Assembly (NCBI GenBank): GCA_002503595.1
Contig: DASC01000135.1
Location: 2,596 to 66,595, forward strand
Reading direction: 5' to 3'
DNA from: Candidatus Methanogaster sp. UBA203
Lineage (GTDB): Archaea; Halobacteriota; Methanosarcinia; Methanosarcinales; Methanogasteraceae
DNA length: 64,000 bases
Shown: in pieces, positions 1 through 64,000 of the stretch
Layout of the letters: every line of letters starts with the position of its first letter
Position numbering within the stretch: position 1 is the stretch's first letter
Notes under the pieces: generated by a model
Told to the model about the DNA's origin: nothing
The model's input: the letters and a program-made list of their open reading frames with translations, nothing else
The model's database searches: none
Made by a program: the position numbers and the translations under genes

Positions 1-190
1 ACACGCCCGGAGGTGATCAAGATGTCGCCTGTGGTGCGGGCGTGCGAGGGCTCGGGGGCGGAGTGGTTTATGGTTCACACGGGGCAGGGGTGTTCGCGTG
101 ATGTGGGTCGGGTGTTCTCTGGGGGCTTGGGCTGCCGGATGCGAGGTATAATCTGGATGTCGTATAATCTGGATGTCGGGGTGGGGGCAG
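1..190 (+). pseudogene. 5' fragment of a UDP-GlcNAc 2-epimerase (WecB-like) gene, copy 1; runs off the window start and is degenerate
   Basis: The translation TRPEVIKMSPVVRACEGSGAEWFMVHTGQ parallels the N-terminus of the better preserved copy at 762. Nt 1-135 are almost identical to 1743-1875. A 16-nt unit gtataatctggatgtc is duplicated in tandem at 146-177. The rest of the enzyme is absent. Confidence 0.7.
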
Positions 191-326
191 GGGGGCATTG
201 GAGTTGTCAAACGATAGTGCCTCTGGCGGCTGGCTGTTATGTTGATGACGTGATAGATAGATTCAGGACGAGTTGTTGCATAAGATGAAGAGGATGGATA
301 GGTGAAAATAGGAGGCGAGAATAAGA

Positions 327-560
327 ATGGAAGACGCCAAAACGATAACGATAAGCCCCAGGATTTATGCGGAATTGAACGCCTTTATGGGTATTCTCAG
401 TGATCGATTGAAGAGGCGCGTCTCGATCGATGACGCGCTCGAAAATTTACTACCACGTGCACATAGAAACAAGCCAAGCGATTTTGCGGGTGCATGGGTA
501 ATGAGCGACGAGGAGGAGGAAGAGATTAAGAAGAGTCTTAAGGAGTTGTGGCGAAGATAA
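327..560 (+). CDS. VapB-like antitoxin (small archaeal type with an acidic C-terminus)
   Basis: 77 aa. The tail FAGAWVMSDEEEEEIKKSLKELW resembles archaeal VapB-type antitoxins. A PIN-toxin remnant starts 26 nt downstream. Confidence 0.5.
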   Translation: MEDAKTITISPRIYAELNAFMGILSDRLKRRVSIDDALENLLPRAHRNKPSDFAGAWVMSDEEEEEIKKSLKELWRR

Positions 561-586
561 CCGCAAGTTTAGAACGCAACGGGAAC

Positions 587-724
587 ATGATAGATATACG
601 GGATCTGCTTATCGCTTCGATCGCTCTGGTTAATAGCTATGGAGTTTTGACAAATAATGTAAGGCATTTTGATAGGGTAAAGCATTTGAGGGTGATTGCT
701 GGCAGAGCAAATGATTATGACTGA
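587..724 (+). pseudogene. C-terminal remnant of a PIN-domain (VapC) toxin
   Basis: This 45-codon ORF is not in the track. MIDIRDLLIASIALVNSYGVLTNNVRHFDRVKHLRVI matches the last third of PIN toxins (D-x-LIA ... T-N-N-x-x-HF-x-RV). The N-terminal part carrying the first acidic residues is missing. Confidence 0.55.
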
Positions 725-761
725 GCAATTCGTTGAGACGTAGATTTAGGGGAGGTTATGG

Positions 762-1028
762 ATGAAGACCTGCGTAATTATTGGCACACGCCCGGAGGTG
801 ATCAAGATGTCACCGGTGGTGAGGGCGTGCGAGCGGCGGGGGCTGGACTGGTTTGTGGTTCATACCGGGCAGCATTACCCGTACAACATGGACCGGGTGT
901 TTTTTGAGCAACTTGGGCTGCCGGATGCGAAGTATAATCTCGATGTTGGGTCCGGGTCAGGGGGTATGGAGCAGACAGGGAAGATGCTTGAAGGGAAAGA
1001 TATTTTAGGTCCGAAAAACACATATTAA
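762..1028 (+). pseudogene. 5' fragment of a WecB-like epimerase gene, copy 2 (best preserved, about 75 codons, then divergence and a stop)
   Basis: MKTCVIIGTRPEVIKMSPVVRACERRGLDWFVVHTGQHYPYNMDRVFFEQLGLPDAKYNLDVGSGSGG is a typical WecB N-terminus. Full enzymes are about 350-380 aa, whereas this ORF stops after 88 codons. Confidence 0.75.
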
Positions 1029-1049
1029 ATTGGAAAAGAAGGGATCAAG

Positions 1050-1307
1050 ATGGAATCCGAAACGAGAAGAGTTATATATCCTGTTATGGCGATCACGCAA
1101 GAACGTCTATCAGATAGAGGTGTGAAAGTATCGCAAAAGGAGTTGATGTATGTGATCACTGAATTCATCGCCAAAAATGAGGAGGAATTACTAAGGATGG
1201 TGCAGGAGAAGAGAAGGAGCTATGATGCGAATTTGAGAAAGTGGTTGAACACCCCTGTTGAGGTCGAGAGAACCGATGCACTAAAGGAGCATGATTTGGT
1301 GGTGTGA
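1050..1307 (+). CDS. Antitoxin partner of the downstream PIN toxin (VapB-like)
   Basis: 85 aa. Its stop overlaps the GTG start of the PIN ORF (GTGA at 1304-1307), which is the classic TA operon layout. Confidence 0.55.
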   Translation: MESETRRVIYPVMAITQERLSDRGVKVSQKELMYVITEFIAKNEEELLRMVQEKRRSYDANLRKWLNTPVEVERTDALKEHDLVV

Positions 1308-1708
1308 TCTTGTTTATCGATAGTGTTGTGTGGATCGGTGCTAAATTAAAACGGGACCAGTGGCATAGAAAGTCAGTTCCGATCATAAGAAAATTCCTCG
1401 ATAAGGAGATTGAAAAGGCATATATTACAGATTATATCGTCTTAGAAACGGTGAATTTTATTTTGAGAAAAGGCAGTTTCGATGCGGCACTGGAGACATT
1501 GAATCTCTTTGAGTACCATGAAAGGATTGAAATCGTAAATATCGATGAAATGTCCTTTGCTCGCGCTTCTGCGATCTTTAAGAGATATCCCGGGTTGTCA
1601 ATCACCGATGCATCAACGGTGGCGGTAATGGAGGATCTGGGAATAGCGCAGATTTACACGTTTGATGAGGGTTTTGATAGGATAGAATGGATTGGGAGGC
1701 TGGAGTGA
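1304..1708 (+). CDS. vapC: PIN-domain ribonuclease toxin (VapC family)
   Basis: 134 aa. N-terminal ILFIDSVV supplies the first conserved Asp. IVLETV and SITDASTVAVMEDLGIAQIYTFDEGFDRI supply the later acidic residues. Confidence 0.75.
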   Translation: MILFIDSVVWIGAKLKRDQWHRKSVPIIRKFLDKEIEKAYITDYIVLETVNFILRKGSFDAALETLNLFEYHERIEIVNIDEMSFARASAIFKRYPGLSITDASTVAVMEDLGIAQIYTFDEGFDRIEWIGRLE

Positions 1709-1712
1709 ATCG

Positions 1713-1904
1713 ATGACGGGTAAGATCTGTATCATTATTGGCACACGCCCGGAGGTGATCAAGATGTCGCCTGTGGTGCGGGCGTGCGAGGGCTCGGGGG
1801 CGGAGTGGTTTATGGTTCATACCGGGCAGAGGTGTTCGCGTGATGTGGGCCGGGTGTTCTCTGGGGGGCTTGGACGACAGGGTTATGAGGACGTTAAGAT
1901 ATGA
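1713..1904 (+). pseudogene. 5' fragment of a WecB-like epimerase gene, copy 3
   Basis: MTGKICIIIGTRPEVIKMSPVVRACEGSGAEWFMVHTGQRCSRDVGRVFSGGLG. It is nearly identical in nucleotides to copy 1. Homology ends near 1875, and its stop overlaps the ATG (1901) of the next gene. Confidence 0.7.
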
Positions 1905-2809
1905 AGACGAGTGAACTATTGATAGCAGGTGGAGCCGGTTTTGTCGGCAGGAATCTTGTAAGGGTGCTTCAATCCAGTGATTACGAGATGGGAATGATAA
2001 CGGTTGTGGATAAAGACAGAAAGAATCTAGAGTACGTGAAGAAGTTTGGTGTGAAAGCGGTTCAGGCAGATATGGATGAAAAAGGAGATTGGTTTGACGA
2101 ATTCAACGGAAAAGAGATGGTCATCAACCTTGCAGCACAGATCTCTTCTCCTTCTTATGATGATTTCCACAGAAATAACGTCGTTTCTACGGAAAATATT
2201 ATCGAAGCCACCAGAGCAGCGGACATTGGTAGGATTATCCATTTCAGTTCTGCTGCGGTTCTCTCCATTCGAAAGGACGACTATGCCAAAAGTAAACTGG
2301 AAGGGGAAGAGATGGTTAAAAAGAGCGGGGTCGAATATTGCATATTACAGCCGTCTCTTATGTATGGTCCAACCGATGACAAAAACATAGGATACTTAAT
2401 CAATTTTGCCAAGAAACTCCCATGTTTCCCGATCCCGGGTCATGGGAAATGGCCCAGACAGCCGATCTACATCGACGACATCTGTTATCTCGTTATTTCG
2501 ATTATGGATAACTTCCCACACAATAAAGTTTACAGCGTCAATGGAAGGGAGGTTATCTACTTCAGGGATATGATAAAGATCGTTCTCAAGCAACTTGGAG
2601 GATTCAAGTTTAGAGTCTTCCTCCCCATCAGCTTGTTCAAGTTTCTCATGATGAGCTATCAACTACTGGCTGGAAGAACCCAGTTCACATCCGATCAGGT
2701 TGATTCCCTCACTGCTGAAGAGGTGTTTCCGAACTATGCATGGTGGGATGAGTTCGGTATTGATATCACATCCTTTGATGAAGGGGTTAGGAGGATGCTT
2801 GAACTATGA
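1901..2809 (+). CDS. NAD-dependent epimerase/dehydratase (extended SDR)
   Basis: 302 aa. It has the Rossmann motif GGAGFVGRNL and the catalytic YAKSK (YxxxK) motif. Confidence 0.8.
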   Translation: MKTSELLIAGGAGFVGRNLVRVLQSSDYEMGMITVVDKDRKNLEYVKKFGVKAVQADMDEKGDWFDEFNGKEMVINLAAQISSPSYDDFHRNNVVSTENIIEATRAADIGRIIHFSSAAVLSIRKDDYAKSKLEGEEMVKKSGVEYCILQPSLMYGPTDDKNIGYLINFAKKLPCFPIPGHGKWPRQPIYIDDICYLVISIMDNFPHNKVYSVNGREVIYFRDMIKIVLKQLGGFKFRVFLPISLFKFLMMSYQLLAGRTQFTSDQVDSLTAEEVFPNYAWWDEFGIDITSFDEGVRRMLEL

Positions 2810-3003
2810 TGGGGGAAAAGATACTTGCAGATTATGACAGGGAAGCGGACGTTCTTTGTATAAATTTTACCTATCCGCCCGAAGCAGTAGAACATAATGA
2901 AGATGAGAGGGGGCTCATCAGGAATTGTAATGAGCGTGAAGGTGTCGTGGGGATAACAGTGATTTCAGCGAGTGGATTTGCGGAGAGTAGTGACAGAGGT
3001 TAA
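2806..3003 (+). CDS. DUF2283-like small protein (antitoxin-like, orphan)
   Basis: 65 aa. ADYDREADVLCINF ... GVVGITVISAS fits the DUF2283 pattern. The start overlaps the upstream stop (ATGA). No DUF4258-type partner is present. Confidence 0.45.
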   Translation: MMGEKILADYDREADVLCINFTYPPEAVEHNEDERGLIRNCNEREGVVGITVISASGFAESSDRG

Positions 3004-3004
3004 A

Positions 3005-4393
3005 ATGATGAGTGATAATATCTCGGAGGTCATCCCGGTAAAAAACGAGGAAGCGAAGATTATGCAGTGCCTTGAAGCGGTCTTCTCTCAATCCCTCAAG
3101 CCGCATGAGGTGCTCGTGGTCGATGGACATTCGACTGATCGGACGGTGGAGCGGGCGAGGGAGTTTCCGGCCAGGGTGGTTTATGAGGATTATGGAACAG
3201 TTGGTGGAGCGCGGCAGGTCGGGGTTTTGAGTGCAGAGAGTGGGATTGTGGCTTTTACGGATGCTGATTGCGTTCCTGAGAAAAATTGGTTAGAAGATGT
3301 CGTAAAGGAATTTGATGAGGGTATTGTCGGTGTGGGGTGTGGGATAAAAAATGATGATGACCTGGTAGCTATATCAGTAGTAGTTCCGGTATACAATGGT
3401 GAGAAAACGATAAAGAAGACAATAGAAGCGTTGCTATCGCAAAAAACAGAAAAAAAATACGAAATTATCATTGTCGACGACGGTTCTACAGATAATACCC
3501 CCAACATTATTAAAAAATATCCCATAAAAACAATCACTCAAAAAAATGCAGGGCCCGCAGCAGCGAGAAATATCGGTTGGAAAGCCTCGTCGGGAAAGAT
3601 AGTAGCATTTACAGACAGCGACTGTGTCCCCATTCCGGATTGGATCGAAGCAATAAGTAAACACTTCAATGACCCCGCTATAGGAGGAGTTGGCGGCACA
3701 TATAAGATGGAAAATATAGGAAACATTCTTGCAACCTATATCGGAGAAGATATAAAATTTAGGCATGACCGACTTGGAAAGGAAATAGAAGCAGTAGGAA
3801 CGTTCTCTGTCGCATTTCGGAAGAATTTACTCGAACGGGTTGGTGGATTTGATGAAACATATAAAAAGGCTACCGCGGAGGACTTTGATTTATGTTTTGC
3901 AATACGTAAAACAGGGCATAAAATAATATACGAGCCAAATGCGATTGTGGGTCATTATCACAAGGAAAGCTTTTTAAAATATATAAAGAGTCAGTTCTGG
4001 TTTTCAGTTTGGAGAATATATTTATATGATAAATATAAATGTATGGCAAAAGGTGATCGGTACACGCCAATAACAACATTAATCCAAGTACCGGTAACAT
4101 TGTTATTTTTATTGAGTTTAGTATTGGGTGTTTTTATCGAAAAATTATTTATAATATCGATATTTCTTGTAGGTGTTCTTCTTATGTTAACTATTCCATT
4201 TATAAGCTATGAGATACGAAAGAATCCATTGATTGCGGTAATAGGGGTATTTATGCAGTTTATTAGAAACATCATCTGGGCAGTTGGTTTTGTCGGTGGG
4301 TTGGTTAATTTGTTTTATTTAAAGTTTGAAAAATGCAAAAAAAGAAGACGTGGTAAAGAACATGTTATTAAGCTGGTGGATAGTACAACATGA
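3005..4393 (+). CDS. Family-2 glycosyltransferase: a truncated GT-A N-terminal half fused in frame to a complete GT2 with C-terminal TM helices
   Basis: There are two successive GT2 motif sets: VIPVKNEE..VVDGHSTDRT..FTDADC, then VVVPVYNGE..IVDDGSTDNT..FTDSDC..EDFDLC. The hydrophobic tail has 3-4 helices. The ATG at 3005 is preferred because it follows the upstream stop at 3001-3003. Confidence 0.8.
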   Translation: MMSDNISEVIPVKNEEAKIMQCLEAVFSQSLKPHEVLVVDGHSTDRTVERAREFPARVVYEDYGTVGGARQVGVLSAESGIVAFTDADCVPEKNWLEDVVKEFDEGIVGVGCGIKNDDDLVAISVVVPVYNGEKTIKKTIEALLSQKTEKKYEIIIVDDGSTDNTPNIIKKYPIKTITQKNAGPAAARNIGWKASSGKIVAFTDSDCVPIPDWIEAISKHFNDPAIGGVGGTYKMENIGNILATYIGEDIKFRHDRLGKEIEAVGTFSVAFRKNLLERVGGFDETYKKATAEDFDLCFAIRKTGHKIIYEPNAIVGHYHKESFLKYIKSQFWFSVWRIYLYDKYKCMAKGDRYTPITTLIQVPVTLLFLLSLVLGVFIEKLFIISIFLVGVLLMLTIPFISYEIRKNPLIAVIGVFMQFIRNIIWAVGFVGGLVNLFYLKFEKCKKRRRGKEHVIKLVDSTT

Positions 4394-4462
4394 GACTATG
4401 AAAATTATGATGGGTATAAATTGGAGGTTTTTGGTGATGGTAAATTTTGGGAGTGGAGTGCA

Positions 4463-5587
4463 ATGAACATTTGCATGCTATCCTCTGAATTCCCCCCCGA
4501 TCTCGGCGGTATAAGTACGTACGTCCATAATTTATCAAAAAAATTGATAGAACGGGGGCATACTGTCACAGTTATCACGCGGGGGACATACAGAAAAACA
4601 TATCAGGAAAAGATAGATGGTATCTCTGTACATCGTGTGCGGTTCATACCATCATATCCTTCTCCATTCAAGTTACATGGATTGTTCGTGAATAAATCAT
4701 TTAAGTTATTGGAACCAGATTTTGACGTAGTACACGTACATGGAACACTCGTGCCGGTCATCCATACATCATTGCCAGTCATATTTACCTCACATGGTAC
4801 TTCCAATAAGGATATTGACAATATGCCGATGAAAAGTTTTCACTTTTATGTTGTTAGTCTTATGCGCAGGCAATTATTTAATGCAGAAAAAACGATTGTA
4901 GGAAGTGCAGATGTAATTACTTCGGTGTCACATTCGTGTGCAAAAGAACTGAAAAAAGACCATGTAGTAAATAAAAAAATTACAGTTGTGAATAATGGTG
5001 TAGATAGTAACTTTTTCATTCCCATTGAAAATAATAAAAAAGAAAATTATATATTATATACTGGGAGATTGGAGACAAGAAAAGGATTGATTGATTTCAT
5101 TGAAAGTGCGAAATACGTATGTCGAAAATATGTTGATATTAAGTTTATCTTAACTGGTAAAGGCACGATTAAAAATTATCTGGAGCGAAGAATTGATAGT
5201 TTCGGTTTGAAAAAAAACTTCTGCTTTACCGGGTTTGTGGATAGGTCAATGCTTCTTGAATACTATCAAAATGCAGCTATTTATGTTCTCCCATCATATT
5301 ATGAAGGACTGCCCACAACTTTGCTCGAAGCGATGTCATGCGGAATACCCTCAATCGCGACAAATGTAGAGGGGAGTTCTGAAGTGATAATCGATGGTGA
5401 AACAGGTTTGTTAGTTCCTCCGAAAGATCCTGAGAAATTAGCAGAAGCAATAATAATGTTATTAGAGAATAAGGTGTTACGAAACAGATTGAAGATGAAC
5501 GCAAGAAAATATATTGTAGCTACTCATGATTGGGAGATTATAACAGACAGAATAGAAAAAGTGTATGAAAAATGTGTAACTAAATAG
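4463..5587 (+). CDS. GT-B glycosyltransferase (GT4/GT1 family)
   Basis: N-terminal SSEFPPDLGGISTYVHNL. The C-terminal EX7E motif is EGLPTTLLEAMSCGIPSIATNVEGSSEVI. The ATG at 4463 is preferred over the track's upstream alternative start at 4421. Confidence 0.8.
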   Translation: MNICMLSSEFPPDLGGISTYVHNLSKKLIERGHTVTVITRGTYRKTYQEKIDGISVHRVRFIPSYPSPFKLHGLFVNKSFKLLEPDFDVVHVHGTLVPVIHTSLPVIFTSHGTSNKDIDNMPMKSFHFYVVSLMRRQLFNAEKTIVGSADVITSVSHSCAKELKKDHVVNKKITVVNNGVDSNFFIPIENNKKENYILYTGRLETRKGLIDFIESAKYVCRKYVDIKFILTGKGTIKNYLERRIDSFGLKKNFCFTGFVDRSMLLEYYQNAAIYVLPSYYEGLPTTLLEAMSCGIPSIATNVEGSSEVIIDGETGLLVPPKDPEKLAEAIIMLLENKVLRNRLKMNARKYIVATHDWEIITDRIEKVYEKCVTK

Positions 5588-5648
5588 TAGTAAAAATATA
5601 ACATGAGCCGGATAATTTTGTCGCAAAATCTAAAAGAAGATCGTATCG

Positions 5649-7562
5649 ATGAGCATGTCCGGGTGGCGTAAAGTAGGTGATAAGATGGAATTCGCGAAGT
5701 TTGGTGGCGAGAACAGAATCATTAAAATCGTATCCACCATCGCTTTTATTTTTATCGCAATATCTTTAGATATAATTGCGAAAACTTCTCCAACTGTTGG
5801 CTACGAAGTATCAATTTATAACGCCTACCCCTCCTACTTTTGGTTTTTAGTTATAGCTAGTATTGCTTGTGGCATTGGGATACTGTTGTACCAGGCTTTT
5901 GCTCAAGAAAAATCCCGATGGTGGGTTCTTGGACTTGTGATAATTATCTTAGTCAACACCATTTTTCTGCTCATGCCTGAGTTTAGAGGGTATTCCTTCT
6001 ATGCGCGAGGGGAGGACACACTCACACACGCCGGATACATCAGAGATATTCTAAATACTGGGCATGTAGGTGAAAGCAATTACTATCCAATCGAGCACAT
6101 ATTGGGTACAAACTTAATCCAAGTATCTGGAATATCGCTAGAAGATGTTTCTGCTCTATTTTTCGTCCTTTTTTCTGGAATGTATATTATTACTATATAT
6201 CCTTTGGCCAAAAGCACTAGTAAGCACTCGGGTCAAGTTCTATTAATAGTTGCTTTCGCCTCACCTTTAATATACAGTTTTTTTCATGTAAACATTTCTC
6301 CCAATATTTTTTCTTTGTTTATGCTACCATGTTTGTTGTATTTTTATCATAAAAGAGAGTTAATCCCATCAAATCGCATGGAAAATACTATTGCGGTGCT
6401 TATATTGGCGTTTTGCATTGTTTTTTTCCATGCCGTTACCACACTCTTCACCATAATTGTTTTTTTTGTATTTGGGCTTGCTTATGCTCTGTACTCCAAT
6501 TTTATTGTCCGCAGACTATCTGAGCATAGGCAATATGGAATTGTCGGTAAGAATTTTCTTAGAATAACTTTTATCCTGTTTATAGCTTTTTTCATGTGGT
6601 ATTTCTCGTACTCATCTATCTGCAATAGTTTCAGAAGAGTTGCCGACTGGTTAATCTATCAGATTGGCACTCCTTTGTTCGATGCACAACTTGAAACATT
6701 GAGAGAAACTGGACCTACATGGTCTCAAACTTTTGAACTTTTTGTGAATAGGTATGGCGCTATTTTTTTATTGTTGCTACTTTCGAGTATATGTTGTATA
6801 TATGTGATTAGGAAAAGTTTGTCAAAAGCACATAATATAGGACCCATGATGTTTACATACGCAATTCAATTCACGATTGCTCTTTTCATTAGTGTTATAA
6901 TGCTATTTGGTTATTTTTTCGAATATAATCCCGTCAGAGTTTTTAGGCTTCCTTTACTAATGGGTACAATTCTTAGTGGGTTGGTGGTTTATGATTTCGT
7001 TAGCGGATATACTAGGAAGAAGTCTAATAAGAGAAACAAGTTGCGCCAAAGGTTATTCATAATAGTAATTTGGATGACCATAATGGTCATGGTTACGCTA
7101 AGTTTTGGGAGTGTTTATAATTCACCGAGAGTGTATCTGCCAAATTCTCAGACCACCTCAATGGACCTAGTTGGCACAGAATGGCTGGATAAATCGAAAA
7201 GTCCTGATATTCGCATAATTGTTAGTCGATGGTCAGCACATTCTCTGCACCGATTCGAAGATTATAATTTTGGAATAGATTCCTCCCCTACCGTCAAAGT
7301 AGGAATAATCCACGAATATCTTCCTTCGCACTTTGGTTATGGTGGGAATAGCTCAGTTGTAGAATCTTTAGGTTTTCGAGATATGTATGTAGTCATCTTC
7401 CAAGTAGATAAAGTAATAACGATGTTTGTCCCAGAGAATGTTGGATCAAATATAGATCAGTGGACGGAAGAAGATTTTGCCAAGCTAAAAGTCGATCCTA
7501 CTGCAGTACATGTCTATGCTAATGGTGAATTTGATGTGTGGGGGGTATATGGCGAATTTTGA
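5649..7562 (+). CDS. Large polytopic membrane protein with a soluble C-terminal domain (glycan polymerase or GT-C-like role inferred from context only)
   Basis: 637 aa. More than 10 hydrophobic segments are followed by a hydrophilic tail of about 170 aa. No AglB WWDYG motif was seen. It lies within the glycosyltransferase cluster. Confidence 0.6.
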   Translation: MSMSGWRKVGDKMEFAKFGGENRIIKIVSTIAFIFIAISLDIIAKTSPTVGYEVSIYNAYPSYFWFLVIASIACGIGILLYQAFAQEKSRWWVLGLVIIILVNTIFLLMPEFRGYSFYARGEDTLTHAGYIRDILNTGHVGESNYYPIEHILGTNLIQVSGISLEDVSALFFVLFSGMYIITIYPLAKSTSKHSGQVLLIVAFASPLIYSFFHVNISPNIFSLFMLPCLLYFYHKRELIPSNRMENTIAVLILAFCIVFFHAVTTLFTIIVFFVFGLAYALYSNFIVRRLSEHRQYGIVGKNFLRITFILFIAFFMWYFSYSSICNSFRRVADWLIYQIGTPLFDAQLETLRETGPTWSQTFELFVNRYGAIFLLLLLSSICCIYVIRKSLSKAHNIGPMMFTYAIQFTIALFISVIMLFGYFFEYNPVRVFRLPLLMGTILSGLVVYDFVSGYTRKKSNKRNKLRQRLFIIVIWMTIMVMVTLSFGSVYNSPRVYLPNSQTTSMDLVGTEWLDKSKSPDIRIIVSRWSAHSLHRFEDYNFGIDSSPTVKVGIIHEYLPSHFGYGGNSSVVESLGFRDMYVVIFQVDKVITMFVPENVGSNIDQWTEEDFAKLKVDPTAVHVYANGEFDVWGVYGEF

Positions 7563-7573
7563 TTAACCTATTC

Positions 7574-9019
7574 GTACGTGTTTAGCCGCTCAGCCTCGCC
7601 CTCATCATCTGGAGACTGTTGAATCCCTGCTGTGCCCACGTTGCCAGCACTGTCATGATCCGCTCGTGAATTGACGTCCCTTTTCTATTACGCAGTGTTC
7701 CCACGATCTTCCGCTGGACGACATGCTCAGCGATTTGAGCCCTTTCTGCTCTGTTATTGGTCGACTCCACGCCTGGATGAGTGACAAACGTGAACCAGTA
7801 ATCAAAGCCATTTTCAATCTTGCCGATGAGCTTTTCCACCTTCTCGCTTCCGTATTCTCTCTTGAGCCATCGTTTGAGCGTTGCTTCCGCATTATGTGAC
7901 AGCTTCTCCCGAGTTTCGGGAGGAGGATCATTCTCCAGCGCGTCAATCAGTTTTTCATGGAGTCTCCCCGAGTGCTCTGTGTAAAGGAACCGCCTCCGCA
8001 ATCTTCTCGGTGAGATCCTTTGATTCTCGAAGTAGATGTGCCCAGCAACGCTGGATACGGTTTGTAAATTTGGCGTACGGTTTCCAGCCGTCACACACGA
8101 TCATTCCCTTGAATCTCCTTGTCAGAACCTCTACCAGGACTTTTGTGCCCCGACTCTTCCGAATCACGACAAAAGTCTCTGCGGGGGTGGTGAATGCCCA
8201 TATCCAGTGTTTCTTTCCCTGAACTCCGATTGAAGTTTCGTCCACATGCAGAATCGGAGCGTTACGAACTCGTTCCAGAATTGCGTCATATTCCGATTGA
8301 ACCGCATCAGCAGCACGGCGAGTGAGATCGAGTATCGTAGCAGGACTGATGTCCAATCCATAGTGCCGTATCAGCGCGTTCCGGATCTTCCGGTGTGGCA
8401 GCCTATCTTCATATTTCAGCAGTGCCGCCTGAGCAATCGTGTTGTTACCGAATATACCTTCTTTTGGACAACTCGAATCGGTTGCAACGACTTCTTTCTG
8501 GCAGTGTGGGCAGGTGTAATGTGCAATATTGTATTCGGTGACGATAACAGGCTGTGGTTCCGGAATCTCCTCGATAACCTTCGTTTCCACGCTGAACGGC
8601 TCACCAAGCTCAGTTCCAAAGTACAGGACACCGATCTTTCGTGACCTCCACCTGTCTATCAGGCTTTGCAGGAGGTCTCGTCACACCCTTATGTCCTTTC
8701 TTCTGCCCCGGCTTCTTCCACCGCCTTTATCTGGATCTTTTTTGCGCTTGCCGCCACGCTTCAGACTTGGTGGGGTATGTGCGTTCTCATACATAGCCAG
8801 TTGGCAACGAGCTCCTTTATGCATACCTTAAGCGACTCATTCTCATGCTTAAGTTGGTCAATCACGTCTCGAAGTTGTTTGATGATCTCGTCCTTGTCCA
8901 TCGTCCTCTTAGAAGACTATTACAGTAACAATATAGAAGTTTTGTGGTCGAGGATGGGTTTTAGATCGATCTGGAAGAACAGTGTGATGGGTGGTTATGT
9001 GGGGGAGCTAAACACATAC
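7574..9019 (-). mobile_element. IS66-family insertion sequence (single-ORF, ISBst12-like size), decayed
   Basis: Imperfect terminal inverted repeats are gtacgtgtttagc (7574-7586) and gctaaacacatac (9007-9019). It encloses a broken IS66-type transposase. It is a GC-rich element inside AT-rich flanks. No clear target duplication was found. Confidence 0.65.
7582..8901 (-). pseudogene. IS66-family transposase, disrupted by at least three frame changes
   Basis: The pieces are MDKDEIIKQLRD.. (from 8901), YENAHTPPSLKRGGKRKK..GHKGVTRPPAKPD (another frame), ORF 7955-8590 (CPHCQKE..HVDETS..DGWKPY..QRCWAHLLR) and ORF 7582-8094 (ESTNNRAERA..). Confidence 0.75.
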
Positions 9020-9094
9020 CAGTAAGTTAAATACGACGGAATCCTATTAATTAAAAAGAAATTAGATGGACTTGTAGACGAGTTTGGTGATAAA

Positions 9095-10075
9095 ATGGTA
9101 AATAAAAATCTATTCGTGATAGGCAGTGAGCATCTAAGGAAATGGGAACTCAAGTCATTTCTATGCGGGTTTATCTTTTTTAGCATATCTAGGAGGAACT
9201 TATGTGTAGATAATTTAAGATACGTAATTGCAAAGATGCGCAATAAGGGGGTAGATTACACTAAAGTAAAAGTAAATGATAATTTAATGTATATAAATTT
9301 TAAGGATAATGGAATCTCTAAGGAACTTTATATCCACCGGAAAAGAGAGCATTTTTCAACTGAATTCATAAAAGAAATTATTAGCGAAGACGAAATCATA
9401 ATTGATATAGGAGCTAATATTGGATACTATGCCTTATTAGAGTCTCAATTGGCAAATAAGGGAATGGTGTATGGTGTAGAGCCCATACCTTCAAATATGA
9501 ATTTATTGAATAGAAATATAGAATTGAATAATCGCAAGAATTTTTCTTCTTTTCAATGTGCTATAAGTGATAAAAATGGTGAAGCGAAAATGTATGTGTA
9601 TGACAAATGTAATTGGTGTTCCTTCACAAAAGATCCAGGCGGTAATATAATAGATGAAATCGAAGTTCAAACAATGACGTTAGATAAGTTTGTGGAGTCT
9701 TGTGTCTGTCAAGATCCTACGTTCATTCGAATGGATTCTGAAGGACATGAATATCAGATAATCAAAGGTGCAGCTAACATTTTTAAAAAAAATAATCCAC
9801 TAAAATTATGTATAGAATTGCACCCCCACTTGATGCCAAGGAAAAACATGGAAGAACTGATTAACAATCTAAAACAAAGTGGTTTCAAAGTGATGGCAAT
9901 ATTTTTAGATTCAACCCCCTATAACTATAAAAATATTAATACAATAAATAGATTGTGTAGAGCAATGAAAATTCCTGAATTTGGGTTTGCAGGCAATAGT
10001 TACGAAGATATATACAAACTATTAAAAGAGAGATGCTACGCACCCATTGTTTTTTTTGAAAGAGGAAAAGCATAA
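9095..10075 (+). CDS. FkbM-family SAM-dependent methyltransferase
   Basis: IIDIGANIGYYAL (SAM motif I), VYGVEP and FQCAISDKNGEAKMYV are present. The true start may be the ATG at 9236. The gene is very AT-rich. Confidence 0.7.
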   Translation: MVNKNLFVIGSEHLRKWELKSFLCGFIFFSISRRNLCVDNLRYVIAKMRNKGVDYTKVKVNDNLMYINFKDNGISKELYIHRKREHFSTEFIKEIISEDEIIIDIGANIGYYALLESQLANKGMVYGVEPIPSNMNLLNRNIELNNRKNFSSFQCAISDKNGEAKMYVYDKCNWCSFTKDPGGNIIDEIEVQTMTLDKFVESCVCQDPTFIRMDSEGHEYQIIKGAANIFKKNNPLKLCIELHPHLMPRKNMEELINNLKQSGFKVMAIFLDSTPYNYKNINTINRLCRAMKIPEFGFAGNSYEDIYKLLKERCYAPIVFFERGKA

Positions 10076-10094
10076 TATAAATTCAAAGATAACT

Positions 10095-11345
10095 TCAAAC
10101 CCACCCATTCCTCCACACCATCACCCCCACGTACACGCTCCCAACCACATTCCCCACCACCCACGCATACCCCACCCCAATAACCCCAAATATAGTCATA
10201 AACACATACCCAAGCCCAACCACTAGCCCACAGATCACCCCACTCAGAACCACAATCCCACGCACATCCTTCTGAATCCTCTTGATCGCAAAATAAACAT
10301 AATTCACCCCGATAAACAAACTTGCTACAACCATCACCCGCAGCACCCCCAACCCACCTCCGGCATAATCCTCCCCGATCACTCCAAGCGCTACGCCACC
10401 GCAAACATACAGCACAGCCGCAGCCGGAACCAGCAGCGAAAAGATAACAATCAGCGACTTTACAACGGTTCTTTTCAATGCCGCACCATGGCTGCCCTCA
10501 ACAAAGAGCGATATGCTGATCGCATTCGGTATCATGAAGAGCAGAGACACTACTGCAAACGCGATATAATAATACGCCGCCTGCTCGGCCCCGAGCATGT
10601 TCAGAACCATAATCGGTATTATCATATTCGGAGCCGCCATGAAGATGCCCACAAGATAATTACCGGCAGAGAAATGAAATGCATCGTTCAGAAAGCCACG
10701 ATCAACCACAAGCATAGGTCTGATCCCTAAACTTATTAGAAAAACAACTGCAATCGAAAGCGCAAACAGAAACGATATTCCGACTGCGCTGAAGATGCCG
10801 ATTGCTCCGAGTGTGGTGAGGGGGATTAAGAAGATGACTCTTGAGCCGACGACAATGCTCTGAAAAAACTGAAACTCAGCTTTTCGTATTGCGACAAACG
10901 AGATTCCAGTTAACGCGGTCACAGAACTTGCTGCAAGGAAGATTAAAAAGAGTGATGCGTTCTGCGGCGATTTTAGAAGATCAAGTTCTGGCGAAACTGT
11001 ATCCACACCTGCGATGAATATCGTACCGAGTAGAACCGCGAAAAATGTTGTTACGAGTGCAGATGTACTGAATGTCCTACTCTTATCATTTGTCGGGAAG
11101 AATCTGATAACCGAGAAGTCCAAACCTAATCTGGAGAGTGAGACGAGCAGAGCCATTAAGGAGATGAGCGCAGCTGCGATGCCAAAGTCTTCCTTCAGAT
11201 ATAACTTTGCCGCAAGCATCCAGAAGATGAAGCCGAAGCCTGCGCTTGATATGTGTGTGAGCACGATGAATAGAGAGTTTCTGAGGAGATGGTCATGGAA
11301 GCAGTGGTTCATCTCTGCTCTGGTTTTTGGCATTCTGATTTTCAT
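10095..11345 (-). CDS. Polysaccharide/oligosaccharide flippase (Wzx-like, MOP superfamily)
   Basis: 416 aa, hydrophobic throughout with about 12-14 helices. Its position in the glycan cluster fits a flippase. Confidence 0.7.
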   Translation of the reverse strand: MKIRMPKTRAEMNHCFHDHLLRNSLFIVLTHISSAGFGFIFWMLAAKLYLKEDFGIAAALISLMALLVSLSRLGLDFSVIRFFPTNDKSRTFSTSALVTTFFAVLLGTIFIAGVDTVSPELDLLKSPQNASLFLIFLAASSVTALTGISFVAIRKAEFQFFQSIVVGSRVIFLIPLTTLGAIGIFSAVGISFLFALSIAVVFLISLGIRPMLVVDRGFLNDAFHFSAGNYLVGIFMAAPNMIIPIMVLNMLGAEQAAYYYIAFAVVSLLFMIPNAISISLFVEGSHGAALKRTVVKSLIVIFSLLVPAAAVLYVCGGVALGVIGEDYAGGGLGVLRVMVVASLFIGVNYVYFAIKRIQKDVRGIVVLSGVICGLVVGLGYVFMTIFGVIGVGYAWVVGNVVGSVYVGVMVWRNGWV

Positions 11346-11369
11346 GCAACTCCGTCACACGCACAATTT

Positions 11370-11639
11370 TCACGGCTTCCAAACTATGAGCCACTCAACC
11401 CGCTCAAAATATTTGTCGTTGGTTGTGATGTTTTTGATCCTGTGTTTTTTCATTATTGCGAAATGCATAGCATCATTCGATAACGAACCATATTTTTTAG
11501 AATACTTCAAAGCAATTCCAAATACCTCCTTGGTCATTTCAACAATTTTTAAATTTTCAATCGCGTTAATGTTCAGTACAACATCCCATGCTTTGTTCAG
11601 TTCTCCCATAATTGCCCAATTCTTCTTCAAATACTTCAT
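11370..11639 (-). pseudogene. PIN-domain toxin fragment (C-terminal two thirds)
   Basis: SLSNDAMHFAIMKKHRIKNITTNDKYFERV is the C-terminal PIN signature. The N-terminal Asp-containing strand is missing, and an upstream in-frame stop lies close to the IS1-like element. Confidence 0.45.
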
Positions 11640-11768
11640 TGTACAGTGTGTATTTACCCCTATTAATGTGTTCTAAGAAACTATTGTGTGGTTCAGCATA
11701 TTCCCAGTGATCAAAAATTTGGTAATGTCCTAATCCAAGATAGTTAATTGGAAATAGAAAAATTCGTG

Positions 11769-12850
11769 TCATGTCCACAGGTGATCTGCCAATCCCTCTA
11801 ACATTGCAGGGGAACTTCTTCTTTTGAACCCGTTTATGAAATTCCAATAGAATTGAAACAGTTGGAGCGAACATTTCAGCATCCACCTCCGTTTTGAGAA
11901 ACATTTTGTCTTCCGTACCAACCTACCAATCCTTTCCCTGAGTATCCCGTTGTAGTTCTCGACGTCGGTGGTTTCGTACATGTTCAATATCGTGTGGAAT
12001 TTTTGGATAGAAATTTGCAAAACCACCACTGGCCGCCAGTTCCCTAAACCCAACAATAGTGATTTACCACAACTTATTGAGCAAGTACGTGGTTTCTATA
12101 TCGCCGGGATCCGGGTTACCGTATATTGTCCTTTTCTCCTTGCGGACGACTCTTCCATTCTCCCTGATCTTTACAAGCTGCCCATAATCGATACAGGTAT
12201 CCACATAATAATCCGGTAAAACATAAGTGTAATCGTCGTTTCCATCGGTGAATACCTCCATTTTAGTCTGCGGAGACGGCTGCTCCGTTCTTTCAGATAG
12301 CTTCTCTATCATTCTTCCACAAGTCTCCTGGGTCCATTTCCCAACTGAAAAAGCCACAAAGAAGTATGTGCTTCACTTTATGCAGGTGTAGATCCATGCA
12401 TCACCCTCTTCAGTCCAATTCGGGCTGCCGGGCTCAATATTTTTTTGTTTTTTTGATAAAGCTCCACAGTTCATCGCATTCGAATGGGGTAAGCCCGAGG
12501 GTCTTTATGAGATACTCATTCATCTCTGCCGCATGTTCAGCCATATCCTCCAGCAATCTACCTATCGTGTCCCTATGGTGACCTGTGATCCGCTCGATAC
12601 TCCGTAACCCGTTCTTCTCTACCAGATGCTTGCAAATATTGATTATTTCACTTTCGGGCAGTTGTTTCCGGTATAACGGAGTGCCCTTCGTTTCCATGAA
12701 ATAGGTTTCGCAATGCTTGCAGTAATACCTCTGATGGCCGGTACTCTTGTACTTACCGCTTTTGATAATGTCTTTCCCAGCTTCTTTTCGGTAATAACGA
12801 CACCGGGGGTTCTGACAAACAACATCGATTTTTCCTCTTGGTCGCGCCAT
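11769..12850 (-). pseudogene. IS1-family transposase (InsA/InsB-like), decayed
   Basis: The N-terminal Zn-finger/HTH ORF (CQNPRCRYY..YYCKHCETYF) ends in an A7-C-A7 run (12440-12454), the typical IS1 -1 slip site. The continuation carries an in-frame TGA and further frame breaks. The DDE-region motifs DGNDDY and VENYNGILRERIGRLVRKTKCFSK are present. Confidence 0.65.
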
Positions 12851-12876
12851 GGTGTTCACCAAGAGAATGGTTCCGT

Positions 12877-13971
12877 TGCATACTATAATAGACCTGTTGC
12901 GAAACAACACCCACTACACGAATTATACGCCCCAACCCTCCATACGACTCCCTCGATTTAGCAGCGTTTGAGGTGGTAATTCCACAATCCACAGGATATT
13001 AACATAACTTTATCATCAAACTCCTCTTTTTTGTTGCGAAACTTATCAGAAACTATCCTGAACCGCTTAACACCCCCAATAGCGTGCTCCACGAGGACTC
13101 TGAAACCACTGACAATCCGGTTCCACGCCTTCGCATCGTCGGTCAATTCTTTTCCTTTCGGCTTTTTCTTCGACATCATGACGACCGCATCGGTATAATC
13201 CTTTTCAACGCCAAGAAATCCCAAATCCATCCACGAAACCACATTTCTTGCAAATATTCCATACGGCGGTGGAAATTTCATCCTTGAACATCCGATAATC
13301 ATGCTTTTTACCCTCCATAGTTGGGCTTAAATAGCCAATTCGTCTTTTCTTGTTGGAGATGATTATATTCTTCCGGGTATGCATCTTCTTCTTGCCGGAG
13401 TAGTTTTTCTTCTGCTTCTCGTTGTCTTTTGGTCTTTGGATTGGTCTCTCGGTGCCGTCGATGAACAGATCCCTTACGTCGGGAAATATCGCAAACAACT
13501 CTTCTACAGTCCTTATTTTTCGCTTTGGTAACGTTGTCTCCCTACTGAGCGCTTTCTCCAATGCCAGTGTTAATTTATGGATATTACGGTTTGCATTCGA
13601 TCTGTTAAGATCAAATACGAATCCTAAGATATCAAAAGTTGGATAACACTTGAAATAGAAGAGCGTGAAGAATAACTTCTCCGCGTCACTTTCTAAATTT
13701 CCTATTCTTCCGCCACCAGGCTTCCTTTCTCTACCCCCAAGTTTAACTCCTGTTTCATACCTAATCCACGCTTCATTTTGAAGTTCTTGTCCGAAACTAC
13801 CCGTCGGTTTGTTAAATTCGGATGCAGATAATCCAGTCATGGCTTTCAGCAGTCTATCGTCATTTAACGCTCGATCGAAGTTTAGCATATTTCATGAGAT
13901 ATATCTCACTTAATTTAAAGCTTTTTGGTTGAAGTGGACGCTAATTGGCAACAAGTCTAATAAACTATCGT
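12877..13971 (-). mobile_element. IS5-family (DDE_Tnp_4 / Harbinger-like) insertion sequence with a frameshifted transposase (12958-13888)
   Basis: Imperfect inverted repeats are ataatagacctgttgc (12885-12900) and gcaacaagtctaataa (13948-13963). Transposase motifs seen are LFIDGTERPIQRP, NYSGKKKMHTRKN, MDLGFLGVEKDY and RVLVEHAIGGVKRFRI. One frame change lies near 13205-13302. Confidence 0.6.
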
Positions 13972-13982
13972 AAATTAGGACA

Positions 13983-14426
13983 CTACCAAAAATCTTCGCT
14001 CAAGATCTCAACCAAAAACTGATTTTCCTCTGGAAGCCTGCATCTACGCAGATGCGCGATTGTGGCAAGCGAAACCGTGAACACCGACAGAACAATTAGT
14101 GTCGGTATCAACCGAATCCCAAAAGGCGTGTAATTCAGTGCCAGTCCGAGCAACGGCACAACTGCGATGCTCAACCCAAAACTAAGTGCGATCCGCTCAA
14201 TCCCATCCAGGTCATCCTGCCCCGGAAACAGTGCCGCAATCAACGAATATCCGGGAAGGAAAAGCACCAACAAAAGACCAAGTAAAAGTCTCACTGACGT
14301 TTCGTTCAGTGGTGAGACCAGAACAAACGGTATGCATAAAAACGTGAGTAAGATCACAAGTGCAAGGTCTTTTTGAAAGTTTAGCATAGTCTGCATCTTT
14401 TTTTCACCTTGTTTCATTGGTATCAA
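13983..14426 (-). pseudogene. DUF1616-family membrane protein, N-terminal TM part only (likely truncated by the adjacent IS)
   Basis: LLGLLLVLFLPGYSLIAALFPGQDDLDGIERIALSFGLSIAVVPLLGLALNYTPFGIRL is the DUF1616 signature. At 147 aa it lacks the usual large extracellular domain. The ORF ends 12 nt from the IS5-like terminus. Confidence 0.55.
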
Positions 14427-14599
14427 CGTTGAAGTCGATGATGTATTCGGTTTTGTTTCTTATCGTGATACCTTCTTAATCCTTTGCATGCGCTTCCAAG
14501 TTGCATAGTAAATCTGACGGGGTTGGTCATTGTCGTGGAGCCAAAGAACATTCCAACCACAAAAAACCCGCCCCAGTGTCATTTACCATTTTTACCGTA

Positions 14600-17500
14600 T
14601 CACGGACTGATTTTATACACCAGTGTGTCATACGGATGTAATTCTATAAGTGCGATATACATTTTTCCATCTTCTGCACTCTGTGTAGATGTAATGTTCG
14701 TTACTAGTTCTTTGACTTCCACGCTAGTTCCATCAAAACCAAGTTTTGACAGGCCCACAGATAACACGCCACTTTCTGTCATGGAACTGCGGCTGGCAAC
14801 GGTATAGTATAAACACTCACTTAGATCACCATATCGTTCAAATTTTATATCGGGATTATCGCACGCCGCATACGGTATCGGCTCCCAGCCAGCAGCCGAT
14901 ATCTCTCTGATTATTGGAATGCATTTTTTGAATAGGTCGCGATCTCTTTCGTAGAATGTATCGTTATTCCAATATCGATTGTTTCCGTATATTTCTTCTG
15001 GTGACACAATACCGAAGGTTGGGAACATACCATAGAACATCTGCTCATCCATGTAATTTTCTACCTCATTATGAGTGATTGGGTCATCTCCATATTGTTC
15101 CCAATGTAATAAATTGGAATTTGTTTTTTGATAACTCATTGTGCGACGTAGCGACATATCACTATCACTTCTTTTTATATGCCAGACTTCACCGCCTAAT
15201 ACGTCAATTAGATGTTCATAATAAGAGTATGCGTTCGGGAATATGTTCGCATTGACAAGTTTGTCCATATTGGTCATGTTTTTACGTATCGATGCAAGAT
15301 ATTCATATTGAGATAATGTGCCCAACAACACAGGTTGCTTGGTATTATAACTGAATACTAGTGGATAATCGGTGTATTCCCAATGTTCTCTTCTATAGTT
15401 TTCAATTTCTGGCCAGCACCAATTACTGTGGAGTGAGTCCACGTAAAATCCACTAGATGGATAATCGCTTGCATTATATGTCGATTCAAAACTATGATTT
15501 TCAACTAAATTGATATCACTGTCACTTTCATGCAATTCAACATCATCAAACCAGAATGTGCCATACCCACTATAGATGTTAGCATATACACGTACATACG
15601 CGGTATCCGTGGTTGTTGTGAACGTTGCAGTTTTTTCTGTCCAGTTGGTTGTTCCGAAACCGAAGTCCAAATTTTTCTGTGCTATCCATGTTCCATTGCT
15701 GTCGTACTCTGCTGCACGCACACAAGGAGAATAAGTACCGCCACAGTTCAGTGTCTTTCCCCAAACTGAGAAATTGTATTTTGTCGATGGTGTAACCGAT
15801 ATGTGATCGGTTATTAAACTACCAGACATTACATCAAATGTTCCCAGTATCTCAATTTTGCCTGCGTAATTGCCACTGTGTGCAATGGTATCTATCGAGA
15901 GATTTGAACCAAATGACCAGTGATATGCATAAAAGCCGCTCTCGTTCGATCGATCGTATTCAGCATAACTGATCTCACATCGGTTTGGAGATGGAATGTC
16001 TGGATCGGGATTTTCAGGATAATTCTGTTGCCATGTACCATACTCATGCCAGCGGTAGGGGTCATCCAAATGGTGATTTTTATTCTTATCATACGGTGCG
16101 GAGTTCAACACTGCTTCTGCTGCAAACTTTGTTATTACCACGTCTCTCCACATTCCAATACCGTTGTTGTAATCATCCATCAGTGCTACAATCTTCTCGT
16201 CGTAACTCGGTTCTGTGGAATTATCTCCAAAACTCCGCCACCAACCCCATGGTTCAGTGTATTGCATCGGATATATTCCATGCTGATGATCATAAACACG
16301 TCTTGATATGGGATGATAATGCGAGTCATCAAACGCAAAACCAAAATCACTCGCATTCGGTATATCTGATGTGTCACGCCGCACCCACAACCCCTCCCAC
16401 TCATTCCTCTTCACAAAAAACTCCGGATACAGTTCATAATACTTCTTCGCGACCGCCCGAAACCCCCACTCTGGCCCGTCCACCTTGTACACAATAAACG
16501 TAAAGTTGGCATGTCCTGCCCCAATCTTATCAGTACAGTTCGCAAGCCCGAAGTCATACTCGATCGAATATCCTCCTGCACCAGTATCATACCCGATCCG
16601 GTAGATCCTCGGCACATCCATAGGAACAGCGAGACTCAAGCCCTGCGCATCTTCACCGACAAACGTGAACGAATATGTGTTCTGTGTCCGCATTTCCCCG
16701 ATCTTGTACACATTCTCATACCGCACCCCAGATCCAATCGCCCTGCTCTCCCTGATATAATCGCCCCACTGCCATCCAGTGGCGTCCACAGGCAGAACAT
16801 ATTGCACCTGAATCGCCCGGTCCACGCCTCTCAGATCCAGCACATCGCCATGCACCTCAATATACCGGTCTCTCGGTATGTAATCGAATCTGAATGCAAT
16901 ATCCGAACTGGTCACGTACTGCGTGATGCTACCATCATAGTTCTTCTCAACCGCACTCACAAGCGGGATCTTCCCGGTCCCACACATTCCAAGCGTCACA
17001 TCATCGACCCAGAACGTGCCGTAACTCTCCCAGATATTCGCATACACATAGAGTTTGCTGACATCAGAACTCGTGGTAAAACTGGTTTTCTTCTCCTCCC
17101 AGTCAGAATCCCTACCAAAAACTAAGTTGTGCTGTGTTATCCATCCGCCACTACCGTTAAGCTCCACCACACGGACTGTGGGCGAATAACTCCCATCAAC
17201 ACCGCTACTCTTACCCCGCGCTGAAAAGGTGTACACTGTACCCGGTTTCGCATCTATCAGGTCGGATTTCGGATAGCCGCTTTGCATATCTCCGGTTCCC
17301 GGGACATTGATCCGTATCGATCCCGGGCTATCATGTCCTTCTGACGCATCATAGACCACAGTCCCGGCGCGACTTACAAACGTCCAGTTCAGTGGCACAT
17401 CACCACTCACAGTCTCGAACCCGGGATTTGCAATAAGGTTCTCTGAGATGGTTGAAGATAATTCCCTGAAGGAAAAGCCACCCGGCACGGACAGCATAGG

Positions 17501-18562
17501 CATCTCGACATCATCTATCGATACGCCGCTGACCGCTCCGCCCTCTGCAAGACTAAATTCGAGACCATCATACGCACGCACACTGAGTTCACCAGCATCC
17601 CCCGCCGCCGTCTCGCCCGTCTGATTGACCCCTGTCTCGCTCACATTCCCACCCACATCAACCGTCCGCACACCGATCTCGTAACAACTACCGGAATCAA
17701 GCCCGGTCGCATTGTAGAACGAATCCGGTGTGACTCCCATGTACGTCCCGTTCAGGTGAACCGTCACATAAGCGAATCGTACATCAGCAGGGTTTGTCCA
17801 TGTCCAGTTGATCCACGTCCTGCCCGCGGTATACCCAAGATCACTGATGCCCGGAAGCGGTGCTTCATACACTTCCAGCGCCACATCCTTGACCTGGAAC
17901 GTGCCGCTGCATTCCCATGTGTTCATAGACACATAGAATTCACTGACATTGGGGCTCGTGGTGAAGGTGATCTCCTTTTCCACCCAGCCATAACATCTGC
18001 TGAAACTCAAGTTGTGCTCTGTTATCTTTCTGCCACTACCGTCAACTTCCATCGCGGTGACGAGCGGCTCATAAGTCCCATTAAGATCGCTGCTGATGCC
18101 CCGCGCAGAAAGGATGTATGGTGTATCAGGTTCCGCCACCACCATATAGACGCCGGATGGAGCCACTCCACCCCCGCCCGCGCCGTCACTTCCGTCCACT
18201 GCATCCGGTTCATGCCATGCCGGCTCATGTTTCGGATCTCCGCTCTTTGCGCCGCCGGTTCTGGAAAAGCCTGCTTGTGCCGTGTCAGTGTTATCCGCTC
18301 CTTTGGCACCTTCAGCAGCATCAGAAACCGCACCCCCAGCGCGGCTTGCGGTTACGTTAACCCCGTGACCTGCAGCAAGACCCCCCGACCCTGCAGCAGA
18401 TAACTCGTTATCTGTATGTGAAATCTGTTCGTTGGATGTGAATGCATCCGCAAAAGTTCCGGGTGTTAATGTGAATAGCAAAAGCGATATAGTCGCGATT
18501 GCCAGCAAATACCCGCTGTACTGGTAGTTATATGTGTTTTTTGGAAGTGCAGTGCTATACAT
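14600..18562 (-). CDS. Giant secreted or cell-surface protein: signal anchor, G/A-rich linker, FN3-like module, three CBM4/9-like (galactose-binding-like) repeats and an uncharacterised core
   Basis: The 1320-aa ORF is intact. The N-terminal hydrophobic anchor is YLLAIATISLLLFTL. A repeated module carries GxY(E/S)P.V...E.(D/N)(G/S)(S/N)G..I..(H/K)NL.F......W.EK...FTT and ends in GTF(W/Q)(V/F)(D/K)DV.L. The FN3-like segment is TWINWTWTNP..YEIGVRTVDVGGN. Confidence 0.8.
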   Translation of the reverse strand: MYSTALPKNTYNYQYSGYLLAIATISLLLFTLTPGTFADAFTSNEQISHTDNELSAAGSGGLAAGHGVNVTASRAGGAVSDAAEGAKGADNTDTAQAGFSRTGGAKSGDPKHEPAWHEPDAVDGSDGAGGGGVAPSGVYMVVAEPDTPYILSARGISSDLNGTYEPLVTAMEVDGSGRKITEHNLSFSRCYGWVEKEITFTTSPNVSEFYVSMNTWECSGTFQVKDVALEVYEAPLPGISDLGYTAGRTWINWTWTNPADVRFAYVTVHLNGTYMGVTPDSFYNATGLDSGSCYEIGVRTVDVGGNVSETGVNQTGETAAGDAGELSVRAYDGLEFSLAEGGAVSGVSIDDVEMPMLSVPGGFSFRELSSTISENLIANPGFETVSGDVPLNWTFVSRAGTVVYDASEGHDSPGSIRINVPGTGDMQSGYPKSDLIDAKPGTVYTFSARGKSSGVDGSYSPTVRVVELNGSGGWITQHNLVFGRDSDWEEKKTSFTTSSDVSKLYVYANIWESYGTFWVDDVTLGMCGTGKIPLVSAVEKNYDGSITQYVTSSDIAFRFDYIPRDRYIEVHGDVLDLRGVDRAIQVQYVLPVDATGWQWGDYIRESRAIGSGVRYENVYKIGEMRTQNTYSFTFVGEDAQGLSLAVPMDVPRIYRIGYDTGAGGYSIEYDFGLANCTDKIGAGHANFTFIVYKVDGPEWGFRAVAKKYYELYPEFFVKRNEWEGLWVRRDTSDIPNASDFGFAFDDSHYHPISRRVYDHQHGIYPMQYTEPWGWWRSFGDNSTEPSYDEKIVALMDDYNNGIGMWRDVVITKFAAEAVLNSAPYDKNKNHHLDDPYRWHEYGTWQQNYPENPDPDIPSPNRCEISYAEYDRSNESGFYAYHWSFGSNLSIDTIAHSGNYAGKIEILGTFDVMSGSLITDHISVTPSTKYNFSVWGKTLNCGGTYSPCVRAAEYDSNGTWIAQKNLDFGFGTTNWTEKTATFTTTTDTAYVRVYANIYSGYGTFWFDDVELHESDSDINLVENHSFESTYNASDYPSSGFYVDSLHSNWCWPEIENYRREHWEYTDYPLVFSYNTKQPVLLGTLSQYEYLASIRKNMTNMDKLVNANIFPNAYSYYEHLIDVLGGEVWHIKRSDSDMSLRRTMSYQKTNSNLLHWEQYGDDPITHNEVENYMDEQMFYGMFPTFGIVSPEEIYGNNRYWNNDTFYERDRDLFKKCIPIIREISAAGWEPIPYAACDNPDIKFERYGDLSECLYYTVASRSSMTESGVLSVGLSKLGFDGTSVEVKELVTNITSTQSAEDGKMYIALIELHPYDTLVYKISP

Positions 18563-18981
18563 GTCAGTAGCCTCCGTATCTAATCATCATGAGATGCGGC
18601 AAGGGAAAATGCCCCCACTCCCCCCCACACTTATCTCATGATAATAATGATTATGACATTCATAGTATAAAAAGTTAACGGTCACGCGTCATGTCAGCTA
18701 AAACCCCGTGTCGCGTCAGATAAAGCCCCGACCGTCGTCAGGTAGACGCGTCGCTACCGGTTTTGACGTGCCAGACATCATCCCGATTCAGGTTGTGGCA
18801 GGCAACAGACGCAATCCTGCACAGACACGATCCCGCCGTCTGCCGAGATGGACGATCTGAAAAGAGGCAGCTATCAAGAGCGAACGTGCGGTCAAGCCGC
18901 TGCAAGCGCATCACCTGGATCTGGTGTGTGGTTTGAAGATCAGGGATCGAGGATAAACCTCAAAAAAGCGTAACTACTCAT

Positions 18982-19152
18982 GGGCACTGTCTGAAAAGCC
19001 AGTGATTTATCACCGCGGAATACGAAGTATCGCCGAAGGCCGAACGCGGAGGGCACAGAGTTTCGAGACTGTATAAGTCCTCTGCGTGGCTTTGCGCACT
19101 CTGTGGTAGAATCTAAGGGCGTGGCGATATCACTGGAAAAATCGAGAGTGCC
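18982..19152 (+). repeat. MITE-like repeat, copy A (about 171 bp)
   Basis: It aligns along its length with 61394-61565. Shared elements are atttatcaccgcggaatacgaagtatcgccgaagg, the triple motif ctctgcgtgg-ctttgcgca-ctctgtggt, and the termini ggcactgtc / gagagtgcc. Confidence 0.75.
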
Positions 19153-19168
19153 TGATGCACATAAGAAG

Positions 19169-19306
19169 ATGGATCAGGTTCTCGAAACATTGGAGGTGCT
19201 CATGGATGAAGCGACGTTGAAACGGTTAAAGCGGGGGGAAGAAGAACTAAAAGCAGGTAATTATGTAGATGCCGCGCCAGGAGAGATTGAAGAGATATTA
19301 AGGTGA
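19169..19306 (+). CDS. Small RelB-like antitoxin (45 aa from ATG 19169; the track ORF starts at GTG 19103 inside the repeat)
   Basis: MDQVLETLEVLMDEATLKRLKRGEEELKAGNYV. Its stop lies 2 nt before the RelE-like ATG at 19309. Confidence 0.45.
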   Translation: MDQVLETLEVLMDEATLKRLKRGEEELKAGNYVDAAPGEIEEILR

Positions 19307-19308
19307 GT

Positions 19309-19575
19309 ATGTATAGAGCGCGTTTTTTAAAAACTTTTTTGAGGCAAGAGAAGAAGCTTAATGCAAATACGAAAGAGTGACTTATAAAAGCCGTTAAGGA
19401 AATTTTAAACGATCCCTATTCAGGAATTAATCTAAAAGGGGATTTAAGAGAATATTGGAAGAAAAGAGTTGGAAAGTATCGAATAATATATAAGATAGGT
19501 GAATCAGAAAAGATAGTGATTTTCTTTGACGTGAATTTGAGAAAGAAAGTCTACAATAGGTTAAAAAGGAGATGA
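19309..19575 (+). pseudogene. RelE/ParE-family toxin with an in-frame TGA at codon 24 (19378-19380)
   Basis: MYRARFLKTFLRQEKKLNANTKE*LIKAVKEILNDPYSGINLKGDLREYWKKRVGKYRIIYKIGESEKIVIFFDV shows the RelE/ParE hallmark (W..RVG.YRIIY). It is absent from the ORF track because of the stop. Confidence 0.65.
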
Positions 19576-19595
19576 AACTTCTTTCTTGTGATATT

Positions 19596-19885
19596 TCTTC
19601 AAACCCACCCCTCCTCCCTCCACACCATCACCCCAACGCACACGCACACGCACCCAACCCCATTCGCAACTACCCACGCATATCCAACCCCAACGACCCC
19701 AAACATCGTCATGAACAGATACCCCAATCCAACCAATGACACAAAAATCACCCCGTTCAGAACCACAATCCCCTTAACATCCTTCTGCACCCACTTGATC
19801 GCAAAATAAACATAATTCACCCCGACAAATAAACTTGCAACCACCATCGCCCGCAGCACTTCCACCCCGCCAGCAGCATAATCCG
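19596..19885 (-). pseudogene. Diverged 3' fragment of a second Wzx-type flippase gene
   Basis: VLRAMVVASLFVGVNYVYFAIKWVQKDVKGIVVLNGVI..GVGYAWVV aligns with the C-terminus of the intact flippase (VLRVMVVASLFIGVNYVYFAIKRIQKDVRGIVVLSGVI..GVGYAWVV). Homology stops at a repeat-derived sequence, gcgcactctgcggt. Confidence 0.75.
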
Positions 19886-20072
19886 CGCCCCTTCGCGCAC
19901 TCTGCGGTTATATTCTGTGTTTGGTTACAGTAATGCCTGCCCTTCGGGCATGGCATCGATAGAATCGAATCCTTCTGGGATTCTATTATGCCTCATGTCC
20001 TGGATAGTTCCTGCATAGTGAAGTCCCACGATAGTGGTTTAGGTACCTGAGTAGTTACAAAAAAGCTTAACA

Positions 20073-20144
20073 AGCCTCGGGCGGGAATTGAACCCGCGAC
20101 CTCGTCCTTACCAAGGACGCGCTATACCGCTAAGCCACCGAGGC
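20073..20144 (-). tRNA. tRNA-Thr (anticodon GGU)
   Basis: Hand-folded cloverleaf: acceptor GCCTCGG/CCGAGGC, anticodon stem CGTCC/GGACG with loop TTGGTAA, T-arm GCGGG-TTCAATT-CCCGC, discriminator T. No encoded CCA. Confidence 0.85.
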
Positions 20145-20428
20145 GCAGGTCTCTGATTGCTGCGGATTGATTATGAACATTTCGGTTCGCAGGGGGTGAT
20201 TTTTTGTTATCTTCTGAAATGGGTTTTGGAAAAACCACAGAGAGCACAGAGAAAACAACAACTCTCTGTGCCCTCCGTGTCCTCTGTGGTTAATCTTCTT
20301 TGCCATAATCCATACCCACCCAGAAGAAATTAAAAAGCCACCGCGGGGGCGGGGGTGAGCAGTTACGTGGATCCTGGGATACAGTCATGAGAAAACCATT
20401 AATACCCGCGCAGTAACCATCAGTACAG

Positions 20429-21298
20429 ATGACCCACCGTGTTGCGATCGTCTTTGACTCATCCGGTACGCTGATGCATACGTACAGGGTGGCAAAGGAT
20501 ATGGAGAGCGGAGGCACGCTCTATGATACAGTCACCCTGCATCTCGTCCGCGAGTCCCAGGCGCTCGTTGCAATCGATATACCTCCGGATGCGCTCCCAA
20601 ACTATCCACCGGATCAGGTTCTGCCGCGTTTTCTTGCTGAGAACAAGATCGATATAAACATCGGCTGTGCAAGCGATGATATCACGACTGACGATGTCCG
20701 GAATATGTTAAAACGCGACTCGGGGGGTGCTCGCGTCTCTGATCTCCTGGACGTGGTATCAGCGGTGAGAGAGAAGTGTAAAGACGTCTTTTATAGCGGA
20801 ACCGGATTCGTGATCGACGTGCCCACAGGAGCGATTCATTACGTGGTCTGTTCAGGCGGAAAACTCTTCGATGGTGCAGAAGCAACGATTGCAAAACTTG
20901 CAAATTGCGCAGATCTGTACATCGCATCCGGAGACAGTATGCGAAATCTATCAGTGCTCGCAGGTCGCCTGAAGATTCCGCATGATCATGTGGTCCCGGT
21001 TGCAACCCCGCACATCAAGGAACGTCTCATCACGGACCTCCAGAAAACTTATGACGCAGTCGTCATGGTCGGCGACGAGATTAACGACCTTCGCGCGATC
21101 AGGGCAGCAGATGTGGGCGTGCTGACGATGCAGCAGTGTTCTGATAAATTGCAGAAATTATGCGATAGCGCGGATATACTCATACCGGATATCTCGTCTC
21201 TTCCGGATGTTATCAGGGAGATGGAGTTATCCGAGTCCCTGACAGAATGTCTCACCAGCCGCGCGTCTGCAACGTCTCCACGTCAGAAAGCGTCCTGA
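20429..21298 (+). CDS. HAD-superfamily hydrolase of the soluble P-type-ATPase-like type
   Basis: Motif I is FDSSGTL (compare DKTGT) and the hinge motif is [18 protein letters not shown] (GDGxND-like). The 3' end overlaps convergent pdxS by 47 nt. Confidence 0.6.
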
Positions 21299-22145
21299 TA
21301 TCGATCCCTTTCATCTGGCCTCCGAGACCTTTCGAGATCTCGGCGAGAACATCGGGCTTATCATAGTTATTGACAGATTCTACGATCGCGTTTGCCATCT
21401 TTTCCGGATTCTCTGCCGTAAAAATCCCTGAACCGACAAATACTCCATCCACACCGAGATACATCATCAGTGCCGCATCGGCAGGAGTTGCGACGCCACC
21501 TGCTGCAAAGTTAACCACTGGCAGCCGCTGGAGCTTCGCGGTCTCCTCGACCAGTTCGAATGGTGCCTCGATCTCCCTTGCCACTCTTGCAAGTTCCTCC
21601 TTGTTCTTGCCCTTAAGGGACCGGATGCTTCCGCCGATCAGTTTCGTATGCCTGACTGCTTCCCGCACATCGCCGGTGCCTGCTTCTCCTTTCGTCCTGA
21701 TCATCGCGGCACCCTCTGCTATGCGCCGCAGCGCCTCGCCGAGATTGCGTGCGCCGCACACGAACGGAACCGTGAATTCAGTCTTATCGATATGGAATTC
21801 ATCAGCAGGCGTCAGCACCTCTGACTCATCGAGCATATCAGCACCGATCGCCTCGAGGATCCGTGCTTCCATGGTGTGCCCGATCCTCGCTTTTGCCATC
21901 ACAGGAATCGTTACCGAGTCGATGATCTCGCAGACGATCTGCGGGTCAGCCATCCTCGCAACACCGCCCTGCTTCCTGATCTCGGATGGAACCGCGTGGA
22001 GCGCCATCACAGCAACCGCACCAGCCCCCTCTGCAAGGACCGCCTGCGCAGGCGTTGTCACGTCCATGATCACGCCGCCCTTCTGCATGGCAGCGAATCC
22101 CCGCTTCAACAGTTCGGTACCGTGCCTGAGTTCATTCAAATCCAT
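21252..22145 (-). CDS. pdxS: Pyridoxal 5'-phosphate synthase lyase subunit PdxS
   Basis: 297 aa. [38 protein letters not shown] and [12 protein letters not shown] are highly characteristic of PdxS. Confidence 0.92.
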
Positions 22146-22154
22146 TTATCCACC

Positions 22155-22397
22155 TCAAACCGTATAATTCATATAATTCTTGTCTCTGTTCGCAAATCGC
22201 CTGTCAACATTGTCGATGATAGCAAACAACCTCACCTCGAGTTCATCGAATGCCAGTTCATTGCTGTGGACACTGATCTCGATGTCACCGACCGATATCG
22301 TGATCCCGTTGTCCAGTTGCATGTCGGACGTGGTCTCACCTTCCAATTGCGTCTGCTCTTCTTCATCGCACAAGTTCATCACCGTTCTGATAGCCAT
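22155..22397 (-). CDS. Hypothetical small acidic protein
   Basis: 80-aa ORF immediately upstream of pdxS on the same strand. No recognisable motif. Confidence 0.25.
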   Translation of the reverse strand: MAIRTVMNLCDEEEQTQLEGETTSDMQLDNGITISVGDIEISVHSNELAFDELEVRLFAIIDNVDRRFANRDKNYMNYTV

Positions 22398-22469
22398 GCA
22401 TCGCTCGATCTATAGATCAGAGGTACATTAAACTTTCTGGTTGTCTGGTGCGCAGGCTCCGGAGAACTG

Positions 22470-23765
22470 TCAACTTGCTCCATCGGTATTCGGTTGATGC
22501 CCGAAAACCCATTTCCAAAGTGGTACAAATATAATAACTTTATCTTCTAATTTTTCAGTTGCTTCGTAATCTTCTGTTATGACAAAACCTCTTTTAACAT
22601 TATATTTCTCCATAAATTTTATCATCCCTTTGACATCTCGAATTCCAACCTTTGATGAGTATTTAGACTGGGTGGGAATCATTGATTCGTCTTTTAATGT
22701 TACGAAATCTACTTCTTTACCTGCATCTCTCCAGAAATGGTCTGCTTTTGTTATGAATTGTACCAGGTTCTCTACAAGTTTCCCCTGCGGCGGATTTGCA
22801 AGAGCAAGAGCAACAGAGGGGTGGATAAGGTAGTATTTTTTCAGTTTTCTGGAGGAGACCTTGAATGAACCCCTGAAATTTTTCAGATCTCTCGTAATAA
22901 AACAGGTTTTCATATAGTAAAGGTAGTTGCTGACGGTCTGCCTGCTTCTTCCCACTTCCCTCGATATCTCATCCAGATTGATCATCATTCCTGGGTTCGT
23001 TGCAATGATACGGATGAGTTTTTCTATAAGTTCCATATCCCTGACCTTGAATAGAGTGCTTAAATCCTTGAATATGGTCTTTTCTATAACGCTCTCTTTT
23101 ATGTATCTTTTTGCAATCTCATCGTCAACATCTACTATCTCCGGAAACGGTTTTAGAATATAATTGTTTAGTTCGGTCTTTATTTCGTGTTTCCATAAGC
23201 CAACATTTTCTTTAATTTTTTTAACGTCCCATCCTCTCATCTCCAAAAACTCCTCAAATGATAGGATATCTAAGTTAAAGTAAAATGTTCTGCCTGCGAG
23301 ACTCTCTTTTGCGTCAAGCAAGATGTTAAGGGATGCAGAACCCGAAATGAAGAATTTGATGCTCGGATACTGGTCATAATAAATCTTGATCTTGTTCTGC
23401 CAGTCATTCAGTTTTTGGATTTCGTCCAGAATTATGTAGACGGTTCCGGCAGTAATATCTTCTCTCGGTACGTTTTCACGGTAAAAGTCTATAATATCTC
23501 CTAAATCCTCTACGTTTTCATCAAACGAAAAATACAGGATCCTTTCCGGAGAAACACCTGCTTTGATCAACTTGTCCACGGTCTGGAGTAATATTGTGGT
23601 TTTGCCGGTTCTGCGCAATCCAATGATCGTTATTATCTGTCTCAGTTCTATGTATTTTTCTATTTCAGAGAATAGTTTTCTCCTGTACGGCGGTATAAGT
23701 TCCGGTCTTACCTGACCAAGCTTCCACCACGAGTTCATCTCATACAGTGTGTCCAAATTTGACAT
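22470..23765 (-). CDS. AAA-type ATPase of the archaeal COG1373 / DUF4143 family
   Basis: 431 aa. Walker A is GLRRTGKTT and Walker B is IILDEIQ. The C-terminal region resembles DUF4143. The gene is AT-rich. Confidence 0.7.
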   Translation of the reverse strand: MSNLDTLYEMNSWWKLGQVRPELIPPYRRKLFSEIEKYIELRQIITIIGLRRTGKTTILLQTVDKLIKAGVSPERILYFSFDENVEDLGDIIDFYRENVPREDITAGTVYIILDEIQKLNDWQNKIKIYYDQYPSIKFFISGSASLNILLDAKESLAGRTFYFNLDILSFEEFLEMRGWDVKKIKENVGLWKHEIKTELNNYILKPFPEIVDVDDEIAKRYIKESVIEKTIFKDLSTLFKVRDMELIEKLIRIIATNPGMMINLDEISREVGRSRQTVSNYLYYMKTCFITRDLKNFRGSFKVSSRKLKKYYLIHPSVALALANPPQGKLVENLVQFITKADHFWRDAGKEVDFVTLKDESMIPTQSKYSSKVGIRDVKGMIKFMEKYNVKRGFVITEDYEATEKLEDKVIIFVPLWKWVFGHQPNTDGAS

Positions 23766-24047
23766 ATTGGTAACTTATACTTAACGAATATTTAAGTTTT
23801 TCGTTATCTTGACTTAACGAACACTTATGAAATCGACGCTCAGATTTAAGTATCATGACGACTCCATTGCGAATGCATGAAACCCACGCGGTCCATAAGG
23901 CAGTCTTGCAATATCCCCATTGGTATGGTTACTGATGAACTTGATCTTAAGTGCAACGGTAAGATGAGTTGCAGGAAATCGCCATGTGTAGGCTCCGGAC
24001 TTAAGTGCGGGGTATAGTGACTGGGACTGAAAGGAGGTAATAAATAA

Positions 24048-25235
24048 ATGAGTATAAAAGTAGGCAACATAATGAGCATATTGCTCGTGGTGATGTGCGT
24101 TACAGGTTTATCTGTAGCAGCACCAACAACACTCGGACCAATTGGAACACAAGCAACGATAGCAGATTTTACAGAAGGTGGACACTTGGAGCCAGATTTC
24201 GGTGTTAACTTTATGGCAGAATGGTGGTACCTAGATGGAGCTGCAAGGTTGGTCGCATCTGATGGCGAAAAACGAGATATAGGGTTCTTTGTTATCATGT
24301 CACACCAGGAATCTCCTGTGTTTGATAGTCCGGATCCATCTTCCACGCAACTCTCTCATCTAATTACTTCCTATGGAATATATTTTGACGATGGCACAAC
24401 GATCTTCAATTATAATGAGACCTACGTTCCACAAGCCATTGTTGGTGATTACATAGCCCTATGGACACCTTATGTAAACTACACATACCCGGATCCTTAT
24501 GACTTGAAGAGATTTTATGGCTCAGCACGCCCGGGGTATAACTTAGATTACATATCCGATGATATAGTCATGGATCTGTTCTTCCAGACAAATAATGACA
24601 AGACAATAGATCAGGCGGATATACCTCTTAACTTCACCACATACGAACATTCGTATGGCACTCTCCACGGTTCGATAATTCTGGACGGCAAAAGATACGA
24701 TGTCACTCAAGCCGAAGGATACATGGATCACATGATTCCTATTGGCGATCGTCCATTGCCAATGTGTACATGGCCAATGTCTATGCATGGATGGACTTGG
24801 TTCGAAGTGACAACAAAGAAGTACCAAGCTGTTACTTATGCCGTCAGGAGTCTGGATGATGGTTACGAGAATTATTCGTATAAACACCTGACATTGCTGA
24901 ACAAGCATAATGGAAAGGTGCTTGCAGAGTACTCTGGTAATGATATAACGATCACAGAAACTGGTTGGATAAATGAGCCTGTGTACAACAGGAAAAGACC
25001 GTCTGTGACTGTATTCTCAGCCTCCGATCTGAATATCGCCATTAATGCCGAAAACGTGATCTATTTCAATCAATCCCATCCTGGTCCTACTAATCCTATT
25101 GGATTTGTCGATTTCATGGCTTTTCAACCCGACAGTGCAACGATCCAATACAAGGGTAATATTGAGGAAGGAAGCGCGTTCTATGAGTATTTAGTTTCGG
25201 ACATTGGAGCGCTGTTGTTTCCTCAAACGGTTTAA
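24048..25235 (+). CDS. Secreted protein with an AttH/CrtC-like (lipocalin-like) domain
   Basis: Signal peptide is MSILLVVMCVTGLSVAAP. The AEWWYLDG motif is typical of AttH/CrtC N-terminal domains. 395 aa. Confidence 0.45.
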   Translation: MSIKVGNIMSILLVVMCVTGLSVAAPTTLGPIGTQATIADFTEGGHLEPDFGVNFMAEWWYLDGAARLVASDGEKRDIGFFVIMSHQESPVFDSPDPSSTQLSHLITSYGIYFDDGTTIFNYNETYVPQAIVGDYIALWTPYVNYTYPDPYDLKRFYGSARPGYNLDYISDDIVMDLFFQTNNDKTIDQADIPLNFTTYEHSYGTLHGSIILDGKRYDVTQAEGYMDHMIPIGDRPLPMCTWPMSMHGWTWFEVTTKKYQAVTYAVRSLDDGYENYSYKHLTLLNKHNGKVLAEYSGNDITITETGWINEPVYNRKRPSVTVFSASDLNIAINAENVIYFNQSHPGPTNPIGFVDFMAFQPDSATIQYKGNIEEGSAFYEYLVSDIGALLFPQTV

Positions 25236-25344
25236 AATAAAGGAAGATGCAAAATATATATAAAAATTGGAAAAAGCTACAGTATTTGTAGCAACGTCTG
25301 CGGCAGCTATCGGCTTCGGATGAACGTGTGCCAACCCAACCACA

Positions 25345-26766
25345 ATGACACAGAATAACACCCCCCGAGTACTCATCGCTGCTGACCGGTCATCTGCAGG
25401 AAAGACCACGGTCTGCACCGGGATCATGGCTGCGCTTAGCAAGCATCTGGACGTGCAGCCGTTTAAGGTAGGTCTCGATTACATCGATCCGAGTTACCAC
25501 ACACTTGTATGCAAAAACAGGTGCAGGAACCTCGACGGCTACCTGATGACAGAGGACGCTGTGCTCGAGACGTTCTCACATGCGATGAATGATGGAAATG
25601 CAGATTTAGCCATCATCGAGGGAGTTCGGGGGCTATACGAAGGATTCGAGGGATTAAGCGATCTTGGAAGCACGGCTCAGGTCGCAAAGGCACTGAAATG
25701 TCCTGTGATCCTCTTAATTGATGCGAGGAGCATCACACGAAGCGCAGCCGCGGTGGTCATGGGCTACAGGGCGTTTGATCCTGCGGTTGATATCAGGGGC
25801 GTGATCCTCAACAAGATCGGAAGCAGAAGACACGCTGAAAAGGCGGTATCCGCTATCGAGCACTACACCGGCATCCCGGTCATCGGCACGGTTCCGAGAG
25901 ACGATGCCATGGGGCTTACGATGCGGCATCTGGGTCTGGTTCCTGTGAACGAGGGCAGGCAGTCCCCTGAATTTGATGGGCGCATCTCCAGGATAACAGA
26001 GATCGTTTCAGAGAACATCGACCTAACGCGGCTGACCGGTATCGCAGAGACTGCTGAACCGCTGGAGGTTGGAGAACCTTCAATCTTTGCGGGAGGTGGC
26101 ACCAGCGGCAGGGCGAAGGTCAGGATCGGTGTTGCGCTTGACGAGGCGTTTAATTTCTATTATGCGGATAACATTGATCTTCTGAGGTTGCATGGCGCAG
26201 ATATCGTCTATTTCAGTCCGCTCCATGACAGAGCACTCCCTGACGTGGACGGCATCTACATAGGCGGCGGCTATCCCGAACTCTTTGCAAGGGAACTCGA
26301 AGCGAACAAGCGCATCCGGCAGAGCATACGAAAGGCATCATCGGAGGGCATGCCAATATACGGCGAGTGCGGCGGGCTGATGTATCTTGCAGAGCAGATC
26401 GTCACGAAGAGCGGCATGCACGGGATGTCTGGCGAGACTTTTGAGATGGTCGGCGCAATCCCGGTCACGGTTGAGATGGGTGGCAAGGTTGTGAGTTACA
26501 ATATCGGCTCGTTCACGACGGATACGCCGATCGGGGGAGTCGGCGACTCATTCAGGGGGCATGAGTTCCATCATTCGTCGGTCACGGATATTGGCGACGC
26601 CGCCTTTGCGATCCGGCTTACGCGCGGGGTCGGGATCAAAGATGGCTGGGACGGGATCATGGTCGAGAACACGCTTGCAGGATATGCACATCTCCACGCA
26701 TGTTCGTACCTGCGGTTTGCTGAGGCGTTTGTCGATGCGTGCCTGTACGGGATGTGTCCCAGTTAA
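25345..26766 (+). CDS. a,c-diamide synthase (cobyrinate CbiA or Ni-sirohydrochlorin CfbB type)
   Basis: 473 aa. P-loop is DRSSAGKTT. The C-terminal glutamine amidotransferase carries GECGGLMYL. The sequence alone does not separate CbiA from CfbB. Confidence 0.85.
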   Translation: MTQNNTPRVLIAADRSSAGKTTVCTGIMAALSKHLDVQPFKVGLDYIDPSYHTLVCKNRCRNLDGYLMTEDAVLETFSHAMNDGNADLAIIEGVRGLYEGFEGLSDLGSTAQVAKALKCPVILLIDARSITRSAAAVVMGYRAFDPAVDIRGVILNKIGSRRHAEKAVSAIEHYTGIPVIGTVPRDDAMGLTMRHLGLVPVNEGRQSPEFDGRISRITEIVSENIDLTRLTGIAETAEPLEVGEPSIFAGGGTSGRAKVRIGVALDEAFNFYYADNIDLLRLHGADIVYFSPLHDRALPDVDGIYIGGGYPELFARELEANKRIRQSIRKASSEGMPIYGECGGLMYLAEQIVTKSGMHGMSGETFEMVGAIPVTVEMGGKVVSYNIGSFTTDTPIGGVGDSFRGHEFHHSSVTDIGDAAFAIRLTRGVGIKDGWDGIMVENTLAGYAHLHACSYLRFAEAFVDACLYGMCPS

Positions 26767-27134
26767 CATATAAGCAGTTTTATAATTAAACCGACCACCA
26801 CCGAATAAGTGACATTAACCATTGTCCCTGCAAGAAAGAATAAGGAATTTTTAGCCATATCGTCTCTGCGAACTATGGTTTTTGCAGCGAATATCACCGA
26901 CAGCGCTGTATATGCGTCCAGAATCACAAAGGTAAGTATCAACAGATTTTCACATTTCCCGATTATAAAACCAGTATCACGCGCTTCCTTGCCAATTTTT
27001 CGGCTTATGGGTTCTCCTGAGATCTTAGACAGGATGTAGTTCACTACGATCCCGCTTGTAGCAAGTAAAACGACATATCCGCCTACAAGGATGGCTGTTT
27101 CGGTTGGGTTTATGTGTTCGATCATCATCTGCAT
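26763..27134 (-). CDS. Small integral membrane protein (DUF3307-like), partner of the SatD-like gene
   Basis: 123 aa with 3-4 hydrophobic helices. It lies directly downstream of the SatD-like gene on the same strand. Confidence 0.45.
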   Translation of the reverse strand: MQMMIEHINPTETAILVGGYVVLLATSGIVVNYILSKISGEPISRKIGKEARDTGFIIGKCENLLILTFVILDAYTALSVIFAAKTIVRRDDMAKNSLFFLAGTMVNVTYSVVVGLIIKLLIC

Positions 27135-27148
27135 TCCATTCCCAATGT

Positions 27149-27838
27149 TTAACGGTAATTACGCAGCACAAGACTTAAATTTTCTTCAATCGTCTTGATC
27201 TCCTTCCACATCGAACGGTTAAGTATCTTCGAGACTGCTTGCTGGGTTATTCCCAAATTTTCTGCCACAACGGATTGGTTTTTAGTTCGTTCGTATTCCC
27301 TGACTACCTGATGCTGTCTTGCAGACCAATTTCGCTTCAGCAGCAAAATTAAATTGACCTGTCCGGCTACCCCCGTATCGATTGTCGTGTCGCCGACAGA
27401 CATGTCGAAGATCAATTTTGAGCTTTTGAGTCTATGCAACATGTCTGATGCTCTATGAAAGGCGGAGCCGTCCATCTTTGTTACGTTTCTGGTTTTTATG
27501 GCAGTATCAATGTAATCAAAGACCAGCGCGAAACGCATTGAATTTGGGTGAAGTTCTTCTGATATGGTGGCGATAATCCCATAAGCACTCGACATACTCG
27601 ATAACACGCCCCCTATTTCGTCGATCCCTTTTAAAATTTTGAAATCTGCGTATATATCCTCTGCGTACAGGGCATTTATTTTTTTACAAGTTTCCTCAAC
27701 TTTATTTTGAAAATCCTCCCGATCGCTTATCCGGCGGGAGTGGACAACATCGCCCAACAGCACGTAGAGCTTCTGTTTCATAGTTTGTGATATGTCAGCC
27801 ATCACATATAAAAACAACCTGCATTGGTTGTAATCCAT
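27149..27838 (-). CDS. SatD-family protein with a C-terminal helix-turn-helix
   Basis: 229 aa. YVLLGDVVHSRRISDRE..FKILKGIDEIGGVL is SatD-like. The C-terminal HTH is SVVAENLGITQQAVSKILNRS. Confidence 0.45.
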   Translation of the reverse strand: MDYNQCRLFLYVMADISQTMKQKLYVLLGDVVHSRRISDREDFQNKVEETCKKINALYAEDIYADFKILKGIDEIGGVLSSMSSAYGIIATISEELHPNSMRFALVFDYIDTAIKTRNVTKMDGSAFHRASDMLHRLKSSKLIFDMSVGDTTIDTGVAGQVNLILLLKRNWSARQHQVVREYERTKNQSVVAENLGITQQAVSKILNRSMWKEIKTIEENLSLVLRNYR

Positions 27839-27926
27839 TATACAACCGTATAAGTCGTAATCTATGATACAACCATATCAGTTGTATGTGCGTGCCTGTA
27901 ATGAACCTGAGCCAGATCCAGGGTGA

Positions 27927-29537
27927 TCACAGCCCCCACATCTCAAACCCGATGACCGGCTGGTCCAGCCCGAAGTTCAGTATCACCCCGGGATGCACCT
28001 CTCCAAAGACTCCGGCACGCCTGCCGCCAGCGATGATGTCGGCACGCCTGCCCTTGATAAACGCAGGATCGTCTGACTCGGCGATCTCGTAAGCAACCAC
28101 CCGTTCGTGCATCACAGCATCCACTATTGACCTGATCTCGCTGAAGTTCGCATGAGGGTCGATTGCGACCGCGGCAAGATGCACATCATTCCTGCCAAAC
28201 GTGACCACATCCCCAACCTCGAAGATGCGCTGCGGCAGTTCCCGGTGCTGGTTAAACGAGAGTATCTCAAGCAAGTTCGGAAGGATCGTCGTGCGCAGCA
28301 TCGTCTGCTCTATTGTGATCGGGTGCATGACCTGTGTGGCGCTTGTGTGCGGTCTCTGCATCTTCTCGAAATGCACGGTCTCGCTTGTTAGCGTAAACGG
28401 CATGACCTCGTAAAAACCAAGCCCCACCATGATATCGCGAAGACCCGCCTTTGCGAGGGATACGGGATGCTCTTCTCCGATGGTCATCGTCTCAGGAAGC
28501 ACCGGCGCGATATTTTCGTACCCATACCCGATCGCAACATCCTCGAATATGTCATAATCGTGCATGATGTCTGCACGGTACGCGGGCACGCTCACCTCGA
28601 TCGCATCGTCGGAGCGTGGCACTGCCCCAAAGCGCATCCTCATGAGGCACTGCATGACCTGGTCGCGGCTAATATTCAGCCCGAGCAGAGCGTTTGCACT
28701 CCTAACCGAGATCCGGCGCGTCACGGGATTGAGGTTCGGCGTCGTGTATCCGGTCTCAGGCGCCTGTATCTTTACAGACTCGATCTTCCCGCCGCGTTCA
28801 GCAAGTGCGGTTGTTACGATGTTTAGTGCAACAGATACGGAGTTGTCCGTGCCGGTAACCTCAATGAACAGGTCTTTGGTATCGTCTCTCACGCGTGTCA
28901 GTGTCCCGTTGATGATTGGCGGAAATGATAGTACATTCCCAAGGGAATCAAGGATCAGAGGATATTTATCGAATTTTTCGACGAGATGTGCGAATTTGAC
29001 CCCTTTCGGATGCTTCGTGAGAATCTCATCCATCGACATCGGGACATCGAAATCGAGAGGAATGAATTCGAAGGAAGGGTCTGCTGCGATGTATTCAAAC
29101 GGCGGGGCCACACGGTCGAGATCGTGAACGCCGATCGATACCTTCGAGCGGTTGCGCCCGATTCCCCAGTGCAGATCCTCCTGCAGGCTCATCAGCGACT
29201 CTATGGAGTACTGGGTGAATTTGATATCCTTTACCACTGCACAGGCAAGATACGGGCGTATCCTTCCGATCTCGCGGTCGGATGCGATCGTAATCCCTGA
29301 CTGCCCGACCTCGTACTTGGAAATGCCTGTTTCGATATCGAGAAACCCGCGCATAGCCCGGGCTACGCCTTCGACGCTGTAGAGGTCAGGGCGGTCAGGA
29401 AAGAACTCGATATCCACGTAATCGTCATATACGCGCTCGATGTCGGCACCGATCATCGGGATGCGGCCCTGTATCGTATCCCGATCCGTCCCGATCAGAT
29501 TCTCAAGATCGGTGTAATAGAGGGTGATTACTGGCAT
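27927..29537 (-). CDS. pheT: Phenylalanine--tRNA ligase beta subunit (archaeal type)
   Basis: 536 aa. [16 protein letters not shown] is an archaeal PheT N-terminus. The B3/4 and B5 regions are present, and the C-terminus is [19 protein letters not shown]. Confidence 0.9.
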
Positions 29538-29562
29538 GGTAGAGACTTAAGCGCGGTTGTAA

Positions 29563-30258
29563 TTAAGGATTACGAGAAGATGCGGATTCAGCAAGAGCGC
29601 GTTCATTATCCATCCTGATAATGAGCAGCGAGAGGTATAATAATGTGTATGCAAATATATTAATGAGGAGCGTGTACACGATGATCGGGCTATCGATACC
29701 GCCGCCTTCGCCTGTCAGGTCGGGATGATACAACGGAGGCCAGAGTTTGATCGATAGGTAACTCATCGGCACAGCGACAAATGCGATGATTCCGAATACT
29801 GCCGATGAGCGTGCACGGCTCTCTGACCCCATCGCACGCCGTAGCGTCACATACGCTACATACAGCAAAAACAAGATGAGTTGAAAGGTAAGGCGTGGAG
29901 TCCAGTCCCAGTAGATACCCCATGCTCCCTTTGCCCACATCATACCGCTCACGAGATTGAGAGCGCAGAAAACAGCGCCAATTTCAGCAGAAGATGCTGC
30001 AAGCACATCCCATGTTATATGAGAGGTTTGGAGATACCTGATGCTCGCTACGAATACCAGGAAGAACGCCAGATATGAGACCCATGCGAGCGGGACATGG
30101 AAATAGAATATCCTGTAACTCTGGAGGATGTTTTCTCGTTCGGCATCGCTGAGTTCAGGTGAGAGCGGTGGAATGATCGATGGGCTCGTGAAGACCATAT
30201 AGGTCGCCGCGATCAGGACTACAGCGGTTAGCAGGTAGAGTATCGTACGTTTATTCAT
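29563..30258 (-). CDS. ccmC: Cytochrome c maturation heme exporter subunit CcmC
   Basis: Trp-rich WWD motif WAKGAWGIYWDWTPR plus conserved His-containing helices. The start is at MNKRT (30258) or at 30279. Confidence 0.8.
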   Translation of the reverse strand: MNKRTILYLLTAVVLIAATYMVFTSPSIIPPLSPELSDAERENILQSYRIFYFHVPLAWVSYLAFFLVFVASIRYLQTSHITWDVLAASSAEIGAVFCALNLVSGMMWAKGAWGIYWDWTPRLTFQLILFLLYVAYVTLRRAMGSESRARSSAVFGIIAFVAVPMSYLSIKLWPPLYHPDLTGEGGGIDSPIIVYTLLINIFAYTLLYLSLLIIRMDNERALAESASSRNP

Positions 30259-30260
30259 AT

Positions 30261-30479
30261 TTACAGGTAAGCCATCCATTCAGCCATCGAGTACTCGAAT
30301 CCTTCCATCAATTCGAAATCGACCTCCCCGAGCGGCAGGGGTTCGTTCTTGCACGATCTTGCAGTTCCACATTGTTTGTAGCATGCCATGCATGGTTCCA
30401 TGAAAGTTGGTACGGCACCGGATATATTAAACGCTTGGGTGCGGCGGCGAGTCGTGAACCACCATCCTGATAACAACAT
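30261..30479 (-). CDS. Hypothetical Cys-rich micro-protein, possibly translationally coupled to ccmC
   Basis: 72-aa ORF containing EPCMACYKQCGTARSC. Its TAA (30261-30263) lies 2 nt before the ccmC ATG (30256-30258). Confidence 0.25.
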   Translation of the reverse strand: MLLSGWWFTTRRRTQAFNISGAVPTFMEPCMACYKQCGTARSCKNEPLPLGEVDFELMEGFEYSMAEWMAYL

Positions 30480-30508
30480 TTATATACCACTACGCAATAA
30501 TAATCACC

Positions 30509-30637
30509 ATGGACGATATTGATCAGTCACTGGTCTACTTCGTATGCGGTGTGTGTGGGTTCACATTCCAGTCAGATCCGAACTTCATTCCGGTCACCTG
30601 TCCGCAGTGTGGGAGCGAGAATGTCGCGCGGACCTGA
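30509..30637 (+). CDS. Zinc-ribbon micro-protein (42 aa)
   Basis: MDDIDQSLVYFVCGVCGFTFQSDPNFIPVTCPQCGSENVART has CxxC-x17-CxxC. It is too short for the ORF track. Confidence 0.4.
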   Translation: MDDIDQSLVYFVCGVCGFTFQSDPNFIPVTCPQCGSENVART

Positions 30638-30652
30638 AATAGAACTATAAAC

Positions 30653-31789
30653 TCACGCAGGCGGCTTTGCGACCAGATGCACATCCCCGGTTCCGAGATT
30701 GATCGGCTGCCCGACGATTACGTTCTCGGTGACACCGCTTAACTCATCGATATCGCCGCGTATGCCGGCATCGATCAGGTGATTCACAGTCACCTCGAAT
30801 GCAGCCCGAGCGAGGATGCTTGCCTTCTCGCCGGATAGCCCGTGCCTTCCGATCTGCTTGACCTCTCCGTCGCAGGTCATCATGTCTGCTGCAAGCATGA
30901 TATGTTTTACATCCACGTTTAACCCCTGTTCGCGCAGTGTCTCCATGATCTCCTTAATGATCGAGTTTCTGGCAGCCTCGATCCCGAAGACCTCGCACAT
31001 CTCGCCTGGGTGGTTGGAGGTCGTTCGGGCAGGGTCGACACCCTCGATATCGAGAACCTCCTGAAGTGCCGTGCCTTCGGTATAGAGCACGTATTCAGAA
31101 CCTTCCTTCTGTATAACCACCCTTGGGATCGCCTCAATGCCTTTGATCAATACTTTCTTAAGATTCCTGCCCAACTGCACCAGGGAACCAAGATTGGACT
31201 CCTTAGGACTGAGTATGAGCGTGTACCCCTCCACCTCGATCGGGATCTTTAGTTTGGCTTCGAGTTTTTCGATGATGTCGGATAGTGTCAGGTCTCGTTC
31301 ATACAGGGTATCCTCATCCACTTCGATTAAGATCACCAAATTTGCGCGGTCTGTAATAATTCCACCCAGATCGGGGATTGTCGTCTTCTGGACCTCCCAT
31401 GCGACAGCCTGAGCTTTCTTCTTGCTTGCGCCGTCTCTCAGGTACACGGCCATCACCGGTGTACTCGGGTTCTTTCGCGCATCAAGGATCTCGATCAATC
31501 TCGGGAGCCCGAGCGTTACGTTGATCTCGGCGACACCGGCATAATGAAAGGTACGCATCGTCATCTGTGTACCGGGTTCGCCTATCGACTGCGCGGCGAC
31601 CACGCCGACCGGATCGCACGGCTCGATGCAAGCAGCCGCATACCCGCCCATAACATGGTCGATGATATCATCCAGTTGTTTCCTGGTCGGTTTGACTTCC
31701 AGGAGTTCCCCTCGCAGGGTATCCTTGATCTTTGGCGGCAATGAGAGCACACTTACACTCTTCTCGATACTATCTGCCGTTACGGTCAT
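30653..31789 (-). CDS. rpoA2: DNA-directed RNA polymerase subunit A''
   Basis: 378 aa. [20 protein letters not shown] and the C-terminal [17 protein letters not shown] are present. The start overlaps the rpoA1 stop. Confidence 0.95.
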
Positions 31790-34419
31790 TCTGGTACCTC
31801 CATCACGTCCTTTACAATTCGCTGTATATGGCTACGATCGAAGCCGCGTGACGGGTCGACTCCGTCCTCGCCGTATTTTGCCTGCACGACCACGCCACGG
31901 GTATCCCTGACCGTACCGTCATGCTGCGCCTCCAGATCCTGAAGCGCATTCACCATCCTCCGCTGGAGATACCCTGACTGGGACGTCCTGACAGCAGTGT
32001 CCACGAGGCCCTCCCTGCCACCGATGGCGTGGAAGAAATACTCGACCGGAGAGAGCCCGCTCTTATATGATGCCTGTACAAATCCGTGCGCCTCTGCGCC
32101 GCGATCTCCTTTCTTGAAATGTGGAAGCGTTCTACCTGAGTACCCGCGCTGGATGCGGGCACCCCGCACCGACTGCTGTCCGACACACGCAGCCATCTGT
32201 GCAAGATTCAGCATCGAGCCCCTGGCTCCTGAAACCGCCATCGCAACCGCAGAGTTGTCGATACCAAGATGCAATCCAGCCTTGTCGCCAGCCTCGTCAC
32301 GAACCTTTCCGAGAATCTGCATGATCCGAAGCTCAAGCGTCTCTTCACTGGTTCGCCCGGGCAGCGACTCAAGCTCGTTATGTTCATACTTGTCGATCAG
32401 ACTTGCGATACTCTCCTTTCCGTACATCGCGTCCTTATTGATCTCCTGTATCTGTTTGACCGCCTCTTTCGGGATATCCTCATCATCAATTCCGAAACTG
32501 AATCCGTGATACATGATGCCCCGGATCGCAAGGTTTGTCATATTGTCAATAAACGCAGCCCCGGCAGCAGGTCCGAACTCCCTGATAACCTTGTTTACGA
32601 TCTTTCCCTTGAACGCGCCGATCGATTTCTCATCGATGGTTCCACAAAGCAGTTCTCCATTCTTTATGACGACGTAAGCATCGTTCGGGCAGTTCTCCTT
32701 CTTGCATTCGGCACATTCCTCGCATATCTCTGCCTTGTATTCGAGGTTTAACCCTTCCGGTAGAATCTGGCTGAATATCTGCTTTCCGGTCCAGTAGGGG
32801 GTGCCATCCCCGATATGGTCCGGCGGCGGCAGGTCGCGCACCCCGGATTTCCGCAGGATCTCGAGTGCGCTGTTCTTGTCGATCGCTTTCTCACGCGTCA
32901 ACAGGAACATGCCTGTTATGTGATCGTGTATCCCGCCGATGATCGGACCGCCAAATCTTGGCGAGAGGATGTTCTCCTGAACCCGCATCAGTATCGCCGC
33001 CTCTGCCCTTGCCTCCTCGTTCTGCTGTACATGGAGATTCATCTCATCGCCATCGAAATCAGCGTTGTATGGCGGGCAGACCGCTGGATTTAACCGGAAC
33101 GTCTTTCCGGGCATGACCTTGACCTCGTGCGCCATGATACTCATCTTGTGAAGCGACGGCTGCCTGTTGAAGAGCACAATGTCGCCATCCTTGAGATGCC
33201 GATCCACGAACCATCCGTATTCGAGCATCTCCGCGATCTCCTCGCAGGTTGTATCGCTGATTCGCAGTCTGTGCCCATCTGTCCGGACCACGTAGTTCGC
33301 GCCCGGGTGATTGGTCGGACCGCGGCGCACATACTCCTTGAGTTCCTCGATGTTTCTCGGCACAACCTTGAACGTGAGCGTCAGTTCTCTTGCAATCGCC
33401 TCAGGAATGCCGACCTCGTTGATCGACAGGTTGGGATCCGGCGAGATAACAGTCCTGCCGCTGAAATTGACACGCTTGCCAGAGAGACTGCCCCTGAACC
33501 GTCCTTCCTTCCCCTTCAGGCGCTGGGACAGGGTCTTTAAAGGTCTTCCGCTCCTGTGCCTTGCCGGAGGTATCCCTGATACGCTGTTGTCCATAAAAGT
33601 GGTTACATGGTACTGCAAGAGTTCCCAGAGATCCTCGATGATCAACTGCGGCGCGCCCGCTTCCTTATTCTCCTGGAACCTCTGGTTTATCCTGATAATA
33701 TCAACGAGTTTGTGTGTCAGATCGTCCTCGCTGCGCTGCCCTGTCTGGAGCGTGATCGACGGGCGCACAGTGACCGGAGGCACGGGCAGCACCGTCATGA
33801 TCATCCATTCAGGGCGCGCGTTACCTGGATCCATGCCAAAGACAGGGAGATCTTCATCCGGTATGTGCTCGAACCAGTTCCTGATATCGCTTGGAAGCAG
33901 TTTGTCCCCGGCCTCATAATACGTGGTAGGTTTTTCGTACGTGATCTTCAGTTGGTGCTCGCCGCAGTACGGGCACACTTCGACCTTGCTTGCCTCGCCA
34001 AAGACCTGTTCAACTATCGCATCGATGGTCTGCCCCTGACTCCTCCGAGCCGAGATATGCTCGATATACTCTTTCTTCCGCCCTGCATCCAGAAGCAACC
34101 GGCTGCAACTTCTGCACGTACTCCTGAGTAGATTCCGTATCTGCTTGGCAAACCCGACGTGCACACAGGGAGCCACCAGTTCTATGTGCCCAAAGTGACC
34201 CGGGCACTCCCCAGCCCTTCCGTTGCATGTTTTGCACCGCAATCCCGGATCGATGACTCCGAGTCTGGGATCCATGAGCCCCATATCAATCGGAAAACCA
34301 TCCTCATCATAAGTATCTGCCGTGATAATTCTGGTGACACTCATATTCCGGTATTCCCGCGGTGAGATCAAGCCGAATTTTATCCTTGAGATTTTCTTTG
34401 GAGCACTGATCTGTTTCAT
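31786..34419 (-). CDS. rpoA1: DNA-directed RNA polymerase subunit A'
   Basis: 877 aa. Zn motifs are [17 protein letters not shown], the catalytic motif is [14 protein letters not shown], and the bridge helix region is present. Confidence 0.95.
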
Positions 34420-34755
34420 TGTATACCAGTCTCTGATGTCTGTGGGATAAAGGTTTTGATTCGAAGGGGTTGTCGTGCCTTGTGGTGTTGACGCCCACGC
34501 ACGGAAGCAGGGTTTTTATGTGAGTGGGCACAACCCGATATTCCAGTGACAGAATAGCCGGCAGACTGGACTTTCACAGTGCCTGTGAGACGAACGTGAC
34601 ATCCTCTTCACAAATTCCTTTATATCGATGTAACATCATAATGATCATTACCACGTCCTTTTTTAAATCCGTTCGCGTGGGTGGGGCTGTGCAGCCCTCT
34701 TTCACCAGGGCTGCACACCTCAGGGCATCACCCCCTGATAATGCCATCCGCAAAT

Positions 34756-34945
34756 CATGAAACGGTATCGGAAAATCCAGTGAAATCACTATATCCTTAA
34801 ATTTTACCGCAGAGCACGCGGAGAACGAGAGAGGCACCAGAAAACCAAAGCGAGGATCGAAACGGTATCGAAACTCTGCGACCTCCGCGTTCTCCGCGGT
34901 GATAAATCACTTGATTTTTAGACAGTGTCCATGAAACGGTATCGG
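34756..34945 (-). repeat. MITE-like repeat, copy C (short variant, inverted), including flanking 16-nt perfect direct repeats
   Basis: catgaaacggtatcgg occurs at 34756-34771 and at 34930-34945. The interior (34772-34929) carries gacactgtctaaaaatcaagtgatttatcaccgcgg (reverse strand) and the ctc(t/c)g(c/t)g triple motif. Confidence 0.7.
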
Positions 34946-35126
34946 TCGACACGCGGGTCACGTACATGACTTGAATAGACCGTGATTATCAGGCCAAGTT
35001 GCACAGCAGCGGCACAGCCATTAACACAGGTTCCACCGGTTTTATCCACAACTCGGGCAATAAACCCGGGTTCATGGAATATTTCGTAACGCCGGATGAT
35101 GGCACCATAATGCTTGCGCGGAAGTT

Positions 35127-36446
35127 TTACCCTTCAACCATCATGCCAACCCAGTCGGGTGCGTTCACATGGCCCTCCGCGCCACCATCGCCGCCGCGCA
35201 ACATGCCAGTCACAGACTTTAGCACCTGAACCGATGTCGGATGCATCATCATGAAGAGATCGACACCAGCAAGCGCAAGCGCTAGTCCCGTCGTTATTTC
35301 CCAGATCGGTCCCCTGTACTCGCGGGGTCCCCAGTCCGAGTCCTCCTTGAGTGGCGAGACCGCCATCCACGACTCTCTTGCACCCCATGCGTTCGTGGTT
35401 CCTGACGACATCGGGAAGTTCAGTTCCGCATCCCCTATAAGCCCTGCGAGCCGGATGCGCTCGATGTTTGAGTATGCGTAATCGAGACCGTAGCCAAGCG
35501 CCGCGGTTGTCGGATCCATCACGATGTCACAACGCTTGATGCCGCACTGCTTCATCAGTTTGCGGTTGAGTTCCTTCTGCGCATTGATCTCGAGCTGCGT
35601 CCACGAGAGGATCGCGTGACCGTACTCCTTTGCCGCGGCTGCGATCCGCTGGTAGTCCATGTTTAGATTTGCTGAAGCGATCAGGCACCGCTCCCCTTCG
35701 GCAGCCTCTGCCGCCTTCTCAAGAACCTCGGGATCCTTATCAGGATTTCCTGAGCCCCCGATGATGAGCGGGACATCTACTGCCTGCAAGACATCCTCGA
35801 CCACCTTCGCCGCCTCCGATGCAGGCGTGTCCTTGATCGATGGATCGGTGCTTATCAGGTGGATCGTGACCATATCCGCGCCGAACTTCGAGACCACCTT
35901 CTTTGCCCACTCAGCCGGACTTTCGAGCACATCCTCGTAGTTCATGCGCACAGCGCGTGCCATTCCGATGGGCATGTCAAAGACATCGATCGAGACATAA
36001 TTCGGATGCGGCATCGGCGCATCAAAGTAGAACGGCAGCGCATGTTCGCCGCCAAGCGTAACCGTACTTTTGCGTGTGCCGCCGTCAGAGGATGTTGCAC
36101 CGAGCACAACCTCCTCGATCCCGTGCTTCCACTCAGAGACCGGGTCCACGTCAAACGATGCCGGAATCAACTCCTGCGGGATCCGGGACTGTACCTGGGA
36201 CGGCAGCGTCATCGGCTGCATGGCAGGAAGCATCTGCCCTGCCGGACAGCCCATCATGCCTGCGACGTTATTTAACCGCGCCGCGATCTGCGCGAGCTCA
36301 TATCCAACCACTTGCATCAGTTCCTGGCTGCCGCCTCCGCCGTCGAATTCGATCTCGATATCCCCCTCTATCGTAACACCTTTCAGTTCAAGCACGTTCT
36401 CGAGCATTTTGTTGAGATCGGATAGCGTGAGAGTGGTAGTTGTCAT
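35127..36446 (-). CDS. cdhD: Acetyl-CoA decarbonylase/synthase complex subunit delta (corrinoid Fe-S protein small subunit)
   Basis: 439 aa. [61 protein letters not shown] and [19 protein letters not shown] closely match what I recall of Methanosarcina CdhD. Confidence 0.9.
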
Positions 36447-36470
36447 GCGGATTTCAATGAGATTACAGGT

Positions 36471-36478
36471 TTATTAAA
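36471..36478 (-). promoter_or_regulatory. Candidate TATA box for cdhD (TTTAATAA on the minus strand)
   Basis: It lies about 28 nt upstream of the cdhD ATG, which would give a very short leader. Confidence 0.3.
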
Positions 36479-36676
36479 TGTTGCAGATTCCCAGGTTCAG
36501 CAGGGGCAGTCAACTCTTCGGAGATGGGGGCAAGAGTAGAAATACATCCAACCACTGCCACATTTGAAAGCGTACGCATTGGCTCTACACTCGCCAGAAA
36601 GAGCAAGCTTCGCAAACAGATCCGAAAAACCCCAATACCAGTTAGATGAAATGCGTAATTAGAAGGAGAAGCGATC

Positions 36677-36895
36677 ATGTCAACTGAAATTGCTGCCTAC
36701 GAAAATCGGCTAATTCGTGAAATCAAAGAGACTCTACAAGAATATCTGCCGAACCTGCTTCAGGTTGTCCGATTGTTTCATGAGAGTGTAGTGTTAAAGC
36801 CAGCAGAGGATAGCTTCCGCCAAGGCTGGAAGGAAACGATGGCAGGCGAAACACGACCAGTGTCTGAATTGTGGGATGGCATCGATGCCGAGTGA
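36677..36895 (+). CDS. Small conserved-looking protein, possibly an orphan antitoxin
   Basis: 72 aa, ending in GETRPVSELWDGIDAE. No toxin partner follows it. Confidence 0.3.
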   Translation: MSTEIAAYENRLIREIKETLQEYLPNLLQVVRLFHESVVLKPAEDSFRQGWKETMAGETRPVSELWDGIDAE

Positions 36896-37062
36896 GCCAG
36901 CCGAATCTACTTACATCCCATCCCACACCTCCGTCCTCGCTAATCCCGCCGCTTTACCTCCAGCCCGCGGATGCCCCCGAATTCATTTGGGTGTGGAGTG
37001 GTTGGGGCTTCAGGATGTACGTTGGGGTAACCTATTTGTTTGGGAGTCCCCTACCCCATACA

Positions 37063-38592
37063 ATGGCAAACCGGAAGGAATTTCACGAGTTGATACCGAT
37101 CGGAAGAGCGGAAGAGATACTCAGATCGATCATCCGCAGCAGCACCGAAGTCGTGCCGCTCGATCTGGCATACCACAGCGTCCTTGCGGAGGATGTTTTC
37201 GCGACTACCGATGTGCCATCGTTTGACCGTGCAGACATGGATGGCTACGCAGTGCGTGCGGCAGATACGTACAGAGCGCGGGAAGAAGATCCGGTGCAGC
37301 TTGTGATCGCGGGCAGAATCCCTGCCGGGGACGTTCCGTCGCTTACGATTTCTGAGGATGTTGCTGCCGAGATATCCACAGGCGCGATGCTCCCCACGGG
37401 CGCTGATGCGGTCGTGATGGTCGAGTACACCAAGGAAGGCGAATCTTCGTCTTCGGTCTCGATTTACAGGGCGGTCCACGTATATGAGAATGTCATGCGG
37501 GCAGGGGCCGACATCCGGGGCGGGACGCGGGTGCTTCCAAAAGGCGCGCTTCTCGGATCGCGTGAGGCAGGTGTTCTTGCAGCCATCGGAGTCTCGCATG
37601 TCAGGGTTCACTCGCTTCGCATCGGAATCATCTCGACCGGAAACGAACTCGTCTCTGCGGGCGAGAAGCTGGATCCGGGACAAGTATACGATGTGAACGC
37701 GCATACGGTATCTGCTGCGGTGCGTGAATGCGGAGCAACTCCTGTTGCGTACGGGATCGTTTCAGATGACGAAAAAAAGACGGTGGAAGTCCTCATAAAA
37801 GCCATTTCAGAGTGCGATCTGATCCTCACATCCGGAAGCACGTCTGCCGGGTCTGGAGACATCATGCCCCGCATCCTCGAGGAGTACGGTGAGGTACTCG
37901 CGCACGGGATCAATATCAAGCCCGGTAAGCCGATGATAATAGCGAAGATGGAAAAACCAGTTATAGGGCTTCCAGGTTTCCCAACATCGGCACTGAGCAT
38001 GTTTTATTATTTAGTAGCTCCGCGAATACGCGATGTTCTCGGATACGTTGCAGGTGTAGCAGCGAGACCGCAGCAGGCTGTGCTCGGATCGATGATCCAG
38101 TCGGCAGGAAGGCACCAGCTCCTGCCGGTAGCACTGGTGCGGGGGATGGCGTATCCTGTGATCAAGGGTTCCGGCGCAATCACAGCGCTCGCATCCGCGG
38201 ACGGGTTTATCGAGATCCTTCCCGAGACCGAAATCATGGAGGCAGGAGAGACGGTTGAGGTCACGCTCTTTGGGGATGCGGCTGCAAATGATCTCGTATT
38301 TGCGGGAGCGGCTTTTTATGAGGTGAACCGGATCATCGGGATGCTGCCGTTTCGTGTGCGGATGATCCAAACTGGCGTTGCCGCCGGAATCGATGCTCTG
38401 CGGAACGGGATAGCAGATATCGCAGGAATCCCTCTTTCCACAGATGAACTGCCTGATATGGATGGAGTTTCGGCCATACATGAATTTCTGCGCGGAGATG
38501 GGGCGTATACGCTCATTGCACTTCACGACCGGATCGATTCTGAGAATATAAAGGCGTTTCTTTCGGCGATCGAATCTACCAGTGCTGCATGA
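37063..38592 (+). CDS. moeA: Molybdopterin molybdenumtransferase MoeA with a short C-terminal PBP-like extension
   Basis: MoeA core motifs are VPSFDRADMDGYAV, ISTGAMLP.GADAVV and SGSTSAGSGD. The C-terminal 100 aa or so (GIDALRNGIADIAGIPL) resembles a partial periplasmic-binding-like domain. The ATG at 37063 is preferred over the track start at 36871. Confidence 0.8.
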   Translation: MANRKEFHELIPIGRAEEILRSIIRSSTEVVPLDLAYHSVLAEDVFATTDVPSFDRADMDGYAVRAADTYRAREEDPVQLVIAGRIPAGDVPSLTISEDVAAEISTGAMLPTGADAVVMVEYTKEGESSSSVSIYRAVHVYENVMRAGADIRGGTRVLPKGALLGSREAGVLAAIGVSHVRVHSLRIGIISTGNELVSAGEKLDPGQVYDVNAHTVSAAVRECGATPVAYGIVSDDEKKTVEVLIKAISECDLILTSGSTSAGSGDIMPRILEEYGEVLAHGINIKPGKPMIIAKMEKPVIGLPGFPTSALSMFYYLVAPRIRDVLGYVAGVAARPQQAVLGSMIQSAGRHQLLPVALVRGMAYPVIKGSGAITALASADGFIEILPETEIMEAGETVEVTLFGDAAANDLVFAGAAFYEVNRIIGMLPFRVRMIQTGVAAGIDALRNGIADIAGIPLSTDELPDMDGVSAIHEFLRGDGAYTLIALHDRIDSENIKAFLSAIESTSAA

Positions 38593-38770
38593 CGGCGCGG
38601 GGTGCAGCGCCGGAGGCATAAAATCATGAATGCTTCGACAGTGCAGTTGCATGGCAGGGATGTTTGATGTGAGTGGCTGAGACGGATTACTTTCGAAACA
38701 AAATTTAGGGGTTGTGTCACCCCCTACATCACGACAGTTTTTTATAGATCGGTACACAAGTTCGGCATAT

Positions 38771-39373
38771 ATGTCGCAATGGAAAGAGACGCTGGAACGG
38801 ATCGGGCTTGCACTCGGAATCTCGATGCTGCTCGGGATGATACTGCTACCGAACTTTCGACCCGCTGTTGCCAGCGGCGTCGATGTACTGCTCGGACCGC
38901 TGCCTGACATGCTGCCGATTCACATCACGCTCTTTGTGATGGCTGCACTCACCGGACTCTATGCCTCGCTCATCCAGAAGTACACCATCGACTGGGAACT
39001 GATGCGCACATTCTCTGAAAAGATGAAGGCGTTTCAGAAGGAATATCGGGAAGCGCAACTCGCAGAGAACAAACAGAAATTAAAGAAACTCGATGAGAAG
39101 CGTGCTGCCATGATGGGCGATCAGGGTAAGATGATGAAACAGCAGTTCAAACCGATGGCATACATCAGCATCATCTCGCTGCCGCTCTTCTTCTGGGCAT
39201 ACGCATACGTCGGCAACCATCCGGATTTCACCATGACATTCCCGTTCTGGGGAGTAAAATCGCTTGGCGAACCTGCTATTCTTGGCATCCAGTACTGGAT
39301 CGTCTGGTACATGATATGCTCACTACCGGTCAGCCAGGTGATCAGGAAAGCCCTCGATATCGGCGGAGCATGA
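38771..39373 (+). CDS. DUF106 / EMC3-TMCO1-like membrane protein (archaeal Oxa1-superfamily candidate)
   Basis: The TM helices flank a charged coiled segment, KMKAFQKEYREAQLAENKQKLKKLDEKRAAMMGDQGKMMKQQFKP. The start is at the ATG at 38771. Confidence 0.55.
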   Translation: MSQWKETLERIGLALGISMLLGMILLPNFRPAVASGVDVLLGPLPDMLPIHITLFVMAALTGLYASLIQKYTIDWELMRTFSEKMKAFQKEYREAQLAENKQKLKKLDEKRAAMMGDQGKMMKQQFKPMAYISIISLPLFFWAYAYVGNHPDFTMTFPFWGVKSLGEPAILGIQYWIVWYMICSLPVSQVIRKALDIGGA

Positions 39374-39377
39374 TTCA

Positions 39378-40058
39378 ATGCTCGGTATCATCGCAGGCAC
39401 AAGTCTGATCGGAGAGGAGTTCGAAGAAAGGATTGGCAGAAAGGAGACCGTCGGAACTGAATACGGCGATGTGGAGGTTTTTATAGGGAGTGACGCCATC
39501 TTCCTGCCGCGCCACGGCATTGCTATGGATACGCCGCCGCACCGGATAAACCACCGCGCAAACATATCGGCACTCAAAGAATCAGGCGTGGATGGTGTGA
39601 TATGCGTCTGCTCGACAGGCAGTCTGAATCCGGAGATACTACCCGGCACGCTGGTCGTCCCAGACGACTACATAAACTTCGGAATGCCGCTGACATTCTA
39701 CGACGATGAGATACGGCATATCGTGCCAGCTCTCGACGAGGGATTGCGGAGCAGGATTGTCAAAGCGAGTCACGGAAAGGATGGGGGCGTCTATGTGCAG
39801 ACGCACGGACCCAGATTCGAGACAAAAGCAGAGATCACAGTTCTCGGGCAGTTCGCTGATATCGTCGGCATGACGATGGCAAACGAGGCAACCCTCTGCT
39901 GCGAGGCAGAAATCCCTGTTGCAGCGCTCTGCACGGTCGATAACTATGCAAACGGTGTTGCCGCGCAGAAACCGGGGTTGAGCTATGAGACGATCATCGA
40001 AAATATTGAGAGGAACCGTGAGATGGTCACAGATATAATCATGAGGCTAATCGAATGA
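39378..40058 (+). CDS. MTAP-family nucleoside phosphorylase (methylthioadenosine/methylthioinosine or deoxyinosine type)
   Basis: 226 aa. Motifs are FLPRHG....PPHRINHRANISALKESGV, STGSL and HGPRFETKAEI..ADIVGMTMANEATL. Confidence 0.8.
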   Translation: MLGIIAGTSLIGEEFEERIGRKETVGTEYGDVEVFIGSDAIFLPRHGIAMDTPPHRINHRANISALKESGVDGVICVCSTGSLNPEILPGTLVVPDDYINFGMPLTFYDDEIRHIVPALDEGLRSRIVKASHGKDGGVYVQTHGPRFETKAEITVLGQFADIVGMTMANEATLCCEAEIPVAALCTVDNYANGVAAQKPGLSYETIIENIERNREMVTDIIMRLIE

Positions 40059-41314
40059 GTCTGCTCCTGAGAGCTACCGAGAACTACGGAAACGTATACA
40101 TCGAGGACGGTGCGATCGCTGAGATCGGCTGTGCCGCGTATGACGCGGATACCGTTATTGACGCAAAGAGAAAGGCACTCGTGCCCGGCTTTGTGAACAC
40201 GCATACCCATGCGGCGATGACGCTCTTTCGCGGGTATGCCGATGATCTTCCTTTGCAGACGTGGCTTGCGGATTGGATCTGGCCAGCAGAAGCGAAACTG
40301 ACAGGGGAAGATGTCTACTGGGGCACAAAACTTGCGTGTCTCGAGATGATAAGGACTGGCACGACCACGTTTAACGATATGTACTGGCACGCTTCAGAAA
40401 GCGCAAAAGCGGTCGACGAGATGGGGATACGCGGCGTTATCAGTAACGTCTTCATCGATATCGATGGCGGGTCAGGCGGGCCAGATGATGAGACGCAGAG
40501 GGAAACTAAGAGATTGATCACGAAACTGACGAAGGATTACTCGGATCGGGTGATCCCCGCACTTGGTCCGCACGCCATCTACACAGTCTCAGAGGAGAGT
40601 CTTCTGTGGATCGCAGAGTTTGCAAGAGAAGATGATCTGCTGGTCCACATCCACGTTTCGGAGACCGAACAGGAGGTCAAGGACTGCATCGAGAAGACTG
40701 GCGTGCGCCCTGTCGAGTACCTCGACCGGATCGGGTTTCTCGGTCCGAATGTCGTTTCCGCGCACTGTGTCTGGCTCGATGACAACGAGATATCGCTGCT
40801 TGCGAAACATAATGTTAATGTGTCGTACAACCCAACTTCAAATATGAAACTCGCTGTCGGAGAGAATGTGAGATACCCTGCACTCTGTGCTGCAGGAGTC
40901 AACGTCTCGATAGGAACTGATGGGTGCGCATCCAACAACAACCTAAACATGCTCGAGTCGGCAAAGTTCGCATCACTTTTCCAGAAATTCGCAACGAACC
41001 AGCCGACCATGATGCCAGCGCGCGATGCGCTTTCGATGGTCACGAAGCATGGCGCACAAGCCCTGCGTATATGGGAAAGAGGCGGCGAGATAGCAGTAGG
41101 TGCGCCAGCAGACCTGCTCTTGATCGATCTGCAACTGCCAGGGATGACACCGCTTCACAACCTCGACTCGAACCTGATATACGCATCATCAAACTGCGTT
41201 GACACCACGATATGCGATGGCGTCGTGCTCATGGAGGGAGGGGTGGTAGATGGTGAGGAAGAGATTCTCATGAAAGCATCGGAAACGGCTTTTGACCTGG
41301 TGAGGAGGCAATGA
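40055..41314 (+). CDS. mtaD: 5'-methylthioadenosine / S-adenosylhomocysteine / 5'-deoxyadenosine deaminase (MtaD/DadD family amidohydrolase)
   Basis: 419 aa. The metal site is FVNTHTHAAMTLFRGYADDLPLQTWL, with HVSET and GTDGCASNN also present. The start overlaps the upstream stop. Confidence 0.85.
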   Translation: MSLLLRATENYGNVYIEDGAIAEIGCAAYDADTVIDAKRKALVPGFVNTHTHAAMTLFRGYADDLPLQTWLADWIWPAEAKLTGEDVYWGTKLACLEMIRTGTTTFNDMYWHASESAKAVDEMGIRGVISNVFIDIDGGSGGPDDETQRETKRLITKLTKDYSDRVIPALGPHAIYTVSEESLLWIAEFAREDDLLVHIHVSETEQEVKDCIEKTGVRPVEYLDRIGFLGPNVVSAHCVWLDDNEISLLAKHNVNVSYNPTSNMKLAVGENVRYPALCAAGVNVSIGTDGCASNNNLNMLESAKFASLFQKFATNQPTMMPARDALSMVTKHGAQALRIWERGGEIAVGAPADLLLIDLQLPGMTPLHNLDSNLIYASSNCVDTTICDGVVLMEGGVVDGEEEILMKASETAFDLVRRQ

Positions 41315-41315
41315 G

Positions 41316-41966
41316 ATGGCTGAAGATGAAAACAGAGCTATACCGGAAGAGACTAACAAAGAAGCACCGAAGTGCCAAACCCTGCACGAATCGATGGAGC
41401 TGCTGACAAAGCACATAGAGCAGGCGCTTAAGGAACTCGATCTCAACTCGGTTTCAGAGATGCTCGACGAGATCTTGGGTGCAAAGAGCATCTTTGTGAT
41501 GGGGACTGGTAGGTCAGGTCTCGTTGGTAAGGCATTTGCAACACGGCTCATGCATCTCGGACTGCGCGTGTATGTGGTAGGCGAGTCAACTACGCCAGCG
41601 CTGCGCTCAGGTGATGTGGTGGTCGCGATCAGCGGATCCGGTGAAACCCTCTCAATCGTCGATCTTGGAAGGGTCGTAAAGAAGATCAGAGCGTCTCTGA
41701 TCGTCGTCACCTCGCAACCGGATTCCACTCTCGGAAGAATGGCAGACAAGACCGTGAGAATCTTTGGCAGAGCAAAGAATGGCAAGGGCGACTATCTTGT
41801 GCAGCATCTCCTCGGGAAGTATGCGAAACTCTCAGAACTTGCGCCGCTTGGCACCACCTTCGAGATCACCACGCTCGTCTTCCTCGATGCAGCGATCGCA
41901 GAACTGATGGTGCGGATGGGGAAGGACTCAAAGGCACTTGAAGATATGCACGACAAACTCCAGTGA
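41316..41966 (+). CDS. SIS-domain sugar-phosphate isomerase (6-phospho-3-hexuloisomerase-like)
   Basis: FVMGTGRSGLVGKAFATRLMHLG..VVVAISGSGET..IVVTS is a SIS-domain signature. The N-terminal extension is about 40 aa. Confidence 0.7.
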   Translation: MAEDENRAIPEETNKEAPKCQTLHESMELLTKHIEQALKELDLNSVSEMLDEILGAKSIFVMGTGRSGLVGKAFATRLMHLGLRVYVVGESTTPALRSGDVVVAISGSGETLSIVDLGRVVKKIRASLIVVTSQPDSTLGRMADKTVRIFGRAKNGKGDYLVQHLLGKYAKLSELAPLGTTFEITTLVFLDAAIAELMVRMGKDSKALEDMHDKLQ

Positions 41967-41967
41967 C

Positions 41968-42738
41968 ATGATCTCCGCGATCAGGCGATATGGCGTCGAG
42001 ATCGCCTCGCTCTGCGTTGCGGTCGTGATATGGCAGCTAACTGCCCCTTATGTGACGAGGGGCAACTTCACCCTGCCCGGTTTCACCGGTGTTCTGGCGT
42101 CATTTTACAGTCTATGGGACGTTATGATCACTGATGCTGCGACCAGTCTGCTGCACTTTGGAATCGGTATGGCTGCCGGTATGTGCGTTGCGATACCGCT
42201 CGGGGTTGGTATGGGCTGGTTCCGGGTGATTGACAGGATATTCGATCCGATCATAGAGATCCTGCGCCCGATACCGCCGCTCGCATGGATACCTTTTGCA
42301 ATAGTGTTCATCGGGCTCACACACACGGCTGCCGGAACCATCGTGTTTATAGGAGCGGTATTCCCGATCCTGATCAACACCTATCAGGGATTTAGGAACG
42401 TGCCGAAGGTTCTTATCGAGGCAGCGATGGTGCTTGGATGCACAAGAAATTATGACCTGATCAGGAAGGTTGCGTTCCCGTCTGCAATCCCTGATATCGC
42501 AACAGGGATCAGGGTCGCGATGGGCGTTGCATGGATGTGCGTGGTTGCGGCAGAGATGTTCGGTGTATCGACGACCGGGATCGGGTACAAGATCATACAC
42601 TGGGCGCACTTTCACAGGATGGATCATGTCATGGCGTACATGCTCCTCCTCGGGTTCATTGCGCTCTTCATCGACCGGGTGTTTCGGTTTCTGGTAGACG
42701 AGCGGCTCTCCAGGTGGCGCAAAGGGGTTATTGCGTGA
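41968..42738 (+). CDS. ABC transporter permease (nitrate/sulfonate/taurine TauC/SsuC-like)
   Basis: Six hydrophobic helices and the EAA loop EAAMVLGCTRNYDLIRKVAFPSAIPDI. No ATPase or binding-protein gene is adjacent. Confidence 0.8.
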   Translation: MISAIRRYGVEIASLCVAVVIWQLTAPYVTRGNFTLPGFTGVLASFYSLWDVMITDAATSLLHFGIGMAAGMCVAIPLGVGMGWFRVIDRIFDPIIEILRPIPPLAWIPFAIVFIGLTHTAAGTIVFIGAVFPILINTYQGFRNVPKVLIEAAMVLGCTRNYDLIRKVAFPSAIPDIATGIRVAMGVAWMCVVAAEMFGVSTTGIGYKIIHWAHFHRMDHVMAYMLLLGFIALFIDRVFRFLVDERLSRWRKGVIA

Positions 42739-42799
42739 TGGACGCAACCTTGATAACGATCGGCACCAATGTTGTAGCAAAGAAACAGGAGGTTTGTAA

Positions 42800-43384
42800 A
42801 TGGACATTGATAGACCGGTGCAAGAGGTCATGTCACCACGCGTGATCACAGCAGAGATTGGCGACTCGCTGGTGAATATCGCAAAGGAGATGATCAAATA
42901 TGATAAGTCAAGTGTAGTCATTACAGAAGATGAAAAACCAGTCGGTATCATAACCGAACGCGACATCTCACGCAAGATTATACCTGATGACAGGAAACCA
43001 AGTACCGTACCGCTTTCTGAGATCATGACGTCCCCGTTGATCACCGTTGACCAGAATACGCCAGTGAGCGACGCGATTCAGATGATGCTCTCGAATAAGA
43101 TCAGAAGGCTGCCAGTCTTCCGAAACGATACCTTAATCGGCATCATCACGAGCCAGGACATCGTTACCGTATCCTCTGAGATGAGCGACGCCCTGCGGGA
43201 ACTCATGGAATCCGAGGTTGAATCCCTACTGACATCGGATTTCGAGGGTATGTGCGATGCCTGCGGGCAGTATTCATACCATCTGACCGTCGTCGATGGG
43301 AGGTCGCTATGCGATGACTGCAAGGACCTCAGGTGGAAAGAACCAACCGATTCCAGCCACGACTCTGCGTACATAGAGGGATAA
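42800..43384 (+). CDS. CBS-pair domain protein with a C-terminal zinc ribbon
   Basis: Two CBS repeats (VMSPRVITAE.., IMTSPLITVD..RRLPV) and the C-terminal CDACGQ..x..CDDC. Confidence 0.7.
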   Translation: MDIDRPVQEVMSPRVITAEIGDSLVNIAKEMIKYDKSSVVITEDEKPVGIITERDISRKIIPDDRKPSTVPLSEIMTSPLITVDQNTPVSDAIQMMLSNKIRRLPVFRNDTLIGIITSQDIVTVSSEMSDALRELMESEVESLLTSDFEGMCDACGQYSYHLTVVDGRSLCDDCKDLRWKEPTDSSHDSAYIEG

Positions 43385-43387
43385 CGG

Positions 43388-43876
43388 ATGGATCTCGCAC
43401 AGAACATACTTGAGATCATCGAAAACGATCCGAAAATCGATATTAGCGAGATTGCAGCCCTTACTGGCAGGTCGGATGAAGAGATCAGGGATTGTGTATG
43501 TCAACTGGAAGGGGACGGCACAATCCGCAAATATAAGACCATCATCGATTGGGATAAAGTAAATAATGGGTTTGTTTACGCGATCATCGAGATAAAAGTA
43601 TCCCTTGAGCGCGAAACCGGATACAATGTGGTTGCAGACCGCATCTCAAAATTCCCTGAGGTTAGATCGGTCAGATTGATATCAGGGGATCATGATGTCT
43701 CGCTCACCGTACGCGGCAAATCGATGAAGCAGGTTGCGTTTTTTGTCGCAGAGAAGATTGCGACCCTGCCGCAGGTGCAGAGTACTGCCACCCATTTCGT
43801 TCTGAAGACCTACAAGGAGGATGGTGTGATCCTGCATGAAACAGAGCATACAGAACGTCTCCCGATTGTTGCATAA
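43388..43876 (+). CDS. Lrp/AsnC-family transcriptional regulator
   Basis: 162 aa. The N-terminal wHTH is ILEIIENDPKIDISEIAALTGRSDEEIRDCVCQLEGDGTIRKY, followed by a RAM-like C-terminal domain. Confidence 0.75.
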   Translation: MDLAQNILEIIENDPKIDISEIAALTGRSDEEIRDCVCQLEGDGTIRKYKTIIDWDKVNNGFVYAIIEIKVSLERETGYNVVADRISKFPEVRSVRLISGDHDVSLTVRGKSMKQVAFFVAEKIATLPQVQSTATHFVLKTYKEDGVILHETEHTERLPIVA

Positions 43877-43883
43877 AAGGCAG

Positions 43884-45035
43884 ATGCGAGTCTCAGACAC
43901 GGTGCAGAGTGTGCCGCCGTCTGGCATCCGCAGGTTCTTTGATCTGGCAAACGAACTTGAGGATGTGATCTCGCTCGGCGTTGGCGAACCCGATTTTGTG
44001 ACTCCGTGGCATATCAGGGAGTCGTGCATCCACGCGCTCGAGCAGGGACACACCTCGTACACATCCAATCAGGGACTCCCTGAGTTGCGAGAAGAGATCG
44101 CGGACACGTTCCTGCGGGATCACTCACTCCACTACGATCCGAACGAGGAGATACTGATCACGACCGGGGTGAGCGAGGGAATAGACCTTGCGATGCGTGC
44201 GATTCTGAATCGTGGCGAGGAGGTCATCATCTCTGAGCCGTGCTACGTCTCTTACACCCCGACCGTGATCTTTGCCGGCGGAGTTCCGGTTACGGTTGCC
44301 ACAGGCATCGAGAACGATTTCAAGGTTACTGCAGAGCGGATAGAGGATGCGGTAACGGAAAAGACGCGTGCAATCATGATCAATTACCCGAATAACCCGA
44401 CAGGCGCAACAATGGAAAAGAAGGATCTCGAAGAGATTGCAGATGTTGCAACCGAGTACGATCTGATAGTCATCTCTGACGAGATCTACGATAAACTCAC
44501 TTACGACGGAAAACATACCTGTTTCTCATCCTTAAACGGAATGATTGCGAACACGGTTCTGTTCAATGGGTTTTCAAAGTCTCATGCGATGACCGGACTT
44601 CGGGTCGGATACGCGCTTGGAAGCAGTGACATCATCGGAGCGATGACGAAGATACACCAGTACACTATGCTCTGCGCCCCGATCACCTCGCAGATAGCTG
44701 CAATCGATGCGCTTCGGAACGGGAGGGCGGAGATGGAGCGGATGGTGCGGGAGTACGACCGCAGGAGACATCTGATCATCAGCGGATTTAACAAGATCGG
44801 GATTGACTGTTTCTGGGGAAAAGGAGCGTTCTATGCGTTCCCATCGATTGCGGGCACGGGGATGACCGCGGATGAATTTGCAGAGCGGCTGATGCTTGAG
44901 AAGCGGGTGGCTGTCGTTCCAGGGAATGTGTTCGGGGACTGTGGTAGTGGATTTCTGCGGTGCTCGTATGCTGCATCGAGGGATGACATAAAGGAGGCAC
45001 TTCTAAGGATCGGGGAGTTTGTTGAGTCGATTTAA
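43884..45035 (+). CDS. Class I/II pyridoxal-phosphate aminotransferase (aspartate/aromatic type)
   Basis: PPSGIRRFFDLA, NYPNNPTG and the PLP lysine motif NGFSKSHAMTGLRVGY are present. The ATG at 43884, just after the lrp stop, is preferred. Confidence 0.85.
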   Translation: MRVSDTVQSVPPSGIRRFFDLANELEDVISLGVGEPDFVTPWHIRESCIHALEQGHTSYTSNQGLPELREEIADTFLRDHSLHYDPNEEILITTGVSEGIDLAMRAILNRGEEVIISEPCYVSYTPTVIFAGGVPVTVATGIENDFKVTAERIEDAVTEKTRAIMINYPNNPTGATMEKKDLEEIADVATEYDLIVISDEIYDKLTYDGKHTCFSSLNGMIANTVLFNGFSKSHAMTGLRVGYALGSSDIIGAMTKIHQYTMLCAPITSQIAAIDALRNGRAEMERMVREYDRRRHLIISGFNKIGIDCFWGKGAFYAFPSIAGTGMTADEFAERLMLEKRVAVVPGNVFGDCGSGFLRCSYAASRDDIKEALLRIGEFVESI

Positions 45036-45166
45036 GTGTTGTAGTGTAATATAACGTGCCATAAACTTCGAGTTCGCGCCGATGCGTTAGCATCACCTCA
45101 AACTTTATCATAACTACTGCCATAGAGTGAAGTATCAATCCGGTTAACAGATACAAGGTGAAAAAT

Positions 45167-45358
45167 ATGAGAGCGCTTCAGAAACAGTATGTTGTGGATG
45201 GGAAGGGACAAAAAACAGCAGTGATCCTTTCGATTGAGGAGTATGAGGAACTTGTAGAAGACCTCCACGACCTATCGATCATCGCCGAACGCCGGGATGA
45301 GCCCACAATAACATTCGAAGATGTCAAGAAAGGGCTGAAAGAAGATGGGCTCTTATGA
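45167..45358 (+). CDS. Phd/YefM-type antitoxin
   Basis: GKGQKTAVILSIEEYEELVEDLHDLSIIAERRDEP. GGTG lies 7 nt upstream of the ATG. It overlaps the toxin start by 14 nt. Confidence 0.7.
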   Translation: MRALQKQYVVDGKGQKTAVILSIEEYEELVEDLHDLSIIAERRDEPTITFEDVKKGLKEDGLL

Positions 45359-45608
45359 AATTCGATGGAAGAGTTCGGCAGCACGAGATTTACACAGCAT
45401 TGACCCGCAACAAGTCCCGCGGATTATAAAAGCCATCGAATCGCTTGCGGACAACCCGTTTCCTTCGCAGCACCGTAAGATTCGGGGGTCAGTTCGGGAT
45501 TACAGGATTCGGATCGGAGATTATAGAGTTATCTATCAGGTGCATACCAGACCCGGAATTGTCATCATTTATCATATCCGGCATCGCAGACATGCGTATC
45601 GCAGGTGA
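45345..45608 (+). CDS. relE: RelE/ParE-family toxin
   Basis: 87 aa. YEIRWKSSAARDL..IRGSVRDYRIRIGDYRVIYQV is the RelE/ParE signature. Confidence 0.8.
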   Translation: MGSYEIRWKSSAARDLHSIDPQQVPRIIKAIESLADNPFPSQHRKIRGSVRDYRIRIGDYRVIYQVHTRPGIVIIYHIRHRRHAYRR

Positions 45609-45703
45609 TTGAGATGGTTGAAATGCTCGCCCTGCGAATGTGGCTGGGGGTATAAATAGGAATATCTCCTCGGAACCGGTTTTAGTTCCCCCAATGAGGA
45701 GAA

Positions 45704-46777
45704 CTATCCCGAAAAATACGAATTCACATTCTTATAATCGAACTCATCATCCGTAAGCGCGTTTCTTATGAAATTAAACAGCTTCGCCCTGACCTCGCGG
45801 TCAAGATTCGGATACCACACAGGGCTTGCCACCACGAGTCCGCGAAACGCGTAGAAGAGCTGGATAACCTTCAAGACATCCCAGTCTCCTGTTTCTTCAA
45901 GATAATGCTCCATGAACCGGTCGTACATCCTTTTGAAGTCGTGATCCAGCCGACCGTGCTCCTGAAGCGAGTAAAAGATGTAATTGGTGGTCATGCACGA
46001 TAGATCGTCTGCTGCCTCGCCCCATTCACCGCGGCTCCGGTCGAGCACAGTAAAGTCAGTTCCTTCCCGAAACATCACGTTCCACGGGTGGAAATCTCCG
46101 TGAACCATACACAACCGGTCTGTTCTCGATTTTATCTTCCATCTCCAGTCGACACATGATCTCTCGATCTCGGCAAGTTCCTTTCCTGTGATAAAGTCGA
46201 GATCGTCAGGATAACTGTCCATCAAGCCCATGATGCACTCGCCATGCCCGACAAGGTCCCTGATCCGCCTTACGTAGAGTTCCCGGCTATCATGCTTCCG
46301 GGCGTGAATATCAGCCAGATAACCTGATAATGCACTTGCCCGCTCTACATCCAGTTCGGTTGCACCATTTGAGCGGATCCGCTCAAGATCAAGGAAATAT
46401 TCGACACCCTCGACCTCCTCCATCAGCAGGAAATACTCCTCTGCATCGCCTGCCGACTTGAGTCTGCCATCGTGCGTGAAATAGCCGCAATCGATCGACC
46501 GCACGTGCTCTGGCAGTCTGTTAAATGTTGCGTGCTGCCAGATCAGGATCTGCGCCCGGTCAGAGAAATGATCGTGACCGAACCCGCCTCCGGTCCGCAT
46601 GGACGAGAGGACTGCGGATTTGGCTTCGCCATCTGCCAGGAATCTGATGAGGAGTGGTTTACCGTATCCGAACTCTTTGAGTCCTTCCTCGGTCTCGCCG
46701 AGTTTTCCTGTGCCTGTTACTACGATCTCCTTTTTGTACACCTGTTTCAGGTACTCGGCGATGTCGTCTGGTTTCAT
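45704..46777 (-). CDS. Aminoglycoside-phosphotransferase-like (APH/ChoK family) kinase
   Basis: 357 aa. The catalytic loop is MVHGDFHPWNVMF and the metal-binding motif is VLDRSRGEWG. Confidence 0.7.
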   Translation of the reverse strand: MKPDDIAEYLKQVYKKEIVVTGTGKLGETEEGLKEFGYGKPLLIRFLADGEAKSAVLSSMRTGGGFGHDHFSDRAQILIWQHATFNRLPEHVRSIDCGYFTHDGRLKSAGDAEEYFLLMEEVEGVEYFLDLERIRSNGATELDVERASALSGYLADIHARKHDSRELYVRRIRDLVGHGECIMGLMDSYPDDLDFITGKELAEIERSCVDWRWKIKSRTDRLCMVHGDFHPWNVMFREGTDFTVLDRSRGEWGEAADDLSCMTTNYIFYSLQEHGRLDHDFKRMYDRFMEHYLEETGDWDVLKVIQLFYAFRGLVVASPVWYPNLDREVRAKLFNFIRNALTDDEFDYKNVNSYFSG

Positions 46778-46904
46778 GATGTTTATCTCCTTTTATAACC
46801 CTGATGTAACATCTTTTGCGTAAGTTATAACTGTTATGACATTTCAAGCCGGAAAATACTCCCATTGTAACCAATTTGACGAACTTTAAACCATAAATGA
46901 TGGT

Positions 46905-47747
46905 TCAATCTATTAACCTTCCCCTTTCGGTGGATCTCTCTGGATTCCACCATTCTTTCTCTAGATGATCCTTGACCAGATTGAATAACTCCCATACAAG
47001 CTGTGCATCAATCGGATTCAATGGTTTCTGCTTATGTTTCTGTCTTCTCAAGACAAATATCTCATCGATCTGCGTATGCTTTGGATTTACGCTCTTGTCC
47101 AGCGCATTCGCCTCTGTAACAACAACATATAATGAATAAGGGTTTCCTCTCTTTAACCGTTCCGCCGCATAAGCAGCCCCATCCAGCATCGTCTTATCGA
47201 GATATGTCTTGCATTCTATCGCTACGATCGGAACTAAAATATTTTTTTGGATGGTGGCATGCATCTCCCTATCCGATGAAAATATGCAGAAAATCTCTTT
47301 GCCTATGGCAAAATCCTGATCCTTGACCTTGATGTCGACTCCCGGATTTCTCTCCCATTCGTCGATGTTCTTTGGAGAGAAACTCATATCAACATAAGCT
47401 TTCCCAGGACCCAATGTCAATTGCTTACCACTCAAAATTGGCAGTCCCTCAAACAAAAAATACAAAAACTCCTCTATAACCGTTGAATGCAATTTTGATT
47501 GGGATGTGAACCCATATCTGTTACCCCGCTCTTTTTTAAAGTGGGATTGATCGATAAAGTCCTTATATTCGTTTAAAAACTTCACTCTATCAAATATATA
47601 CTTTTTGGAAGTGCCAGTAATGGATTCATTATGCCCTTTCCATTCATCATACTTCTCTTTGATCTCGCGAAGTAATTTGATATTCTCTTTGACCTTTTCA
47701 TCCTTCAATTTCCGCTCTATATTGTTCCCATGTATGAATGGTAGCAT
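46905..47747 (-). CDS. Putative type II restriction endonuclease (PD-(D/E)xK candidate)
   Basis: 280 aa. It lies immediately downstream of the methyltransferase on the same strand, with a 4-nt gap. The candidate catalytic pattern is VKDQDF ... VAIECK. The gene is AT-rich. Confidence 0.55.
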   Translation of the reverse strand: MLPFIHGNNIERKLKDEKVKENIKLLREIKEKYDEWKGHNESITGTSKKYIFDRVKFLNEYKDFIDQSHFKKERGNRYGFTSQSKLHSTVIEEFLYFLFEGLPILSGKQLTLGPGKAYVDMSFSPKNIDEWERNPGVDIKVKDQDFAIGKEIFCIFSSDREMHATIQKNILVPIVAIECKTYLDKTMLDGAAYAAERLKRGNPYSLYVVVTEANALDKSVNPKHTQIDEIFVLRRQKHKQKPLNPIDAQLVWELFNLVKDHLEKEWWNPERSTERGRLID

Positions 47748-47751
47748 TTCA

Positions 47752-48705
47752 TCACCCCAGAAAGTCTTGCAGCCTTGATTGCTTCCTATATTCTTTGATT
47801 CTCTCTTCTGCGGTATTACAATAATTTTCAGATATATCGATCCCTATGTGCCTCCGATTTAATTTTTCCGCAACCAGCGTCGTCGTCCCAACGCCATTGA
47901 ACGGGTCTAAAACGATATCATCTACATAACTGAATAATCTCATCAAACGATAAGGTATCTCTTCTGGAAACATTGCCGGATGATCATACATTTTCATGTT
48001 TCTCTCAGGAGCAACGTCCCACTTTGCATATACCCATTTCTTAAATTCATCACCTGTAATATCTATTTTATCCGCATCCCCTGTCTTTTTATGCGAGTCT
48101 TTGCAGAATATCTCAATAAATTCCCAAGTGTATTTCAAATACGGCATACTCGGACTTTTCCAGCTTCCCCACGCCGTGTATTTGCAGTTATAGTTGTGCT
48201 TATCCCATAGTATTTCCCCTTTCCAAAGCAGCCCCAAAGCTGATAATTGGTTTGAGATGATGTGGTGGGTCGGTATATAATCAGAAAACATTGGTTGAAC
48301 ATTGACACAGATACGACCAGCAGGCTTTAAAATTCTAAAACATTCTGCCCATATCCTATTCAATTTTGAAAAATAGTGAGACCAGTGGATGGCATCCTGA
48401 CCTTCATCCTCTTCATACTCCAAACCAAAATTATAGGGCGGCGATGTGATGAGTATATCGATAGAATTATCGGGTATTTCTTTCAATATATTTTCGCTGT
48501 CTCCACAGTGGACCTTATTGACCCATCTGGAAATATCGGCTTCTTCAATTTCTGTTTTAGTACCGATTTTGTATTTAGTCCCCTCTCTACGTATTTCTTT
48601 ATCCTTTCGATCTTTTACTTTCCGTTCTCTACTCAACAACTTTGCATCCGGATATTCCCCCGATCCGTTCGTTTTCTTGGCGGTTGTAGATTGGAGTTGC
48701 TGCAT
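47752..48705 (-). CDS. DNA methyltransferase, N4-cytosine/N6-adenine beta class
   Basis: Motif IV ILITSPPYNF precedes motif I DPFNGVGTTTLVAEKLNRRHIGIDI, which is the beta-class permutation. SPPY favours m4C but does not exclude m6A. Confidence 0.85.
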   Translation of the reverse strand: MQQLQSTTAKKTNGSGEYPDAKLLSRERKVKDRKDKEIRREGTKYKIGTKTEIEEADISRWVNKVHCGDSENILKEIPDNSIDILITSPPYNFGLEYEEDEGQDAIHWSHYFSKLNRIWAECFRILKPAGRICVNVQPMFSDYIPTHHIISNQLSALGLLWKGEILWDKHNYNCKYTAWGSWKSPSMPYLKYTWEFIEIFCKDSHKKTGDADKIDITGDEFKKWVYAKWDVAPERNMKMYDHPAMFPEEIPYRLMRLFSYVDDIVLDPFNGVGTTTLVAEKLNRRHIGIDISENYCNTAEERIKEYRKQSRLQDFLG

Positions 48706-48885
48706 AGGTATGACATCGAGTGTAATGATTAATAAACCCTCCAGAATATTATATGCTCACAAGAGTTCGCACCTCAAAACCGCACCATCAGCGCGCCCAA
48801 CCCGACTGCGGCAACTACGTACCCGCCACGCCCATCGACCTGCTTGCCTGATCGGAGGGCGCGACGGATGATTTATCATTTATCT

Positions 48886-49635
48886 TCACAGCCCCGCAAT
48901 CGCGCTCTCTGTCCAGATCGTGAGCCTGCCTGCGTGTGTGCCAGGTGCGAGCATTTCCGCATTCAACCGGTCGCACATCACGACATCCACGCCAGAGAGG
49001 TTGCGCGCACCCTTCTCGATGCCGCTGTAATCGGATGTCACGATCAGGATGCTCTTTGGCTTCTTGTATTTTCTGCCACGAAGCTTCCCTCTGCCTGCCC
49101 TGATATGCTTCCCGGTCTTGGCACGGATCACGTCCTGCCAGAGGTTGATCGCCTGCAAAACCTCGCAAACGTCCTTGGTCTTCGCCAGACTCCCAAACGC
49201 ATCCTCAAGAACGATCGGAAGACCGAGATCTGCCTCGAACCTGTGTCCTCTGTTAGTAACGAGGTCAGGATTGGTTGTGGCTGCAATCGCTGACCTGATC
49301 GCAAACCTTCGCTCCTTCCTGTTGATCTTCTCGCTCCAGTCCTTCTCTGCCTTTGGTGGATGCGCTTTTCTGCCGCCCTTTGCCTGCGGAACCCGTGCAG
49401 CGCGGTTTGAGTTCACAAGTCGTGGAATCTGCGCTATCCCCCTGCCTGATCCAAGCGAGCGCGCCGATGTCCTCATGCCCGCGTACGCTGTTACGCCATA
49501 CGGCTGCCTGCGGTTTGCCTGCGCGGCAAGGACTGCTTTTTTGATGAGGTCCGGGCGGTAGGCTTCGGAAAATACATCTGGGAGATCGATTTCACGTAAA
49601 ACGTCTCCGGATAAACTTAAAACATTGGTTTTCAT
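48886..49635 (-). CDS. rpl4: 50S ribosomal protein uL4
   Basis: 249 aa. [27 protein letters not shown] and [21 protein letters not shown] are present. It starts 6 nt after rpl3. Confidence 0.92.
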
Positions 49636-49640
49636 CTAAA

Positions 49641-50597
49641 TCACCCCTGATGCGATTCTTTGCTGATATAATTGATCGCAGGAGCGTCCAACGGCGGCTT
49701 GCCGCGTATGGGCGGTCTCATCCGGATCAATCTCTTTGACGGACCAGGAACGCTTCCGCGAATCATCACGTACCCGTTTTTGACGATGCCGTAGTTTATG
49801 AATCCGCCATCCGGAGTCACTTCAGTTCCGTCAGATCCGATCTTTAAGATCCGTTTGTTAAATTCGGTGCGCTGGTAGTACCCGGTCTGCCCCATCAGCG
49901 GCACAGTTCTCCGCACATAATGCGGGGTCCATGGACCAAGGTTTCCGATGTGCCGCTTCTTTCCGGTGCGGCTATGCTTGCCCTTCTGCAGCTGCACACC
50001 CCATCGCTTCACAGGTCCCTGCGTCCCTTTTCCGGTGGTTATCGCGGCAACATCCGCAAACTCGCCGGGAGCGAAGAGATCTGCCATCTGATACTCCTTC
50101 CCGAGAATCGATCTGCCGTACTCGAACTGCGCGGCAACGTCCCCACCAGCGATCAGCGTCTCCATCACGTCAGGCGTCTTCTTTGGAATCCCTGAAACGA
50201 GGTGCGGCATGGTCTGGACGACCGCACGGATCTCGCGCACCGCGCCCTCCTCAAGAGCGCGTTCGATGTTATCATTATCACGGTCTGCCCACACCTCTGT
50301 AATCAATTTCATCCCATAATATCCCCGGTCTGTGTAGGCACGCAGCGCAACAGCGCGCATGGCAGGAGTCTCGATGATCGTTACAGGCACCGATATCTCA
50401 ATACCCGATGTAATGCTGTTCGGACGGTCGTCGATCATCAGCACATGGGTCATTCCTGCCTTGTACCCTGCAAAATCCTGTATCTTCGGCTCTTCTCCAT
50501 CGGTCCGCCACGATCGTATCCGTGCGATCGGTTTCTTTGCTTTTTTTCTCGGGCTGAATGCAAGTGACCCTCTTCTTGGTCTGTGTATCGTTGGCAT
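49641..50597 (-). CDS. rpl3: 50S ribosomal protein uL3
   Basis: 318 aa. [27 protein letters not shown] and [14 protein letters not shown] are present. Confidence 0.92.
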
Positions 50598-50892
50598 TTT
50601 TCAAATCCTCTTTCCAGAAGCATCGCTGTATACAGTATTAATGTTAACGTTCAAAAGGGGTTTGTCCGGACTACTGTGTTGCATGGTTGTGGAAAAATCC
50701 TAAATCCTGATATGGCATCGCGCAACTTGTCAGCCCCCACGTCATCGATAGGATTATGTATGATGAACGTCTCGTAATCATGGCGAAAAGTGCTTATACG
50801 CTTCAGACACCCCATATCGTGGAGGTCTCAGTATCACCGACTCCAAAAAAACATCAGACCCACATGAAAGCGCGACCAATGGCGATAAGAAA

Positions 50893-52326
50893 TTGCAATC
50901 ACCGTATCTTGTCATAGGCAGCGGTAACATCGGGTCAGCGGTTGCCAGAGAACTTGTGAATCGGAATAAGAAGGTTGTACTGATCGACAGGGATGCTGCG
51001 AAGGTTGAAACCCTTAAGGAGCAGGAGTTTGAAGCCATCGTAGGCGATCTCAACGACCCGGGTCTGCTCGATCCGATCGATATCAAGAGCGTTGAAGTGG
51101 CGCTGATCCTGAGTTCTGACGTTTCTGCAAACGAAAACGCAATCGTTACAATAAAGCAGGCATCAGAGAGCATTCAGGTGATTGCACGTGCACCAAACAG
51201 CATCGCAAAGACCAAACTTATAGAGGCAGGGGCTGACAGCGTGATCATGCCACCAAGGGTCGTTTCCGATGCCACGCTGCGGATCCTCGACCGCGTGGAA
51301 TCTGCCAGACATGCCTCGAACGTCCTTAATATTCTACGCTCGATCGGTAACGGGAAACTTGCCATCGTGGTTCACGACAATCCGGATCCGGATGCCATGT
51401 CCAGTGCTGTTGCCCTGAAGACGATTGCTGAGAGCGTTGATATCGAATCCGAGATGCTGTACCGGGGCGAGATCGGTCACCAGGAGAACAAGGCATTCAT
51501 AAATCTCCTCCAAATCGATATGAGCAAACTCGATGAACAGAAGGCACATTCTCTTGAAGATTTCAAGAAGATTGCGCTTATCGATTGTTCGATGCCAGGG
51601 GAGAATAACCTGCTCCCGAAGGATTCTGATGTTGCTATCGTCATCGACCACCATCCTGCCGAGATGAAGGCGGTACATGCTGAGTATATAGATATACGCC
51701 CGAATTCCGGAGCTACAGCAACGATCATGACGAAATATCTCCAGGAACTTGATATTCCGATCAGCAAGGATCTTGCGACCGCGCTGTTATACGGCATCCG
51801 CACCGACACACTCGGATTCAAACGGAATGCCAATCCGACCGATCTGACTGCGGCTGCACTTCTGTATCCTCTCGCAGACCATGATATCCTAAACATGATC
51901 GAAACGCCAGCCATCTCCACAGAAACGCTGGACGTGTTCGGGGAGGCGATAAGGAACCGGAAGATCAAGGGCAGTTACCTGATCACGAATGTTGGGATCC
52001 TTCGGGATCGGGACGCGCTTGCACAGGCTGCCGACTATCTGCTGAACCTCGAGGGCATCACGACCGTCCTTGTATACGGGATCGGTGAGGACTGCATATA
52101 TCTCTCTGCAAGAAGCAACGATATCCGGCTGAATCTTGGAAAGTCGATACAGGACGCGTTCGGGGAGACCGGTTCGGCAGGAGGGCACTCAACAATGGCT
52201 GGCGCCCAGATCCCGCTCGGAGTCTTCAGCGACGCAAAAGATAGGCAGGCACTTATGAAGATCTCAGAAGAAGTGGTGATGAAACGGTTCTTTGCAGCGA
52301 TCGGCGTTGAGAATGGGGATGAATGA
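50893..52326 (+). CDS. TrkA-N (NAD-binding) domain fused to a DHH/DHHA1 phosphoesterase
   Basis: The N-terminal Rossmann motif is VIGSGNIGSAVARELV. DHH motifs are VHDNPDPDAMSS and VIDHHPA, and the DHHA1 motif is GGHSTMAG. The start is TTG as given by the track. Confidence 0.7.
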   Translation: MQSPYLVIGSGNIGSAVARELVNRNKKVVLIDRDAAKVETLKEQEFEAIVGDLNDPGLLDPIDIKSVEVALILSSDVSANENAIVTIKQASESIQVIARAPNSIAKTKLIEAGADSVIMPPRVVSDATLRILDRVESARHASNVLNILRSIGNGKLAIVVHDNPDPDAMSSAVALKTIAESVDIESEMLYRGEIGHQENKAFINLLQIDMSKLDEQKAHSLEDFKKIALIDCSMPGENNLLPKDSDVAIVIDHHPAEMKAVHAEYIDIRPNSGATATIMTKYLQELDIPISKDLATALLYGIRTDTLGFKRNANPTDLTAAALLYPLADHDILNMIETPAISTETLDVFGEAIRNRKIKGSYLITNVGILRDRDALAQAADYLLNLEGITTVLVYGIGEDCIYLSARSNDIRLNLGKSIQDAFGETGSAGGHSTMAGAQIPLGVFSDAKDRQALMKISEEVVMKRFFAAIGVENGDE

Positions 52327-52561
52327 ATCTGGAAATCGAATTTTTGAACATGCTCAGGGCTTGTTAGGAAATAACCTGGCGGAATTAGTGCTATTTGCCC
52401 AAACGCGTGAGTTCGTGACTATGAGCGCAAGCGAAGCAGAGCCGAAGGCATAAAATCGGCACCAAGGGATGGCTGCACCAATGCTGCGCATTCACGAATA
52501 AACGAATGTATGACAAAATATAAAAACTATAGAATAATTAAAAAATAAAAAATAAAATCGC

Positions 52562-52852
52562 TCAAATGTTCTCGAGCGATTCGATACCGATCTTCCTGAC
52601 GTTTGGCTTCCATATCTTGTCTGGCATCCAGTCAGGCTTGTTCTTTGGAGCGTTAACCTGTTCCCTCCACCCCTCGAAGATGTGTACCTTTTTTGTGCCG
52701 CGTTCACGTAGCATTATCCGTATAGGATTGGATTTGGTACTGCCAACCCGATTCGCAACCTTGAGCGCTGCCTGTCGAGGCTGCTTTCCAGAAAAGACAC
52801 CATGTTCGCTGCCACCATTGTCCCGCAGTACAAAGTTCCTTGTTTTCTCCAT
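52562..52852 (-). CDS. Chromatin protein MC1
   Basis: RNFVLRDNGGSEHGVFSGKQPRQAALKVANR..LRERGTKKVHIFEGWREQVNAPKNKPDWMP closely matches my recollection of Methanosarcina MC1. Confidence 0.85.
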   Translation of the reverse strand: MEKTRNFVLRDNGGSEHGVFSGKQPRQAALKVANRVGSTKSNPIRIMLRERGTKKVHIFEGWREQVNAPKNKPDWMPDKIWKPNVRKIGIESLENI

Positions 52853-53012
52853 AACATACACCTCGCGCTATGCTTAAGTCATGCGCATGTAATACTGATC
52901 ACTTATAGGATATTAATGTAACGCCGGCAATGTCCTGCCCTGATGGCGGTGGCACCGATGGATCGCTCTTGGCGATGTCCATTAATGCGATGATCCGCGG
53001 AGATGAGATGCA

Positions 53013-53471
53013 ATGGTAAGTATCATGGAAATCTACCAGTTACTCCCGAAACTGAACTGTAAGGAGTGTGAAAAGCCCACGTGCATAGCATTCGCAAGTT
53101 CGCTTCTGTCAGGCGAATCCAAGATTGCTGATTGCCCGCCGCTCTACGAGAGCGGATACGAGAGCCAATTGCAGGAACTGCAATCGCTGCTTGCGCCAGT
53201 GAGCGGGGCTACCGAGACCGGCCTAGTTATCCATGAGGAGCTATGCTTCGGGTGCGGGAACTGCGTCGTTGCCTGCCCCGTAAACGTTGCCAATGATCCG
53301 CATGGTGCGGCTCTCGGGCTTGCGCCATCCAACGACAAGGTGATCCTCGAAGTGGCAGGCGGCATCGTCACTGCCAAGAATGTCGGTGAATGCAGGCGGT
53401 TCGGGCAGAATAAGATCCTGTGCGATGTCTGTATCGTAACCTGCCCATCAAAAGCGATCGAATTTGTGTAA
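53013..53471 (+). CDS. Fe-S protein: an N-terminal CdhE/RnfB-type Fe-S domain plus a 2x[4Fe-4S] ferredoxin domain
   Basis: The LPKLNCKECEKPTCIAFA motif and two ferredoxin motifs, CFGCGNCVVACP and CDVCIVTCP, are present. Confidence 0.7.
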   Translation: MVSIMEIYQLLPKLNCKECEKPTCIAFASSLLSGESKIADCPPLYESGYESQLQELQSLLAPVSGATETGLVIHEELCFGCGNCVVACPVNVANDPHGAALGLAPSNDKVILEVAGGIVTAKNVGECRRFGQNKILCDVCIVTCPSKAIEFV

Positions 53472-53484
53472 GGGAGCTTTTCAC

Positions 53485-53812
53485 CAAACTTTTCACAAAA
53501 GTTTGATCAAAAACTGCCCTTCGGGGTTATACACCCGTTTTTCACTCGCAAACTTTCCACAAAGCTTTGACGGTTCCGCTGGCGCTTCGCATTCAAAAAA
53601 TGGTCTCCGACCCGAAGGGCATTTCTTACTCGCAAACTTTTCACAAAAGTTTGATCAAAAACTGCCCTTCGGGGTTATACACCCGTTTTTCACTCGCAAA
53701 CTTTCCACAAAGCTTTGACGGTTCCGCTGGCGCTTCGCATTCAAAAAATGGTCTCCGACCCGAAGGGCAGTTTTTACTCGATTTTTTGTGAAAAAATCGT
53801 GTGAAAGAATCA
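53485..53812. repeat. Tandem repeat of 148-bp units (2 near-identical units plus a diverged hairpin tail), each unit made of two related half-units of about 74 bp
   Basis: caaacttttcacaaaagtttga starts at 53485 and again at 53633. The two units differ at only a few positions near 53620-53625. Perfect 9-bp/3-nt-loop hairpins are caaactttt-cac-aaaagtttg and cgatttttt-gtg-aaaaaatcg. Confidence 0.9.
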
Positions 53813-53814
53813 GC

Positions 53815-55728
53815 TCACGCCACCCGTACAGTCTCGAGGTTTCTCGGCACCTGAGTTTTGATGTGGTGTTTGTTATAAATCACACTTGCAAGACTCAGGC
53901 AGTTCCTCTCATCCCCATGCTCGGTCATCACAAGTTCCGGTTTCGGACGCATGTTCTTGATGTATTTTACCAGTTGGTTCCGGTCCGAATGCCCTGAAAA
54001 CCCATCGATCGTGCAGACCTCGAGTTTGATCTTGAGCAACTCGGACACGCCCCTCCTTGTTATCGGTATCTCGGTCCTCCCCTTCTGGATACGCTGTCCC
54101 ACAGTCCCCTCGGCTTGATACCCGACAAATACCAGAGTGCTCTTCTCATCCGGTGCAAATGCCTTGAGGTATTCCATGATCGGACCGCCGTTCATCATTC
54201 CCGAGGTCGAGATGATAATCGCGGGATCGATATTGCTCAAAAGATCCTCCCGCATCTTCTGCGAATCCACCTTGACGAAACAATCCGCAAGGAACGGATT
54301 CATCCCTTTGTGGAAGATCTGATTCCGCAGATCGCTGTTCAGATACTCAGGATGCGTGGTGTGGATCGCTGTTGCCTCCCAGATCATGCCGTCCAAATAT
54401 ATCGGAACCTGCTCGATCTTCTTCTGCCGCATCGCCTCTTCGAGAACCAGCATCACATCCTGACTTCGCCCGACCGCAAAAGCAGGGATCAGCACCTTGC
54501 CCCCGCGTTCGATAGTCCTCTTCACGATCTCTGATAGGTTCTTCTCTGCAACATTCCGCGGAGGCTGGAAATCATTCGGACCGCCATAAGTCGCCTCCAT
54601 GACCACGGTCTCCGCTCTCGGGAAATTGTTGATAGCACTGTCGAACAATCTCGTCTTTTCATACTTGAAATCGCCAGTAAAGACCACGTTGTGCAACCCA
54701 TCGCCGACGTGGAAGTGAGCGACCGCTGATCCGAGGATGTGCCCTGCATTGTGGAGTGTCAGTTTCATATCAGGCGCGATATCGGTAACGCTCCCATAAT
54801 CAAGAACAATTGTGTGTTTGAGCGCTTCCCTGACCATATCCGAGCTATACGGGATCCGCCTTCCTTCCTTGTTTGCGACATCGATGTAATCGATCTGCAG
54901 AAGCGCCATCAGATCGCGGGAGGGGGGTGTAGCATACACAGGACCACGGTACCCATACTTGAACAAGAGCGGCACAAGCCCGCAGTGGTCGAGATGCGCA
55001 TGTGTCACAACTACGCCATCGAGGTGTGTGATAGGGGAGACTTCAGGGATGTACAGGTATGGTGTGCTGCCGTTGTCATCAGCACCCACATTGATGCCGC
55101 AATCAATCAACACTCTCGTTTCCGGAGTTGACAGCAAGAAGCAACTCCGTCCAACCTCTCTACAACCTCCGAGTGCTGTTATGCGTATCCAGTTATCAGG
55201 AGATGTGATGCTGCGATGTATCTTCTCCCCGAGTTCCCGCAGGATCTTTTTGCGCTCGTCAAGACTCTCGCGCAGCACATGCCTGACGTTCTTTATCGTT
55301 GACGATTCGATCGGTGGGGTGCGCACGACCTTTGGCGTCCAGCCGATGTGTCTTGTGATCTCACGAAGCATTGATCCGTGCTGTCCGATAACGAGCCCTG
55401 GCTTCTCTGCCTCGATCGTAACCTCTCCAGTATCGCTATCAAAGCAGTAGTCGGTGATGCCAGCATCCGCCGGCGCTATCTTCTCGATTGCAGCAGTCGC
55501 ATCAGCAGGATCATACAGCACACTCTTGTCAGGACGTATCACGATCCGCTTTCGCACATCCTTCGCAATCGACCGCACGATCTCGCCGTTATCTGCCAGT
55601 TTCCGCGGCTCCTTCGTGTATATCACCAGTTCGGGACCCTCGAACTCCACGTCCGAGATCGTCACTCCGACCGGAAGATTCTTCCGTATCCGCTGCCTTA
55701 ATTCAGACAGTGTCTCTTCTATACCCAT
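53815..55728 (-). CDS. aCPSF1 / FttA: beta-CASP metallo-beta-lactamase ribonuclease with N-terminal KH domains
   Basis: 637 aa. It has N-terminal KH repeats, the motif [11 protein letters not shown] and beta-CASP motifs. Its ATG overlaps the psmB stop by 1 nt. Confidence 0.92.
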
Positions 55729-56369
55729 TAATTCCCCAGTTCACCGATTTTCTTCTTGATATCGTCCTCGTGCATCTGGATATACTGGTCTTTTGTGATA
55801 ATTATCACATCGATCCCGTCCCCAGATGCCGAGTCCCGCTTCATAACGTTGTGAAGCGCACGGACCGCGAGATCGGCGCCCTCGTCGGTGGTGATGTCTT
55901 CCCTGTATCGATCCTCAAGTATGCCGTAAGCAATCGGCGAGCCCGATCCGGTGGAGACCGCTTTTCGCTCCTCAAGCCTCCCCCCGAGCGCGTCCAGTGA
56001 GTAGATGCACGGACCGCTCTTGTCCACGCCTCCGAGCAGGAGCTGAACATAAAACGGCATCATCCGCTGTGCTCCGAGCACGCTTGAGAGCAGGTTTGCC
56101 ATTGCCTTGACCGTCATCGGCTCGCACGTCCGCATCCTGTGCAGACTCGATTCCACCGAGATGACGCGTACAAGCCGCTGGGCATCACCGACAGCACCTG
56201 CTGTGGTCATGCCGACGGTATCATCGATCTTGTATATCTTCTGCGCATCCTTGCTCGCGATGAGATATCCCATCGTTGCTCTCTGCTCACTTGCGAGAAC
56301 GACGCCGTCCTTGCAAACTAATCCAATCGTGGTCGTACCTTTTAGTATATTATCGTCCATTAGAAGCAC
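55728..56369 (-). CDS. psmB: Proteasome subunit beta
   Basis: 213 aa. A propeptide is followed by [23 protein letters not shown]. Confidence 0.92.
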
Positions 56370-56505
56370 CTCATAAACGAAAAAACGAGTTTCTCAATGA
56401 ATTGCTTAATTGATAGTGTGATACGTCCGGTATATAAGGCTTTCCATGAAGCGGGGCTGCAACTTGCCCGGGTGCCGCATCGAATATCTGGCTATTGTAG
56501 AAGTG

Positions 56506-57783
56506 CTAATCAAAGACGATCTGCACCGGTTCGATTAAGTTTACCGCGTCAGAAAGTTCTATCTTCAGGTCTTCGAGTTCAATGCTTCGCATCTTCAGTT
56601 CTTCCCTTAGATTGCCCAGTTCCTCGTCGATCTGAGCTATATCCTTAGTCTTCTCGGCAAGCTGACCCTCAAGCGCGGTTTTTGTTTTCGATATGGTCAA
56701 GTCAGATATCTGGTGCTCGATCTCATGAGTCTCGGACATAAGGGTGTCGTGTCGCTCCTTTTTCGGCGCGAAGGAGTCCATTATTTGATCAATCTGATCA
56801 ACGATCTTATCGCGTTTCTTATCCTTCAGTCCGAGCGCGCCGCTCTTGACTATCTGCAGCATCTCTATCAGGAAATCGTTGACATCAGCTACGTCCGCCG
56901 AAATCGGGTTTTCGAGGCACACATCCAAGAGCCCTTTCTGCTTCTTTGAAAGCGTGTACCTTCCACTCTCGCTCTGTTTTTTCATCCGATTTAATGCCTT
57001 GTTAAGTGGAATAAACAGTTCTGTAACGTTACTTTCGATGTTATTCGCTTCCATCTCTCTTTCGTTCAACCTGTCTTCAAGTTCAACAAAGGAACTCCAT
57101 TCCTTGCTCTGTGAGAGTTGCTCCAGTTTGGCGGTGCAATCGCTTATCTCACGCTTTATTTCATCTATTTTAGAACTGTTCTTCTGTATCTTTGAGTTAC
57201 CTGCTACGATATCTCTTTTTATATCATCTATTCGCTGTATAGTCTCTGTTATCTCATCGAAACCCTTTATTTTCGCGCCTTCCCGGTCGAGCAAATCTAT
57301 GAGTTTTGCTAACGATATTTTTATACTTCTAAGGTCCGTGAATACCGCGCCAACCTCCTGTGGAAACAGGTATTTGGCACGGTGGTGGCTCTTTGCAGAC
57401 TTCTCAATTGTGGCGTCAAGAGCGGTATCGGCAGACCTGCAAAATTCCATGATGTCAGGATAATCCATCGCCGGAGTGCTGATTCTATCGATCATTACAT
57501 TGATCTGCTTGATCATGCTGTCGCGGGCTGCAAACCCCACCCTGAGTACACGGGACGGTAACTCTGGCGGATCTGCAACTTTCAGGCTCTTGATATCGCG
57601 AATCAGTTCTTCTTTTGTCTCCTCGATCTCTGCGAATATCTGTGCAGCGGATTCGAAGAACCCTCCAAGTTCTGCTCTTGTCCTCTCTGAAACCCAGTCT
57701 CCAAGATCATGGAACGCGACCGTATCTGTCGTACGAGGTTTCTGATGGTTCTGCTTCCCGAGAATTTTGTTTAGCCATTTCAC
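56506..57783 (-). CDS. Long coiled-coil protein of unknown function
   Basis: 425 aa. Heptad-rich, charged segments run throughout (IDEIKREISDCTAKLEQL, LREELKMRSIELEDLKIEL). No enzymatic motif was recognised. Confidence 0.6.
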   Translation of the reverse strand: MKWLNKILGKQNHQKPRTTDTVAFHDLGDWVSERTRAELGGFFESAAQIFAEIEETKEELIRDIKSLKVADPPELPSRVLRVGFAARDSMIKQINVMIDRISTPAMDYPDIMEFCRSADTALDATIEKSAKSHHRAKYLFPQEVGAVFTDLRSIKISLAKLIDLLDREGAKIKGFDEITETIQRIDDIKRDIVAGNSKIQKNSSKIDEIKREISDCTAKLEQLSQSKEWSSFVELEDRLNEREMEANNIESNVTELFIPLNKALNRMKKQSESGRYTLSKKQKGLLDVCLENPISADVADVNDFLIEMLQIVKSGALGLKDKKRDKIVDQIDQIMDSFAPKKERHDTLMSETHEIEHQISDLTISKTKTALEGQLAEKTKDIAQIDEELGNLREELKMRSIELEDLKIELSDAVNLIEPVQIVFD

Positions 57784-57892
57784 TGTATTCCCGCCTGTCC
57801 TATAGTTTTGAATGGTATCGGTTATGTCGTTTCTATATTATAGGTACTACCGGAGGAGCTTGCCAGCCCTGCCATCCCACTACATCTGGCAG

Positions 57893-57900
57893 AAATTTAA
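57893..57900 (+). promoter_or_regulatory. Candidate TATA box for ilvD (AAATTTAA)
   Basis: It lies about 30 nt upstream of the ATG at 57928. Confidence 0.3.
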
Positions 57901-57927
57901 TGTATCACCGCCGCAATAACAAAACGC

Positions 57928-59583
57928 ATGGAAATGATAAGTGACCGCATCAAAAAAGGGCTTGCGCGGGCACCCCACCGCGCACTGCTCAGGGCAACAG
58001 GCGTTACAGACTTTGAGATGGATAAGCCGTTTATAGCAGTGGTGAATTCCTGGAATGAGATCATCCCGGGTCATATTCATCTCGACAAGATCAGCGAAGC
58101 AGTGAAAGCCGGCATACGGATGGCTGGAGGCGTGCCGTTCGAATTTAGCACCATCGGGATATGCGACGGCATAGCAATGAACCATGAGGGCATGAGATAC
58201 CCAATGCCGTCGAGAGAACTGATCGCAGACTCGATCGAGATCATGGTGCTTGCGCACGCGTTCGATGGGATGGTGCTGATACCGTCCTGCGACAAGATCG
58301 TGCCAGGGCATCTGATGGCGGCGGGACGCCTCGACCTGCCAGCGATCGCAGTTACCGGTGGACCGATGCTTCCCGGTTTTGTTGGCGACCGGGAGGAGGA
58401 CCTGATCTCTGTATTCGAGGCGGTCGGCGAGTCACGGGACAACATCCGCAACCTCGAGGGCTTAGCGTGCCCGGGTGCCGGATCGTGTTCAGGGCTCTTT
58501 ACAGCAAACACGATGGCGTGCATGACCGAAGCGCTTGGATTGAGTCTTCCCGGATGCGCAACCGCTCACGCGATCGATGCAAAGAAGATCCACATCGCAA
58601 AGGACTCAGGAAGGCAGATCCTCGAACTGGTGCGCCACAACATAACAGCACGCCAGATCGTTACGGAAAAGTCATTTGACAACGCGGTCGCCGTCGATAT
58701 GGCGATCGGTGGCAGCACAAACACGGTACTTCACCTGCCCGCTATCGCGCACGATTTCGGTATCACGCTTCCGCTTTCACGGTTCGACGAACTGAGCCGG
58801 ACTACCCCTCACCTCATCAATCTGCGCCCGGGTGGAGAGCATTTCATGATCGATTTCGACAGGGCAGGCGGTATCTATGCAATCATTGAGCGACTCCAGC
58901 AGAGTTCCGGAATCGATCTCGGTGCGCTCACTGTGACCACCGGCACGATCGGCGAGAATCTGGATGACATGGTGATCGTAAACCCCGAGACGAACAAAAT
59001 GGTCATCGCAACCGTGGACGCGCCCAGGCACCCGGAAGGCGGGATTGCAGTCCTTTACGGGACGCTTGCGCCGCAGGGATCAGTAGTCAAGCAGACCGCA
59101 GTCGATCCAAAGATACTCAGACACACAGGACCTGCAAAGGTCTTTGAGAGCGAAGAGGATGCGATGGAAGCGATCATGAATAAAAAGATCGTGTCCGGAG
59201 ACGTGGTCGTTGTCAGGTACGAGGGTCCGAAGGGCGGCCCGGGGATGCGTGAGATGCTCTCCCCAACATCAGCGATTGCAGGCATGGGGCTTATCGATTC
59301 GGTTGCTTTGATAACGGACGGGCGGTTCTCTGGCGGGACACGCGGACCCTGTATCGGGCACGTATCGCCAGAGGCAGCAGCCGGTGGGACGATCGCCCTT
59401 GTAGAGGACGGCGATACGATCGAGATCGATATCCCGAACCGGAGACTGGACCTCATGGTCGATCAGGACGAACTTAACAGGCGGAAAAAGGCGTGGAAAC
59501 CACCTGAATCGAAATTGAGCGGCGTGCTGGAACGGTACCAGCGGATGGTCGGAGACGCAAGCGAAGGAAGCGTGATCAGTTAG
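57928..59583 (+). CDS. ilvD: Dihydroxy-acid dehydratase
   Basis: 551 aa. Motifs are [45 protein letters not shown] and [10 protein letters not shown]. Confidence 0.93.
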
Positions 59584-59809
59584 TCTGTTTCGAGTACCAC
59601 GGTGGAAAAATCAGAGATATGGCGGAGGGGCTGAGCACGAATATTCGCTGACTTTTGCAGCCCCTCCGATCGAAGTTGCAGAATACGTGTGTTTCCGAAA
59701 AGACTATGATTGACCACTCCTCAAAACCAAAATAGAAAACTGACGCTAACCAGAACCGTCTACGGGACACCGGAAGCGGGAACGATCATCGGCACGTCTG
59801 CCCCCGCCC

Positions 59810-60040
59810 CTATCTGCCGCCGACCGTCTCTATCTTGTACGTGACATCAAGCCCCTTCAGCGTCAACTGGACTCGATCCCCGATCTGCAGAATGTCATCG
59901 ATGCTTGCATTTGCGCCCCAGTCATAGACATAATCATATGCGCCCTGCATCGCTCGAAATCCCATATCGGTTAGTCGTTTGTTCACCTCAGAGGGTGTGC
60001 CACCCTCGCTGTTGAACCATATAATTAGATAACTCTTCAT
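59810..60040 (-). CDS. Small hypothetical protein downstream of the radical SAM gene
   Basis: 76-aa ORF, co-oriented with the radical SAM gene and 40 nt after its stop. No recognised motif. Confidence 0.4.
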   Translation of the reverse strand: MKSYLIIWFNSEGGTPSEVNKRLTDMGFRAMQGAYDYVYDWGANASIDDILQIGDRVQLTLKGLDVTYKIETVGGR

Positions 60041-60080
60041 ATCGCGTCACCTTCTATGACCACATCACCCGGACTGGTTA

Positions 60081-61322
60081 TTATGTTTTTGGTTGTTCCG
60101 GCGGAAGTCCGATCGCATTGATGTGATCGATCAACTCGGTGAATGCAGAGATCTCGAACTGTATAACCTCTTCTTTCGTCATGCTGATGCTCATCTCGCC
60201 GTCAACGGTCAGCCGATCCGGACCCCTGCGCACAAGCCGGTCCACGCCATCGCGGGAGAGCACCTCCTTAAGTTCGGTATCGTGCACGAACGCCCTGCCC
60301 GGTATGAAGACCGTTTCCTTGACCGTGCTCAGGTCGAGTGCCTTGATGTCATCGATCGTTATCAGGCAGCCGATGTCCTTGTTGACATCGACCACGTTCA
60401 CATAATCGTTCTTAAACTGCAAGACCTTCGATAGGCGCGGCTTTGCGACGCTGCTCGTTAGCACGGTCGCCTCCTTCACGATTCCTGGCAGTTGTGAGAG
60501 TGCATCTACATCGTTCCTGATCGCAAACGGCGACCCGATAAGCGGATCCTCAAGTGGAGTCCCTGTGACCCTGAACGAGTGGTCGTCCGCTGCATTACGC
60601 ACGATCGATAGGAACTCAACGATTGTGTGTGTCGGCACATCCATGATCGGCGCATTTCCAAGAATCAAGCCCTGATGCGTGGCGTTTGCAAACCTCATCA
60701 GAAGAACACCGGTAACACCCATCTCCTCGAGATCAGAGAGCGTCTTTTCAAGTTCGTCCCCGTCATTCACTCCCGGGACGAGAACGATCGCTGCATAGAC
60801 TGTGCAGCATTCGGCAAACCGGCGCAGCATAGAGAGCGATGCTTCAGGGGTCTTATCCCCCATGTATTTCTTTCGAAGCGCTGGATCTGTCGAGAAAACC
60901 GTGAATGACACCTCATCGACACCCCGATCTATGAAATAATCCGCGTCGTCTGGCTGATCGAATCCTTTTCCGCTCGTGTATCCAAGATTGATCGGAACGC
61001 CATAAAAGGACAGTGCATCAACCAGTTCATGGAGATCAGGGTAGCAACTGAGATCGCCGCCGCCGCTGATCGTGATTCTATCGACCTCCTGATTCGCAAA
61101 CTGTATCGACCGGCTCACTTCGCTTATAACGAGTCGGAACGGCTTAAACCCGGAATAAGCCTCCCTCACAGCATTTGTACAGTACTCACACCCTTTCTGG
61201 AATGGAAAGCAGTTTTTACAGCCGAACGGTTCGATCTCTCCGACTCCCTTGAAGTAACAGTACCTGCAGAAGCCCATGCAGTCGCGCCCGGGTCTTCCTC
61301 CGATGTCAGCGAGTATTTCCAT
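60081..61322 (-). CDS. Radical SAM enzyme, probably methanogenesis marker protein 10 (Mmp10-like)
   Basis: 413 aa. N-terminal [22 protein letters not shown] carries CxxxCxx[36 protein letters not shown] and [10 protein letters not shown] fit what I recall of Mmp10. Confidence 0.55.
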
Positions 61323-61393
61323 CTTTAATCACATTCGTTGCCTGTATGTTACCTTGCCACTATGCGGACAAAGTACTTAATGATCGTGATCGC

Positions 61394-61565
61394 GACACTG
61401 TCTGAAAATCAAGTAATTTATCACCGCGGAATACGAAGTATCGCCGAAGGCGGAACGCGGAGGGGACAAGAGTTTCGGGGTCGTTTTCAACCCTCTGCGT
61501 GGCTCTGCGCACTCTGCGGTAGAATCTAAGGGCATGGCAATTTCAATAGAAAAATCGACAGTGTC
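61394..61565 (+). repeat. MITE-like repeat, copy B (about 172 bp)
   Basis: Termini are gacactgtc (61394-) and gacagtgtc (-61565), which form an inverted repeat. The interior is collinear with copy A, including ctctgcgtgg-ctctgcgca-ctctgcggt. Confidence 0.75.
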
Positions 61566-61834
61566 CGTGATCGCTATTCCGCTGCCCATACCGGGCTTGC
61601 CGAACTGCTCAACCGCGCAACAGCTCGTCCGGACTGCGAGCACGCTTACCAGGGCAATCGGGACGGACCTGAGGGAGGCGTGTATGAAACGGGATCAGTT
61701 CAAGCGGTTAATTGTCCTGATACAGCGGGAACGCGGATATCTCGCGAAAGCGTTTGCAAGTCGCAGGTTCTCTTTGCATGAAAGCACGGCAAACTTCATC
61801 CTCGTCTGCATCAGCAGTTTAAAACAAGCAATAC

Positions 61835-61842
61835 ATTTAAAA
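61835..61842 (+). promoter_or_regulatory. Candidate TATA box for alaS (ATTTAAAA)
   Basis: It lies about 30 nt upstream of the ATG at 61868, consistent with a near-leaderless transcript. Confidence 0.3.
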
Positions 61843-61867
61843 CCAGAACATAGATTCATAACAGACC

Positions 61868-64000
61868 ATGTTCGAGCAGGAATATCAACTCTCATACTTC
61901 ATAGAGGGTGGATTCATACGCAAGCAGTGCCCGAAATGCGGCGGGTATTTCTGGACCCGAAACGAGGAACAGGAAACCTGCGGCGACGCACCATGCGATG
62001 AGTACACATTTATAGGCAGCCCAGCATTCTCAAAGGAATACGATCTTACAGAGATGCGTGAGGCGTTTCTTTCATTTTTTGAGGCGAATGGCCATACACG
62101 AATCGACAGGTATCCGGTGATCGCACGGTGGCGTGATGACATCTACTTGACCATCGCATCAATCGCGGATTTCCAGCCGTTTGTCACATCAGGGGTCGTG
62201 CCTCCGCCAGCAAACCCGCTCTGCATCTCCCAGCCGTGCATACGGCTCGATGATCTGGATTCGGTTGGCAGGAGCGGCAGGCATCTCACGAATTTTGAGA
62301 TGATGGCGCATCATGCCTTCAATGGTCCTGAGAAGGAGATATACTGGAAGGACGAGACTGTGGAGTACTGCGACCGCCTGCTATCCGATCTCGGGATCCT
62401 CAGGGACGTCACATACAAAGAAGAGCCATGGGCCGGCGGCGGGAATGCAGGTCCCTGCCTCGAGGTGCTCGTCGGCGGTCTCGAAATCGCAACCCTCGTA
62501 TTCATGGATATGTGCGAGAGCGGCGACGGCGAGATCGAGATCAAGGGAAAGCAGTACGCTAAAATGGATAATTACATCGTTGACACCGGCTACGGACTTG
62601 AACGGCTCGTGTGGGCATCGAAAGGATCTCCAACGATATATGATGCGATATTTCCGGAAACTGTTAACAAAGTGATGGAACATGCCGGGATCGAGCACTC
62701 ACTGCAGGATCCCGAGTATGCGAAGGTGCTTGCGCAGAATGCGCGGTTATCAGGGTTATTCGATCTCGATCTGACCACGGATCTCGAGAATCTTCGGAAA
62801 ACTGTAGCAAAAGCGATCGGGATCGATGTGGAACGGTTGAAATCGATCATAGAGCCGGTTGAGAAGGTGTATGCCATCGTGGATCACGCAAGGTGCCTTG
62901 CATTCATGCTCGGCGACGGGATCGTCCCGTCGAATGCGAAGGCAGGCTATCTTGCGAGACTGGTCATCAGAAGGATGCTTCGGCAGATGGATGCACTTAA
63001 ACTCGATGTCCCGATCACGGATCTGGTGGAGATGCAGTTATCATCGATTGGCGACCCCGCGTACCTGCGTCGGCTGGATACAGCAAGAGAGATCCTTGAT
63101 CTTGAAGAGGAGAAATACCGCCAGGTTATCTCGAAGGGCAGGCGGCTTCTTGCGCGTTCGGTCAAGAAGTTTGGAGATGCAGGAGCGATCCCGACATCGC
63201 AGCTCATTGAGTGGTACGACACGTACGGCATCCCGCCAGAGGTTACGAAGGAAGTGGCAGACAGCGAGAGCATCGGCATCGATCTTCCTGATAACTTCTA
63301 TTCGATGGTCGCAAGCACCCATGCCGCTGCACCGGCAGAGGTTGCAGAAACGCCATACACAGAGTATGCAGACCGGCTGAAATTCCTTCCGAAAACGTTA
63401 CGCTTATTCTATGATGAACCGTCCAGCATAACATTCGAGGCGGTGGTGCTCGACGTCTTCGATAACCATGTCGTCCTTGACCAGACGTTATTTTATCCTG
63501 AAGGCGGAGGACAGCCCGAAGATCATGGAACGATCGCAGCGCCGGACATTGTTCTGCGTGTGGTCGATGTACAGTCTGCAAACGGGATCATCCTGCACAA
63601 GGTCGACGAACCGGAAGATGACCTGACGTATATGGTAAAGAAGGGCGATATCGTCAGTGGCACGATCGATTCGAAGCGGAGGTTAGCACATACCCAGCAC
63701 CACACAGCCACGCACATCGTGAACCACTGCGCAAAGGCAGTTCTCGGGGATCATGTGTGGCAGACCGGTGCACAGAAATCGGAGACGAAGGCGCGTCTTG
63801 ATATAACGCATTTCAAACGGATCACGGATGAGGAGTTTTCAAAGATCGAGCGGCTCGCAAACGAAGAGGTTGTGAAGAACCAGCGCGTGTATTGCGAGTG
63901 GATGGACAGGATAGATGCCGAGAAAGAGTATGGCTTTGTCCTGTATCAGGGCGGTGTTCCGCCGGGAAGCGATATCAGGGTCGTTCGGGTCGGCGGTGAC
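61868..64000 (+). CDS. alaS: Alanine--tRNA ligase (archaeal type), 3' end beyond the window
   Basis: An open frame of 711 codons runs to the window end, so it is not in the ORF track. It has an N-terminal Zn-ribbon-like CPKCGGYFW, plus RWRDDIYLTIASIADFQP, GRHLTNFEMMAHHAF and HTQHHTATHIVNH. Confidence 0.9.
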   Translation, partial: MFEQEYQLSYFIEGGFIRKQCPKCGGYFWTRNEEQETCGDAPCDEYTFIGSPAFSKEYDLTEMREAFLSFFEANGHTRIDRYPVIARWRDDIYLTIASIADFQPFVTSGVVPPPANPLCISQPCIRLDDLDSVGRSGRHLTNFEMMAHHAFNGPEKEIYWKDETVEYCDRLLSDLGILRDVTYKEEPWAGGGNAGPCLEVLVGGLEIATLVFMDMCESGDGEIEIKGKQYAKMDNYIVDTGYGLERLVWASKGSPTIYDAIFPETVNKVMEHAGIEHSLQDPEYAKVLAQNARLSGLFDLDLTTDLENLRKTVAKAIGIDVERLKSIIEPVEKVYAIVDHARCLAFMLGDGIVPSNAKAGYLARLVIRRMLRQMDALKLDVPITDLVEMQLSSIGDPAYLRRLDTAREILDLEEEKYRQVISKGRRLLARSVKKFGDAGAIPTSQLIEWYDTYGIPPEVTKEVADSESIGIDLPDNFYSMVASTHAAAPAEVAETPYTEYADRLKFLPKTLRLFYDEPSSITFEAVVLDVFDNHVVLDQTLFYPEGGGQPEDHGTIAAPDIVLRVVDVQSANGIILHKVDEPEDDLTYMVKKGDIVSGTIDSKRRLAHTQHHTATHIVNHCAKAVLGDHVWQTGAQKSETKARLDITHFKRITDEEFSKIERLANEEVVKNQRVYCEWMDRIDAEKEYGFVLYQGGVPPGSDIRVVRVGGD

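Follow-up and report, generated by a model that had tools for sequence, protein, structure and literature searches.

Tandem wecB 5′ stubs separated by toxin–antitoxin cassettes at the edge of a surface-glycan gene cluster in ANME-2c archaea

A surface-sugar gene cluster in a methane-oxidising ANME-2c archaeon is headed by four copies of the first ~50-85 codons of the epimerase gene wecB, with a different small toxin–antitoxin (TA) cassette in each gap, which raises the question of how such an array is built. ANME archaea are uncultured, slow-growing and globally important consumers of methane, and to our knowledge gene exchange among them has barely been described. In a first-pass annotation of a 64-kb stretch of Candidatus Methanogaster sp. 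UBA203 (the window, by which we mean the whole stretch of DNA that was analysed), three of these stubs were read as a hotspot where DNA repeatedly entered at the 5′ end of one gene and regenerated a stub each time. All evidence on the array presented here is comparative and comes from short-read contigs, with neither an excised or circular intermediate nor polymorphism within a population observed.

The stubs in the window, all on the forward strand, were located by tblastn using the intact WecB of Ca. Argoarchaeum as the query. Stub 1 (positions 1-204), which was also recovered as a direct repeat and in alignments, matched WecB residues 11-74 (E 1e-14). Stub 2 (762-1028) is an open reading frame of 88 aa, where 771-995 matched residues 6-80 (E 2e-36, 83% identity) and the WecB homology extends from 762 to about 995, corresponding to residues 1-80. 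A tblastn extension of this match into the following antitoxin gene (WecB residues 6-145) disappeared under composition-based statistics and was taken to be spurious. Stub 3 (1709-1904) matched residues 1-50 over 1713-1859 (E 2e-16), and its WecB homology ends near residue 53. Direct repeats at 1-125, 786-910 and 1743-1867 confirmed the triplication, although a further copy described below means that the annotation had understated the count. As it had proposed, copies 1 and 3 are nearly identical (97% nucleotide identity in the direct-repeat comparison; 96-97% over stub 3) and copy 2 is diverged (74%); stubs 1 and 3 also match stub 2 at the DNA level. The identity between stubs 3 and 1 starts 4 nt ahead of the ATG (1713) and runs to about 1873, and on the near-identical contig L001 this repeat spans 159 nt, likewise starting 4 nt before the ATG. 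Stub 1 is cut by the start of the window, its ATG lying 30 nt upstream at L001 position 3138.

None of the stubs runs into the rest of the enzyme, in agreement with the annotation: all end at WecB residues 50-84, tblastn with intact WecB found no intact wecB in the 64-kb window, and compared with the full two-domain enzyme of ~360 aa the copies are fragments of the gene and not enzymes. When searched against the Pfam family HMM at its gathering score, copy 2 alone passed (Epimerase_2, 39.3 bits against a cut-off of 30.6, profile positions 2-58 of 347), whereas copies 1 and 3 gave no match; their assignment to WecB was therefore upheld by the HMM for copy 2 and failed for copies 1 and 3 taken alone, yet these match by tblastn. 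Nor is wecB restored by the last copy in the window, a 53-codon stub that is joined to another operon; its stop codon (1902-1904) overlaps the ATG (1901) of an NAD-dependent epimerase gene, just as the annotated fusion to the glycan operon had it. The break point in wecB differs between close strains, in that the orthologue of stub 3 in L008 has the same upstream junction and reaches WecB residue ~113, compared with residue 53 in the window, before a different, Alg14-like gene follows.

Most stub reading frames are still open and often overlap the next start codon. The dN/dS values of orthologous stubs were 0.25-0.58, compared with 0.13-0.21 for functional copies and about 1 for neutrality, which would point to constraint that is relaxed yet not neutral, the counts being too small for a decision. 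The open frames and these ratios hint that the stubs may have a function outside the recombination model discussed below. Stub 1 has degenerated: it lacks 1 nt near position 120 and carries a 16-nt tandem duplication (146-161/162-177). Degenerate stubs have an excess of A>G changes (16 A>G against 3 G>A in stub 1); hypermutation was considered as the cause and not adopted, since the affected stubs share ancestry and the counts are not independent.

Two cassettes lie between the window stubs, both on the forward strand. Cassette 1 consists of a VapB-type antitoxin gene (327-560; VAPB_antitox PF02697, 27.8 bits, E 4.4e-6, just under the cut-off of 27.9) and a VapC (PIN) toxin remnant (548-724), which matched NF047863 positions 79-126 of 130 (E 3.7e-12) and residues 84-127 of PDB 3zvk_A. 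The remnant is the C-terminal third of the toxin, its last ~45-50 codons only; this toxin is inactivated, and the junction between it and stub 2 is conserved in L012. Cassette 2 (985-1708) opens with a leader at about 985, which is followed by an 85-aa antitoxin-like gene (1050-1307) and by an intact PIN/VapC gene (1304-1708; PIN PF01850, 56.6 bits). Antitoxin genes typically overlap the start of the toxin gene, and although the 85-aa gene has no family match in Pfam or profile searches, it precedes the PIN gene and overlaps its start by 4 nt, as expected of a type II VapBC pair, so that 1050-1708 probably represents one. The cargo is thus as the annotation described it: a VapB-like gene with a C-terminal piece of VapC, an intact PIN pair, and a third copy joined to the glycan operon.

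The suggestion that the array may continue upstream proved correct. L001, an independent contig with 28 mismatches to the window over 12.8 kb, carries a GT2 glycosyltransferase gene, a fourth stub directly behind it, an interrupted DUF3368 gene, UPF0175 and, after these, the actual ATG of copy 1, so that window and L001 together hold four stubs and three cassettes. Repeats are hazards in short-read assembly and contig L002 breaks inside stub 3, and an assembly artefact or a simple local segmental duplication might be suspected. However, unrelated genes fill each of the three gaps in the array, the four stubs are 3-30% different from one another, and the whole array is repeated in L001, which is not identical. 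In addition, single junctions were seen again in L008, L010, L011 and L012, which come from other metagenomes; considering that the junctions recur in independent assemblies, we regard an artefact or simple duplication as extremely improbable. The comparison of related genomes sustained the annotated variable cargo and spoke against a simple local duplication.

The same architecture was found in contigs of ANME-2c, other Methanosarcinales and GoM-Arc1 (Ca. Argoarchaeum), with 0, 1, 2, 3, 4 or 8 wecB 5′ copies. The site is empty with an intact wecB in L006 and has no wecB remnant whatever in L022; L013, L020 and L023 have one stub and no cassette, L005 and L021 one cassette each, L009 two or more, and L017 about seven with eight wecB 5′ copies. 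The last copy in L017 covers WecB residues 5-167 and looks like the start of an intact gene, and the last copy in L005 reaches at least residue 111, the contig ending there in both cases. Cassettes of several kinds were present (DUF3368/UPF0175, DUF433/DUF5615, DUF2283 pairs, TumE, VapBC and AlbA_2-ATPase). With empty, singly filled and differently filled versions in related genomes, the locus is indeed a cassette-accreting hotspot with variable cargo.

The cassettes are modules that keep their own junctions between genomes, while their number and order vary. The DUF3368/UPF0175 unit is alignable across L001, L005 and L009, and a second type of UPF0175/DUF3368 cassette lies between wecB stubs in L003 and L017 and between GT2 copies in L015. 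Cassette 2 of the window recurs in L010 at 92-94% amino acid identity, the homology running from about window position 985 to the PIN stop codon; its left neighbour is a wecB stub in the window and a truncated GT2, with no wecB stub, in L010. Positions 1-1261 of L009 match 7612-8870 of L017 at 95%, and 1150-2259 match 5571-6655 at 85%, so the module order is A-B in L009 and B-C-A in L017. The repeated unit is not always wecB: in Ca. Argoarchaeum it is the neighbouring GT2 gene, in L015 a GT2 copy of ~0.7 kb, and a full GT2 copy stands in the middle of the L017 array.

The array precedes a strain-variable surface-glycan gene cluster (1901-11345, by Pfam matches), which begins with the NAD-epimerase gene (1901-2809) and a DUF2283 gene (2806-3003) and also holds glycosyltransferases, an FkbM methyltransferase, a flippase and an IS66 fragment. 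Gene content past the last stub differs in L008, L013, L015, L018 and L020-L023, and GT2 orthologues (62-93% amino acid identity) precede different operons in each of these contigs and in the window. From this comparison of the left flank, with the same flank before different glycan gene sets, the cluster is best described as a putative replacement flexible genomic island. An IS-like element end lies at 11729-11976 on the forward strand, and another copy, with 88% identity, is found upstream of GT2 (L001 277-456 and 647-721), so that IS-end repeats bracket the whole GT2-array-glycan island.

Serial replacement of the glycan island might in itself have left the stubs, with immobile cassettes and arrays that differ by differential deletion and ordinary recombination in the flanks. 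An incoming island with its own wecB would join illegitimately downstream of the resident wecB-TA unit, because recombinants losing the TA die, and deletions would trim the older copies. The differing operons and break points past the last stub would agree with such a course, as would the WecB C-terminal remnants in some stubs and the full GT2 copy within the L017 array, and one deletion could turn a window-like array into L010. Deletions alone, however, cannot give the permuted cassette order of L009 and L017, an illegitimate join landing just upstream of the wecB start is needed at every step, and the long exact tracts between flanking stubs described below are left unexplained. We consider serial replacement possible, if somewhat unlikely, as the whole account; it overlaps the explanation that we prefer and may describe how new cassette types originate.

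Islands that target dusA or icd in bacteria bring a replacement 5′ end, and serial site-specific integration into the 5′ part of wecB, each element bringing a new 5′ end, could be conceived for these arrays too. The elements would be small integrative ones, or TA-bearing remnants of larger ones, and the integrase would be lost or located elsewhere. A distal wecB that looks intact (L005, L017) and stubs in tandem whose cargo differs fit the geometry of 5′-end targeting, and TA modules are typical residues of decayed elements. Stub ends also cluster between WecB residues 75 and 113, and many fall within 75-89, where 59 of 120 database stubs end. The best 120 matches to stub 2 were all 67-154 aa long; as the retrieval may favour short proteins, no ratio of stubs to intact genes was drawn from them. 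A preferred site, selection, common ancestry or a bias in the search could each account for the clustering.

The junctions argue against such integration. Stubs end at WecB residues 53, ~74-78, 78-84, 85-92, 98-113 or 127, and the 5′ limits of their homology are likewise unequal, at −4, about −25 and about −90. No single crossover core of the dusA type is common to all junctions; the aligned stubs show cassette-specific junctions instead of the shared att-like sequence that had been envisaged. WecB C-terminal remnants are kept in L003 stub A, L017_11521 and L019, which identifies these stubs as internally deleted full-length copies, and the GT2 repeat of L015 is far too long for an att site. 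Among the genes called up to 10 kb from the arrays of L001, L013, L015, L017, L018 and L020-L023, as far as the contigs extend, none belongs to an integrase or recombinase Pfam family, and an exact-pattern scan of viral contigs for a viral or plasmid carrier of the stub motif gave zero matches. Serial site-specific integration is thus quite unlikely, and the annotated regeneration of stubs by entry at one att-like 5′ site was not sustained, given variable junctions, no integrase, no hairpin site, C-terminal remnants and the repetition of GT2 in place of wecB in Ca. Argoarchaeum. As to the wecB 5′ end as a recognition site, this candidate was rejected: intact genes have no extra DNA-level conservation there, identity being about 0.8 along the whole gene.

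Stubs that flank cassettes share exact tracts of 205 nt (6471 and 7593 in L017), 97 nt (13271 and the final stub in L017) and 89 nt (stubs 1 and 3 of the window), while overall identity leads to an expectation of 20-43 nt. These long tracts indicate probable crossover or gene conversion between flanking stubs, and with mosaic tracts and modules exchanged with intact junctions the loci have the features expected of an array shaped by homologous recombination. The hotspot appears to depend on ordinary homologous recombination and not on an integrase.

We infer that duplicative homologous recombination, anchored in the conserved GT2/wecB 5′ flank, inserts and shuffles cassettes, while upstream copies decay and TA addiction biases retention, and we give this explanation about an even chance of being right. 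In ANME-2c and related Methanosarcinales, GT2 and the first ~150-380 nt of wecB would make up the conserved left border of a replaceable glycan island, serving as an anchor because they are conserved between strains. Homologous recombination would bring in DNA bearing the anchor and duplicate it, whether a circle pops in by a single crossover, chromosome copies cross over unequally, or one end joins by homology and the other illegitimately, and the cargo would thereby be placed between two wecB 5′ copies. The redundant upstream copy would then shrink by deletion to a stub, and recombination or gene conversion between stubs could excise, re-insert and reorder [stub-cassette-stub] modules within and between genomes. 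TA and defence cargo would build up, since loss of an active TA cassette would kill the cell and pop-out would be selected against. In the window, stubs 1 and 3, which are nearly identical, enclose the two-cassette block 205-1708, as would be expected after a single circle crossover into a stub already fused to the operon. On the other hand, this explanation does not account for the first placement of each new cassette type between two anchors, random deletion does not obviously predict the clustering of stub ends, a recombinase encoded away from the arrays might take part, and two of the three toxins in the array of Candidatus Methanogaster sp. UBA203 are already inactivated, which speaks against retention by addiction.

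No wecB- or GT2-stub array was found described in the literature that we searched, and the arrays share features with several known systems. Surface-glycan replacement islands (López-Pérez et al. 2014, PMC4033161; Haloquadratum walsbyi, PMC4535781) likewise have conserved flanking genes that bracket a glycan cluster varying between close strains, and their exchange is put down to homologous recombination within those flanking regions. Their titles and abstracts do not describe a tandem flank array, whereas here as many as eight tandem copies of the flank (the wecB 5′ end or, in some arrays, GT2) alternate with TA or defence cassettes; the locus is an additive array embedded at the edge of a replacement island. 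In the orphan toxin/immunity arrays downstream of rhs and cdiA (Koskiniemi et al. 2014, PMC3967940), a conserved-gene fragment also precedes each tandem cassette, the cargo is a toxin with its antidote, and fragment homology lets recombination swap or activate cassettes. However, those fragments are 3′-proximal and are fused in frame to toxin domains secreted for competition, whereas in the wecB arrays the fragments come from the 5′ end of a sugar epimerase gene and the cargo is made up of TA or defence operons that are self-contained and intracellular. Islands of the dusA type (Farrugia et al. 2015, PMC4482086) and tandem tRNA-gene islands resemble the arrays in the displaced 5′ target fragment at one end, and repeated integration would yield tandem fragments with different cargo; dusA-type islands have an adjacent tyrosine integrase and one defined crossover sequence, neither of which was found at the wecB arrays. 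Variable hotspots of ANME-1 (Zhou et al. 2026, PMC13385816) are similar in that structural variants of ANME archaea are enriched in TA and defence genes, but the loci there are hicAB, and the text mentions no epimerase, glycosyltransferase, truncated genes, direct repeats or integrase.

Integrons, including archaeal ones (Ghaly et al. 2022, PMC9668308), share the ordered, small, promoter-proximal and TA-rich cassettes whose order is shuffled between genomes. Unlike them, the wecB arrays have no adjacent IntI gene, attI or attC palindromes, and the element between cassettes is a coding fragment of 160-380 nt with no significant single-strand structure: single-stranded stubs folded on both strands gave z scores of −0.9 to +1.3 against shuffled sequence, and no inverted repeats were found at cassette boundaries. 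It is conceivable, although we hold it unlikely, that ANME-2 and GoM-Arc1 possess an integron-like platform that captures TA and defence operons as cassettes at the wecB 5′ site, with [anchor+cassette] circles passing between cells, either integrase-free or served by an unlinked, unrecognised recombinase, and with stub reading frames as translated leaders.

Whatever the route, the locus is a recurrent and easily recognisable collecting site for defence and addiction modules, and it adjoins genes for the cell surface, a likely virus receptor. The repeated stubs cause assemblies of these genomes to break at the locus and offer a marker for strain-level tracking. If anchor homology alone moves the cassettes, integron-like ordered and shuffling arrays would arise without an integrase, and the site would be a natural landing pad for genetic tools.

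Three direct repeats were found in the window (1-125, 786-910 and 1743-1867), and the identity to copy 1 was 97% for copy 3 vs 74% for copy 2, in agreement with the first-pass annotation, which had described copies 1 and 3 as alike and copy 2 as diverged. When these 5' fragments of wecB (stubs) were placed on the intact 371-aa WecB of Ca. Argoarchaeum ethanivorans, copy 1 (1-204) matched residues 11-74, copy 2 (771-995) residues 6-80 at 83% identity and copy 3 (1713-1859) residues 1-50, so the claimed triplet holds, with matches confined to N-terminal residues (range 1-80). Only copy 2 was recognized as a WecB by the Pfam profile Epimerase_2, scoring 39.3 bits against a cut-off of 30.6 over positions 2-58 of its 347; copies 1 and 3 remained below the cut-off, though they aligned to intact WecB. 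Copy 1 has lost 1 nt and carries a tandem duplication of 16 nt at 146-177, and no intact wecB was found when the WecB protein was compared with the 64-kb window. The stop codon of copy 3 (1902-1904) overlaps the ATG of an NAD-dependent epimerase gene, the first gene of a glycan cluster reaching about 11.3 kb in the window. The toxin-antitoxin (TA) cargo is as initially called: a VapB-like gene (327-560; PF02697, 27.8 bits vs a cut-off of 27.9) with only the C-terminal third of a VapC (548-724; VapC positions 79-126, E 3.7e-12; residues 84-127 of PDB 3zvk_A), then an 85-aa gene without family match, the putative VapB' (1050-1307), which overlaps an intact PIN gene (1304-1708) by 4 nt.

The array had been suspected to extend upstream, and ENA contig L001 supplies 3.2 kb more, with a fourth stub and a DUF3368/UPF0175 cassette. 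Considering that L001 differs from the window locus by 28 mismatches over 12.8 kb, it represents a very close strain that was assembled independently. On L001, the stop of the GT2 glycosyltransferase gene overlaps the ATG of the fourth stub (stub0, 87 aa), and the UPF0175 antitoxin gene is followed, about 25 nt on, by the true ATG of copy 1. The DUF3368 (PIN-like) toxin gene is split by an insertion of about 220 nt (L001 2456-2665, some 500-700 nt before the window begins) with 26-nt imperfect inverted repeats at both ends; this interruption was seen in this genome only, the gene being an unbroken 164 aa in the related loci L005, L009 and L017. With copies 1-3 as stub1-3, the layout is GT2 - stub0 - (DUF3368/UPF0175) - stub1 - (VapB/ΔVapC) - stub2 - (VapB'/VapC) - stub3 - glycan operon. 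Short-read contig L002 breaks within stub3, but the junctions recur in other metagenomes, namely GT2-stub0-DUF3368 in L011 (99.6% identical), ΔVapC-stub2 in L012 (90%) and the stub3 junction in L008, as does the VapB'/VapC cassette in L010; an artefact or a plain segmental duplication is extremely improbable.

Relatives were recovered with a 26-nt stub motif, a stub protein query and GT2 orthologue queries. The PdxS encoded in the window shares 97-99% identity with proteins carrying the labels ANME-2 cluster archaeon, Ca. Methanogaster or Methanogasteraceae; these we take to mean ANME-2c, and the source is accordingly regarded as an ANME-2c archaeon. In Ca. Argoarchaeum L006, GT2 is followed by an intact wecB, and in L022 GT2 directly precedes the glycan operon without a wecB remnant. 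GT2, one stub and the glycan operon, without a cassette, make up L013, L023 and L020, a 244-kb Ca. Methanogaster contig. L005 reads GT2, stub, DUF3368/UPF0175 and a wecB running beyond residue 111; L021 reads GT2, stub, AlbA_2/ATPase, stub and Alg14 operon; and L009 holds three stubs with a DUF2283-type and a DUF3368/UPF0175 pair. L017 contains eight wecB 5' copies, separated by DUF3368/UPF0175, DUF433/DUF5615, a DUF2283 pair, a full GT2 copy, a TumE pair, AlbA_2/ATPase and a second UPF0175/DUF3368 type; its final copy covers residues 5-167 up to the contig end and looks like an intact gene. L015/L016, from a second Ca. Argoarchaeum genome, repeat GT2 rather than wecB: two truncated copies and one full copy enclose DUF433/DUF5615, UPF0175/DUF3368 and AlbA_2, and a single wecB stub comes afterwards. 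The best 120 database matches to stub 2 range in length from 67 to 154 aa, several on contigs of 20-376 kb; no stub frequency was taken from them because retrieval may favour short proteins. In L019 (10001-10500), an isolated wecB remnant that fuses residues 5-106 to 303-364 occurs in a non-glycan setting near an IS240/rve transposase gene, and stubs are therefore not limited to the GT2 locus.

An att-like, stub-regenerating integration had been proposed, and no att-like core emerged at the junctions. The 3' ends of the stubs map to WecB residues 53, about 74-78, 78-84, 85-92, 98-113 and 127, and the 5' limit of homology lies at -4, about -25 or about -90, the last taking in a shared leader. 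The ends do cluster at residues 75-113, and 59 of the best 120 database matches end at residues 75-89. L003 stub A, L017_11521 and L019 join an N-terminal WecB piece to a C-terminal remnant and are thus internally deleted full-length copies. Among called genes within 10 kb of the arrays (L001, L013, L015, L017, L018, L020-L023), no integrase or recombinase Pfam match was found, the only mobile-element genes there being IS transposase fragments. As single-stranded DNA, both strands of the stubs folded no better than their shuffled versions, the 26-nt motif was not found in viral contigs, and intact wecB genes were no more conserved at the 5' end than elsewhere. It is accordingly unlikely that the agent was a site-specific recombinase, whether lost since or working in trans. 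With no integrase or recombinase nearby and no stub folding, the array lacks what defines integrons (PMC9668308), and an integrase-borne island was likewise rejected on the missing integrase and variable junctions.

The cassettes behave as exchangeable modules. Between L009 and L017, the stub-(DUF2283 pair)-stub unit is 95% identical over 1261 nt, both junctions covered, and identity is 85% across 1.1 kb for the DUF3368/UPF0175 unit. The L010 VapB'/VapC cassette is that of the window (92-94% aa; homology from window ~985 up to the PIN stop codon), but stands behind a truncated GT2 instead of a wecB stub, and the stub downstream of it belongs to a different type that has 44 additional nucleotides. 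On its left, the type-2 UPF0175/DUF3368 cassette common to L003, L015 and L017 (84-92%) adjoins a wecB with an internal deletion in one case, a residue-88 stub in another and the end of GT2 in the third. The L008 orthologue of stub3 has an identical upstream junction but reaches residue ~113 before an Alg14-like gene; the stub-Alg14 junction is also present in L021. Immobile cassettes left as relics of serial replacement are a possible, though clearly less favoured, explanation, which overlaps the recombination model below and may account for the origin of cassette types; since L009 carries the modules as A-B but L017 as B-C-A, deletions alone are not enough.

Stubs on either side of one cassette or block share exact tracts of 205 nt (L017 6471/7593), 97 nt (L017 13271 and the final copy) and 89 nt (window stub1/stub3), where their overall identity predicts 20-43 nt, and divergent 5' and 3' parts border these tracts. 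Such a pattern is the mark of crossover or heteroduplex repair, or of gene conversion. Stub1 has the upstream junction of L005, L009 and L017 and reaches further 3' than stub3, which starts abruptly 4 nt before its ATG and keeps the residue-53 fusion. Since stub1 keeps the upstream junction and stub3 the fusion, the window geometry fits one circle crossing over into an older stub already fused to the operon. We regard a homology-anchor model as the most economical, and give it about an even chance of being right. The GT2/wecB 5' flank, a conserved edge of a replaceable glycan island, would serve as the anchor; cargo would be added between anchor copies by duplicative homologous recombination, deletion would erode redundant upstream copies, recombination among copies would shuffle modules, and TA addiction would skew which cargo stays.

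Most stub ORFs are open and frequently overlap the next start codon. ATGA-type 4-nt overlaps with neighbour genes are common at stub ORF starts and/or ends (window 1901-1904; L015 8234-8237; L017 7934-7937; L020 11107-11110 and 11493-11496; L021 10882-10885 and 11256-11259), as if the stubs were translationally coupled to their neighbours. The dN/dS of orthologous stubs was 0.25-0.58 vs 0.13-0.21 for functional copies. In a G-rich stub lineage (0.42-0.44; window 1-204 and 1713-1875, L001 1848-2111, L017 5477-5653, L009 2074-2284), HTGQ-CS(R/C)D(V/I)G-VFSGGLG replaces HTGQHYSYNMDRVFFEQLG, and A>G exceeds G>A relative to functional copies (16 vs 3 in stub 1). In the third stub of L009 (2230-2300), wecB codons '..LPDAKDNL' pass directly into 'VGITVMG', a typical DUF2283 C-terminal motif, which suggests a microhomology-mediated join of wecB ('NLDVG') to a DUF2283 gene.

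Other repeats were also observed. A MITE-like interspersed element of about 170-185 nt (CACTGTCT.AAAA.CAAGTGATTTATCACCGCGG...) has copies 82-93% identical at window 18985-19150, 61393-61563 and 34767-34934 (reverse) and L001 457-640, one just upstream of the GT2 anchor and one adjoining tRNA-Thr (20073-20144). A direct repeat of about 260 nt (88%) brackets the GT2-array-glycan island (window 11729-11976; L001 277-456 + 647-721, this copy broken up by the MITE); it is an IS-like element end, with fragmented transposase ORFs at window 11769-12910, minus strand. The glycan cluster contains an IS66-family transposase fragment (7955-8590, minus), and a DDE_Tnp_4 fragment is located just past the cluster (13205-13888, minus). 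At 53485-53780, a 148-nt unit is present in two tandem copies (99% identical), overlapped by a 51-nt inverted repeat (53623-53673/53759-53809), and a 261-nt direct repeat (80%) links 10116-10376 in the flippase gene region with 19629-19889 near tRNA-Thr.

Closest in logic to the array are orphan rhs/cdi cassette arrays (PMC3967940) and tandem islands at tRNA or dusA sites (PMC4482086). Hotspots of ANME-1 include TA-rich structural variants, with nothing resembling wecB-stub arrays in that 2026 paper (PMC13385816), and no description of wecB- or GT2-stub arrays was found in the literature. We infer the mechanism by comparing metagenome contigs; the locus itself is recurrent, clear-cut and apparently undescribed so far, and it joins a glycan replacement island (PMC4033161, PMC4535781) to an additive array.

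What the first reader, a model, noticed from the sequence alone, without database searches (positions are those of the whole stretch)
10095..20144. Two diverged flippase 3' ends bracket about 8 kb of decayed mobile DNA plus a giant surface-protein gene, next to tRNA-Thr
The intact Wzx-like gene ends at 10095. A second, clearly homologous but substitution-rich copy of only its last 90 codons or so lies at 19596-19885 in the same orientation. That copy is cut off by a repeat-derived sequence (gcgcactctgcggt) and sits about 190 nt from the 3' end of tRNA-Thr(GGU).

Between the two lie a PIN fragment, IS1- and IS5-family relics, a truncated DUF1616 gene, the 1320-aa CBM-rich ORF, a MITE-like copy and a dead RelBE pair.

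Together with the wecB stubs at the other edge, the whole 20-kb glycan locus looks like a replaceable cassette. On this reading it is exchanged by recombination in conserved flanking genes (wecB on one side, wzx on the other), and remnants of earlier alleles accumulate beside a tRNA gene.
Basis: partly seen in the sequence, partly recalled or inferred. Interest (0 to 1): 0.6.

Follow-up and report, generated by a model that had tools for sequence, protein, structure and literature searches.

The report
Foreign flippase scrap inside a MITE
A 290-base leftover of a sugar-flippase gene from another strain sits with a damaged toxin-antitoxin pair inside a small transposable element that inserted into the terminator of a tRNA gene in a methane-oxidising archaeon, so it is a hitch-hiking relic and not the edge of a swapped gene cassette.

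Summary
Window 19599-19889(-) encodes the last ~96 codons of a Wzx-like flippase: 72% aa (E 3e-36) and ~80% nt identical to the intact gene at 10095-11345(-), 183 nt from tRNA-Thr(GGU).

The "bracket" reading does not hold.
- Seven sister Ca. Methanogaster (ANME-2c) MAGs lack window 18970-20058. In six of them the flanking sequences are directly contiguous.
- That 1,089-bp insert has perfect 11-nt terminal inverted repeats (GTAACTACTCA) and a perfect 8-bp target duplication (AAAAAAGC, the tRNA's oligo-T terminator).
- A 240-bp MITE with the same ends and an 8-bp duplication occurs in L011.
- The insert carries an altered RelB, a RelE/ParE with an in-frame stop, and the wzx fragment.
- The fragment is closer to other alleles (87.5-88.5% aa to P0009/P0007) than to the resident gene (74%), and shows little decay.

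The DNA between the two copies is not mostly mobile. CBM-giant, short DUF1616 and wzx lie in the same order on other contigs, and the CBM gene abuts tRNA-Thr in relatives. Only 11346-13982 is IS/PIN debris.

Glycan genes beyond wzx do differ between strains, so a variable cassette is real. No tRNA att repeat, integrase or mosaic break in wzx was found.

In passing: toxin-antitoxin modules flanked by gene-end stubs recur in these archaea.

The parts
10095..11345 (-). Intact Wzx-like oligosaccharide flippase gene (416 aa)
   Evidence: ORF. Pfam Polysacc_synt_3 at 24.5 bits, above cut-off. 391 homologues, several named oligosaccharide flippase by their source. Uniform 71-83% nt identity to alleles in L024, L025, L033 and L034, with no mosaic break.
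19599..19889 (-). wzx' fragment: the last ~96 codons plus stop of a foreign flippase allele, with no 5' part
   Evidence: 72% aa to the resident gene, E 3e-36. 87.5-88.5% aa to P0009/P0007. 88% nt to L024. dN/dS 0.11-0.26 against relatives, which is like the full-length pairs. Fragment-specific changes are only one R-to-W substitution and two in-frame repeat expansions.
18970..20058 (.). 1,089-bp MITE-like non-autonomous element that carries the passengers RelB'/RelE*/wzx'
   Evidence: Absent from L003, L004, L005, L006, L008 and L009, where window 18369-18974 joins 20058-20194 directly. L011 also lacks it. Perfect 11-nt inverted repeats and 8-bp duplication. With 19108-19908 removed, the remaining 288 bp are colinear with the 240-bp MITE at L011 14207-14446.
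18962..18969 (.). Left copy of the target-site duplication AAAAAAGC
   Evidence: Direct read. It is a single copy in the sister MAGs.
20059..20066 (.). Right copy of the target-site duplication AAAAAAGC. On the minus strand this is GCTTTTTT, the oligo-T tract starting 7 nt after the tRNA-Thr 3' end.
   Evidence: Reading the T-run as the tRNA terminator is an inference from general knowledge of archaeal termination.
18970..18980 (+). Left terminal inverted repeat GTAACTACTCA
   Evidence: This pattern occurs in the window only at the two ends of the element.
20048..20058 (-). Right terminal inverted repeat (GTAACTACTCA on the minus strand)
   Evidence: The same ends occur in L011 (14208 and 14445) and in L003 1-111.
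18984..19152 (+). Second small repeat ('B-type') that replaces the first ~13 codons of RelB
   Evidence: 87% identical to window 61396-61528, and similar to 34862-34934(-). The copy at 61394-61562 has 9-nt inverted ends GACACTGTC and a 9-bp direct repeat CGTGATCGC.
19169..19306 (+). RelB-like antitoxin remainder. An in-frame GTG at 19103 gives a 67-aa chimeric ORF.
   Evidence: 73.9-78.3% aa to RelB in L029-L032, which carry ~13 more N-terminal codons. No Pfam hit.
19309..19575 (+). RelE/ParE-like toxin pseudogene (in-frame TGA at 19378-19380)
   Evidence: Pfam ParE_toxin 35.1 bits, E 2e-8, with the stop replaced. 76-85% aa to intact homologues in L029-L032.
19895..19908 (+). GCGCACTCTGCGGT, the motif at the wzx'/MITE junction. 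A second copy, GCGCACTCTGTGGT, lies at 19094-19107.
   Evidence: 4 copies in the window against 0.36 expected. The same motif is internal to the L011 MITE.
20073..20144 (-). tRNA-Thr(GGU)
   Evidence: ARAGORN. Rfam tRNA 69.4 bits. Conserved next to the HAD gene in L003-L006, L008, L009 and L011.
20195..20341 (.). Separate 147-bp MITE-like insertion between tRNA-Thr and the HAD gene
   Evidence: Absent in L003-L006. Copies in L009 at 3297-3446 and 9746-9918. Ends GGTGATTTTTT / AAAAAGCCACC and a ~7-nt imperfect flanking repeat.
14600..18562 (-). 1320-aa CBM_4_9 surface-protein gene. It is a conserved neighbour of tRNA-Thr, not mobile cargo.
   Evidence: Pfam. Its 5' part is 78-85% aa identical, in the same position, in L005 and L009. 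Its C-terminal half is 64-65% identical upstream of DUF1616-wzx in L024 and L033.
13983..14426 (-). Short-form DUF1616 gene (147 aa)
   Evidence: Pfam E 1e-42 over profile positions 1-130 of 307. The 142-aa counterpart directly precedes wzx in L024.
11346..13982 (.). 2.6-kb block of inserted debris between DUF1616 and wzx: PIN fragment, IS1 relics, split DDE_Tnp_4 transposase
   Evidence: In L024 the DUF1616 stop overlaps the wzx start, so this block is an insertion.
1..1874 (+). Three wecB 5' heads (1-195, 762-1028, 1722-1874) alternating with VapB (327-560) and antitoxin+PIN (1050-1708) modules
   Evidence: Heads A and C are 97% identical. Head B is 74% identical to them, so it comes from a different allele.
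7563..9030 (-). IS66-family relic with 24-nt inverted ends (TTAACCTATTCG... / TTAACTTACTGG...)
   Evidence: Pfam DDE_Tnp_IS66 on two split ORFs. Inverted repeat found. Its ends resemble the MITE ends only loosely.

Best explanation
The short flippase 3' end is a non-functional passenger.

In some donor locus, a wzx allele of the P0009/P0007 type lay tail-to-tail with a RelBE toxin-antitoxin module. A piece of that junction became enclosed between the ends of a small non-autonomous transposable element. The piece holds most of RelB, RelE, and the last 96 codons of wzx. The element is MITE-like, with IS66-type features: ends starting GTAAC and an 8-bp duplication.

The 1,089-bp unit now sits in the oligo-T terminator 7 nt beyond the 3' end of tRNA-Thr. 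It duplicated AAAAAAGC on insertion, so the tRNA keeps a T-run.

- **Shown:** the insertion, its ends, the empty sites in relatives, the foreign origin of the fragment, and the damage to RelE.
- **Inferred:** that the whole unit transposed in one piece. This is my preferred version, at roughly even odds with a plain MITE inserting first and being patched later by recombination with donor DNA. Also inferred: that an IS66-family transposase moved it.

The resident wzx, the CBM giant gene and DUF1616 belong to a conserved gene order at the edge of a strain-variable Wzx-type surface-glycan locus. They have no direct mechanistic link to the fragment.
For: **Empty site.** In six sister MAGs, window 18974 joins 20058 directly. 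L011 also lacks the insert.

**Transposon hallmarks.** These sit exactly at the indel boundaries.
- 11/11 inverted repeat and 8/8 duplication.
- The inverted-repeat pattern occurs in the window only at these two sites.
- A bona fide 240-bp family member in L011 has the same ends and its own 8-bp duplication, GATTTTCT.
- Another copy truncates the CBM gene region in L003.

**IS66 resemblance.** The IS66 family has inverted repeats starting GTAAGCG and 8-bp direct repeats (PMC11946415; PMC3281130).

**Foreign allele.**
- 87.5-88.5% aa to P0009/P0007 against 74% to the resident gene.
- 88% against 77-80% at nucleotide level.
- dN/dS is like that of functional pairs, and fragment-specific damage is minimal.

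**RelBE and the wzx tail belong together.** Homologous RelBE modules in L029 and L030 also carry the last ~35 nt of a wzx gene, tail-to-tail.

**Conserved intervening genes.** Their order and position recur elsewhere.
Against: - No second copy of the same composite at another site was found. The RelE-anchored metagenome scan gave 4 loci without MITE ends, and viral contigs gave nothing. Transposition of the unit as a whole is therefore unproven.
- The wzx'/MITE joint lies in the MITE interior, at a 14-nt motif duplicated at 19094 and 19895, not at a MITE terminus. At least one illegitimate or microhomology event is needed, and its site and timing are unknown.
- The left half of the element is a different ('B-type') repeat, and its relation to the MITE is unresolved.
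- The link to IS66 rests on the form of the ends and the duplication length. The resident IS66 relic has only loosely similar ends.
- All comparators are metagenome assemblies.
Confidence: 0.7

Rival explanations
1. First reader's model. The glycan locus is a cassette exchanged by homologous recombination in wecB and wzx. The fragment is the remnant of an earlier resident wzx allele, left in place beside tRNA-Thr, and it brackets mobile DNA together with the current wzx.
For: - The fragment is a different allele.
- Glycan gene content beyond wzx differs among the window, L024 and L033, with wecB heads at the far edge.
- The region left of tRNA-Thr differs among sister MAGs.
- Genuine wzx 3' stubs, not cut by a contig end, occur in L026, L027, L028, L037 and L038.
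Against: - The fragment lies inside an insertion bounded by inverted repeats and a target duplication, with intact empty sites in seven relatives.
- It is separated from the cassette by CBM-giant and DUF1616, which are syntenic with wzx elsewhere.
- The order 3' stub, then other genes, then the intact gene (read along the gene's strand) is not produced by crossover or Campbell insertion within wzx.
- The resident wzx shows no mosaic break.
- Conservative homologous exchange leaves no stubs.
Confidence: 0.1
2. A plain MITE inserted at the tRNA-Thr terminator first. Later the RelB'-RelE-wzx' segment was copied into it from donor DNA, by recombination anchored in the shared repeat on the left and by microhomology (GCGCACTCTGYGGT) on the right.
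For: - The passenger is flanked by a 13/14 direct repeat of a motif native to the MITE family.
- The left boundary is a repeat that has other copies in this genome.
- No other copy of the composite was found.
Against: - No relative shows the plain MITE at this site. All seven have the empty site.
- It needs the same number of events as whole-unit transposition.
- It cannot be separated from the preferred version with the data at hand.
Confidence: 0.3
3. The ~10-20 kb left of tRNA-Thr is an integrase-type genomic island that integrated into the tRNA 3' end. The fragment marks its edge.
For: - Position next to a tRNA 3' end.
- Variable content in relatives.
- Transposase debris and toxin-antitoxin genes.
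Against: - No repeat of any part of the tRNA was found elsewhere in the 64-kb window beyond 10-nt chance matches.
- No integrase domain was found among the ORFs tested across 1-26766, which span the interval.
- The tRNA-proximal ~600 nt (CBM head and its upstream region) are conserved in relatives. Variability therefore starts inside the CBM gene, not at the tRNA.
Confidence: 0.03
4. The fragment is a local duplication of the resident wzx 3' end that diverged by neutral decay.
For: Same orientation, and 80% nt identity.
Against: - It is closer to alleles on other contigs than to the resident gene.
- The substitution pattern is that of purifying selection (dN/dS 0.11-0.32), and the frame is open.
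- It is linked to a RelBE module that carries a wzx tail on unrelated contigs.
Confidence: 0.02

Closest known systems
MITEs and mobile insertion cassettes (non-autonomous elements bounded by IS-type inverted repeats, some carrying passenger genes, e.g. MIC231 of Bacillus cereus; from my own knowledge), here of IS66 type
   Same: - Short inverted ends, fixed-length target duplication, and no transposase.
- A short 240-bp relative with the same ends.
- Passenger DNA between the ends.
- Ends beginning GTAA and an 8-bp duplication, as described for IS66.
   Different: - The passengers are dead or partial genes, not a functional cargo.
- The host is archaeal (ANME-2c).
- No matching autonomous IS with the same ends was found.
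- Movement of the loaded element has not been shown.
Pack-MULEs / Pack-MITEs of plants (transposons that capture host gene fragments; from my own knowledge)
   Same: A fragment of a host gene sits between transposon ends and is carried to a new site.
   Different: - Different transposon superfamilies and a different domain of life.
- Only one instance is seen here.
- The capture mechanism is unknown.
Variable O-antigen / capsule (Wzx/Wzy-type) gene clusters of bacteria, with IS elements and remnant genes at their borders (from my own knowledge)
   Same: - A flippase, glycosyltransferases, sugar-modifying enzymes and a large membrane protein in one locus.
- Gene content differs between strains.
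- IS relics and gene remnants lie at the edges.
   Different: - Archaeal locus, linked to a giant CBM protein and DUF1616.
- wzx itself is 70-77% diverged between strains, so it is not a conserved flank.
- The remnant studied here did not arise in place.
Prophages e14 and 21 in the E. coli icd gene, which bring a replacement 3' end and leave the old 3' end as a stub (from my own knowledge)
   Same: An intact gene plus a diverged copy of only its last ~50-100 codons, in the same orientation, with mobile DNA nearby.
   Different: - The order is wrong. There the stub lies downstream of the intact gene, across the element. Here it lies upstream.
- There is no integrase, and the stub sits inside a transposon.
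Integron cassette arrays, and orphan toxin-immunity arrays downstream of rhs/cdiA (comparison for the toxin-antitoxin plus stub arrays seen in passing; from my own knowledge)
   Same: Small modules stacked at one site and separated by repeated boundary sequences. In rhs/cdi arrays the displaced modules keep a piece of the conserved gene.
   Different: - No integrase or attC-like family was identified.
- The repeated boundaries are heads and tails of ordinary neighbouring genes (wzx tail, FrhB-like head, wecB head, DUF2099 head).

Membership tests
MITE / non-autonomous IS derivative | Terminal inverted repeats at both ends | tested here: met
   GTAACTACTCA at 18970-18980(+) and 20048-20058(-), 11/11. 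These are the only two such sites in the window.
MITE / non-autonomous IS derivative | Target-site duplication of fixed length flanking the element | tested here: met
   AAAAAAGC on both sides, single copy in the sister MAGs. The L011 copy has the 8-bp duplication GATTTTCT.
MITE / non-autonomous IS derivative | Empty site in related genomes | tested here: met
   L003, L004, L005, L006, L008 and L009 are contiguous across the site. L011 starts its homology at 20059.
MITE / non-autonomous IS derivative | No transposase gene; several copies in genomes | tested here: inconclusive
   The 1,089 bp hold no transposase. Family members were seen in L011 (complete), L003 and L017 (partial). Only one copy with these ends lies in the 64-kb window, and whole genomes were not surveyed.
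IS66 family (as the source of the ends) | Inverted repeats beginning GTAA(GCG) and 8-bp direct repeats | tested here: met
   The ends start GTAACTAC and the duplication is 8 bp. The family description comes from PMC11946415 and PMC3281130.
IS66 family (as the source of the ends) | A cognate autonomous IS66 element with matching ends | tested here: inconclusive
   The IS66 relic at 7563-9030 has the ends TTAACCTATTCG / TTAACTTACTGG, which are only loosely similar.
Passenger-carrying cassette that transposes as a unit (MIC / Pack-MITE-like) | The same loaded element at two or more sites with different target duplications | tested here: not met
   No second copy was found in the loci held, in a RelE-anchored metagenome scan (4 loci, no MITE ends) or in viral contigs. 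The search was not exhaustive.
tRNA-targeting integrative island | Direct repeat of the tRNA 3' end at the far boundary | tested here: not met
   blastn-short of the tRNA against the whole window found only the gene itself and two 10-nt chance hits.
tRNA-targeting integrative island | Tyrosine or serine recombinase gene | tested here: not met
   None was found among the ORFs tested across 1-26766 with Pfam or NCBIfam.
Wzx / MOP-type oligosaccharide flippase (resident gene and source of the fragment) | Match to flippase family profiles over the full length | tested here: met
   Polysacc_synt_3 at 24.5 bits (cut-off 23). Polysacc_synt at 26.4 bits, just below its 28.2-bit cut-off. Homologues carry PF01943 and flippase names from their sources. 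No NCBIfam hit. Transport activity cannot be tested here.
Type II RelBE/ParDE toxin-antitoxin module | Adjacent small antitoxin and RelE/ParE-fold toxin genes, both intact | tested here: not met
   The toxin frame matches ParE_toxin (35.1 bits) only when the in-frame TGA at 19378-19380 is replaced. The antitoxin lacks ~13 N-terminal codons compared with L029-L032. It is a decayed member.
Gene-end replacement by an integrating element (e14/icd type) | Order intact gene, then element, then old 3' stub along the gene's direction | tested here: not met
   Along the minus strand the stub (19889 to 19599) precedes the intact gene (11345 to 10095).

The most novel reading that the evidence does not exclude
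In ANME-2 and Syntrophoarchaeum, toxin-antitoxin modules may travel together with a short 'anchor' copied from the end of the gene they last sat beside: a wzx tail, an FrhB-like head, a wecB head or a DUF2099 head. They would then re-insert by host recombination through that anchor, that is, homology-facilitated illegitimate or Campbell-type recombination without a dedicated recombinase. This would build arrays of cassettes separated by gene-end stubs at the borders of surface-glycan loci. On this reading, the RelBE-wzx' unit studied here is one such cassette that landed in a MITE.
Probability: 0.25. Interest if true: 0.6.

Novelty: new member of a known kind. Interest (0 to 1): 0.35.

Why it matters
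**For this locus.** The analysis corrects the map. The giant CBM protein, DUF1616 and wzx form a conserved unit at the edge of a strain-variable surface-glycan locus in an uncultured methane-oxidising archaeon. The second flippase end is transposon-borne debris, not a cassette boundary. This affects how strain-level cell-surface variation in ANME-2c is read from metagenomes. Many MAG contigs break exactly here.

**More generally.** It documents an IS66-like MITE family in ANME-2c that can enclose foreign gene pieces and that inserts into a tRNA terminator without destroying it.

**The side observation.** Toxin-antitoxin modules are repeatedly flanked by duplicated heads or tails of neighbouring genes, in two archaeal groups. 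If this is general, it would point to a recombinase-independent way for such modules to spread, and it would mark recombination hot spots.

Tried and rejected
- **tRNA att repeat.** I searched the whole window for repeats of the tRNA-Thr sequence. Only 10-nt chance hits appeared, so the tRNA-integrase island was rejected.
- **Integrase.** Pfam and NCBIfam runs on the ORFs tested across 1-26766 found only IS1, DDE_Tnp_4, IS66 and PIN pieces.
- **Mosaic structure in the resident wzx.** A sliding-window identity against four alleles was flat at 71-83%.
- **Other copies of the loaded element.**
  - blastn against all loci held.
  - A RelE-anchored scan of metagenome contigs, which gave 4 RelBE loci, none with MITE ends or a long wzx piece.
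  - Viral contigs searched with the fragment peptide and with the MITE end, both empty.
- **Rfam on 9000-21000.** Only the tRNA was found.
- **Short wzx-tail ORFs in the protein database.** At least one (P0125, L036) is simply cut by a contig end. The count of 32 therefore overstates the number of true stubs. Because the query was a C-terminal piece, the search says nothing about whether 3' ends are kept more often than 5' ends.
- **The 'B-type' repeat.** I could not work out how the repeat at 18984-19152 relates to the MITE proper, nor whether the 14-nt motif is a recombination site or only shared ancestry.

Full report
**Organism and setting**

The HAD-hydrolase gene next to the tRNA has 88-94% identical orthologues in MAGs named Candidatus Methanogaster, ANME-2 cluster or Methanosarcinales. 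The window therefore comes from an ANME-2c methane-oxidising archaeon. It matches an ENA metagenome contig of 65.7 kb (L001). Proteins from this stretch also lie on other long contigs, so the arrangement was assembled more than once:
- The HAD protein is on three contigs of 50-200 kb.
- The Wzx protein is on two contigs, the longest 67.5 kb.

**Checking the observation**

- The intact Wzx-like gene is 10095-11345(-), 416 aa.
- The stretch 19599-19889(-) reads through, without a stop, as the last ~96 residues of such a protein.
  - It is 72% identical to the resident gene, E 3e-36.
  - It is ~80% identical at nucleotide level, with two in-frame insertions.
- tRNA-Thr(GGU) is at 20073-20144(-), 183 nt from the fragment.
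- Pfam and NCBIfam confirm the features in between:
  - a PIN fragment;
  - IS1 relics;
  - a split DDE_Tnp_4 transposase;
  - DUF1616;
  - the 1320-aa CBM_4_9 protein;
  - a ParE/RelE-like frame with an in-frame TGA.
- Pfam also confirms the glycan genes and the wecB heads to the left.

**What relatives show at the tRNA**

Loci were anchored on the HAD gene and fetched from one genome per species.
- In L003, L004, L005, L006, L008 and L009, window 18369-18974 (the CBM gene head and its upstream region) runs straight into window 20058-20194 (the tRNA).
- L011 also lacks the intervening DNA.
- Window 18970-20058 is therefore an insertion of 1,089 bp.
- Its boundaries carry a perfect 11-nt inverted repeat, GTAACTACTCA / TGAGTAGTTAC, and a perfect 8-bp direct repeat, AAAAAAGC. 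The relatives have that 8-mer once.
- The inverted-repeat pattern occurs in the 64-kb window only at these two positions.
- A complete 240-bp element with the same ends and its own 8-bp duplication (GATTTTCT) lies at L011 14207-14446.
- Another copy ends the L003 contig, just beyond a truncated CBM head.
- If 19108-19908 is removed from the window's element, the remaining 288 bp align end to end with the L011 element.
- Ends starting GTAA and 8-bp duplications are the published signature of the IS66 family (PMC11946415, PMC3281130). An IS66 relic lies at 7563-9030, though its ends are only loosely similar.
- On the tRNA's strand the target reads GCTTTTTT and starts 7 nt after the tRNA 3' end. 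The element therefore inserted into what looks like the tRNA's oligo-T terminator, and the duplication leaves a T-run in place (the terminator role is inferred).

**What is inside the element**

From left to right:
- A second small repeat, 18984-19152, with other copies at 61394-61562 and near 34.9 kb.
- A RelB-like gene lacking ~13 N-terminal codons compared with its homologues.
- A RelE/ParE-like gene with a stop at 19378-19380.
- The wzx fragment, tail-to-tail with RelE.
- The right half of the MITE, beginning at the motif GCGCACTCTGCGGT. That motif also occurs at 19094-19107, at the left boundary of the removable passenger segment (19108-19908).

Four metagenome contigs carry RelBE modules 76-85% identical to this one. 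Their homology to the window runs from 19153 to 19611 at most. In L029 and L030 it includes the last ~35 nt of a wzx gene in the same tail-to-tail position. RelBE and a wzx tail therefore belonged together before the present truncation.

**Where the fragment came from**

- The 120 best homologues of the resident protein were compared with the fragment. The C-termini of P0009 and P0007 match the fragment at 87.5-88.5%. The resident gene matches at only 74%.
- At DNA level the fragment is 88% identical to the P0009 gene (L024). The resident gene is 77% identical to L024.
- dN/dS between the fragment and its nearest relatives is 0.11-0.26, the same range as between full-length genes.
- The fragment's own changes are one R-to-W substitution and two in-frame expansions of short repeats.
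- It is therefore a recently truncated piece of a functional, foreign allele. It is not an old local duplicate.

**What lies between the two copies**

- On the P0009 contig (L024) the order is CBM-giant C-terminus (64% identical), short DUF1616 (142 aa, its stop overlapping the next start), then wzx. L033 shows the same order.
- In L005 and L009 the CBM gene's 5' part sits next to tRNA-Thr, exactly as in the window.
- The giant gene and DUF1616 are therefore conserved neighbours of wzx and of the tRNA.
- Only 11346-13982 (PIN fragment, IS1 and DDE_Tnp_4 relics) is inserted debris.
- DUF1616 is not truncated by that debris.

**Is the glycan locus a variable cassette?**

In part, yes. The genes beyond wzx differ between contigs:
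- Window: FkbM methyltransferase, an IS66 relic, DUF6541, GT4, GT2, an epimerase and wecB heads.
- L024 and L025: an FrhB-like protein and a pyruvyl transferase, with a GT4 also seen in L024.
- L033: DUF2206, a radical-SAM enzyme, GT4, Alg13/14-like genes, two wecB heads around an inserted gene, and GT2.

Among sister species the DNA left of the CBM head also differs:
- L009 has a CBM remnant followed by MarC, Cbf5, CGI-121 and tRNA-Pro.
- L004 and L006 have DUF763, a GHMP kinase and an ABC transporter.

However, wzx itself is 70-77% diverged between these loci and shows no mosaic break. No tRNA repeat or integrase was found. The fragment's position and order do not fit a crossover within wzx.

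**Most likely history**

1. Shown: a MITE-family element carrying a piece of a foreign RelBE/wzx junction is inserted in the tRNA-Thr terminator, and it is absent from relatives.
2. Inferred: the piece was enclosed between MITE ends by at least one illegitimate joint. Either the loaded unit then transposed here, or a plain MITE landed here and was later patched from donor DNA. The two versions need the same number of events, and I could not separate them. No second copy of the loaded unit was found.
3. Inferred: the fragment has no function. An 88-codon ORF remains open, but RelE is dead and there is no sign that the fragment is conserved as such.

**Seen in passing**

- A search with the fragment returned 32 short ORFs that are wzx C-termini. 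Some are contig-end artefacts (L036). Others are real.
  - L026 has a stub beginning at residue 282.
  - L037 and L038 have an 88-aa tail where L034 and L035 have the full gene.
- In L027 and in Ca. Syntrophoarchaeum caldarius (L028), wzx tails and heads of the FrhB-like downstream gene alternate with toxin-antitoxin modules.
  - The modules are PIN_12, UPF0175-DUF3368, AF2212-PIN and MazE-PIN.
  - In L028 the ~40-nt FrhB head follows four different toxin genes.
  - In L028 the ~50-nt wzx tail occurs three times.
- In L029 the RelBE insert is flanked by a 149-nt direct repeat (94% identical) of the DUF2099 gene head.
- The window's left edge shows the same design. wecB heads A and C are 97% identical, and head B is a foreign one at 74%. 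They alternate with VapB and PIN modules.
- This recurring "toxin-antitoxin module plus gene-end stub" pattern is the most interesting lead. I have not tested it against controls.

**Verdict**

It is wrong about bracketing, in-place remnants and the role of the tRNA. The feature is a new example of a known kind: a MITE or mobile cassette enclosing gene debris, beside a variable surface-glycan locus.

Noticed in passing
L027 1-4515; L028 4700-11500 (Ca. Syntrophoarchaeum caldarius LYOS01000005): Arrays of toxin-antitoxin modules (PIN_12, UPF0175-DUF3368, AF2212-PIN, MazE-PIN). They are separated by repeated wzx tails (~50-400 nt) and heads of the FrhB-like gene that normally follows wzx. A hairpin repeat, TTATGAGGCGTAAAGCACGCCTCA, also recurs. 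In L028 the FrhB head follows four different toxin genes.
   Followed up: partly
window 1-1874: Three wecB 5' heads alternate with VapB (327-560) and antitoxin+PIN (1050-1708) modules. Heads at 1-125 and 1743-1867 are 97% identical, while the middle head is only 74% identical and so comes from a different allele. No full-length wecB follows. L033 likewise has two wecB heads around an inserted SLFN_AlbA_2 gene.
   Followed up: partly
L029 1122-2551: A RelBE module 85% identical to the window's one, with a ~35-nt wzx tail, is inserted upstream of a DUF2099 gene. It is flanked by 149-nt direct repeats (94% identical) made of the DUF2099 head.
   Followed up: partly
window 20195-20341: A separate 147-bp MITE-like insertion between tRNA-Thr and the HAD gene. 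It is absent from L003-L006 and has copies in L009. Its ends are GGTGATTTTTT / AAAAAGCCACC, with a ~7-nt imperfect flanking repeat. The Logan contig L002 breaks inside it.
   Followed up: partly
window 61394-61562 and 34780-34940(-): Further copies of the small repeat that forms the left part of the element. The 61-kb copy has 9-nt inverted ends GACACTGTC and a 9-bp flanking direct repeat CGTGATCGC, so it looks like an independent MITE. It shares the internal motif GCGCACTCTGCGGT with the GTAAC-ended family.
   Followed up: partly
L003 401-583, L004 9172-9380, L006 4342-4532, L009 7797-9258: Every sister MAG examined except L011 keeps at least part of the first ~53-65 codons of the CBM giant gene next to tRNA-Thr. 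Beyond that point they differ: L009 has MarC/Cbf5, L004 and L006 have DUF763/GHMP kinase, and L003 has another gene plus a MITE. The variable region therefore starts inside the CBM gene, not at the tRNA.
   Followed up: partly
window 16981-18136: The CBM giant gene contains an internal 271-nt repeat at 885-nt spacing (70% identical). L005 lacks residues ~375-528, so the number of CBM repeats varies between species.
   Followed up: no
L027 1393-1444 and 4266-4317; proteins P0136, P0137: A ~52-nt palindromic insert (GAGAGGGGCTGCCGCCCCCTCT core) replaces part of wzx (around residues 300-345) in several stubs from different samples.
   Followed up: no
L037 7212-8453: A group II intron reverse transcriptase gene lies just downstream of an 88-aa wzx tail. 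In L034 and L035 the same site holds a full-length wzx.
   Followed up: no

Follow-up and report, generated by a model that had tools for sequence, protein, structure and literature searches.

A predicted secreted archaeal protein with a glycoside-hydrolase-type core fold and two nested CBM4/9-type modules, encoded beside a glycan-biosynthesis cluster in Candidatus Methanogaster

Bacterial exopolysaccharide (EPS) systems include locus-encoded glycanases that trim, release or size the polymer, among them ExoK of succinoglycan, PslG, the hydrolase domain of PelA, and BcsZ. In Methanosarcina, a disaggregatase (Pfam Disaggr_repeat/Disaggr_assoc) degrades methanochondroitin. Among the glycosidases, GH36 and other members of clan GH-D use an Asp nucleophile at the end of strand beta4 and an Asp acid/base after beta6, which in GH36 lie 60-70 residues apart, and the barrel of GH66 CITase (3wnk, 3wnn, 5x7g) has a CBM35 inserted in its catalytic domain. 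The protein described here is encoded in a 64,000-nucleotide stretch of Candidatus Methanogaster sp. UBA203 (contig DASC01000135.1, positions 2,596 to 66,595; hereafter the window). It resembles the EPS-locus glycanases by functional analogy, as a putatively secreted glycosidase-fold protein at a polysaccharide-biosynthesis locus; however, its fold and family are unrelated to theirs (GH16, GH39, GH166 and GH8). Like the disaggregatase it would be a Methanosarcinales surface enzyme acting on the cell's own matrix polysaccharide, but it belongs to another fold class and has no Disaggr domains in Pfam searches.

The gene is a single uninterrupted reading frame on the minus strand (Table 1). A run of 1320 codons free of stops would arise in random sequence with a probability of about (61/64)^1320, or roughly 1e-28, and five public contigs encode an identical protein. 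The start codon is preceded by a GGAGG motif and by a TATA/BRE-like sequence, AACTTTTTATA, to which we assign a putative promoter role. Pseudogenes surround the gene, as an earlier note on this DNA had observed: the neighboring DUF1616 and PIN genes are truncated, the DDE_Tnp_4 transposase is broken across two frames, IS66 is likewise split, and fragments of an IS1 element and of a flippase gene persist. The selection that the note had read from the intact frame is borne out by comparison with a 79%-identical homologue (P0003), giving a dN/dS of 0.23 over the whole length and of 0.09-0.15 for the core domains.

Table 1. Features of the gene, its protein product and the flanking locus (positions are those of the window).
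Feature	Residues	Position	Strand	Basis or remark
Whole ORF	1-1320	14600..18562	-	1320 aa + stop codon, ATG start
Predicted signal peptide or signal anchor	1-40	18443..18562	-	hydrophobic ~15-38, then TFA|DA; hydropathy scan
G/A/S/D-rich low-complexity linker	41-135	18158..18442	-	sequence; pLDDT <50 in modelled part
M1, N-terminally truncated CBM4/9-like module	136-232	17867..18157	-	alignment to M2, AF2
Beta-rich module, FN3-like, unconfirmed	233-324	17591..17866	-	sub-cutoff Pfam fn3
Na, first strands of family N-terminal beta-sandwich	325-372	17447..17590	-	motif DGLxF...GGFSFRE; family conservation
M2, full CBM4/9 module inserted in N-domain	373-526	16985..17446	-	Pfam CBM_4_9
Nb, rest of N-terminal beta-sandwich	527-693	16484..16984	-	AF2; dN/dS 0.105
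Alpha/beta barrel part 1	694-875	15938..16483	-	R702 (WGFR) invariant; D739 (DFGF), Y768 near-invariant
M3, CBM4/9-like module in barrel loop	876-1014	15521..15937	-	Pfam CBM_4_9_1
Barrel part 2	1015-1231	14870..15520	-	conserved acidic D1042, D1120, E1125
D1042 (G-F-Y-V-D-S)	1042	codon 15437-15439	-	
D1120	1120	codon 15203-15205	-	
E1125	1125	codon 15188-15190	-	
C-terminal beta-sandwich	1232-1320	14603..14869	-	AF2; E1242 invariant, R1243 >=90% conserved
TATA/BRE-like AACTTTTTATA		18666..18676	-	~105 nt upstream of ATG; read from sequence
GGAGG motif		18571-18575	-	read from sequence
Truncated DUF1616 gene		13983..14426	-	directly downstream; covers profile positions 1-130 of 307
IS debris between gene and flippase: split DDE_Tnp_4, IS1 fragment, truncated PIN gene		11370..13888	-	
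Wzx-like flippase (Polysacc_synt)		10095..11345	-	69% aa identity to the flippase of homologous locus L090
Rest of glycan cluster: epimerase, GT2, GT4, DUF6541 membrane protein, FkbM methyltransferase, split IS66		1901..10075	+	
Flippase-gene fragment		19601-19889		

Export of the protein is predicted from its N-terminus, where the putative signal anchor and the G/A-rich linker described at first reading are both present, the linker being modelled by AlphaFold (AF2) with a pLDDT below 50 over residues 121-136. The protein contains 25 N-X-S/T sequons, with 10.9 expected, and is probably N-glycosylated. The three CBM-like repeats noticed earlier are genuine CBM4/9-type paralogues; M1, M2 and M3 are mutually homologous, with Smith-Waterman z-scores of 38, 21 and 36 against shuffled sequences. 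The z-score of 38 is that of M1 against M2, and the alignment spans approximately 90 residues covering only the C-terminal two-thirds of a module, hence the designation of M1 as partial; M1 is modelled as a beta-sandwich (pLDDT 83-90). M2 matches Pfam CBM_4_9 at residues 375-511 (53.4 bits, cutoff 25.9), M3 matches CBM_4_9_1 at residues 917-1010 (31.1 bits, cutoff 27), and Foldseek pairs the CBM modules with CBM16 and CBM4-2 structures (TM up to 0.75). The region following M1 had been called an FN3-like module, an assignment that is weak and not established, as the fn3 match falls below the Pfam cutoff (13.7 bits vs 25) and the pLDDT is 45-62 over residues 233-320.

Of particular interest is the placement of two of these modules within the core, each in a surface loop. 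A single nested CBM had been proposed; M3 is truly inserted, but so is M2, giving two insertions rather than one. In the close homologues P0011, P0012 and P0019, 4-5 residues join ...GGFSFRE... to ...VEKNxDGSITQ... at the M2 site, compared with 162 here, and Na, modelled with a pLDDT of approximately 95, is contiguous with Nb. Zero, one or two module copies occupy this site across homologues. Distant homologues have 7-33 residues between ...NPDPDxPxPN... and ...DGxYxDS... at the M3 site, compared with 169 here. Since M2 is an insertion, the conserved core starts at approximately residue 325, and the boundary of about 560 given in the earlier note is wrong. The inserted CBMs are missing from most family members, which points to the core as the unit whose function is conserved.

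The core is confidently modelled as an N-terminal beta-sandwich, a (beta/alpha)8-like barrel and a C-terminal beta-sandwich, with a pLDDT of 93.4 and pTM of 0.89 over residues 522-1320, and 89.8 and 0.81 over residues 121-1320. The best whole-fold PDB matches in Foldseek are the GH36 enzyme FpGalNase (9ayu/9awt/8x1b, E 6e-11), with a TM of 0.42 normalised to the query and 0.49 to the target, the target-based value reaching 0.53 once the N-domain is complete; GH36 AgaA, GH36 3mi6 and GH31 5oht (TM 0.39) also match over the whole fold, and GH101 and GH66 structures give similar E-values but low TM. The AlphaFold and Foldseek check called for when the core could not be assigned to a family thus returned a GH36-type fold and not only adhesin-like beta-sandwich repeats, and on the basis of the model the core is a glycoside-hydrolase-type fold. 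The likeness to GH36 is moderate (TM 0.42-0.53, rmsd 8-9 Å, 8% identity). The three-domain plan is common to the window protein and the GH36 enzymes (FpGalNase 9ayu, 8x1b; Geobacillus AgaA 4fnr), however no Pfam, NCBIfam or PDB sequence-profile link joins them, two CBM modules are nested in the core, and the KxD-type nucleophile motif of GH36 is replaced by G-x-Y-x-D-S. In Pfam and NCBIfam searches, the core of the window protein and of 49 diverse members had no matches other than weak Melibiase_C hits (E ~0.004) to the C-domain of 3 of the 49, and a family profile searched against the PDB matched CBMs but not the core. A link to GH31 was not found when the family alignment A5 was compared by hhalign with E. 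coli YihQ, as single sequence and as profile (probability 0.3%). GH66 CITase is among the top Foldseek E-values (3.6e-10) and shares the insertion of a CBM in the catalytic domain; its TM of 0.18-0.23 indicates a different domain arrangement, the sequences are unrelated, and the window protein's module is of CBM4/9 type with a second one in the N-domain.

Within the family, D1042, R702, W1226 and E1242 are unchanged throughout alignments that cover 49-88 diverse members. D1120 is invariant among 49 and among 70 sequences and at least 90% conserved among 88, and E1125, D739, Y768 and N1106 are at least 90% conserved. D1042 is placed close to the C-terminal end of its barrel strand (strand 918-924 of the AF2 model), and D1120 follows 78 residues on, compared with the 60-70 residues between nucleophile and acid/base in GH36. 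The two are candidate catalytic residues, although strand counting suggests that D1120 could be on a strand further along than the one that bears the acid/base in GH36.

The family comprises at least 1351 clusters at 50% identity (E<=1e-30). Its 238 loci in GTDB species genomes are mostly bacterial, principally from Planctomycetota, Verrucomicrobiota and Armatimonadota; none of the members examined carries a functional name, and the family core lies outside the sequence models of Pfam, NCBIfam and the PDB. The earlier view that such an enzyme is unusual for an archaeon stands insofar as the family is chiefly bacterial, but homologues are not rare. In all seven archaeal loci compared, namely the window and six others including Ca. 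Methanogaster E20ANME2, the gene abuts a cluster encoding a Wzx-like flippase, several GT4s, a GT2, and a DUF2206 or DUF6541 protein, with the flippase as the conserved downstream neighbor; genes for a CE4 deacetylase and for pyruvyl- or methyltransferases are also found in some of these clusters. Co-occurrence with DUF1616 genes, which the note had proposed to check, was seen in the window alone (1/7 loci). Neither of two bacterial loci inspected shares the position at an EPS locus; one adjoins GH106 and a sulfatase-maturase (FGE-sulfatase) gene, and the other has unrelated neighbors. Since these bacterial members lie outside EPS loci, the general role of the family may be degradative.

The constant position of the archaeal gene beside a polysaccharide-synthesis cluster suggests that its product probably acts on the surface polysaccharide of the cell itself, trimming or remodelling it, in agreement with one of the guesses made at first reading. 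We therefore favor, with a probability of roughly 0.5, a retaining alpha-glycosidase or transglycosidase that is secreted and processes the exopolysaccharide made by the adjacent cluster. The truncated CBM and the beta-rich spacer would be carried on a flexible G/A-rich tether that follows the signal sequence, and the CBMs would keep the enzyme on the polysaccharide. The barrel would cleave or transfer alpha-glycosidic bonds by a retaining double-displacement mechanism, with D1042, at the C-terminal end of its strand in the G-x-Y-x-D-S motif, as putative nucleophile and D1120 or E1125 as putative acid/base. The most likely substrate would be the exopolysaccharide or surface glycan of the adjacent Wzx/GT4/GT2 cluster, which the enzyme would trim, release or size. 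Glycosyltransferases of family GT4 act with retention and typically form alpha-linkages, matching the alpha-specificity of GH27/31/36/66/101-type barrels, and the enzyme is presumed to be alpha-specific.

An enzyme of the same fold could instead be directed against foreign polysaccharide, either glycans from the environment or the matrix polymer made by a syntrophic partner, which could be an alpha-linked polymer of hexosamine such as Pel, serving nutrition or the gaining of space or contact in an aggregate. The overwhelmingly bacterial distribution of the family in polysaccharide-degrading phyla, the GH106 and FGE-sulfatase genes beside one bacterial member, and the alpha-galactosaminidase as best structural match are consistent with this role, as is the conservation of the pel operon in the sulfate-reducing partners of ANME-2 (PMC10553843). 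Some archaeal homologues also carry a dockerin (P0026-P0028 and P0041) or cohesin (P0026 and P0040), modules that ANME use for surface assemblies (PMC9012536), although Pfam finds no dockerin in the window protein. Degradation of foreign polymer nevertheless appears unlikely, as in every archaeal locus the gene borders a cluster for the archaeon's own glycan biosynthesis and no sugar uptake or catabolic genes adjoin it in the window.

Two further readings were considered. If the enzyme were not a hydrolase but a transglycosidase serving biosynthesis or remodelling, it would branch, cyclise or cross-link the polymer or attach it, for example to the S-layer. GH66 CITase, with its barrel-inserted CBM, and the GH31 cycloalternan-forming enzyme are transglycosidases of this retaining kind and are among the Foldseek matches, and the obligate placement in biosynthetic loci would suit such a role; however, TM to both is low (0.18-0.36) and the sequence has no feature separating transfer from hydrolysis, and we consider this reading quite unlikely. 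The barrel could alternatively be a pseudo-enzyme scaffold in a surface lectin or adhesin whose three CBMs only bind matrix polysaccharide, as suggested by those CBMs, the long tether, and the failure to find a GH sequence signature with Pfam, NCBIfam or the family profile against the PDB. Against this reading, which we regard as improbable, acidic and basic residues of the barrel are invariant or near-invariant across the 49-88 diverse members, dN/dS by domain against P0003 places the strongest purifying selection on the N-domain and barrel and not on the CBMs, and the core is retained in most members without an inserted CBM.

A broader proposal can be advanced only tentatively: that the protein founds an as yet unrecognised GH family with a GH-D-like fold, which numbers >1000 clusters at 50% identity, none of them characterised, and whose archaeal branch is dedicated to processing the matrix polysaccharide in aggregates of ANME-2/Methanosarcinales. 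The 3' half of the gene, which would face the substrate, would then be diversifying with the adjacent variable glycan cluster, and the target would be an alpha-linked, possibly partly deacetylated hexosamine polymer of the archaeon or its partner. CBMs have been cleanly gained and lost (0, 1 or 2 copies) at two defined sites in loops, and this natural case of domain insertion into an enzyme core could inform enzyme engineering. An inactive family would make the protein just another carbohydrate-binding protein of the cell surface; an active one would constitute a new GH family with a GH-D-like fold that is widespread among PVC bacteria and Armatimonadota. An active enzyme would also offer a first enzymatic means of approaching the extracellular polysaccharide in Methanosarcinales/ANME-type archaea, in which the aggregate matrix is believed to be important for syntrophy (PMC10553843, PMC9012536).

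The window gene is a 1320-codon reading frame that runs from ATG to stop without interruption, and five public metagenomic contigs encode a protein identical to its product. A TATA/BRE-like element and a GGAGG motif, both read from the sequence, precede the start codon (Table). The protein opens with a single hydrophobic stretch (about residues 15-38), ahead of TFA-DA and a G/A-rich linker, and contains 25 N-X-S/T sequons against the 10.9 expected from its composition, an excess consistent with an exported archaeal glycoprotein. RpoA', CdhD and FttA, also encoded in the window, mark this DNA as archaeal. Relative to the 79% identical homologue P0003, encoded at locus L090, the gene has a dN/dS of 0.23 overall and of 0.09-0.15 in the N-domain and barrel. 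The earlier note had argued for selection from an intact frame sitting among pseudogenes; the argument therefore holds, and a truncated DUF1616 gene, split transposases, a truncated PIN gene and a flippase fragment are indeed present nearby.

Divergence from the P0003 gene (L090:156-4124) is strongly uneven along the length of the window gene: codons 1-693 have a dS of 0.18-0.31 with 80-94% amino acid identity, and codons 694-1320 a dS of 0.65-1.30 with 60-83% identity. In both genes alike GC content drops 5' to 3' from about 0.55 to 0.36. The 3' half of the window gene holds the candidate catalytic residues and adjoins the low-GC, variable glycan cluster, and the uneven divergence together with the GC gradient suggests recombination, or co-diversification of the gene with that cluster.

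Three CBM4/9-like modules, M1 (about residues 136-232), M2 (373-526) and M3 (876-1014), are paralogues (z = 21-38 against shuffles), M1 being a copy truncated at its N-terminus. Pfam matches CBM_4_9 at residues 375-511 (53.4 bits) and CBM_4_9_1 at residues 917-1010 (31.1 bits), and by Foldseek the modules resemble CBM16, CBM4-2 and CBM22 structures with TM-scores of up to 0.75. The stretch from GGFSFRE to VEKNxDGSITQ spans 4-5 residues in the close archaeal homologues P0011, P0012 and P0019, is occupied by a 162-residue M2 segment in the window protein, and carries two tandem CBMs in other homologues. Similarly, NPDPDxPxPN to DGxYxDS spans 7-33 residues in distant homologues, where the window protein has a 169-residue M3 segment. 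Judged from these comparisons, M2 and M3 are two clean nested insertions, and because homologues join both sites without an insert, the core is taken to start at about residue 325 and to be interrupted by both modules. The earlier observation is thus borne out overall, including its three CBM-like repeats, but its domain boundaries were wrong and it had recognised only one of the two insertions. Its FN3-like module, by our boundaries residues 233-324, fared less well: this beta-rich segment is poorly modelled (pLDDT 45-62) and fn3 falls below the Pfam threshold at 13.7 bits, so it is treated as unconfirmed.

AlphaFold2 with the family alignment modelled residues 522-1320 at a pLDDT of 93.4 and pTM of 0.89, and residues 121-1320 at 89.8 and 0.81, respectively. 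The secondary structure runs from a beta-sandwich through an alternating beta/alpha region, broken by the all-beta M3, to a terminal beta-sandwich. Foldseek searches of the PDB identified GH36 enzymes as the whole-fold matches, including FpGalNase (9ayu/9awt/8x1b; E 6e-11; TM 0.42 normalised by query and 0.49 by target, the latter rising to 0.53 when the N-domain is modelled in full), 3mi6 from L. brevis and AgaA from Geobacillus (4fn*). GH31 structures come next (5oht, 4kwu/5i0d), and GH101 and GH66 give similar E-values with low TM. Cry, Vip and reelin rank top for the long model, yet with a TM of about 0.1, and these matches probably reflect repeated beta-sandwiches. A purely adhesin-like protein was rejected as the leading explanation, the barrel being the conserved unit; the core, which the earlier note could not assign, has a glycosidase-type fold in the model. 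The searches thus did not end in adhesin-like beta-sandwich repeats alone, the outcome that the earlier note had named as refuting its idea.

Pfam and NCBIfam searches of the full-length window protein returned CBMs only, leaving the core without a model, and no Pfam model covers the core in 49 diverse family members; the sole trace is that the C-terminal sandwich of three of them matches Melibiase_C weakly (E about 0.004). Searches of all PDB sequences by phmmer and by hmmsearch with the family profile returned CBM chains only. Alignment of the family by hhalign to GH31 YihQ gave no signal, whether YihQ was a single sequence or a 19-sequence alignment from a dedicated homologue search, a weak negative since that alignment is shallow (64-87% identity). 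As the fold points to GH36 and GH31 and the sequence searches do not, we label the protein GH36-like rather than GH36. Identity as a disaggregatase was rejected, its domains not being found in the window protein, and searches of the literature, for a newly described GH family that would match and for ANME glycosidases, turned up nothing specific.

Residues R702 (WGFR), D1042, W1226 and E1242 are invariant in alignments of 49-88 diverse members; D1120 is invariant in those of 49 and 70 sequences and at least 90% conserved in that of 88, and D739, Y768, N1106, E1125, R1140, R1208 and R1243 are also at least 90% conserved. The motif G-F-Y-V-D-S contains D1042, which the model places towards the C-terminal end of the first barrel strand past M3 (model strand 918-924), a position and aromatic-x-Asp pattern that we take to resemble the nucleophile on beta4 in GH31-, GH36- and GH13-type barrels. 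D1120 and E1125 (L-I-D-V-L-G-G-E) follow 78 and 83 residues later. In GH36, the nucleophile and acid/base are separated by 60-70 residues, and strand counting suggests that D1120 may be placed one strand beyond the GH36 acid/base. D1042, D1120 and E1125 are putative catalytic residues.

Searching 1.84 billion representatives with the profile returned 1351 clusters at E<=1e-30, which we take as a minimum for the family size; the 9119 matches at E<=1e-3 include CBM-only ones, as the profile was left untrimmed and kept an N-terminal CBM. Scanning GTDB at one genome per species confirmed 238 loci. The 80 listed come nearly all from MAGs, of Planctomycetota, Verrucomicrobiota, Armatimonadota, Sumerlaeota, Acidobacteriota and a small number of other groups; among the named genomes listed, the closest is Ca. 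Methanogaster sp. E20ANME2 (ANME-2c; 57%), and archaeal Methanosarcinaceae and Methanosarcinales MAGs (56%) are likewise among the closest. Homologues are labelled "hypothetical protein", "carbohydrate binding domain-containing protein" or, for P0041, "dockerin type I domain-containing protein". Such labels name no function, so the homologues prove common but not already characterised. Dockerin (PF00404) and/or cohesin (PF00963) domains occur in some members (P0026, P0027, P0028, P0040 and P0041), some of them archaeal, a hint that these proteins may attach to cohesin scaffolds at the cell surface; ANME genomes use such modules extensively on surface proteins (PMC9012536). One of these five is labelled Candidatus Methylomirabilis, possibly through inter-domain transfer or mis-binning.

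The window gene stands at the end of a glycan cluster encoding an epimerase, GT2, GT4, a DUF6541 membrane protein, an FkbM methyltransferase and a Wzx-like flippase, with about 3 kb of IS debris now between the gene and the flippase.

Table. Features in and around the glycan cluster of the window.
Feature	Position (strand)	Detail
DUF6541 membrane protein gene	5649-7562 (+)	637 aa
IS remnants	7582-8590 and 11370-13888	
IS66 transposase, split		211-aa and 170-aa ORFs
DDE_Tnp_4 transposase, split over two frames		227-aa and 114-aa ORFs
IS1 fragment	among the IS remnants	
PIN gene, truncated		profile positions 52-119
DUF1616 gene, truncated	just downstream of window gene	profile positions 1-130 of 307
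Window gene	14600-18562 (-)	1320 aa
GGAGG	8 nt ahead of ATG of window gene	read from sequence
TATA/BRE-like element	~105 nt upstream of window gene	AACTTTTTATA; read from sequence
Orphan flippase fragment	19601-19889 (-), upstream of window gene	289 nt; ORF 19599-19865
tRNA-Thr(GGT)	20073-20144 (-)	

The orphan fragment matches the 3' end of the L090 gene for the Wzx-like flippase at 74% identity and reads as a further pseudogene or rearrangement scar. Positions 14324-14446, comprising the truncated DUF1616 start and adjoining intergenic DNA, are 74% identical to L090:4233-4358, the spacer between the large gene and the flippase, so a DUF1616 5' remnant or conserved spacer may exist there too. 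The tRNA-Thr(GGT) gene separates the IS-rich glycan-cluster side (1 to about 20 kb, GC 0.35-0.51) from housekeeping genes (HAD hydrolase, PdxS, CobB/Q-like, PheT, RpoA' and CdhD; GC about 0.42-0.56), and this tRNA gene may bound a variable island made up of the glycan region.

Polysaccharide-type clusters directly adjoin the homologue in all six other archaeal loci compared (P0028, P0018, P0003, P0007, P0019 and a Methanogaster genome). All six encode GT4 glycosyltransferases, usually several, five a DUF2206 membrane protein of 684-847 aa (L005, L090, L091, L092 and L007), three a Wzx-like flippase and three GT2, with CE4 deacetylase, pyruvyltransferase and methyltransferase genes variously present. 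The window cluster has its DUF6541 protein in place of DUF2206; the two may be alternatives to one another, either as Wzy-like polymerases or as GT-C-like enzymes. The proposed linkage to DUF1616 was rejected, as this gene occurs in one of seven archaeal loci, the window, and there as a truncated copy. The two bacterial loci inspected were not in glycan-biosynthesis clusters. One, encoding P0058, adjoins a GH106-like protein, a Collagen_bind_2 protein and an FGE-sulfatase-type enzyme, neighbours that suggest a degradative context, possibly for sulfated glycans, unlike the biosynthetic archaeal one.

The best-supported reading makes the window protein a predicted retaining alpha-glycosidase or transglycosidase, either secreted or tethered, from an unclassified GH-D-like family. 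Its nested CBMs would anchor it to the substrate, and it would process the polysaccharide that the adjacent cluster makes. GT4 enzymes work with retention and typically produce alpha-linkages, which fits the alpha-specificity of the structurally nearest families. In function, the nearest analogy is with the glycanases of many bacterial EPS loci, such as ExoK, PslG, PelA and BcsZ. A GH66 CITase-like transglycosidase role is a rival that draws on the CBM insertion in the barrel common to both proteins. The enzyme could alternatively attack a foreign or partner polysaccharide, and pel is conserved in ANME-2 partners (PMC10553843). A non-catalytic lectin is a weakened alternative, since conservation and the strongest purifying selection both fall on the core rather than on the CBMs. 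The carbohydrate-active role suggested in the earlier note is partly supported, by fold, selection and glycan loci, with the FN3 module and DUF1616 linkage falling away. A glycosidase fold with CBMs is a known combination; what is noteworthy here is the size of an unannotated family, its doubly nested CBMs, and its strict tie to glycan-biosynthesis loci in Methanosarcinales/ANME-type archaea.

Follow-up and report, generated by a model that had tools for sequence, protein, structure and literature searches.

Stand-alone rpoA1-rpoA2 genes in ANME-2c archaea: evidence for a probable ancestral, family-wide split of the RNA polymerase gene cluster

The window considered here, i.e., the whole 64-kb stretch of DNA that was analyzed, comes from an ANME-2c archaeon of the family Methanogasteraceae, “Ca. 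Methanogaster”; the members of the cluster into which its RpoA' sequence falls are named Ca. Methanogaster, Methanogasteraceae, or ANME-2. It carries the adjacent genes for the RNA polymerase subunits A' and A'' in a setting with the following features:

29563-30279, minus strand: ccmC-type cytochrome c assembly gene, the downstream neighbor (Pfam Cytochrom_C_asm)
30509-30637, plus strand: 42-aa zinc-ribbon micro-gene (MDDIDQSLVYFVCGVCGFTFQSDPNFIPVTCPQCGSENVART) of the form CxxC...CxxC (open reading frame, conserved in ANME-2c)
30638-30652, minus strand: T-rich spacer GTTTATAGTTCTATTT between the convergent stops of rpoA2 and the micro-gene (sequence)
30653-31789, minus strand: rpoA2, subunit A'', 378 aa, lacking an intein (TIGR02389)
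31786-34419, minus strand: rpoA1, subunit A', 877 aa (Pfam RNA_pol_Rpb1 domains 1-5)
34420-34460, minus strand: promoter-like block CAAAACCTTTATCCC-N9-10-AGAC(T/A)GGTATA(C/G) (conservation in five neighborhoods)
34688-34717, minus strand: hairpin with a perfect 11-bp stem and an 8-nt loop in the cdhD-rpoA1 spacer (folding; conserved in a close relative, L084)
34756-34945, unstranded: MITE-like insertion, the element at about 34772-34929 plus flanking repeats (repeat comparison)
35127-36446, minus strand: cdhD, the upstream neighbor, unrelated to transcription (Pfam CdhD, E = 2.9e-80)

Both polymerase genes appear sound. RpoA' clears the cutoffs of two NCBIfam equivalog profiles (1464 bits against 819 for NF006336, and 1388 against 1042 for the second), retains the catalytic NADFDGD motif at residue 452, and evolves with a dN/dS of 0.04-0.11 against its ANME-2c relatives, while RpoA'' scores 474.7 bits against a TIGR02389 cutoff of 420.65. 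The two genes overlap by an ATGA at 31786-31789, with a GGAGG at 31797-31801 upstream of the rpoA2 start. At the other end of the pair, the composition of the spacer at 30638-30652 makes it a likely termination zone for rpoA2, and T-runs follow the rpoA2 stop in other ANME-2c lineages as well.

The sequence-only reading of this DNA had remarked that the pair lacks its usual operon partners, and this proved correct. tblastn searches of the entire 64-kb window with Methanolobus RpoB''/B', Rpl30e, NusA, Rps12, Rps7, EF2, EF1a, and Rps10 recovered no gene for RpoB, Rpl30e, NusA, Rps12, Rps7, Rps10, or the elongation factors. Instead, as it had also described, the pair sits between cdhD, across 707 nt of noncoding DNA (34420-35126; given as about 700 nt), and the zinc-ribbon micro-gene followed by ccmC. 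A promoter-like box of its own, TTTAATATAT, precedes the ccmC-type gene at 30422-30431. No further cdh genes were found in the stretches examined with Pfam (about 25.3-46.4 kb), and an Rfam scan of positions 30000-37000 gave no matches at E <= 1.

Few gene adjacencies in prokaryotes are as well conserved as the rpoB-rpoA1 junction, whose bacterial equivalent is rpoB-rpoC, and the usual account of it is the need for equal co-expression of the two catalytic subunits. We gauged its constancy in a scan of genome contigs with RpoA', in which the best identity was 72% and ANME-2c was absent among the matches listed. Among these matches, rpoA1 is directly preceded by rpoB' in all 78 informative loci, with a median gap of 22 nt, and rpl30e/nusA come after rpoA2 in 59 of 63, in line with the archaeal order rpoH-rpoB-rpoA1-rpoA2-rpl30e-nusA-rps12-rps7 named by the sequence-only reading. 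The sister families within Methanosarcinales are all canonical at the loci among the matches listed. In canonical relatives, the rpoB'-rpoA1 spacer is about 15 nt or less, or the genes overlap, and in most of the nine examined it holds a Shine-Dalgarno-like GGAGG or GGTGA.

ANME-2c departs from this pattern as a group. A stand-alone rpoA1-rpoA2 pair was found in five ANME-2c lineages, with different neighbors in each; rpoB, rpl30e, and nusA are missing from all five neighborhoods, and the series rpl30e-nusA-rps12-rps7 was found neither in the window nor at these loci. The RpoA' proteins of the five are 85-96% identical, and the next sequences stand at 73% or less. The rpoA1 genes of lineages that share the split, with unrelated flanks, have diverged to a dS > 1. 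The contigs and MAGs of these lineages indicate that the split was inherited from an ancestor and has no connection with the repeat, the very outcome that the sequence-only reading had named as fatal to its own explanation. Literature searches recovered no previous description of an rpo split in ANME-2c, and we regard it as a real, apparently unreported family-level variant of gene order. One of the ANME-2c rpoA contigs carries the GenBank label Nitrospiraceae.

The counterpart of this observation was sought at the rpoB locus, which the sequence-only reading had recommended locating elsewhere. With RpoB' queries from other lineages, hundreds of closer clusters come ahead of ANME-2c; a query from ANME-2c itself (Chadwick et al. 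2022, S1 Data; PMC9012536) retrieves a clade at 81-98% identity, followed by sequences at 76% or less. The five ANME-2c rpoB loci so obtained all read rps8e-rpoH-rpoB''-rpoB' and then continue into five different unrelated genes; in none of the five does rpoA1 lie behind rpoB'. These rpoB loci and the rpoA loci were recovered on separate contigs and in separate MAGs, the link between them being one of clade and name only. The consistent absence of rpoA1 behind rpoB' implies that the operon is truly split and that the pair in the window is probably no second copy. Such a copy, a paralog residing beside an intact rpoB-rpoA1-rpoA2 operon in the same genomes, could draw on the incompleteness of the MAGs and on the slightly long branch of RpoA', which is 69-73% identical to its homologs in other families of Methanosarcinales when those families are 72-78% identical to one another. 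This extra divergence could hint at relaxed or altered constraint. Against a paralog stand the five rpoB contexts, the matching pattern of divergence in RpoB', the strong purifying selection on the pair, the presence of inteins in A'' of two of the lineages, and the recovery of a single ANME-2c RpoA' clade among the best matches: the nearest other “ANME-2” cluster, at 70% identity, belongs to Ca. Methanocomedens (ANME-2a) and has a canonical operon. We therefore consider a paralogous origin highly improbable.

The spacer between cdhD and rpoA1 contains two further features reported by the sequence-only reading. The hairpin, which it had placed at 34693-34729, exists, though its coordinates were slightly shifted relative to the actual stem at 34688-34717; a 71-nt fold around it reaches -34.5 kcal/mol (z = -3.5). 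The MITE-like copy C was correctly recognized. It covers about 158 nt (34772-34929), 340-510 nt ahead of rpoA1, and is flanked by the perfect 16-nt direct repeats CATGAAACGGTATCGG at 34756-34771 and 34930-34945. Other copies lie at 18978-19150 and 61394-61563, making at least three in 64 kb; all three have GRCACTGTC ends, and copy B is flanked by a 9-bp target duplication. Archaeal MITEs are nonautonomous, end in inverted repeats, and duplicate their target sites. Like these, the element in the window is short, noncoding, and multicopy, has internal as well as terminal inverted repeats, shows a target duplication (copy B), and is matched by an empty site in a relative (copy C); unlike typical MITEs, copy C is flanked by a duplication of unusual length, 16 nt, and its right end is degenerate.

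The sequence-only reading had offered two explanations, namely, a contig that is chimeric at the repeats and an operon broken by rearrangement at them. The decisive evidence on each comes from L084 (GCA_030625165.1), a separate ANME-2c species-level genome with 93% nucleotide identity to the window and 96% identity in RpoA'. This independent assembly is collinear with the window across cdhD, rpoA1-rpoA2, ccmC, and pheT, and its orthologous cdhD-rpoA1 spacer lacks the segment 34771-34931, i.e., it represents the empty site. That an assembler wrongly joined cdhD to rpoA1 through the repeat is suggested by its copy number and by two short-read contigs, L081 and L083, which reach it from opposite sides and end within it, at 34864 and 34901, respectively. 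Nevertheless, the junction exists in L084 with the repeat absent; cdhD likewise adjoins rpoA1 in L082 and in two more contigs of 50 kb or more, and L081, L082, and L084 all bear out the rpoA2-side junction. A chimeric contig is thus extremely improbable. The repeat breaks assemblies but is not the cause of the gene order.

A recent rearrangement at the MITE-like element, by which rpoA1-rpoA2 would have been removed from the operon in the genome of the window, fares little better. The proximity of the repeat to rpoA1 makes it attractive, as do the transposases (found, e.g., in L093) and the “apparent genome rearrangements” reported for ANME-2c genomes (PMC9012536). Yet, because L084 keeps the cdhD-rpoA1 junction intact without the element, the insertion must be younger than the junction; further, the split is common to the deeply diverged lineages with unrelated flanks noted above, and conservation upstream of rpoA1 starts 45 nt before the ATG rather than at the repeat. 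Nor was a copy of the element seen in L093-L101, which were covered by the promoter-motif and tblastn screens. This scenario is hence extremely improbable, although repeats of one kind or another may have driven older rearrangements.

The sharp edges of the conserved segment, combined with flanks that differ on both sides in every lineage, raise the alternative that the promoter, rpoA1-rpoA2, and the micro-gene together form a cassette that moves between sites, either as a mobile element or through horizontal exchange. The module is not bounded by an integrase, terminal repeats, or a target duplication. The rpoH-rpoB unit undergoes an equal turnover of neighbors, ribosomal-protein clusters are disrupted too (in L096 an unrelated gene comes after rpl3-rpl4, and in L086 neither rpoD nor rps9 adjoins rpl18e-rpl13), and the RpoA' clade mirrors the RpoB' clade by identity, each being a tight family clade followed by a gap. 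As the rpoH-rpoB unit and the ribosomal clusters were reshuffled likewise, general genome scrambling suffices, and a traveling cassette is very unlikely. A single inversion was also entertained as the origin of the split: an orthologous PUA gene lies beside rpoA2 in L092, whereas in L093 it converges on rpoB'. The model fits both adjacencies but stays hypothetical, because neither L092 nor L093 has both.

What has persisted through this scrambling upstream of rpoA1 is a block of about 45 nt (CAAAACCTTTATCCC...GGTATAC) that is 88-100% identical across the five ANME-2c neighborhoods, despite an rpoA1 dS > 1 between lineages, beyond which the next 100 nt drop to about 25% identity, i.e., the random level. 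Its BRE/TATA-like CAAAACCTTTATCCC lies at 34444-34458, with the TATA-like element centered about 27 nt before the rpoA1 ATG; the motif of the block occurs once in the window and, among the ANME-2c loci, only upstream of rpoA1. In leaderless archaeal mRNAs, as known from the transcriptomes of Haloferax, Sulfolobus, and Methanosarcina, the TATA box precedes the start codon by about 26 nt. The arrangement at rpoA1, as far as sequence can tell, is similar in this distance and in the absence of a Shine-Dalgarno sequence from the upstream spacer, the latter being a departure from the canonical relatives. Both sequence and spacing fit a BRE/TATA pair, with TTTATCCC as a weak consensus match that departs from the usual TTTATATA. 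We read the block as a dedicated BRE/TATA-type promoter that would produce a near-leaderless mRNA, with a start predicted from the spacing at about 34421-34424; the promoter that the sequence-only reading had demanded within 34420-34500 is thus present as a promoter-like element. Its TATA variant is unusual, and the strict conservation of TTTATCCC along with the adjoining CAAAACC suggests a role beyond that of a generic promoter. Read-through co-transcription from cdhD is conceivable in the lineage of the window, since both genes lie on the same strand there.

At the opposite end, the convergent micro-gene has its own TTTATATA at 30479-30486, and is conserved at 74-98% amino acid identity. Of the five ANME-2c lineages, four have it directly behind rpoA2, as do 11 of 11 ANME-2c-like JGI contigs. 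Profile searches with its product gave only generic zinc-ribbon matches, all below cutoffs (E = 0.2 for the rpoB_arch profile). Its homologs in other Methanosarcinales lie between DUF166 and a dNK-like gene, away from the rpo genes. We rejected an identity with RNA polymerase subunit P (RpoP, Rpo12), given the subcutoff generic matches and the location of the relatives. tblastn with the micro-gene retrieves the ribbon of RpoB', which has the same CxxC-x14-CxxC spacing (best E = 1e-4), suggesting a detached RpoB' zinc ribbon; this was likewise rejected, as the ANME-2c RpoB' is complete and keeps its own C-terminal ribbon, and the profile matches are generic and below cutoffs.

Taking these findings together, we propose, with a probability of roughly 85%, that the rpo cluster was split ancestrally in ANME-2c into two units, with rpoA'-rpoA'' under its own promoter and the MITE as an incidental feature. 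In the ancestor of the family, the series rpoH-rpoB''-rpoB'-rpoA'-rpoA''-rpl30e-nusA-rps12-rps7 would have been broken on each side of rpoA'-rpoA'', so that the large-subunit genes have since formed unit 1 (rps8e-rpoH-rpoB''-rpoB') and unit 2 (promoter-rpoA'-rpoA''), the latter usually having the convergent micro-gene at its 3' end. Later rearrangements in these repeat-rich genomes would have swapped the neighbors of both units repeatedly, the surviving events being those that preserved the promoter block of roughly 45 nt and the tightly packed 3' end. TBP/TFB would bind the conserved CAAAACCTTTATCCC element, and transcription would start 1-5 nt before the ATG to give a leaderless mRNA; translation of A'' may be coupled through the ATGA overlap and the upstream GGAGG, and termination probably occurs in the T-rich spacer that separates rpoA2 from the micro-gene. 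The MITE-like element, 340 nt from rpoA1 on its upstream side, would be a later insertion in the cdhD-rpoA1 spacer.

A more speculative and, in our estimation, unlikely extension is that the separation of the A'/A'' genes from the B genes represents a functional rewiring and not neutral scrambling. Here the strictly conserved CAAAACCTTTATCCC...GGTATAC would act as a lineage-specific promoter/operator permitting independent control of large-subunit stoichiometry. The CPxCG micro-protein, whose gene most of the family would have kept convergent to rpoA'' after its capture from an ancestral DUF166-dNK locus, might be a new RNA polymerase-associated factor or an antisense/termination partner of the rpoA transcript.

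Compared with the canonical str/L30e cluster (rpoH-rpoB-rpoA1-rpoA2-rpl30e-nusA-rps12-rps7-(fusA)-tuf-rps10), the ancestral split proposed here involves genes identical in kind, and ANME-2c retains the adjacency and putative translational coupling of rpoA1-rpoA2 as well as the adjacency of rpoH-rpoB''-rpoB'. It differs in that both junctions flanking rpoA1-rpoA2 are broken, that rpoA1 has its own predicted promoter in place of the Shine-Dalgarno sequence of the short rpoB'-rpoA1 spacer, and that rps8e is joined to rpoH, near which it occurs in only 1 of 80 other loci among the matches listed. An archaeal precedent for lost contiguity, including the parting of rpoB from rpoA1, is provided by the Asgard archaea: the cluster is fully dispersed in Heimdallarchaeia PR6 and PM71, and in many Asgard genomes its core begins at rpoA1 (PMC10833476). 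In most of these, rpoA1-rpoA2 is still joined to rpl30e-nusA (PMC10833476), whereas the ANME-2c pair is parted on both sides; further, the Asgard archaea are another phylum, and the ANME-2c trait defines a whole family inside Methanosarcinales.

For practical purposes, a stand-alone rpoA1-rpoA2 pair offers a simple synteny marker for ANME-2c contigs, and binning and annotation pipelines should expect an rpoA contig without rpoB in this group. The conserved block also supplies a precise, testable candidate promoter for uncultured organisms. More generally, a whole family of environmentally important methane oxidizers in which rpoB and rpoA1 are uncoupled, each half having kept its own boundaries through many subsequent rearrangements, constitutes a natural experiment on the assumption that the two catalytic subunits must be equally co-expressed.

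The genes for the RNA polymerase subunits A' and A'' in the window are joined by an ATGA overlap, with GGAGG 8 nt 5' of the rpoA2 start, and both ORFs surpass the NCBIfam equivalog cutoffs for archaeal RpoA' and RpoA''. Strong purifying selection acts on rpoA1 (dN/dS of 0.04-0.11, with dS >1 between lineages), and its product is 69-73% identical to those of other Methanosarcinales families, a slightly greater divergence than that seen among those families themselves (72-78%). On the 5' side of rpoA1, 707 nt without a credible ORF are followed by cdhD; on the 3' side of rpoA2 lies a convergent 42-aa CxxC...CxxC micro-ORF, beyond which are a small Cys-rich ORF and a gene of CcmC type. The principal features are as follows.

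30509-30637, plus strand: micro-ORF, a 42-aa CPxCG zinc ribbon convergent to rpoA2
30653-31789, minus strand: rpoA2, a 378-aa ORF with the remainder of Rpb1 domain 5
31786-34419, minus strand: rpoA1, an 877-aa ORF with Rpb1 domains 1-5
34688-34717, minus strand: stem-loop with a perfect 11-bp GC-rich stem, preceded by a second 6-bp hairpin
about 34772-34929: copy C of a MITE-like element, flanked by 16-nt repeats and degenerate at its right end
35127-36446, minus strand: cdhD, the gene upstream of rpoA1

Searches with nine partner proteins of a Methanolobus operon (tblastn) yielded zero matches in the whole 64-kb window and, together with the gene calls on both flanks, bear out the description in the sequence-only reading of an rpoA1-rpoA2 pair devoid of its usual operon partners. 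The cdh subunits form one operon in Methanosarcina. We found no second cdh subunit beside cdhD or elsewhere in the stretches of the window covered with Pfam (about 25.3-46.4 kb), and the cdh operon appears to be a further ancestral one broken in this lineage. A compact divergent promoter region is also present at 30261-30510: TTTATATA (30479-30486, plus strand) serves the micro-ORF, and a TATA-like box, TTTAATATAT (30422-30431, minus strand), lies ahead of the Cys-rich ORF (46 aa, 30261-30401), which overlaps with the start annotated for ccmC; both transcripts would be leaderless.

The isolation of the pair had been attributed either to a contig chimeric at repeats or to breakage of the operon by rearrangement at such elements. 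The MITE-like family has copies of about 160-190 nt at 18978-19150, 34772-34929, and 61394-61563, which end in GRCACTGTC and have long inverted repeats inside; a 9-bp target duplication, CGTGATCGC, accompanies copy B. The repeat does interrupt short-read assemblies: one JGI contig (L081), identical to the window, confirms the order rpoA1-rpoA2-ccmC-pheT and stops inside the repeat at 34864, and a Logan contig with cdhD (L083) stops inside it at 34901. A 65.7-kb ENA contig (99.995% identical) covers the whole region and is possibly the window's own source. The decisive locus comes from GCA_030625165.1, with about 93% nucleotide and 96% RpoA' identity to the window. It preserves the gene order of the window, with the genes upstream of cdhD, cdhD itself, rpoA1-rpoA2, ccmC, pheT, and those that follow all collinear, which refutes a chimera, and it lacks exactly 34771-34931. 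Hence, the cdhD-rpoA1 junction is older than the insertion of the element, and rearrangement at this repeat is refuted as the cause of the gene order. The stem-loop is kept in this relative; a 71-nt fold at this position has an energy of -34.5 kcal/mol (z = -3.5), with no Rfam match and no T-run after it. Other repeats in the window include a 125-nt repeat in three copies at its start (1-1867), a 261-nt pair with 80% identity (10116-10376 and 19629-19889), and a perfect 148-nt tandem with flanking inverted repeats (53485-53780); low-GC islands (0.32-0.36, against a background of about 0.5) occur at 4000-7000 and 9000-10000.

We compared the locus with 80 archaeal loci among the matches listed, drawn from species-representative genomes ranging from Thermococci to Asgard. 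Among these listed matches, rpoB' lies directly ahead of rpoA1, with a median gap of 22 nt, in all loci with upstream sequence (78/78), rpl30e/nusA directly follows rpoA2 in 59 of 63, and the window alone has a broken rpoB'-rpoA1 junction; the best RpoA' match listed is just 72% identical. Protein searches recovered a tight RpoA' clade (96, 88, 87, 86, 85, and 85% identity; next ≤73%) whose members carry the source names Ca. Methanogaster sp., Ca. Methanogasteraceae archaeon, and ANME-2 cluster archaeon. This clade, which includes the window, is ANME-2c. A 70%-identity "ANME-2" cluster is Ca. Methanocomedens (ANME-2a), and there the operon is canonical. Some ANME-2c RNA polymerase genes bear bacterial labels in public data, such as the RpoA' NIA11417.1 ("Nitrospiraceae bacterium") and RpoB' entry 3889570 in Fig01C of PMC9012536 ("Desulfuromonadales sp. 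C00003094"); mis-binning of contigs from consortia is the probable reason.

Representatives of the other RpoA' clusters reveal four further ANME-2c neighborhoods, mutually unrelated, all of which lack rpoB, rpl30e, nusA, rps12, rps7, and the EF genes.

CstA / rpoA1-rpoA2 (intein) / PUA gene
ArgJ (divergent) / rpoA1-rpoA2 / TIM (convergent)
glycoside hydrolase (divergent) / rpoA1-rpoA2 / radical SAM (convergent)
PDDEXK-HTH (divergent) / rpoA1-rpoA2 (intein) / GHMP kinase (convergent)

The rpoA2 of two lineages contains a LAGLIDADG intein, giving products of 893-898 aa (L086 6473-9169, L091 8842-11523, and L092 2708-5389); that of the window and of loci L084, L085, and L087 is without one. For the opposite side of the junction, we used the ANME-2c COP2 RpoB' from the alignment of Chadwick et al. 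2022 (PMC9012536, S1 Data, Fig01C.faa) as a query, since ANME-2c RpoB' ranks too low in searches from other lineages. The clade retrieved in this way (81-98% identity; next ≤76%) includes "Ca. Methanogaster sp. ANME-2c ERB4", and the gap mirrors the RpoA' pattern. The gene order is rps8e-rpoH-rpoB''-rpoB' in all loci of this clade, and rpoB' is followed by a convergent PUA gene, adenylosuccinate lyase, a 92-aa ORF and AAA_15 gene, an aminotransferase, or DMRL synthase. In the rpoB loci fetched, with these five different following genes, rpoA1 never trails rpoB', and the operon is therefore truly split. The pair in the window is the orthologous rpoA and most probably the sole one. The placement of rps8e directly 5' of rpoH (L094, L096-L098, L100, L101, and L120-L122) is a second family-specific adjacency of ANME-2c; among the other archaeal loci listed, rps8e is close to rpoH in 1 of 80, on the opposite strand.

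The sequence-only reading had predicted a dedicated rpoA1 promoter, and comparison of the DNA 5' of rpoA1 across five ANME-2c contexts supports it. The final roughly 45 nt are near-invariant, in the form (A/G/T)CAAAACCTTTATCCC, N9-10, AGAC(A/T)GGTATA(G/C)(C)A, and ATG; this block is 88-100% identical across the contexts, with a sharp boundary to the preceding 100 nt (about 25%, i.e., random). Neither the rest of the window nor the ANME-2c rpoB loci contain a further copy of the motif. The A/T core of the motif has its center about 27 nt 5' of the ATG, and as a TATA element TTTATCCC is weak. In canonical relatives, rpoB' and rpoA1 overlap or are separated by about 15 nt at most, and GGAGG or GGTGA is present there in most of those examined; in contrast, ANME-2c rpoA1 has its own block and no Shine-Dalgarno sequence upstream. 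We infer that a BRE/TATA-type promoter in the conserved block would yield a near-leaderless rpoA1-rpoA2 mRNA. As judged from the sequence, A'' would be translated by coupling to A', and transcription might terminate in the 15-nt T-rich spacer that separates rpoA2 from the convergent micro-gene.

The micro-ORF directly follows rpoA2 in four of the five ANME-2c lineages (74-98% amino-acid identity) and in all 11 ANME-2c-like JGI contigs. Profile libraries return only sub-threshold generic zinc-ribbon matches, and in about 45 loci (e.g., L024 9763-9870) it aligns gaplessly with the zinc ribbon at the C-terminus of RpoB', with the same CxxC-x14-CxxC spacing, 30-40% identity, and a best E-value of 1e-4. 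This may be generic zinc-ribbon likeness; ANME-2c RpoB' retains its own C-terminal ribbon. The micro-protein belongs to a small family of 41-83 aa (L102 6001-6138; L112, L113, and L116-L118), whose members in Methanohalobium and JGI contigs (GC of about 0.45) form a conserved trio, DUF166 (minus), micro-ORF (plus), and dNK-like kinase (plus), far from rpo genes. As it is convergent with rpoA2 in ANME-2c only, with relatives at these distant loci, the linkage to rpoA2 was acquired in ANME-2c. So short a spacer separates the micro-gene from rpoA2 that neutral hitch-hiking is enough to account for its retention; a functional tie to RNA polymerase, although possible, is unsupported. In one ANME-2c locus (L100), a DUF166 orthologue is located 2.5 kb 5' of rps8e-rpoH.

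Ribosomal-protein clusters in ANME-2c contigs are cut short as well: in L096 (2131-3851), rpl3-rpl4 is followed by a TPP enzyme in place of rpl23, and in L086 (1052-1854), rpl18e-rpl13 lies between a gene without assigned function and a KH protein, not rpoD and rps9. This suggests that informational operons are fragmented genome-wide in ANME-2c. Transposases lie close to rpoB in L093, and "apparent genome rearrangements" have been noted in ANME-2c fosmid bins (Chadwick et al., PMC9012536). The most economical cause of the split would be a general scrambling of these repeat-rich genomes. Orthologous PUA/TGT_C2 genes (72% identity; L092 5566-6036, plus strand, and L093 2696-3226, minus strand) adjoin rpoA2 and the micro-ORF in the L092 lineage; in the L093 lineage, they are convergent with rpoB' and overlap the 3' end of that gene. 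A single inversion would give the intermediate B'-> <-PUA Zn-> <-A''<-A', and these adjacencies could possibly be a trace left by the inversion through which B' and A' were first separated; no locus examined has both.

The canonical layout of the str/L30e cluster has been described, as has the dispersed state seen in certain Asgard genomes (Heimdallarchaeia PR6 and PM71) (PMC10833476); we found no earlier description of the ANME-2c split in the literature. Rather than a new type of system, it is a real gene-order variant that defines the family, the other families of the same order being canonical. The split is moderately surprising to specialists, and the questions of promoter use and stoichiometry that it raises are directly testable.
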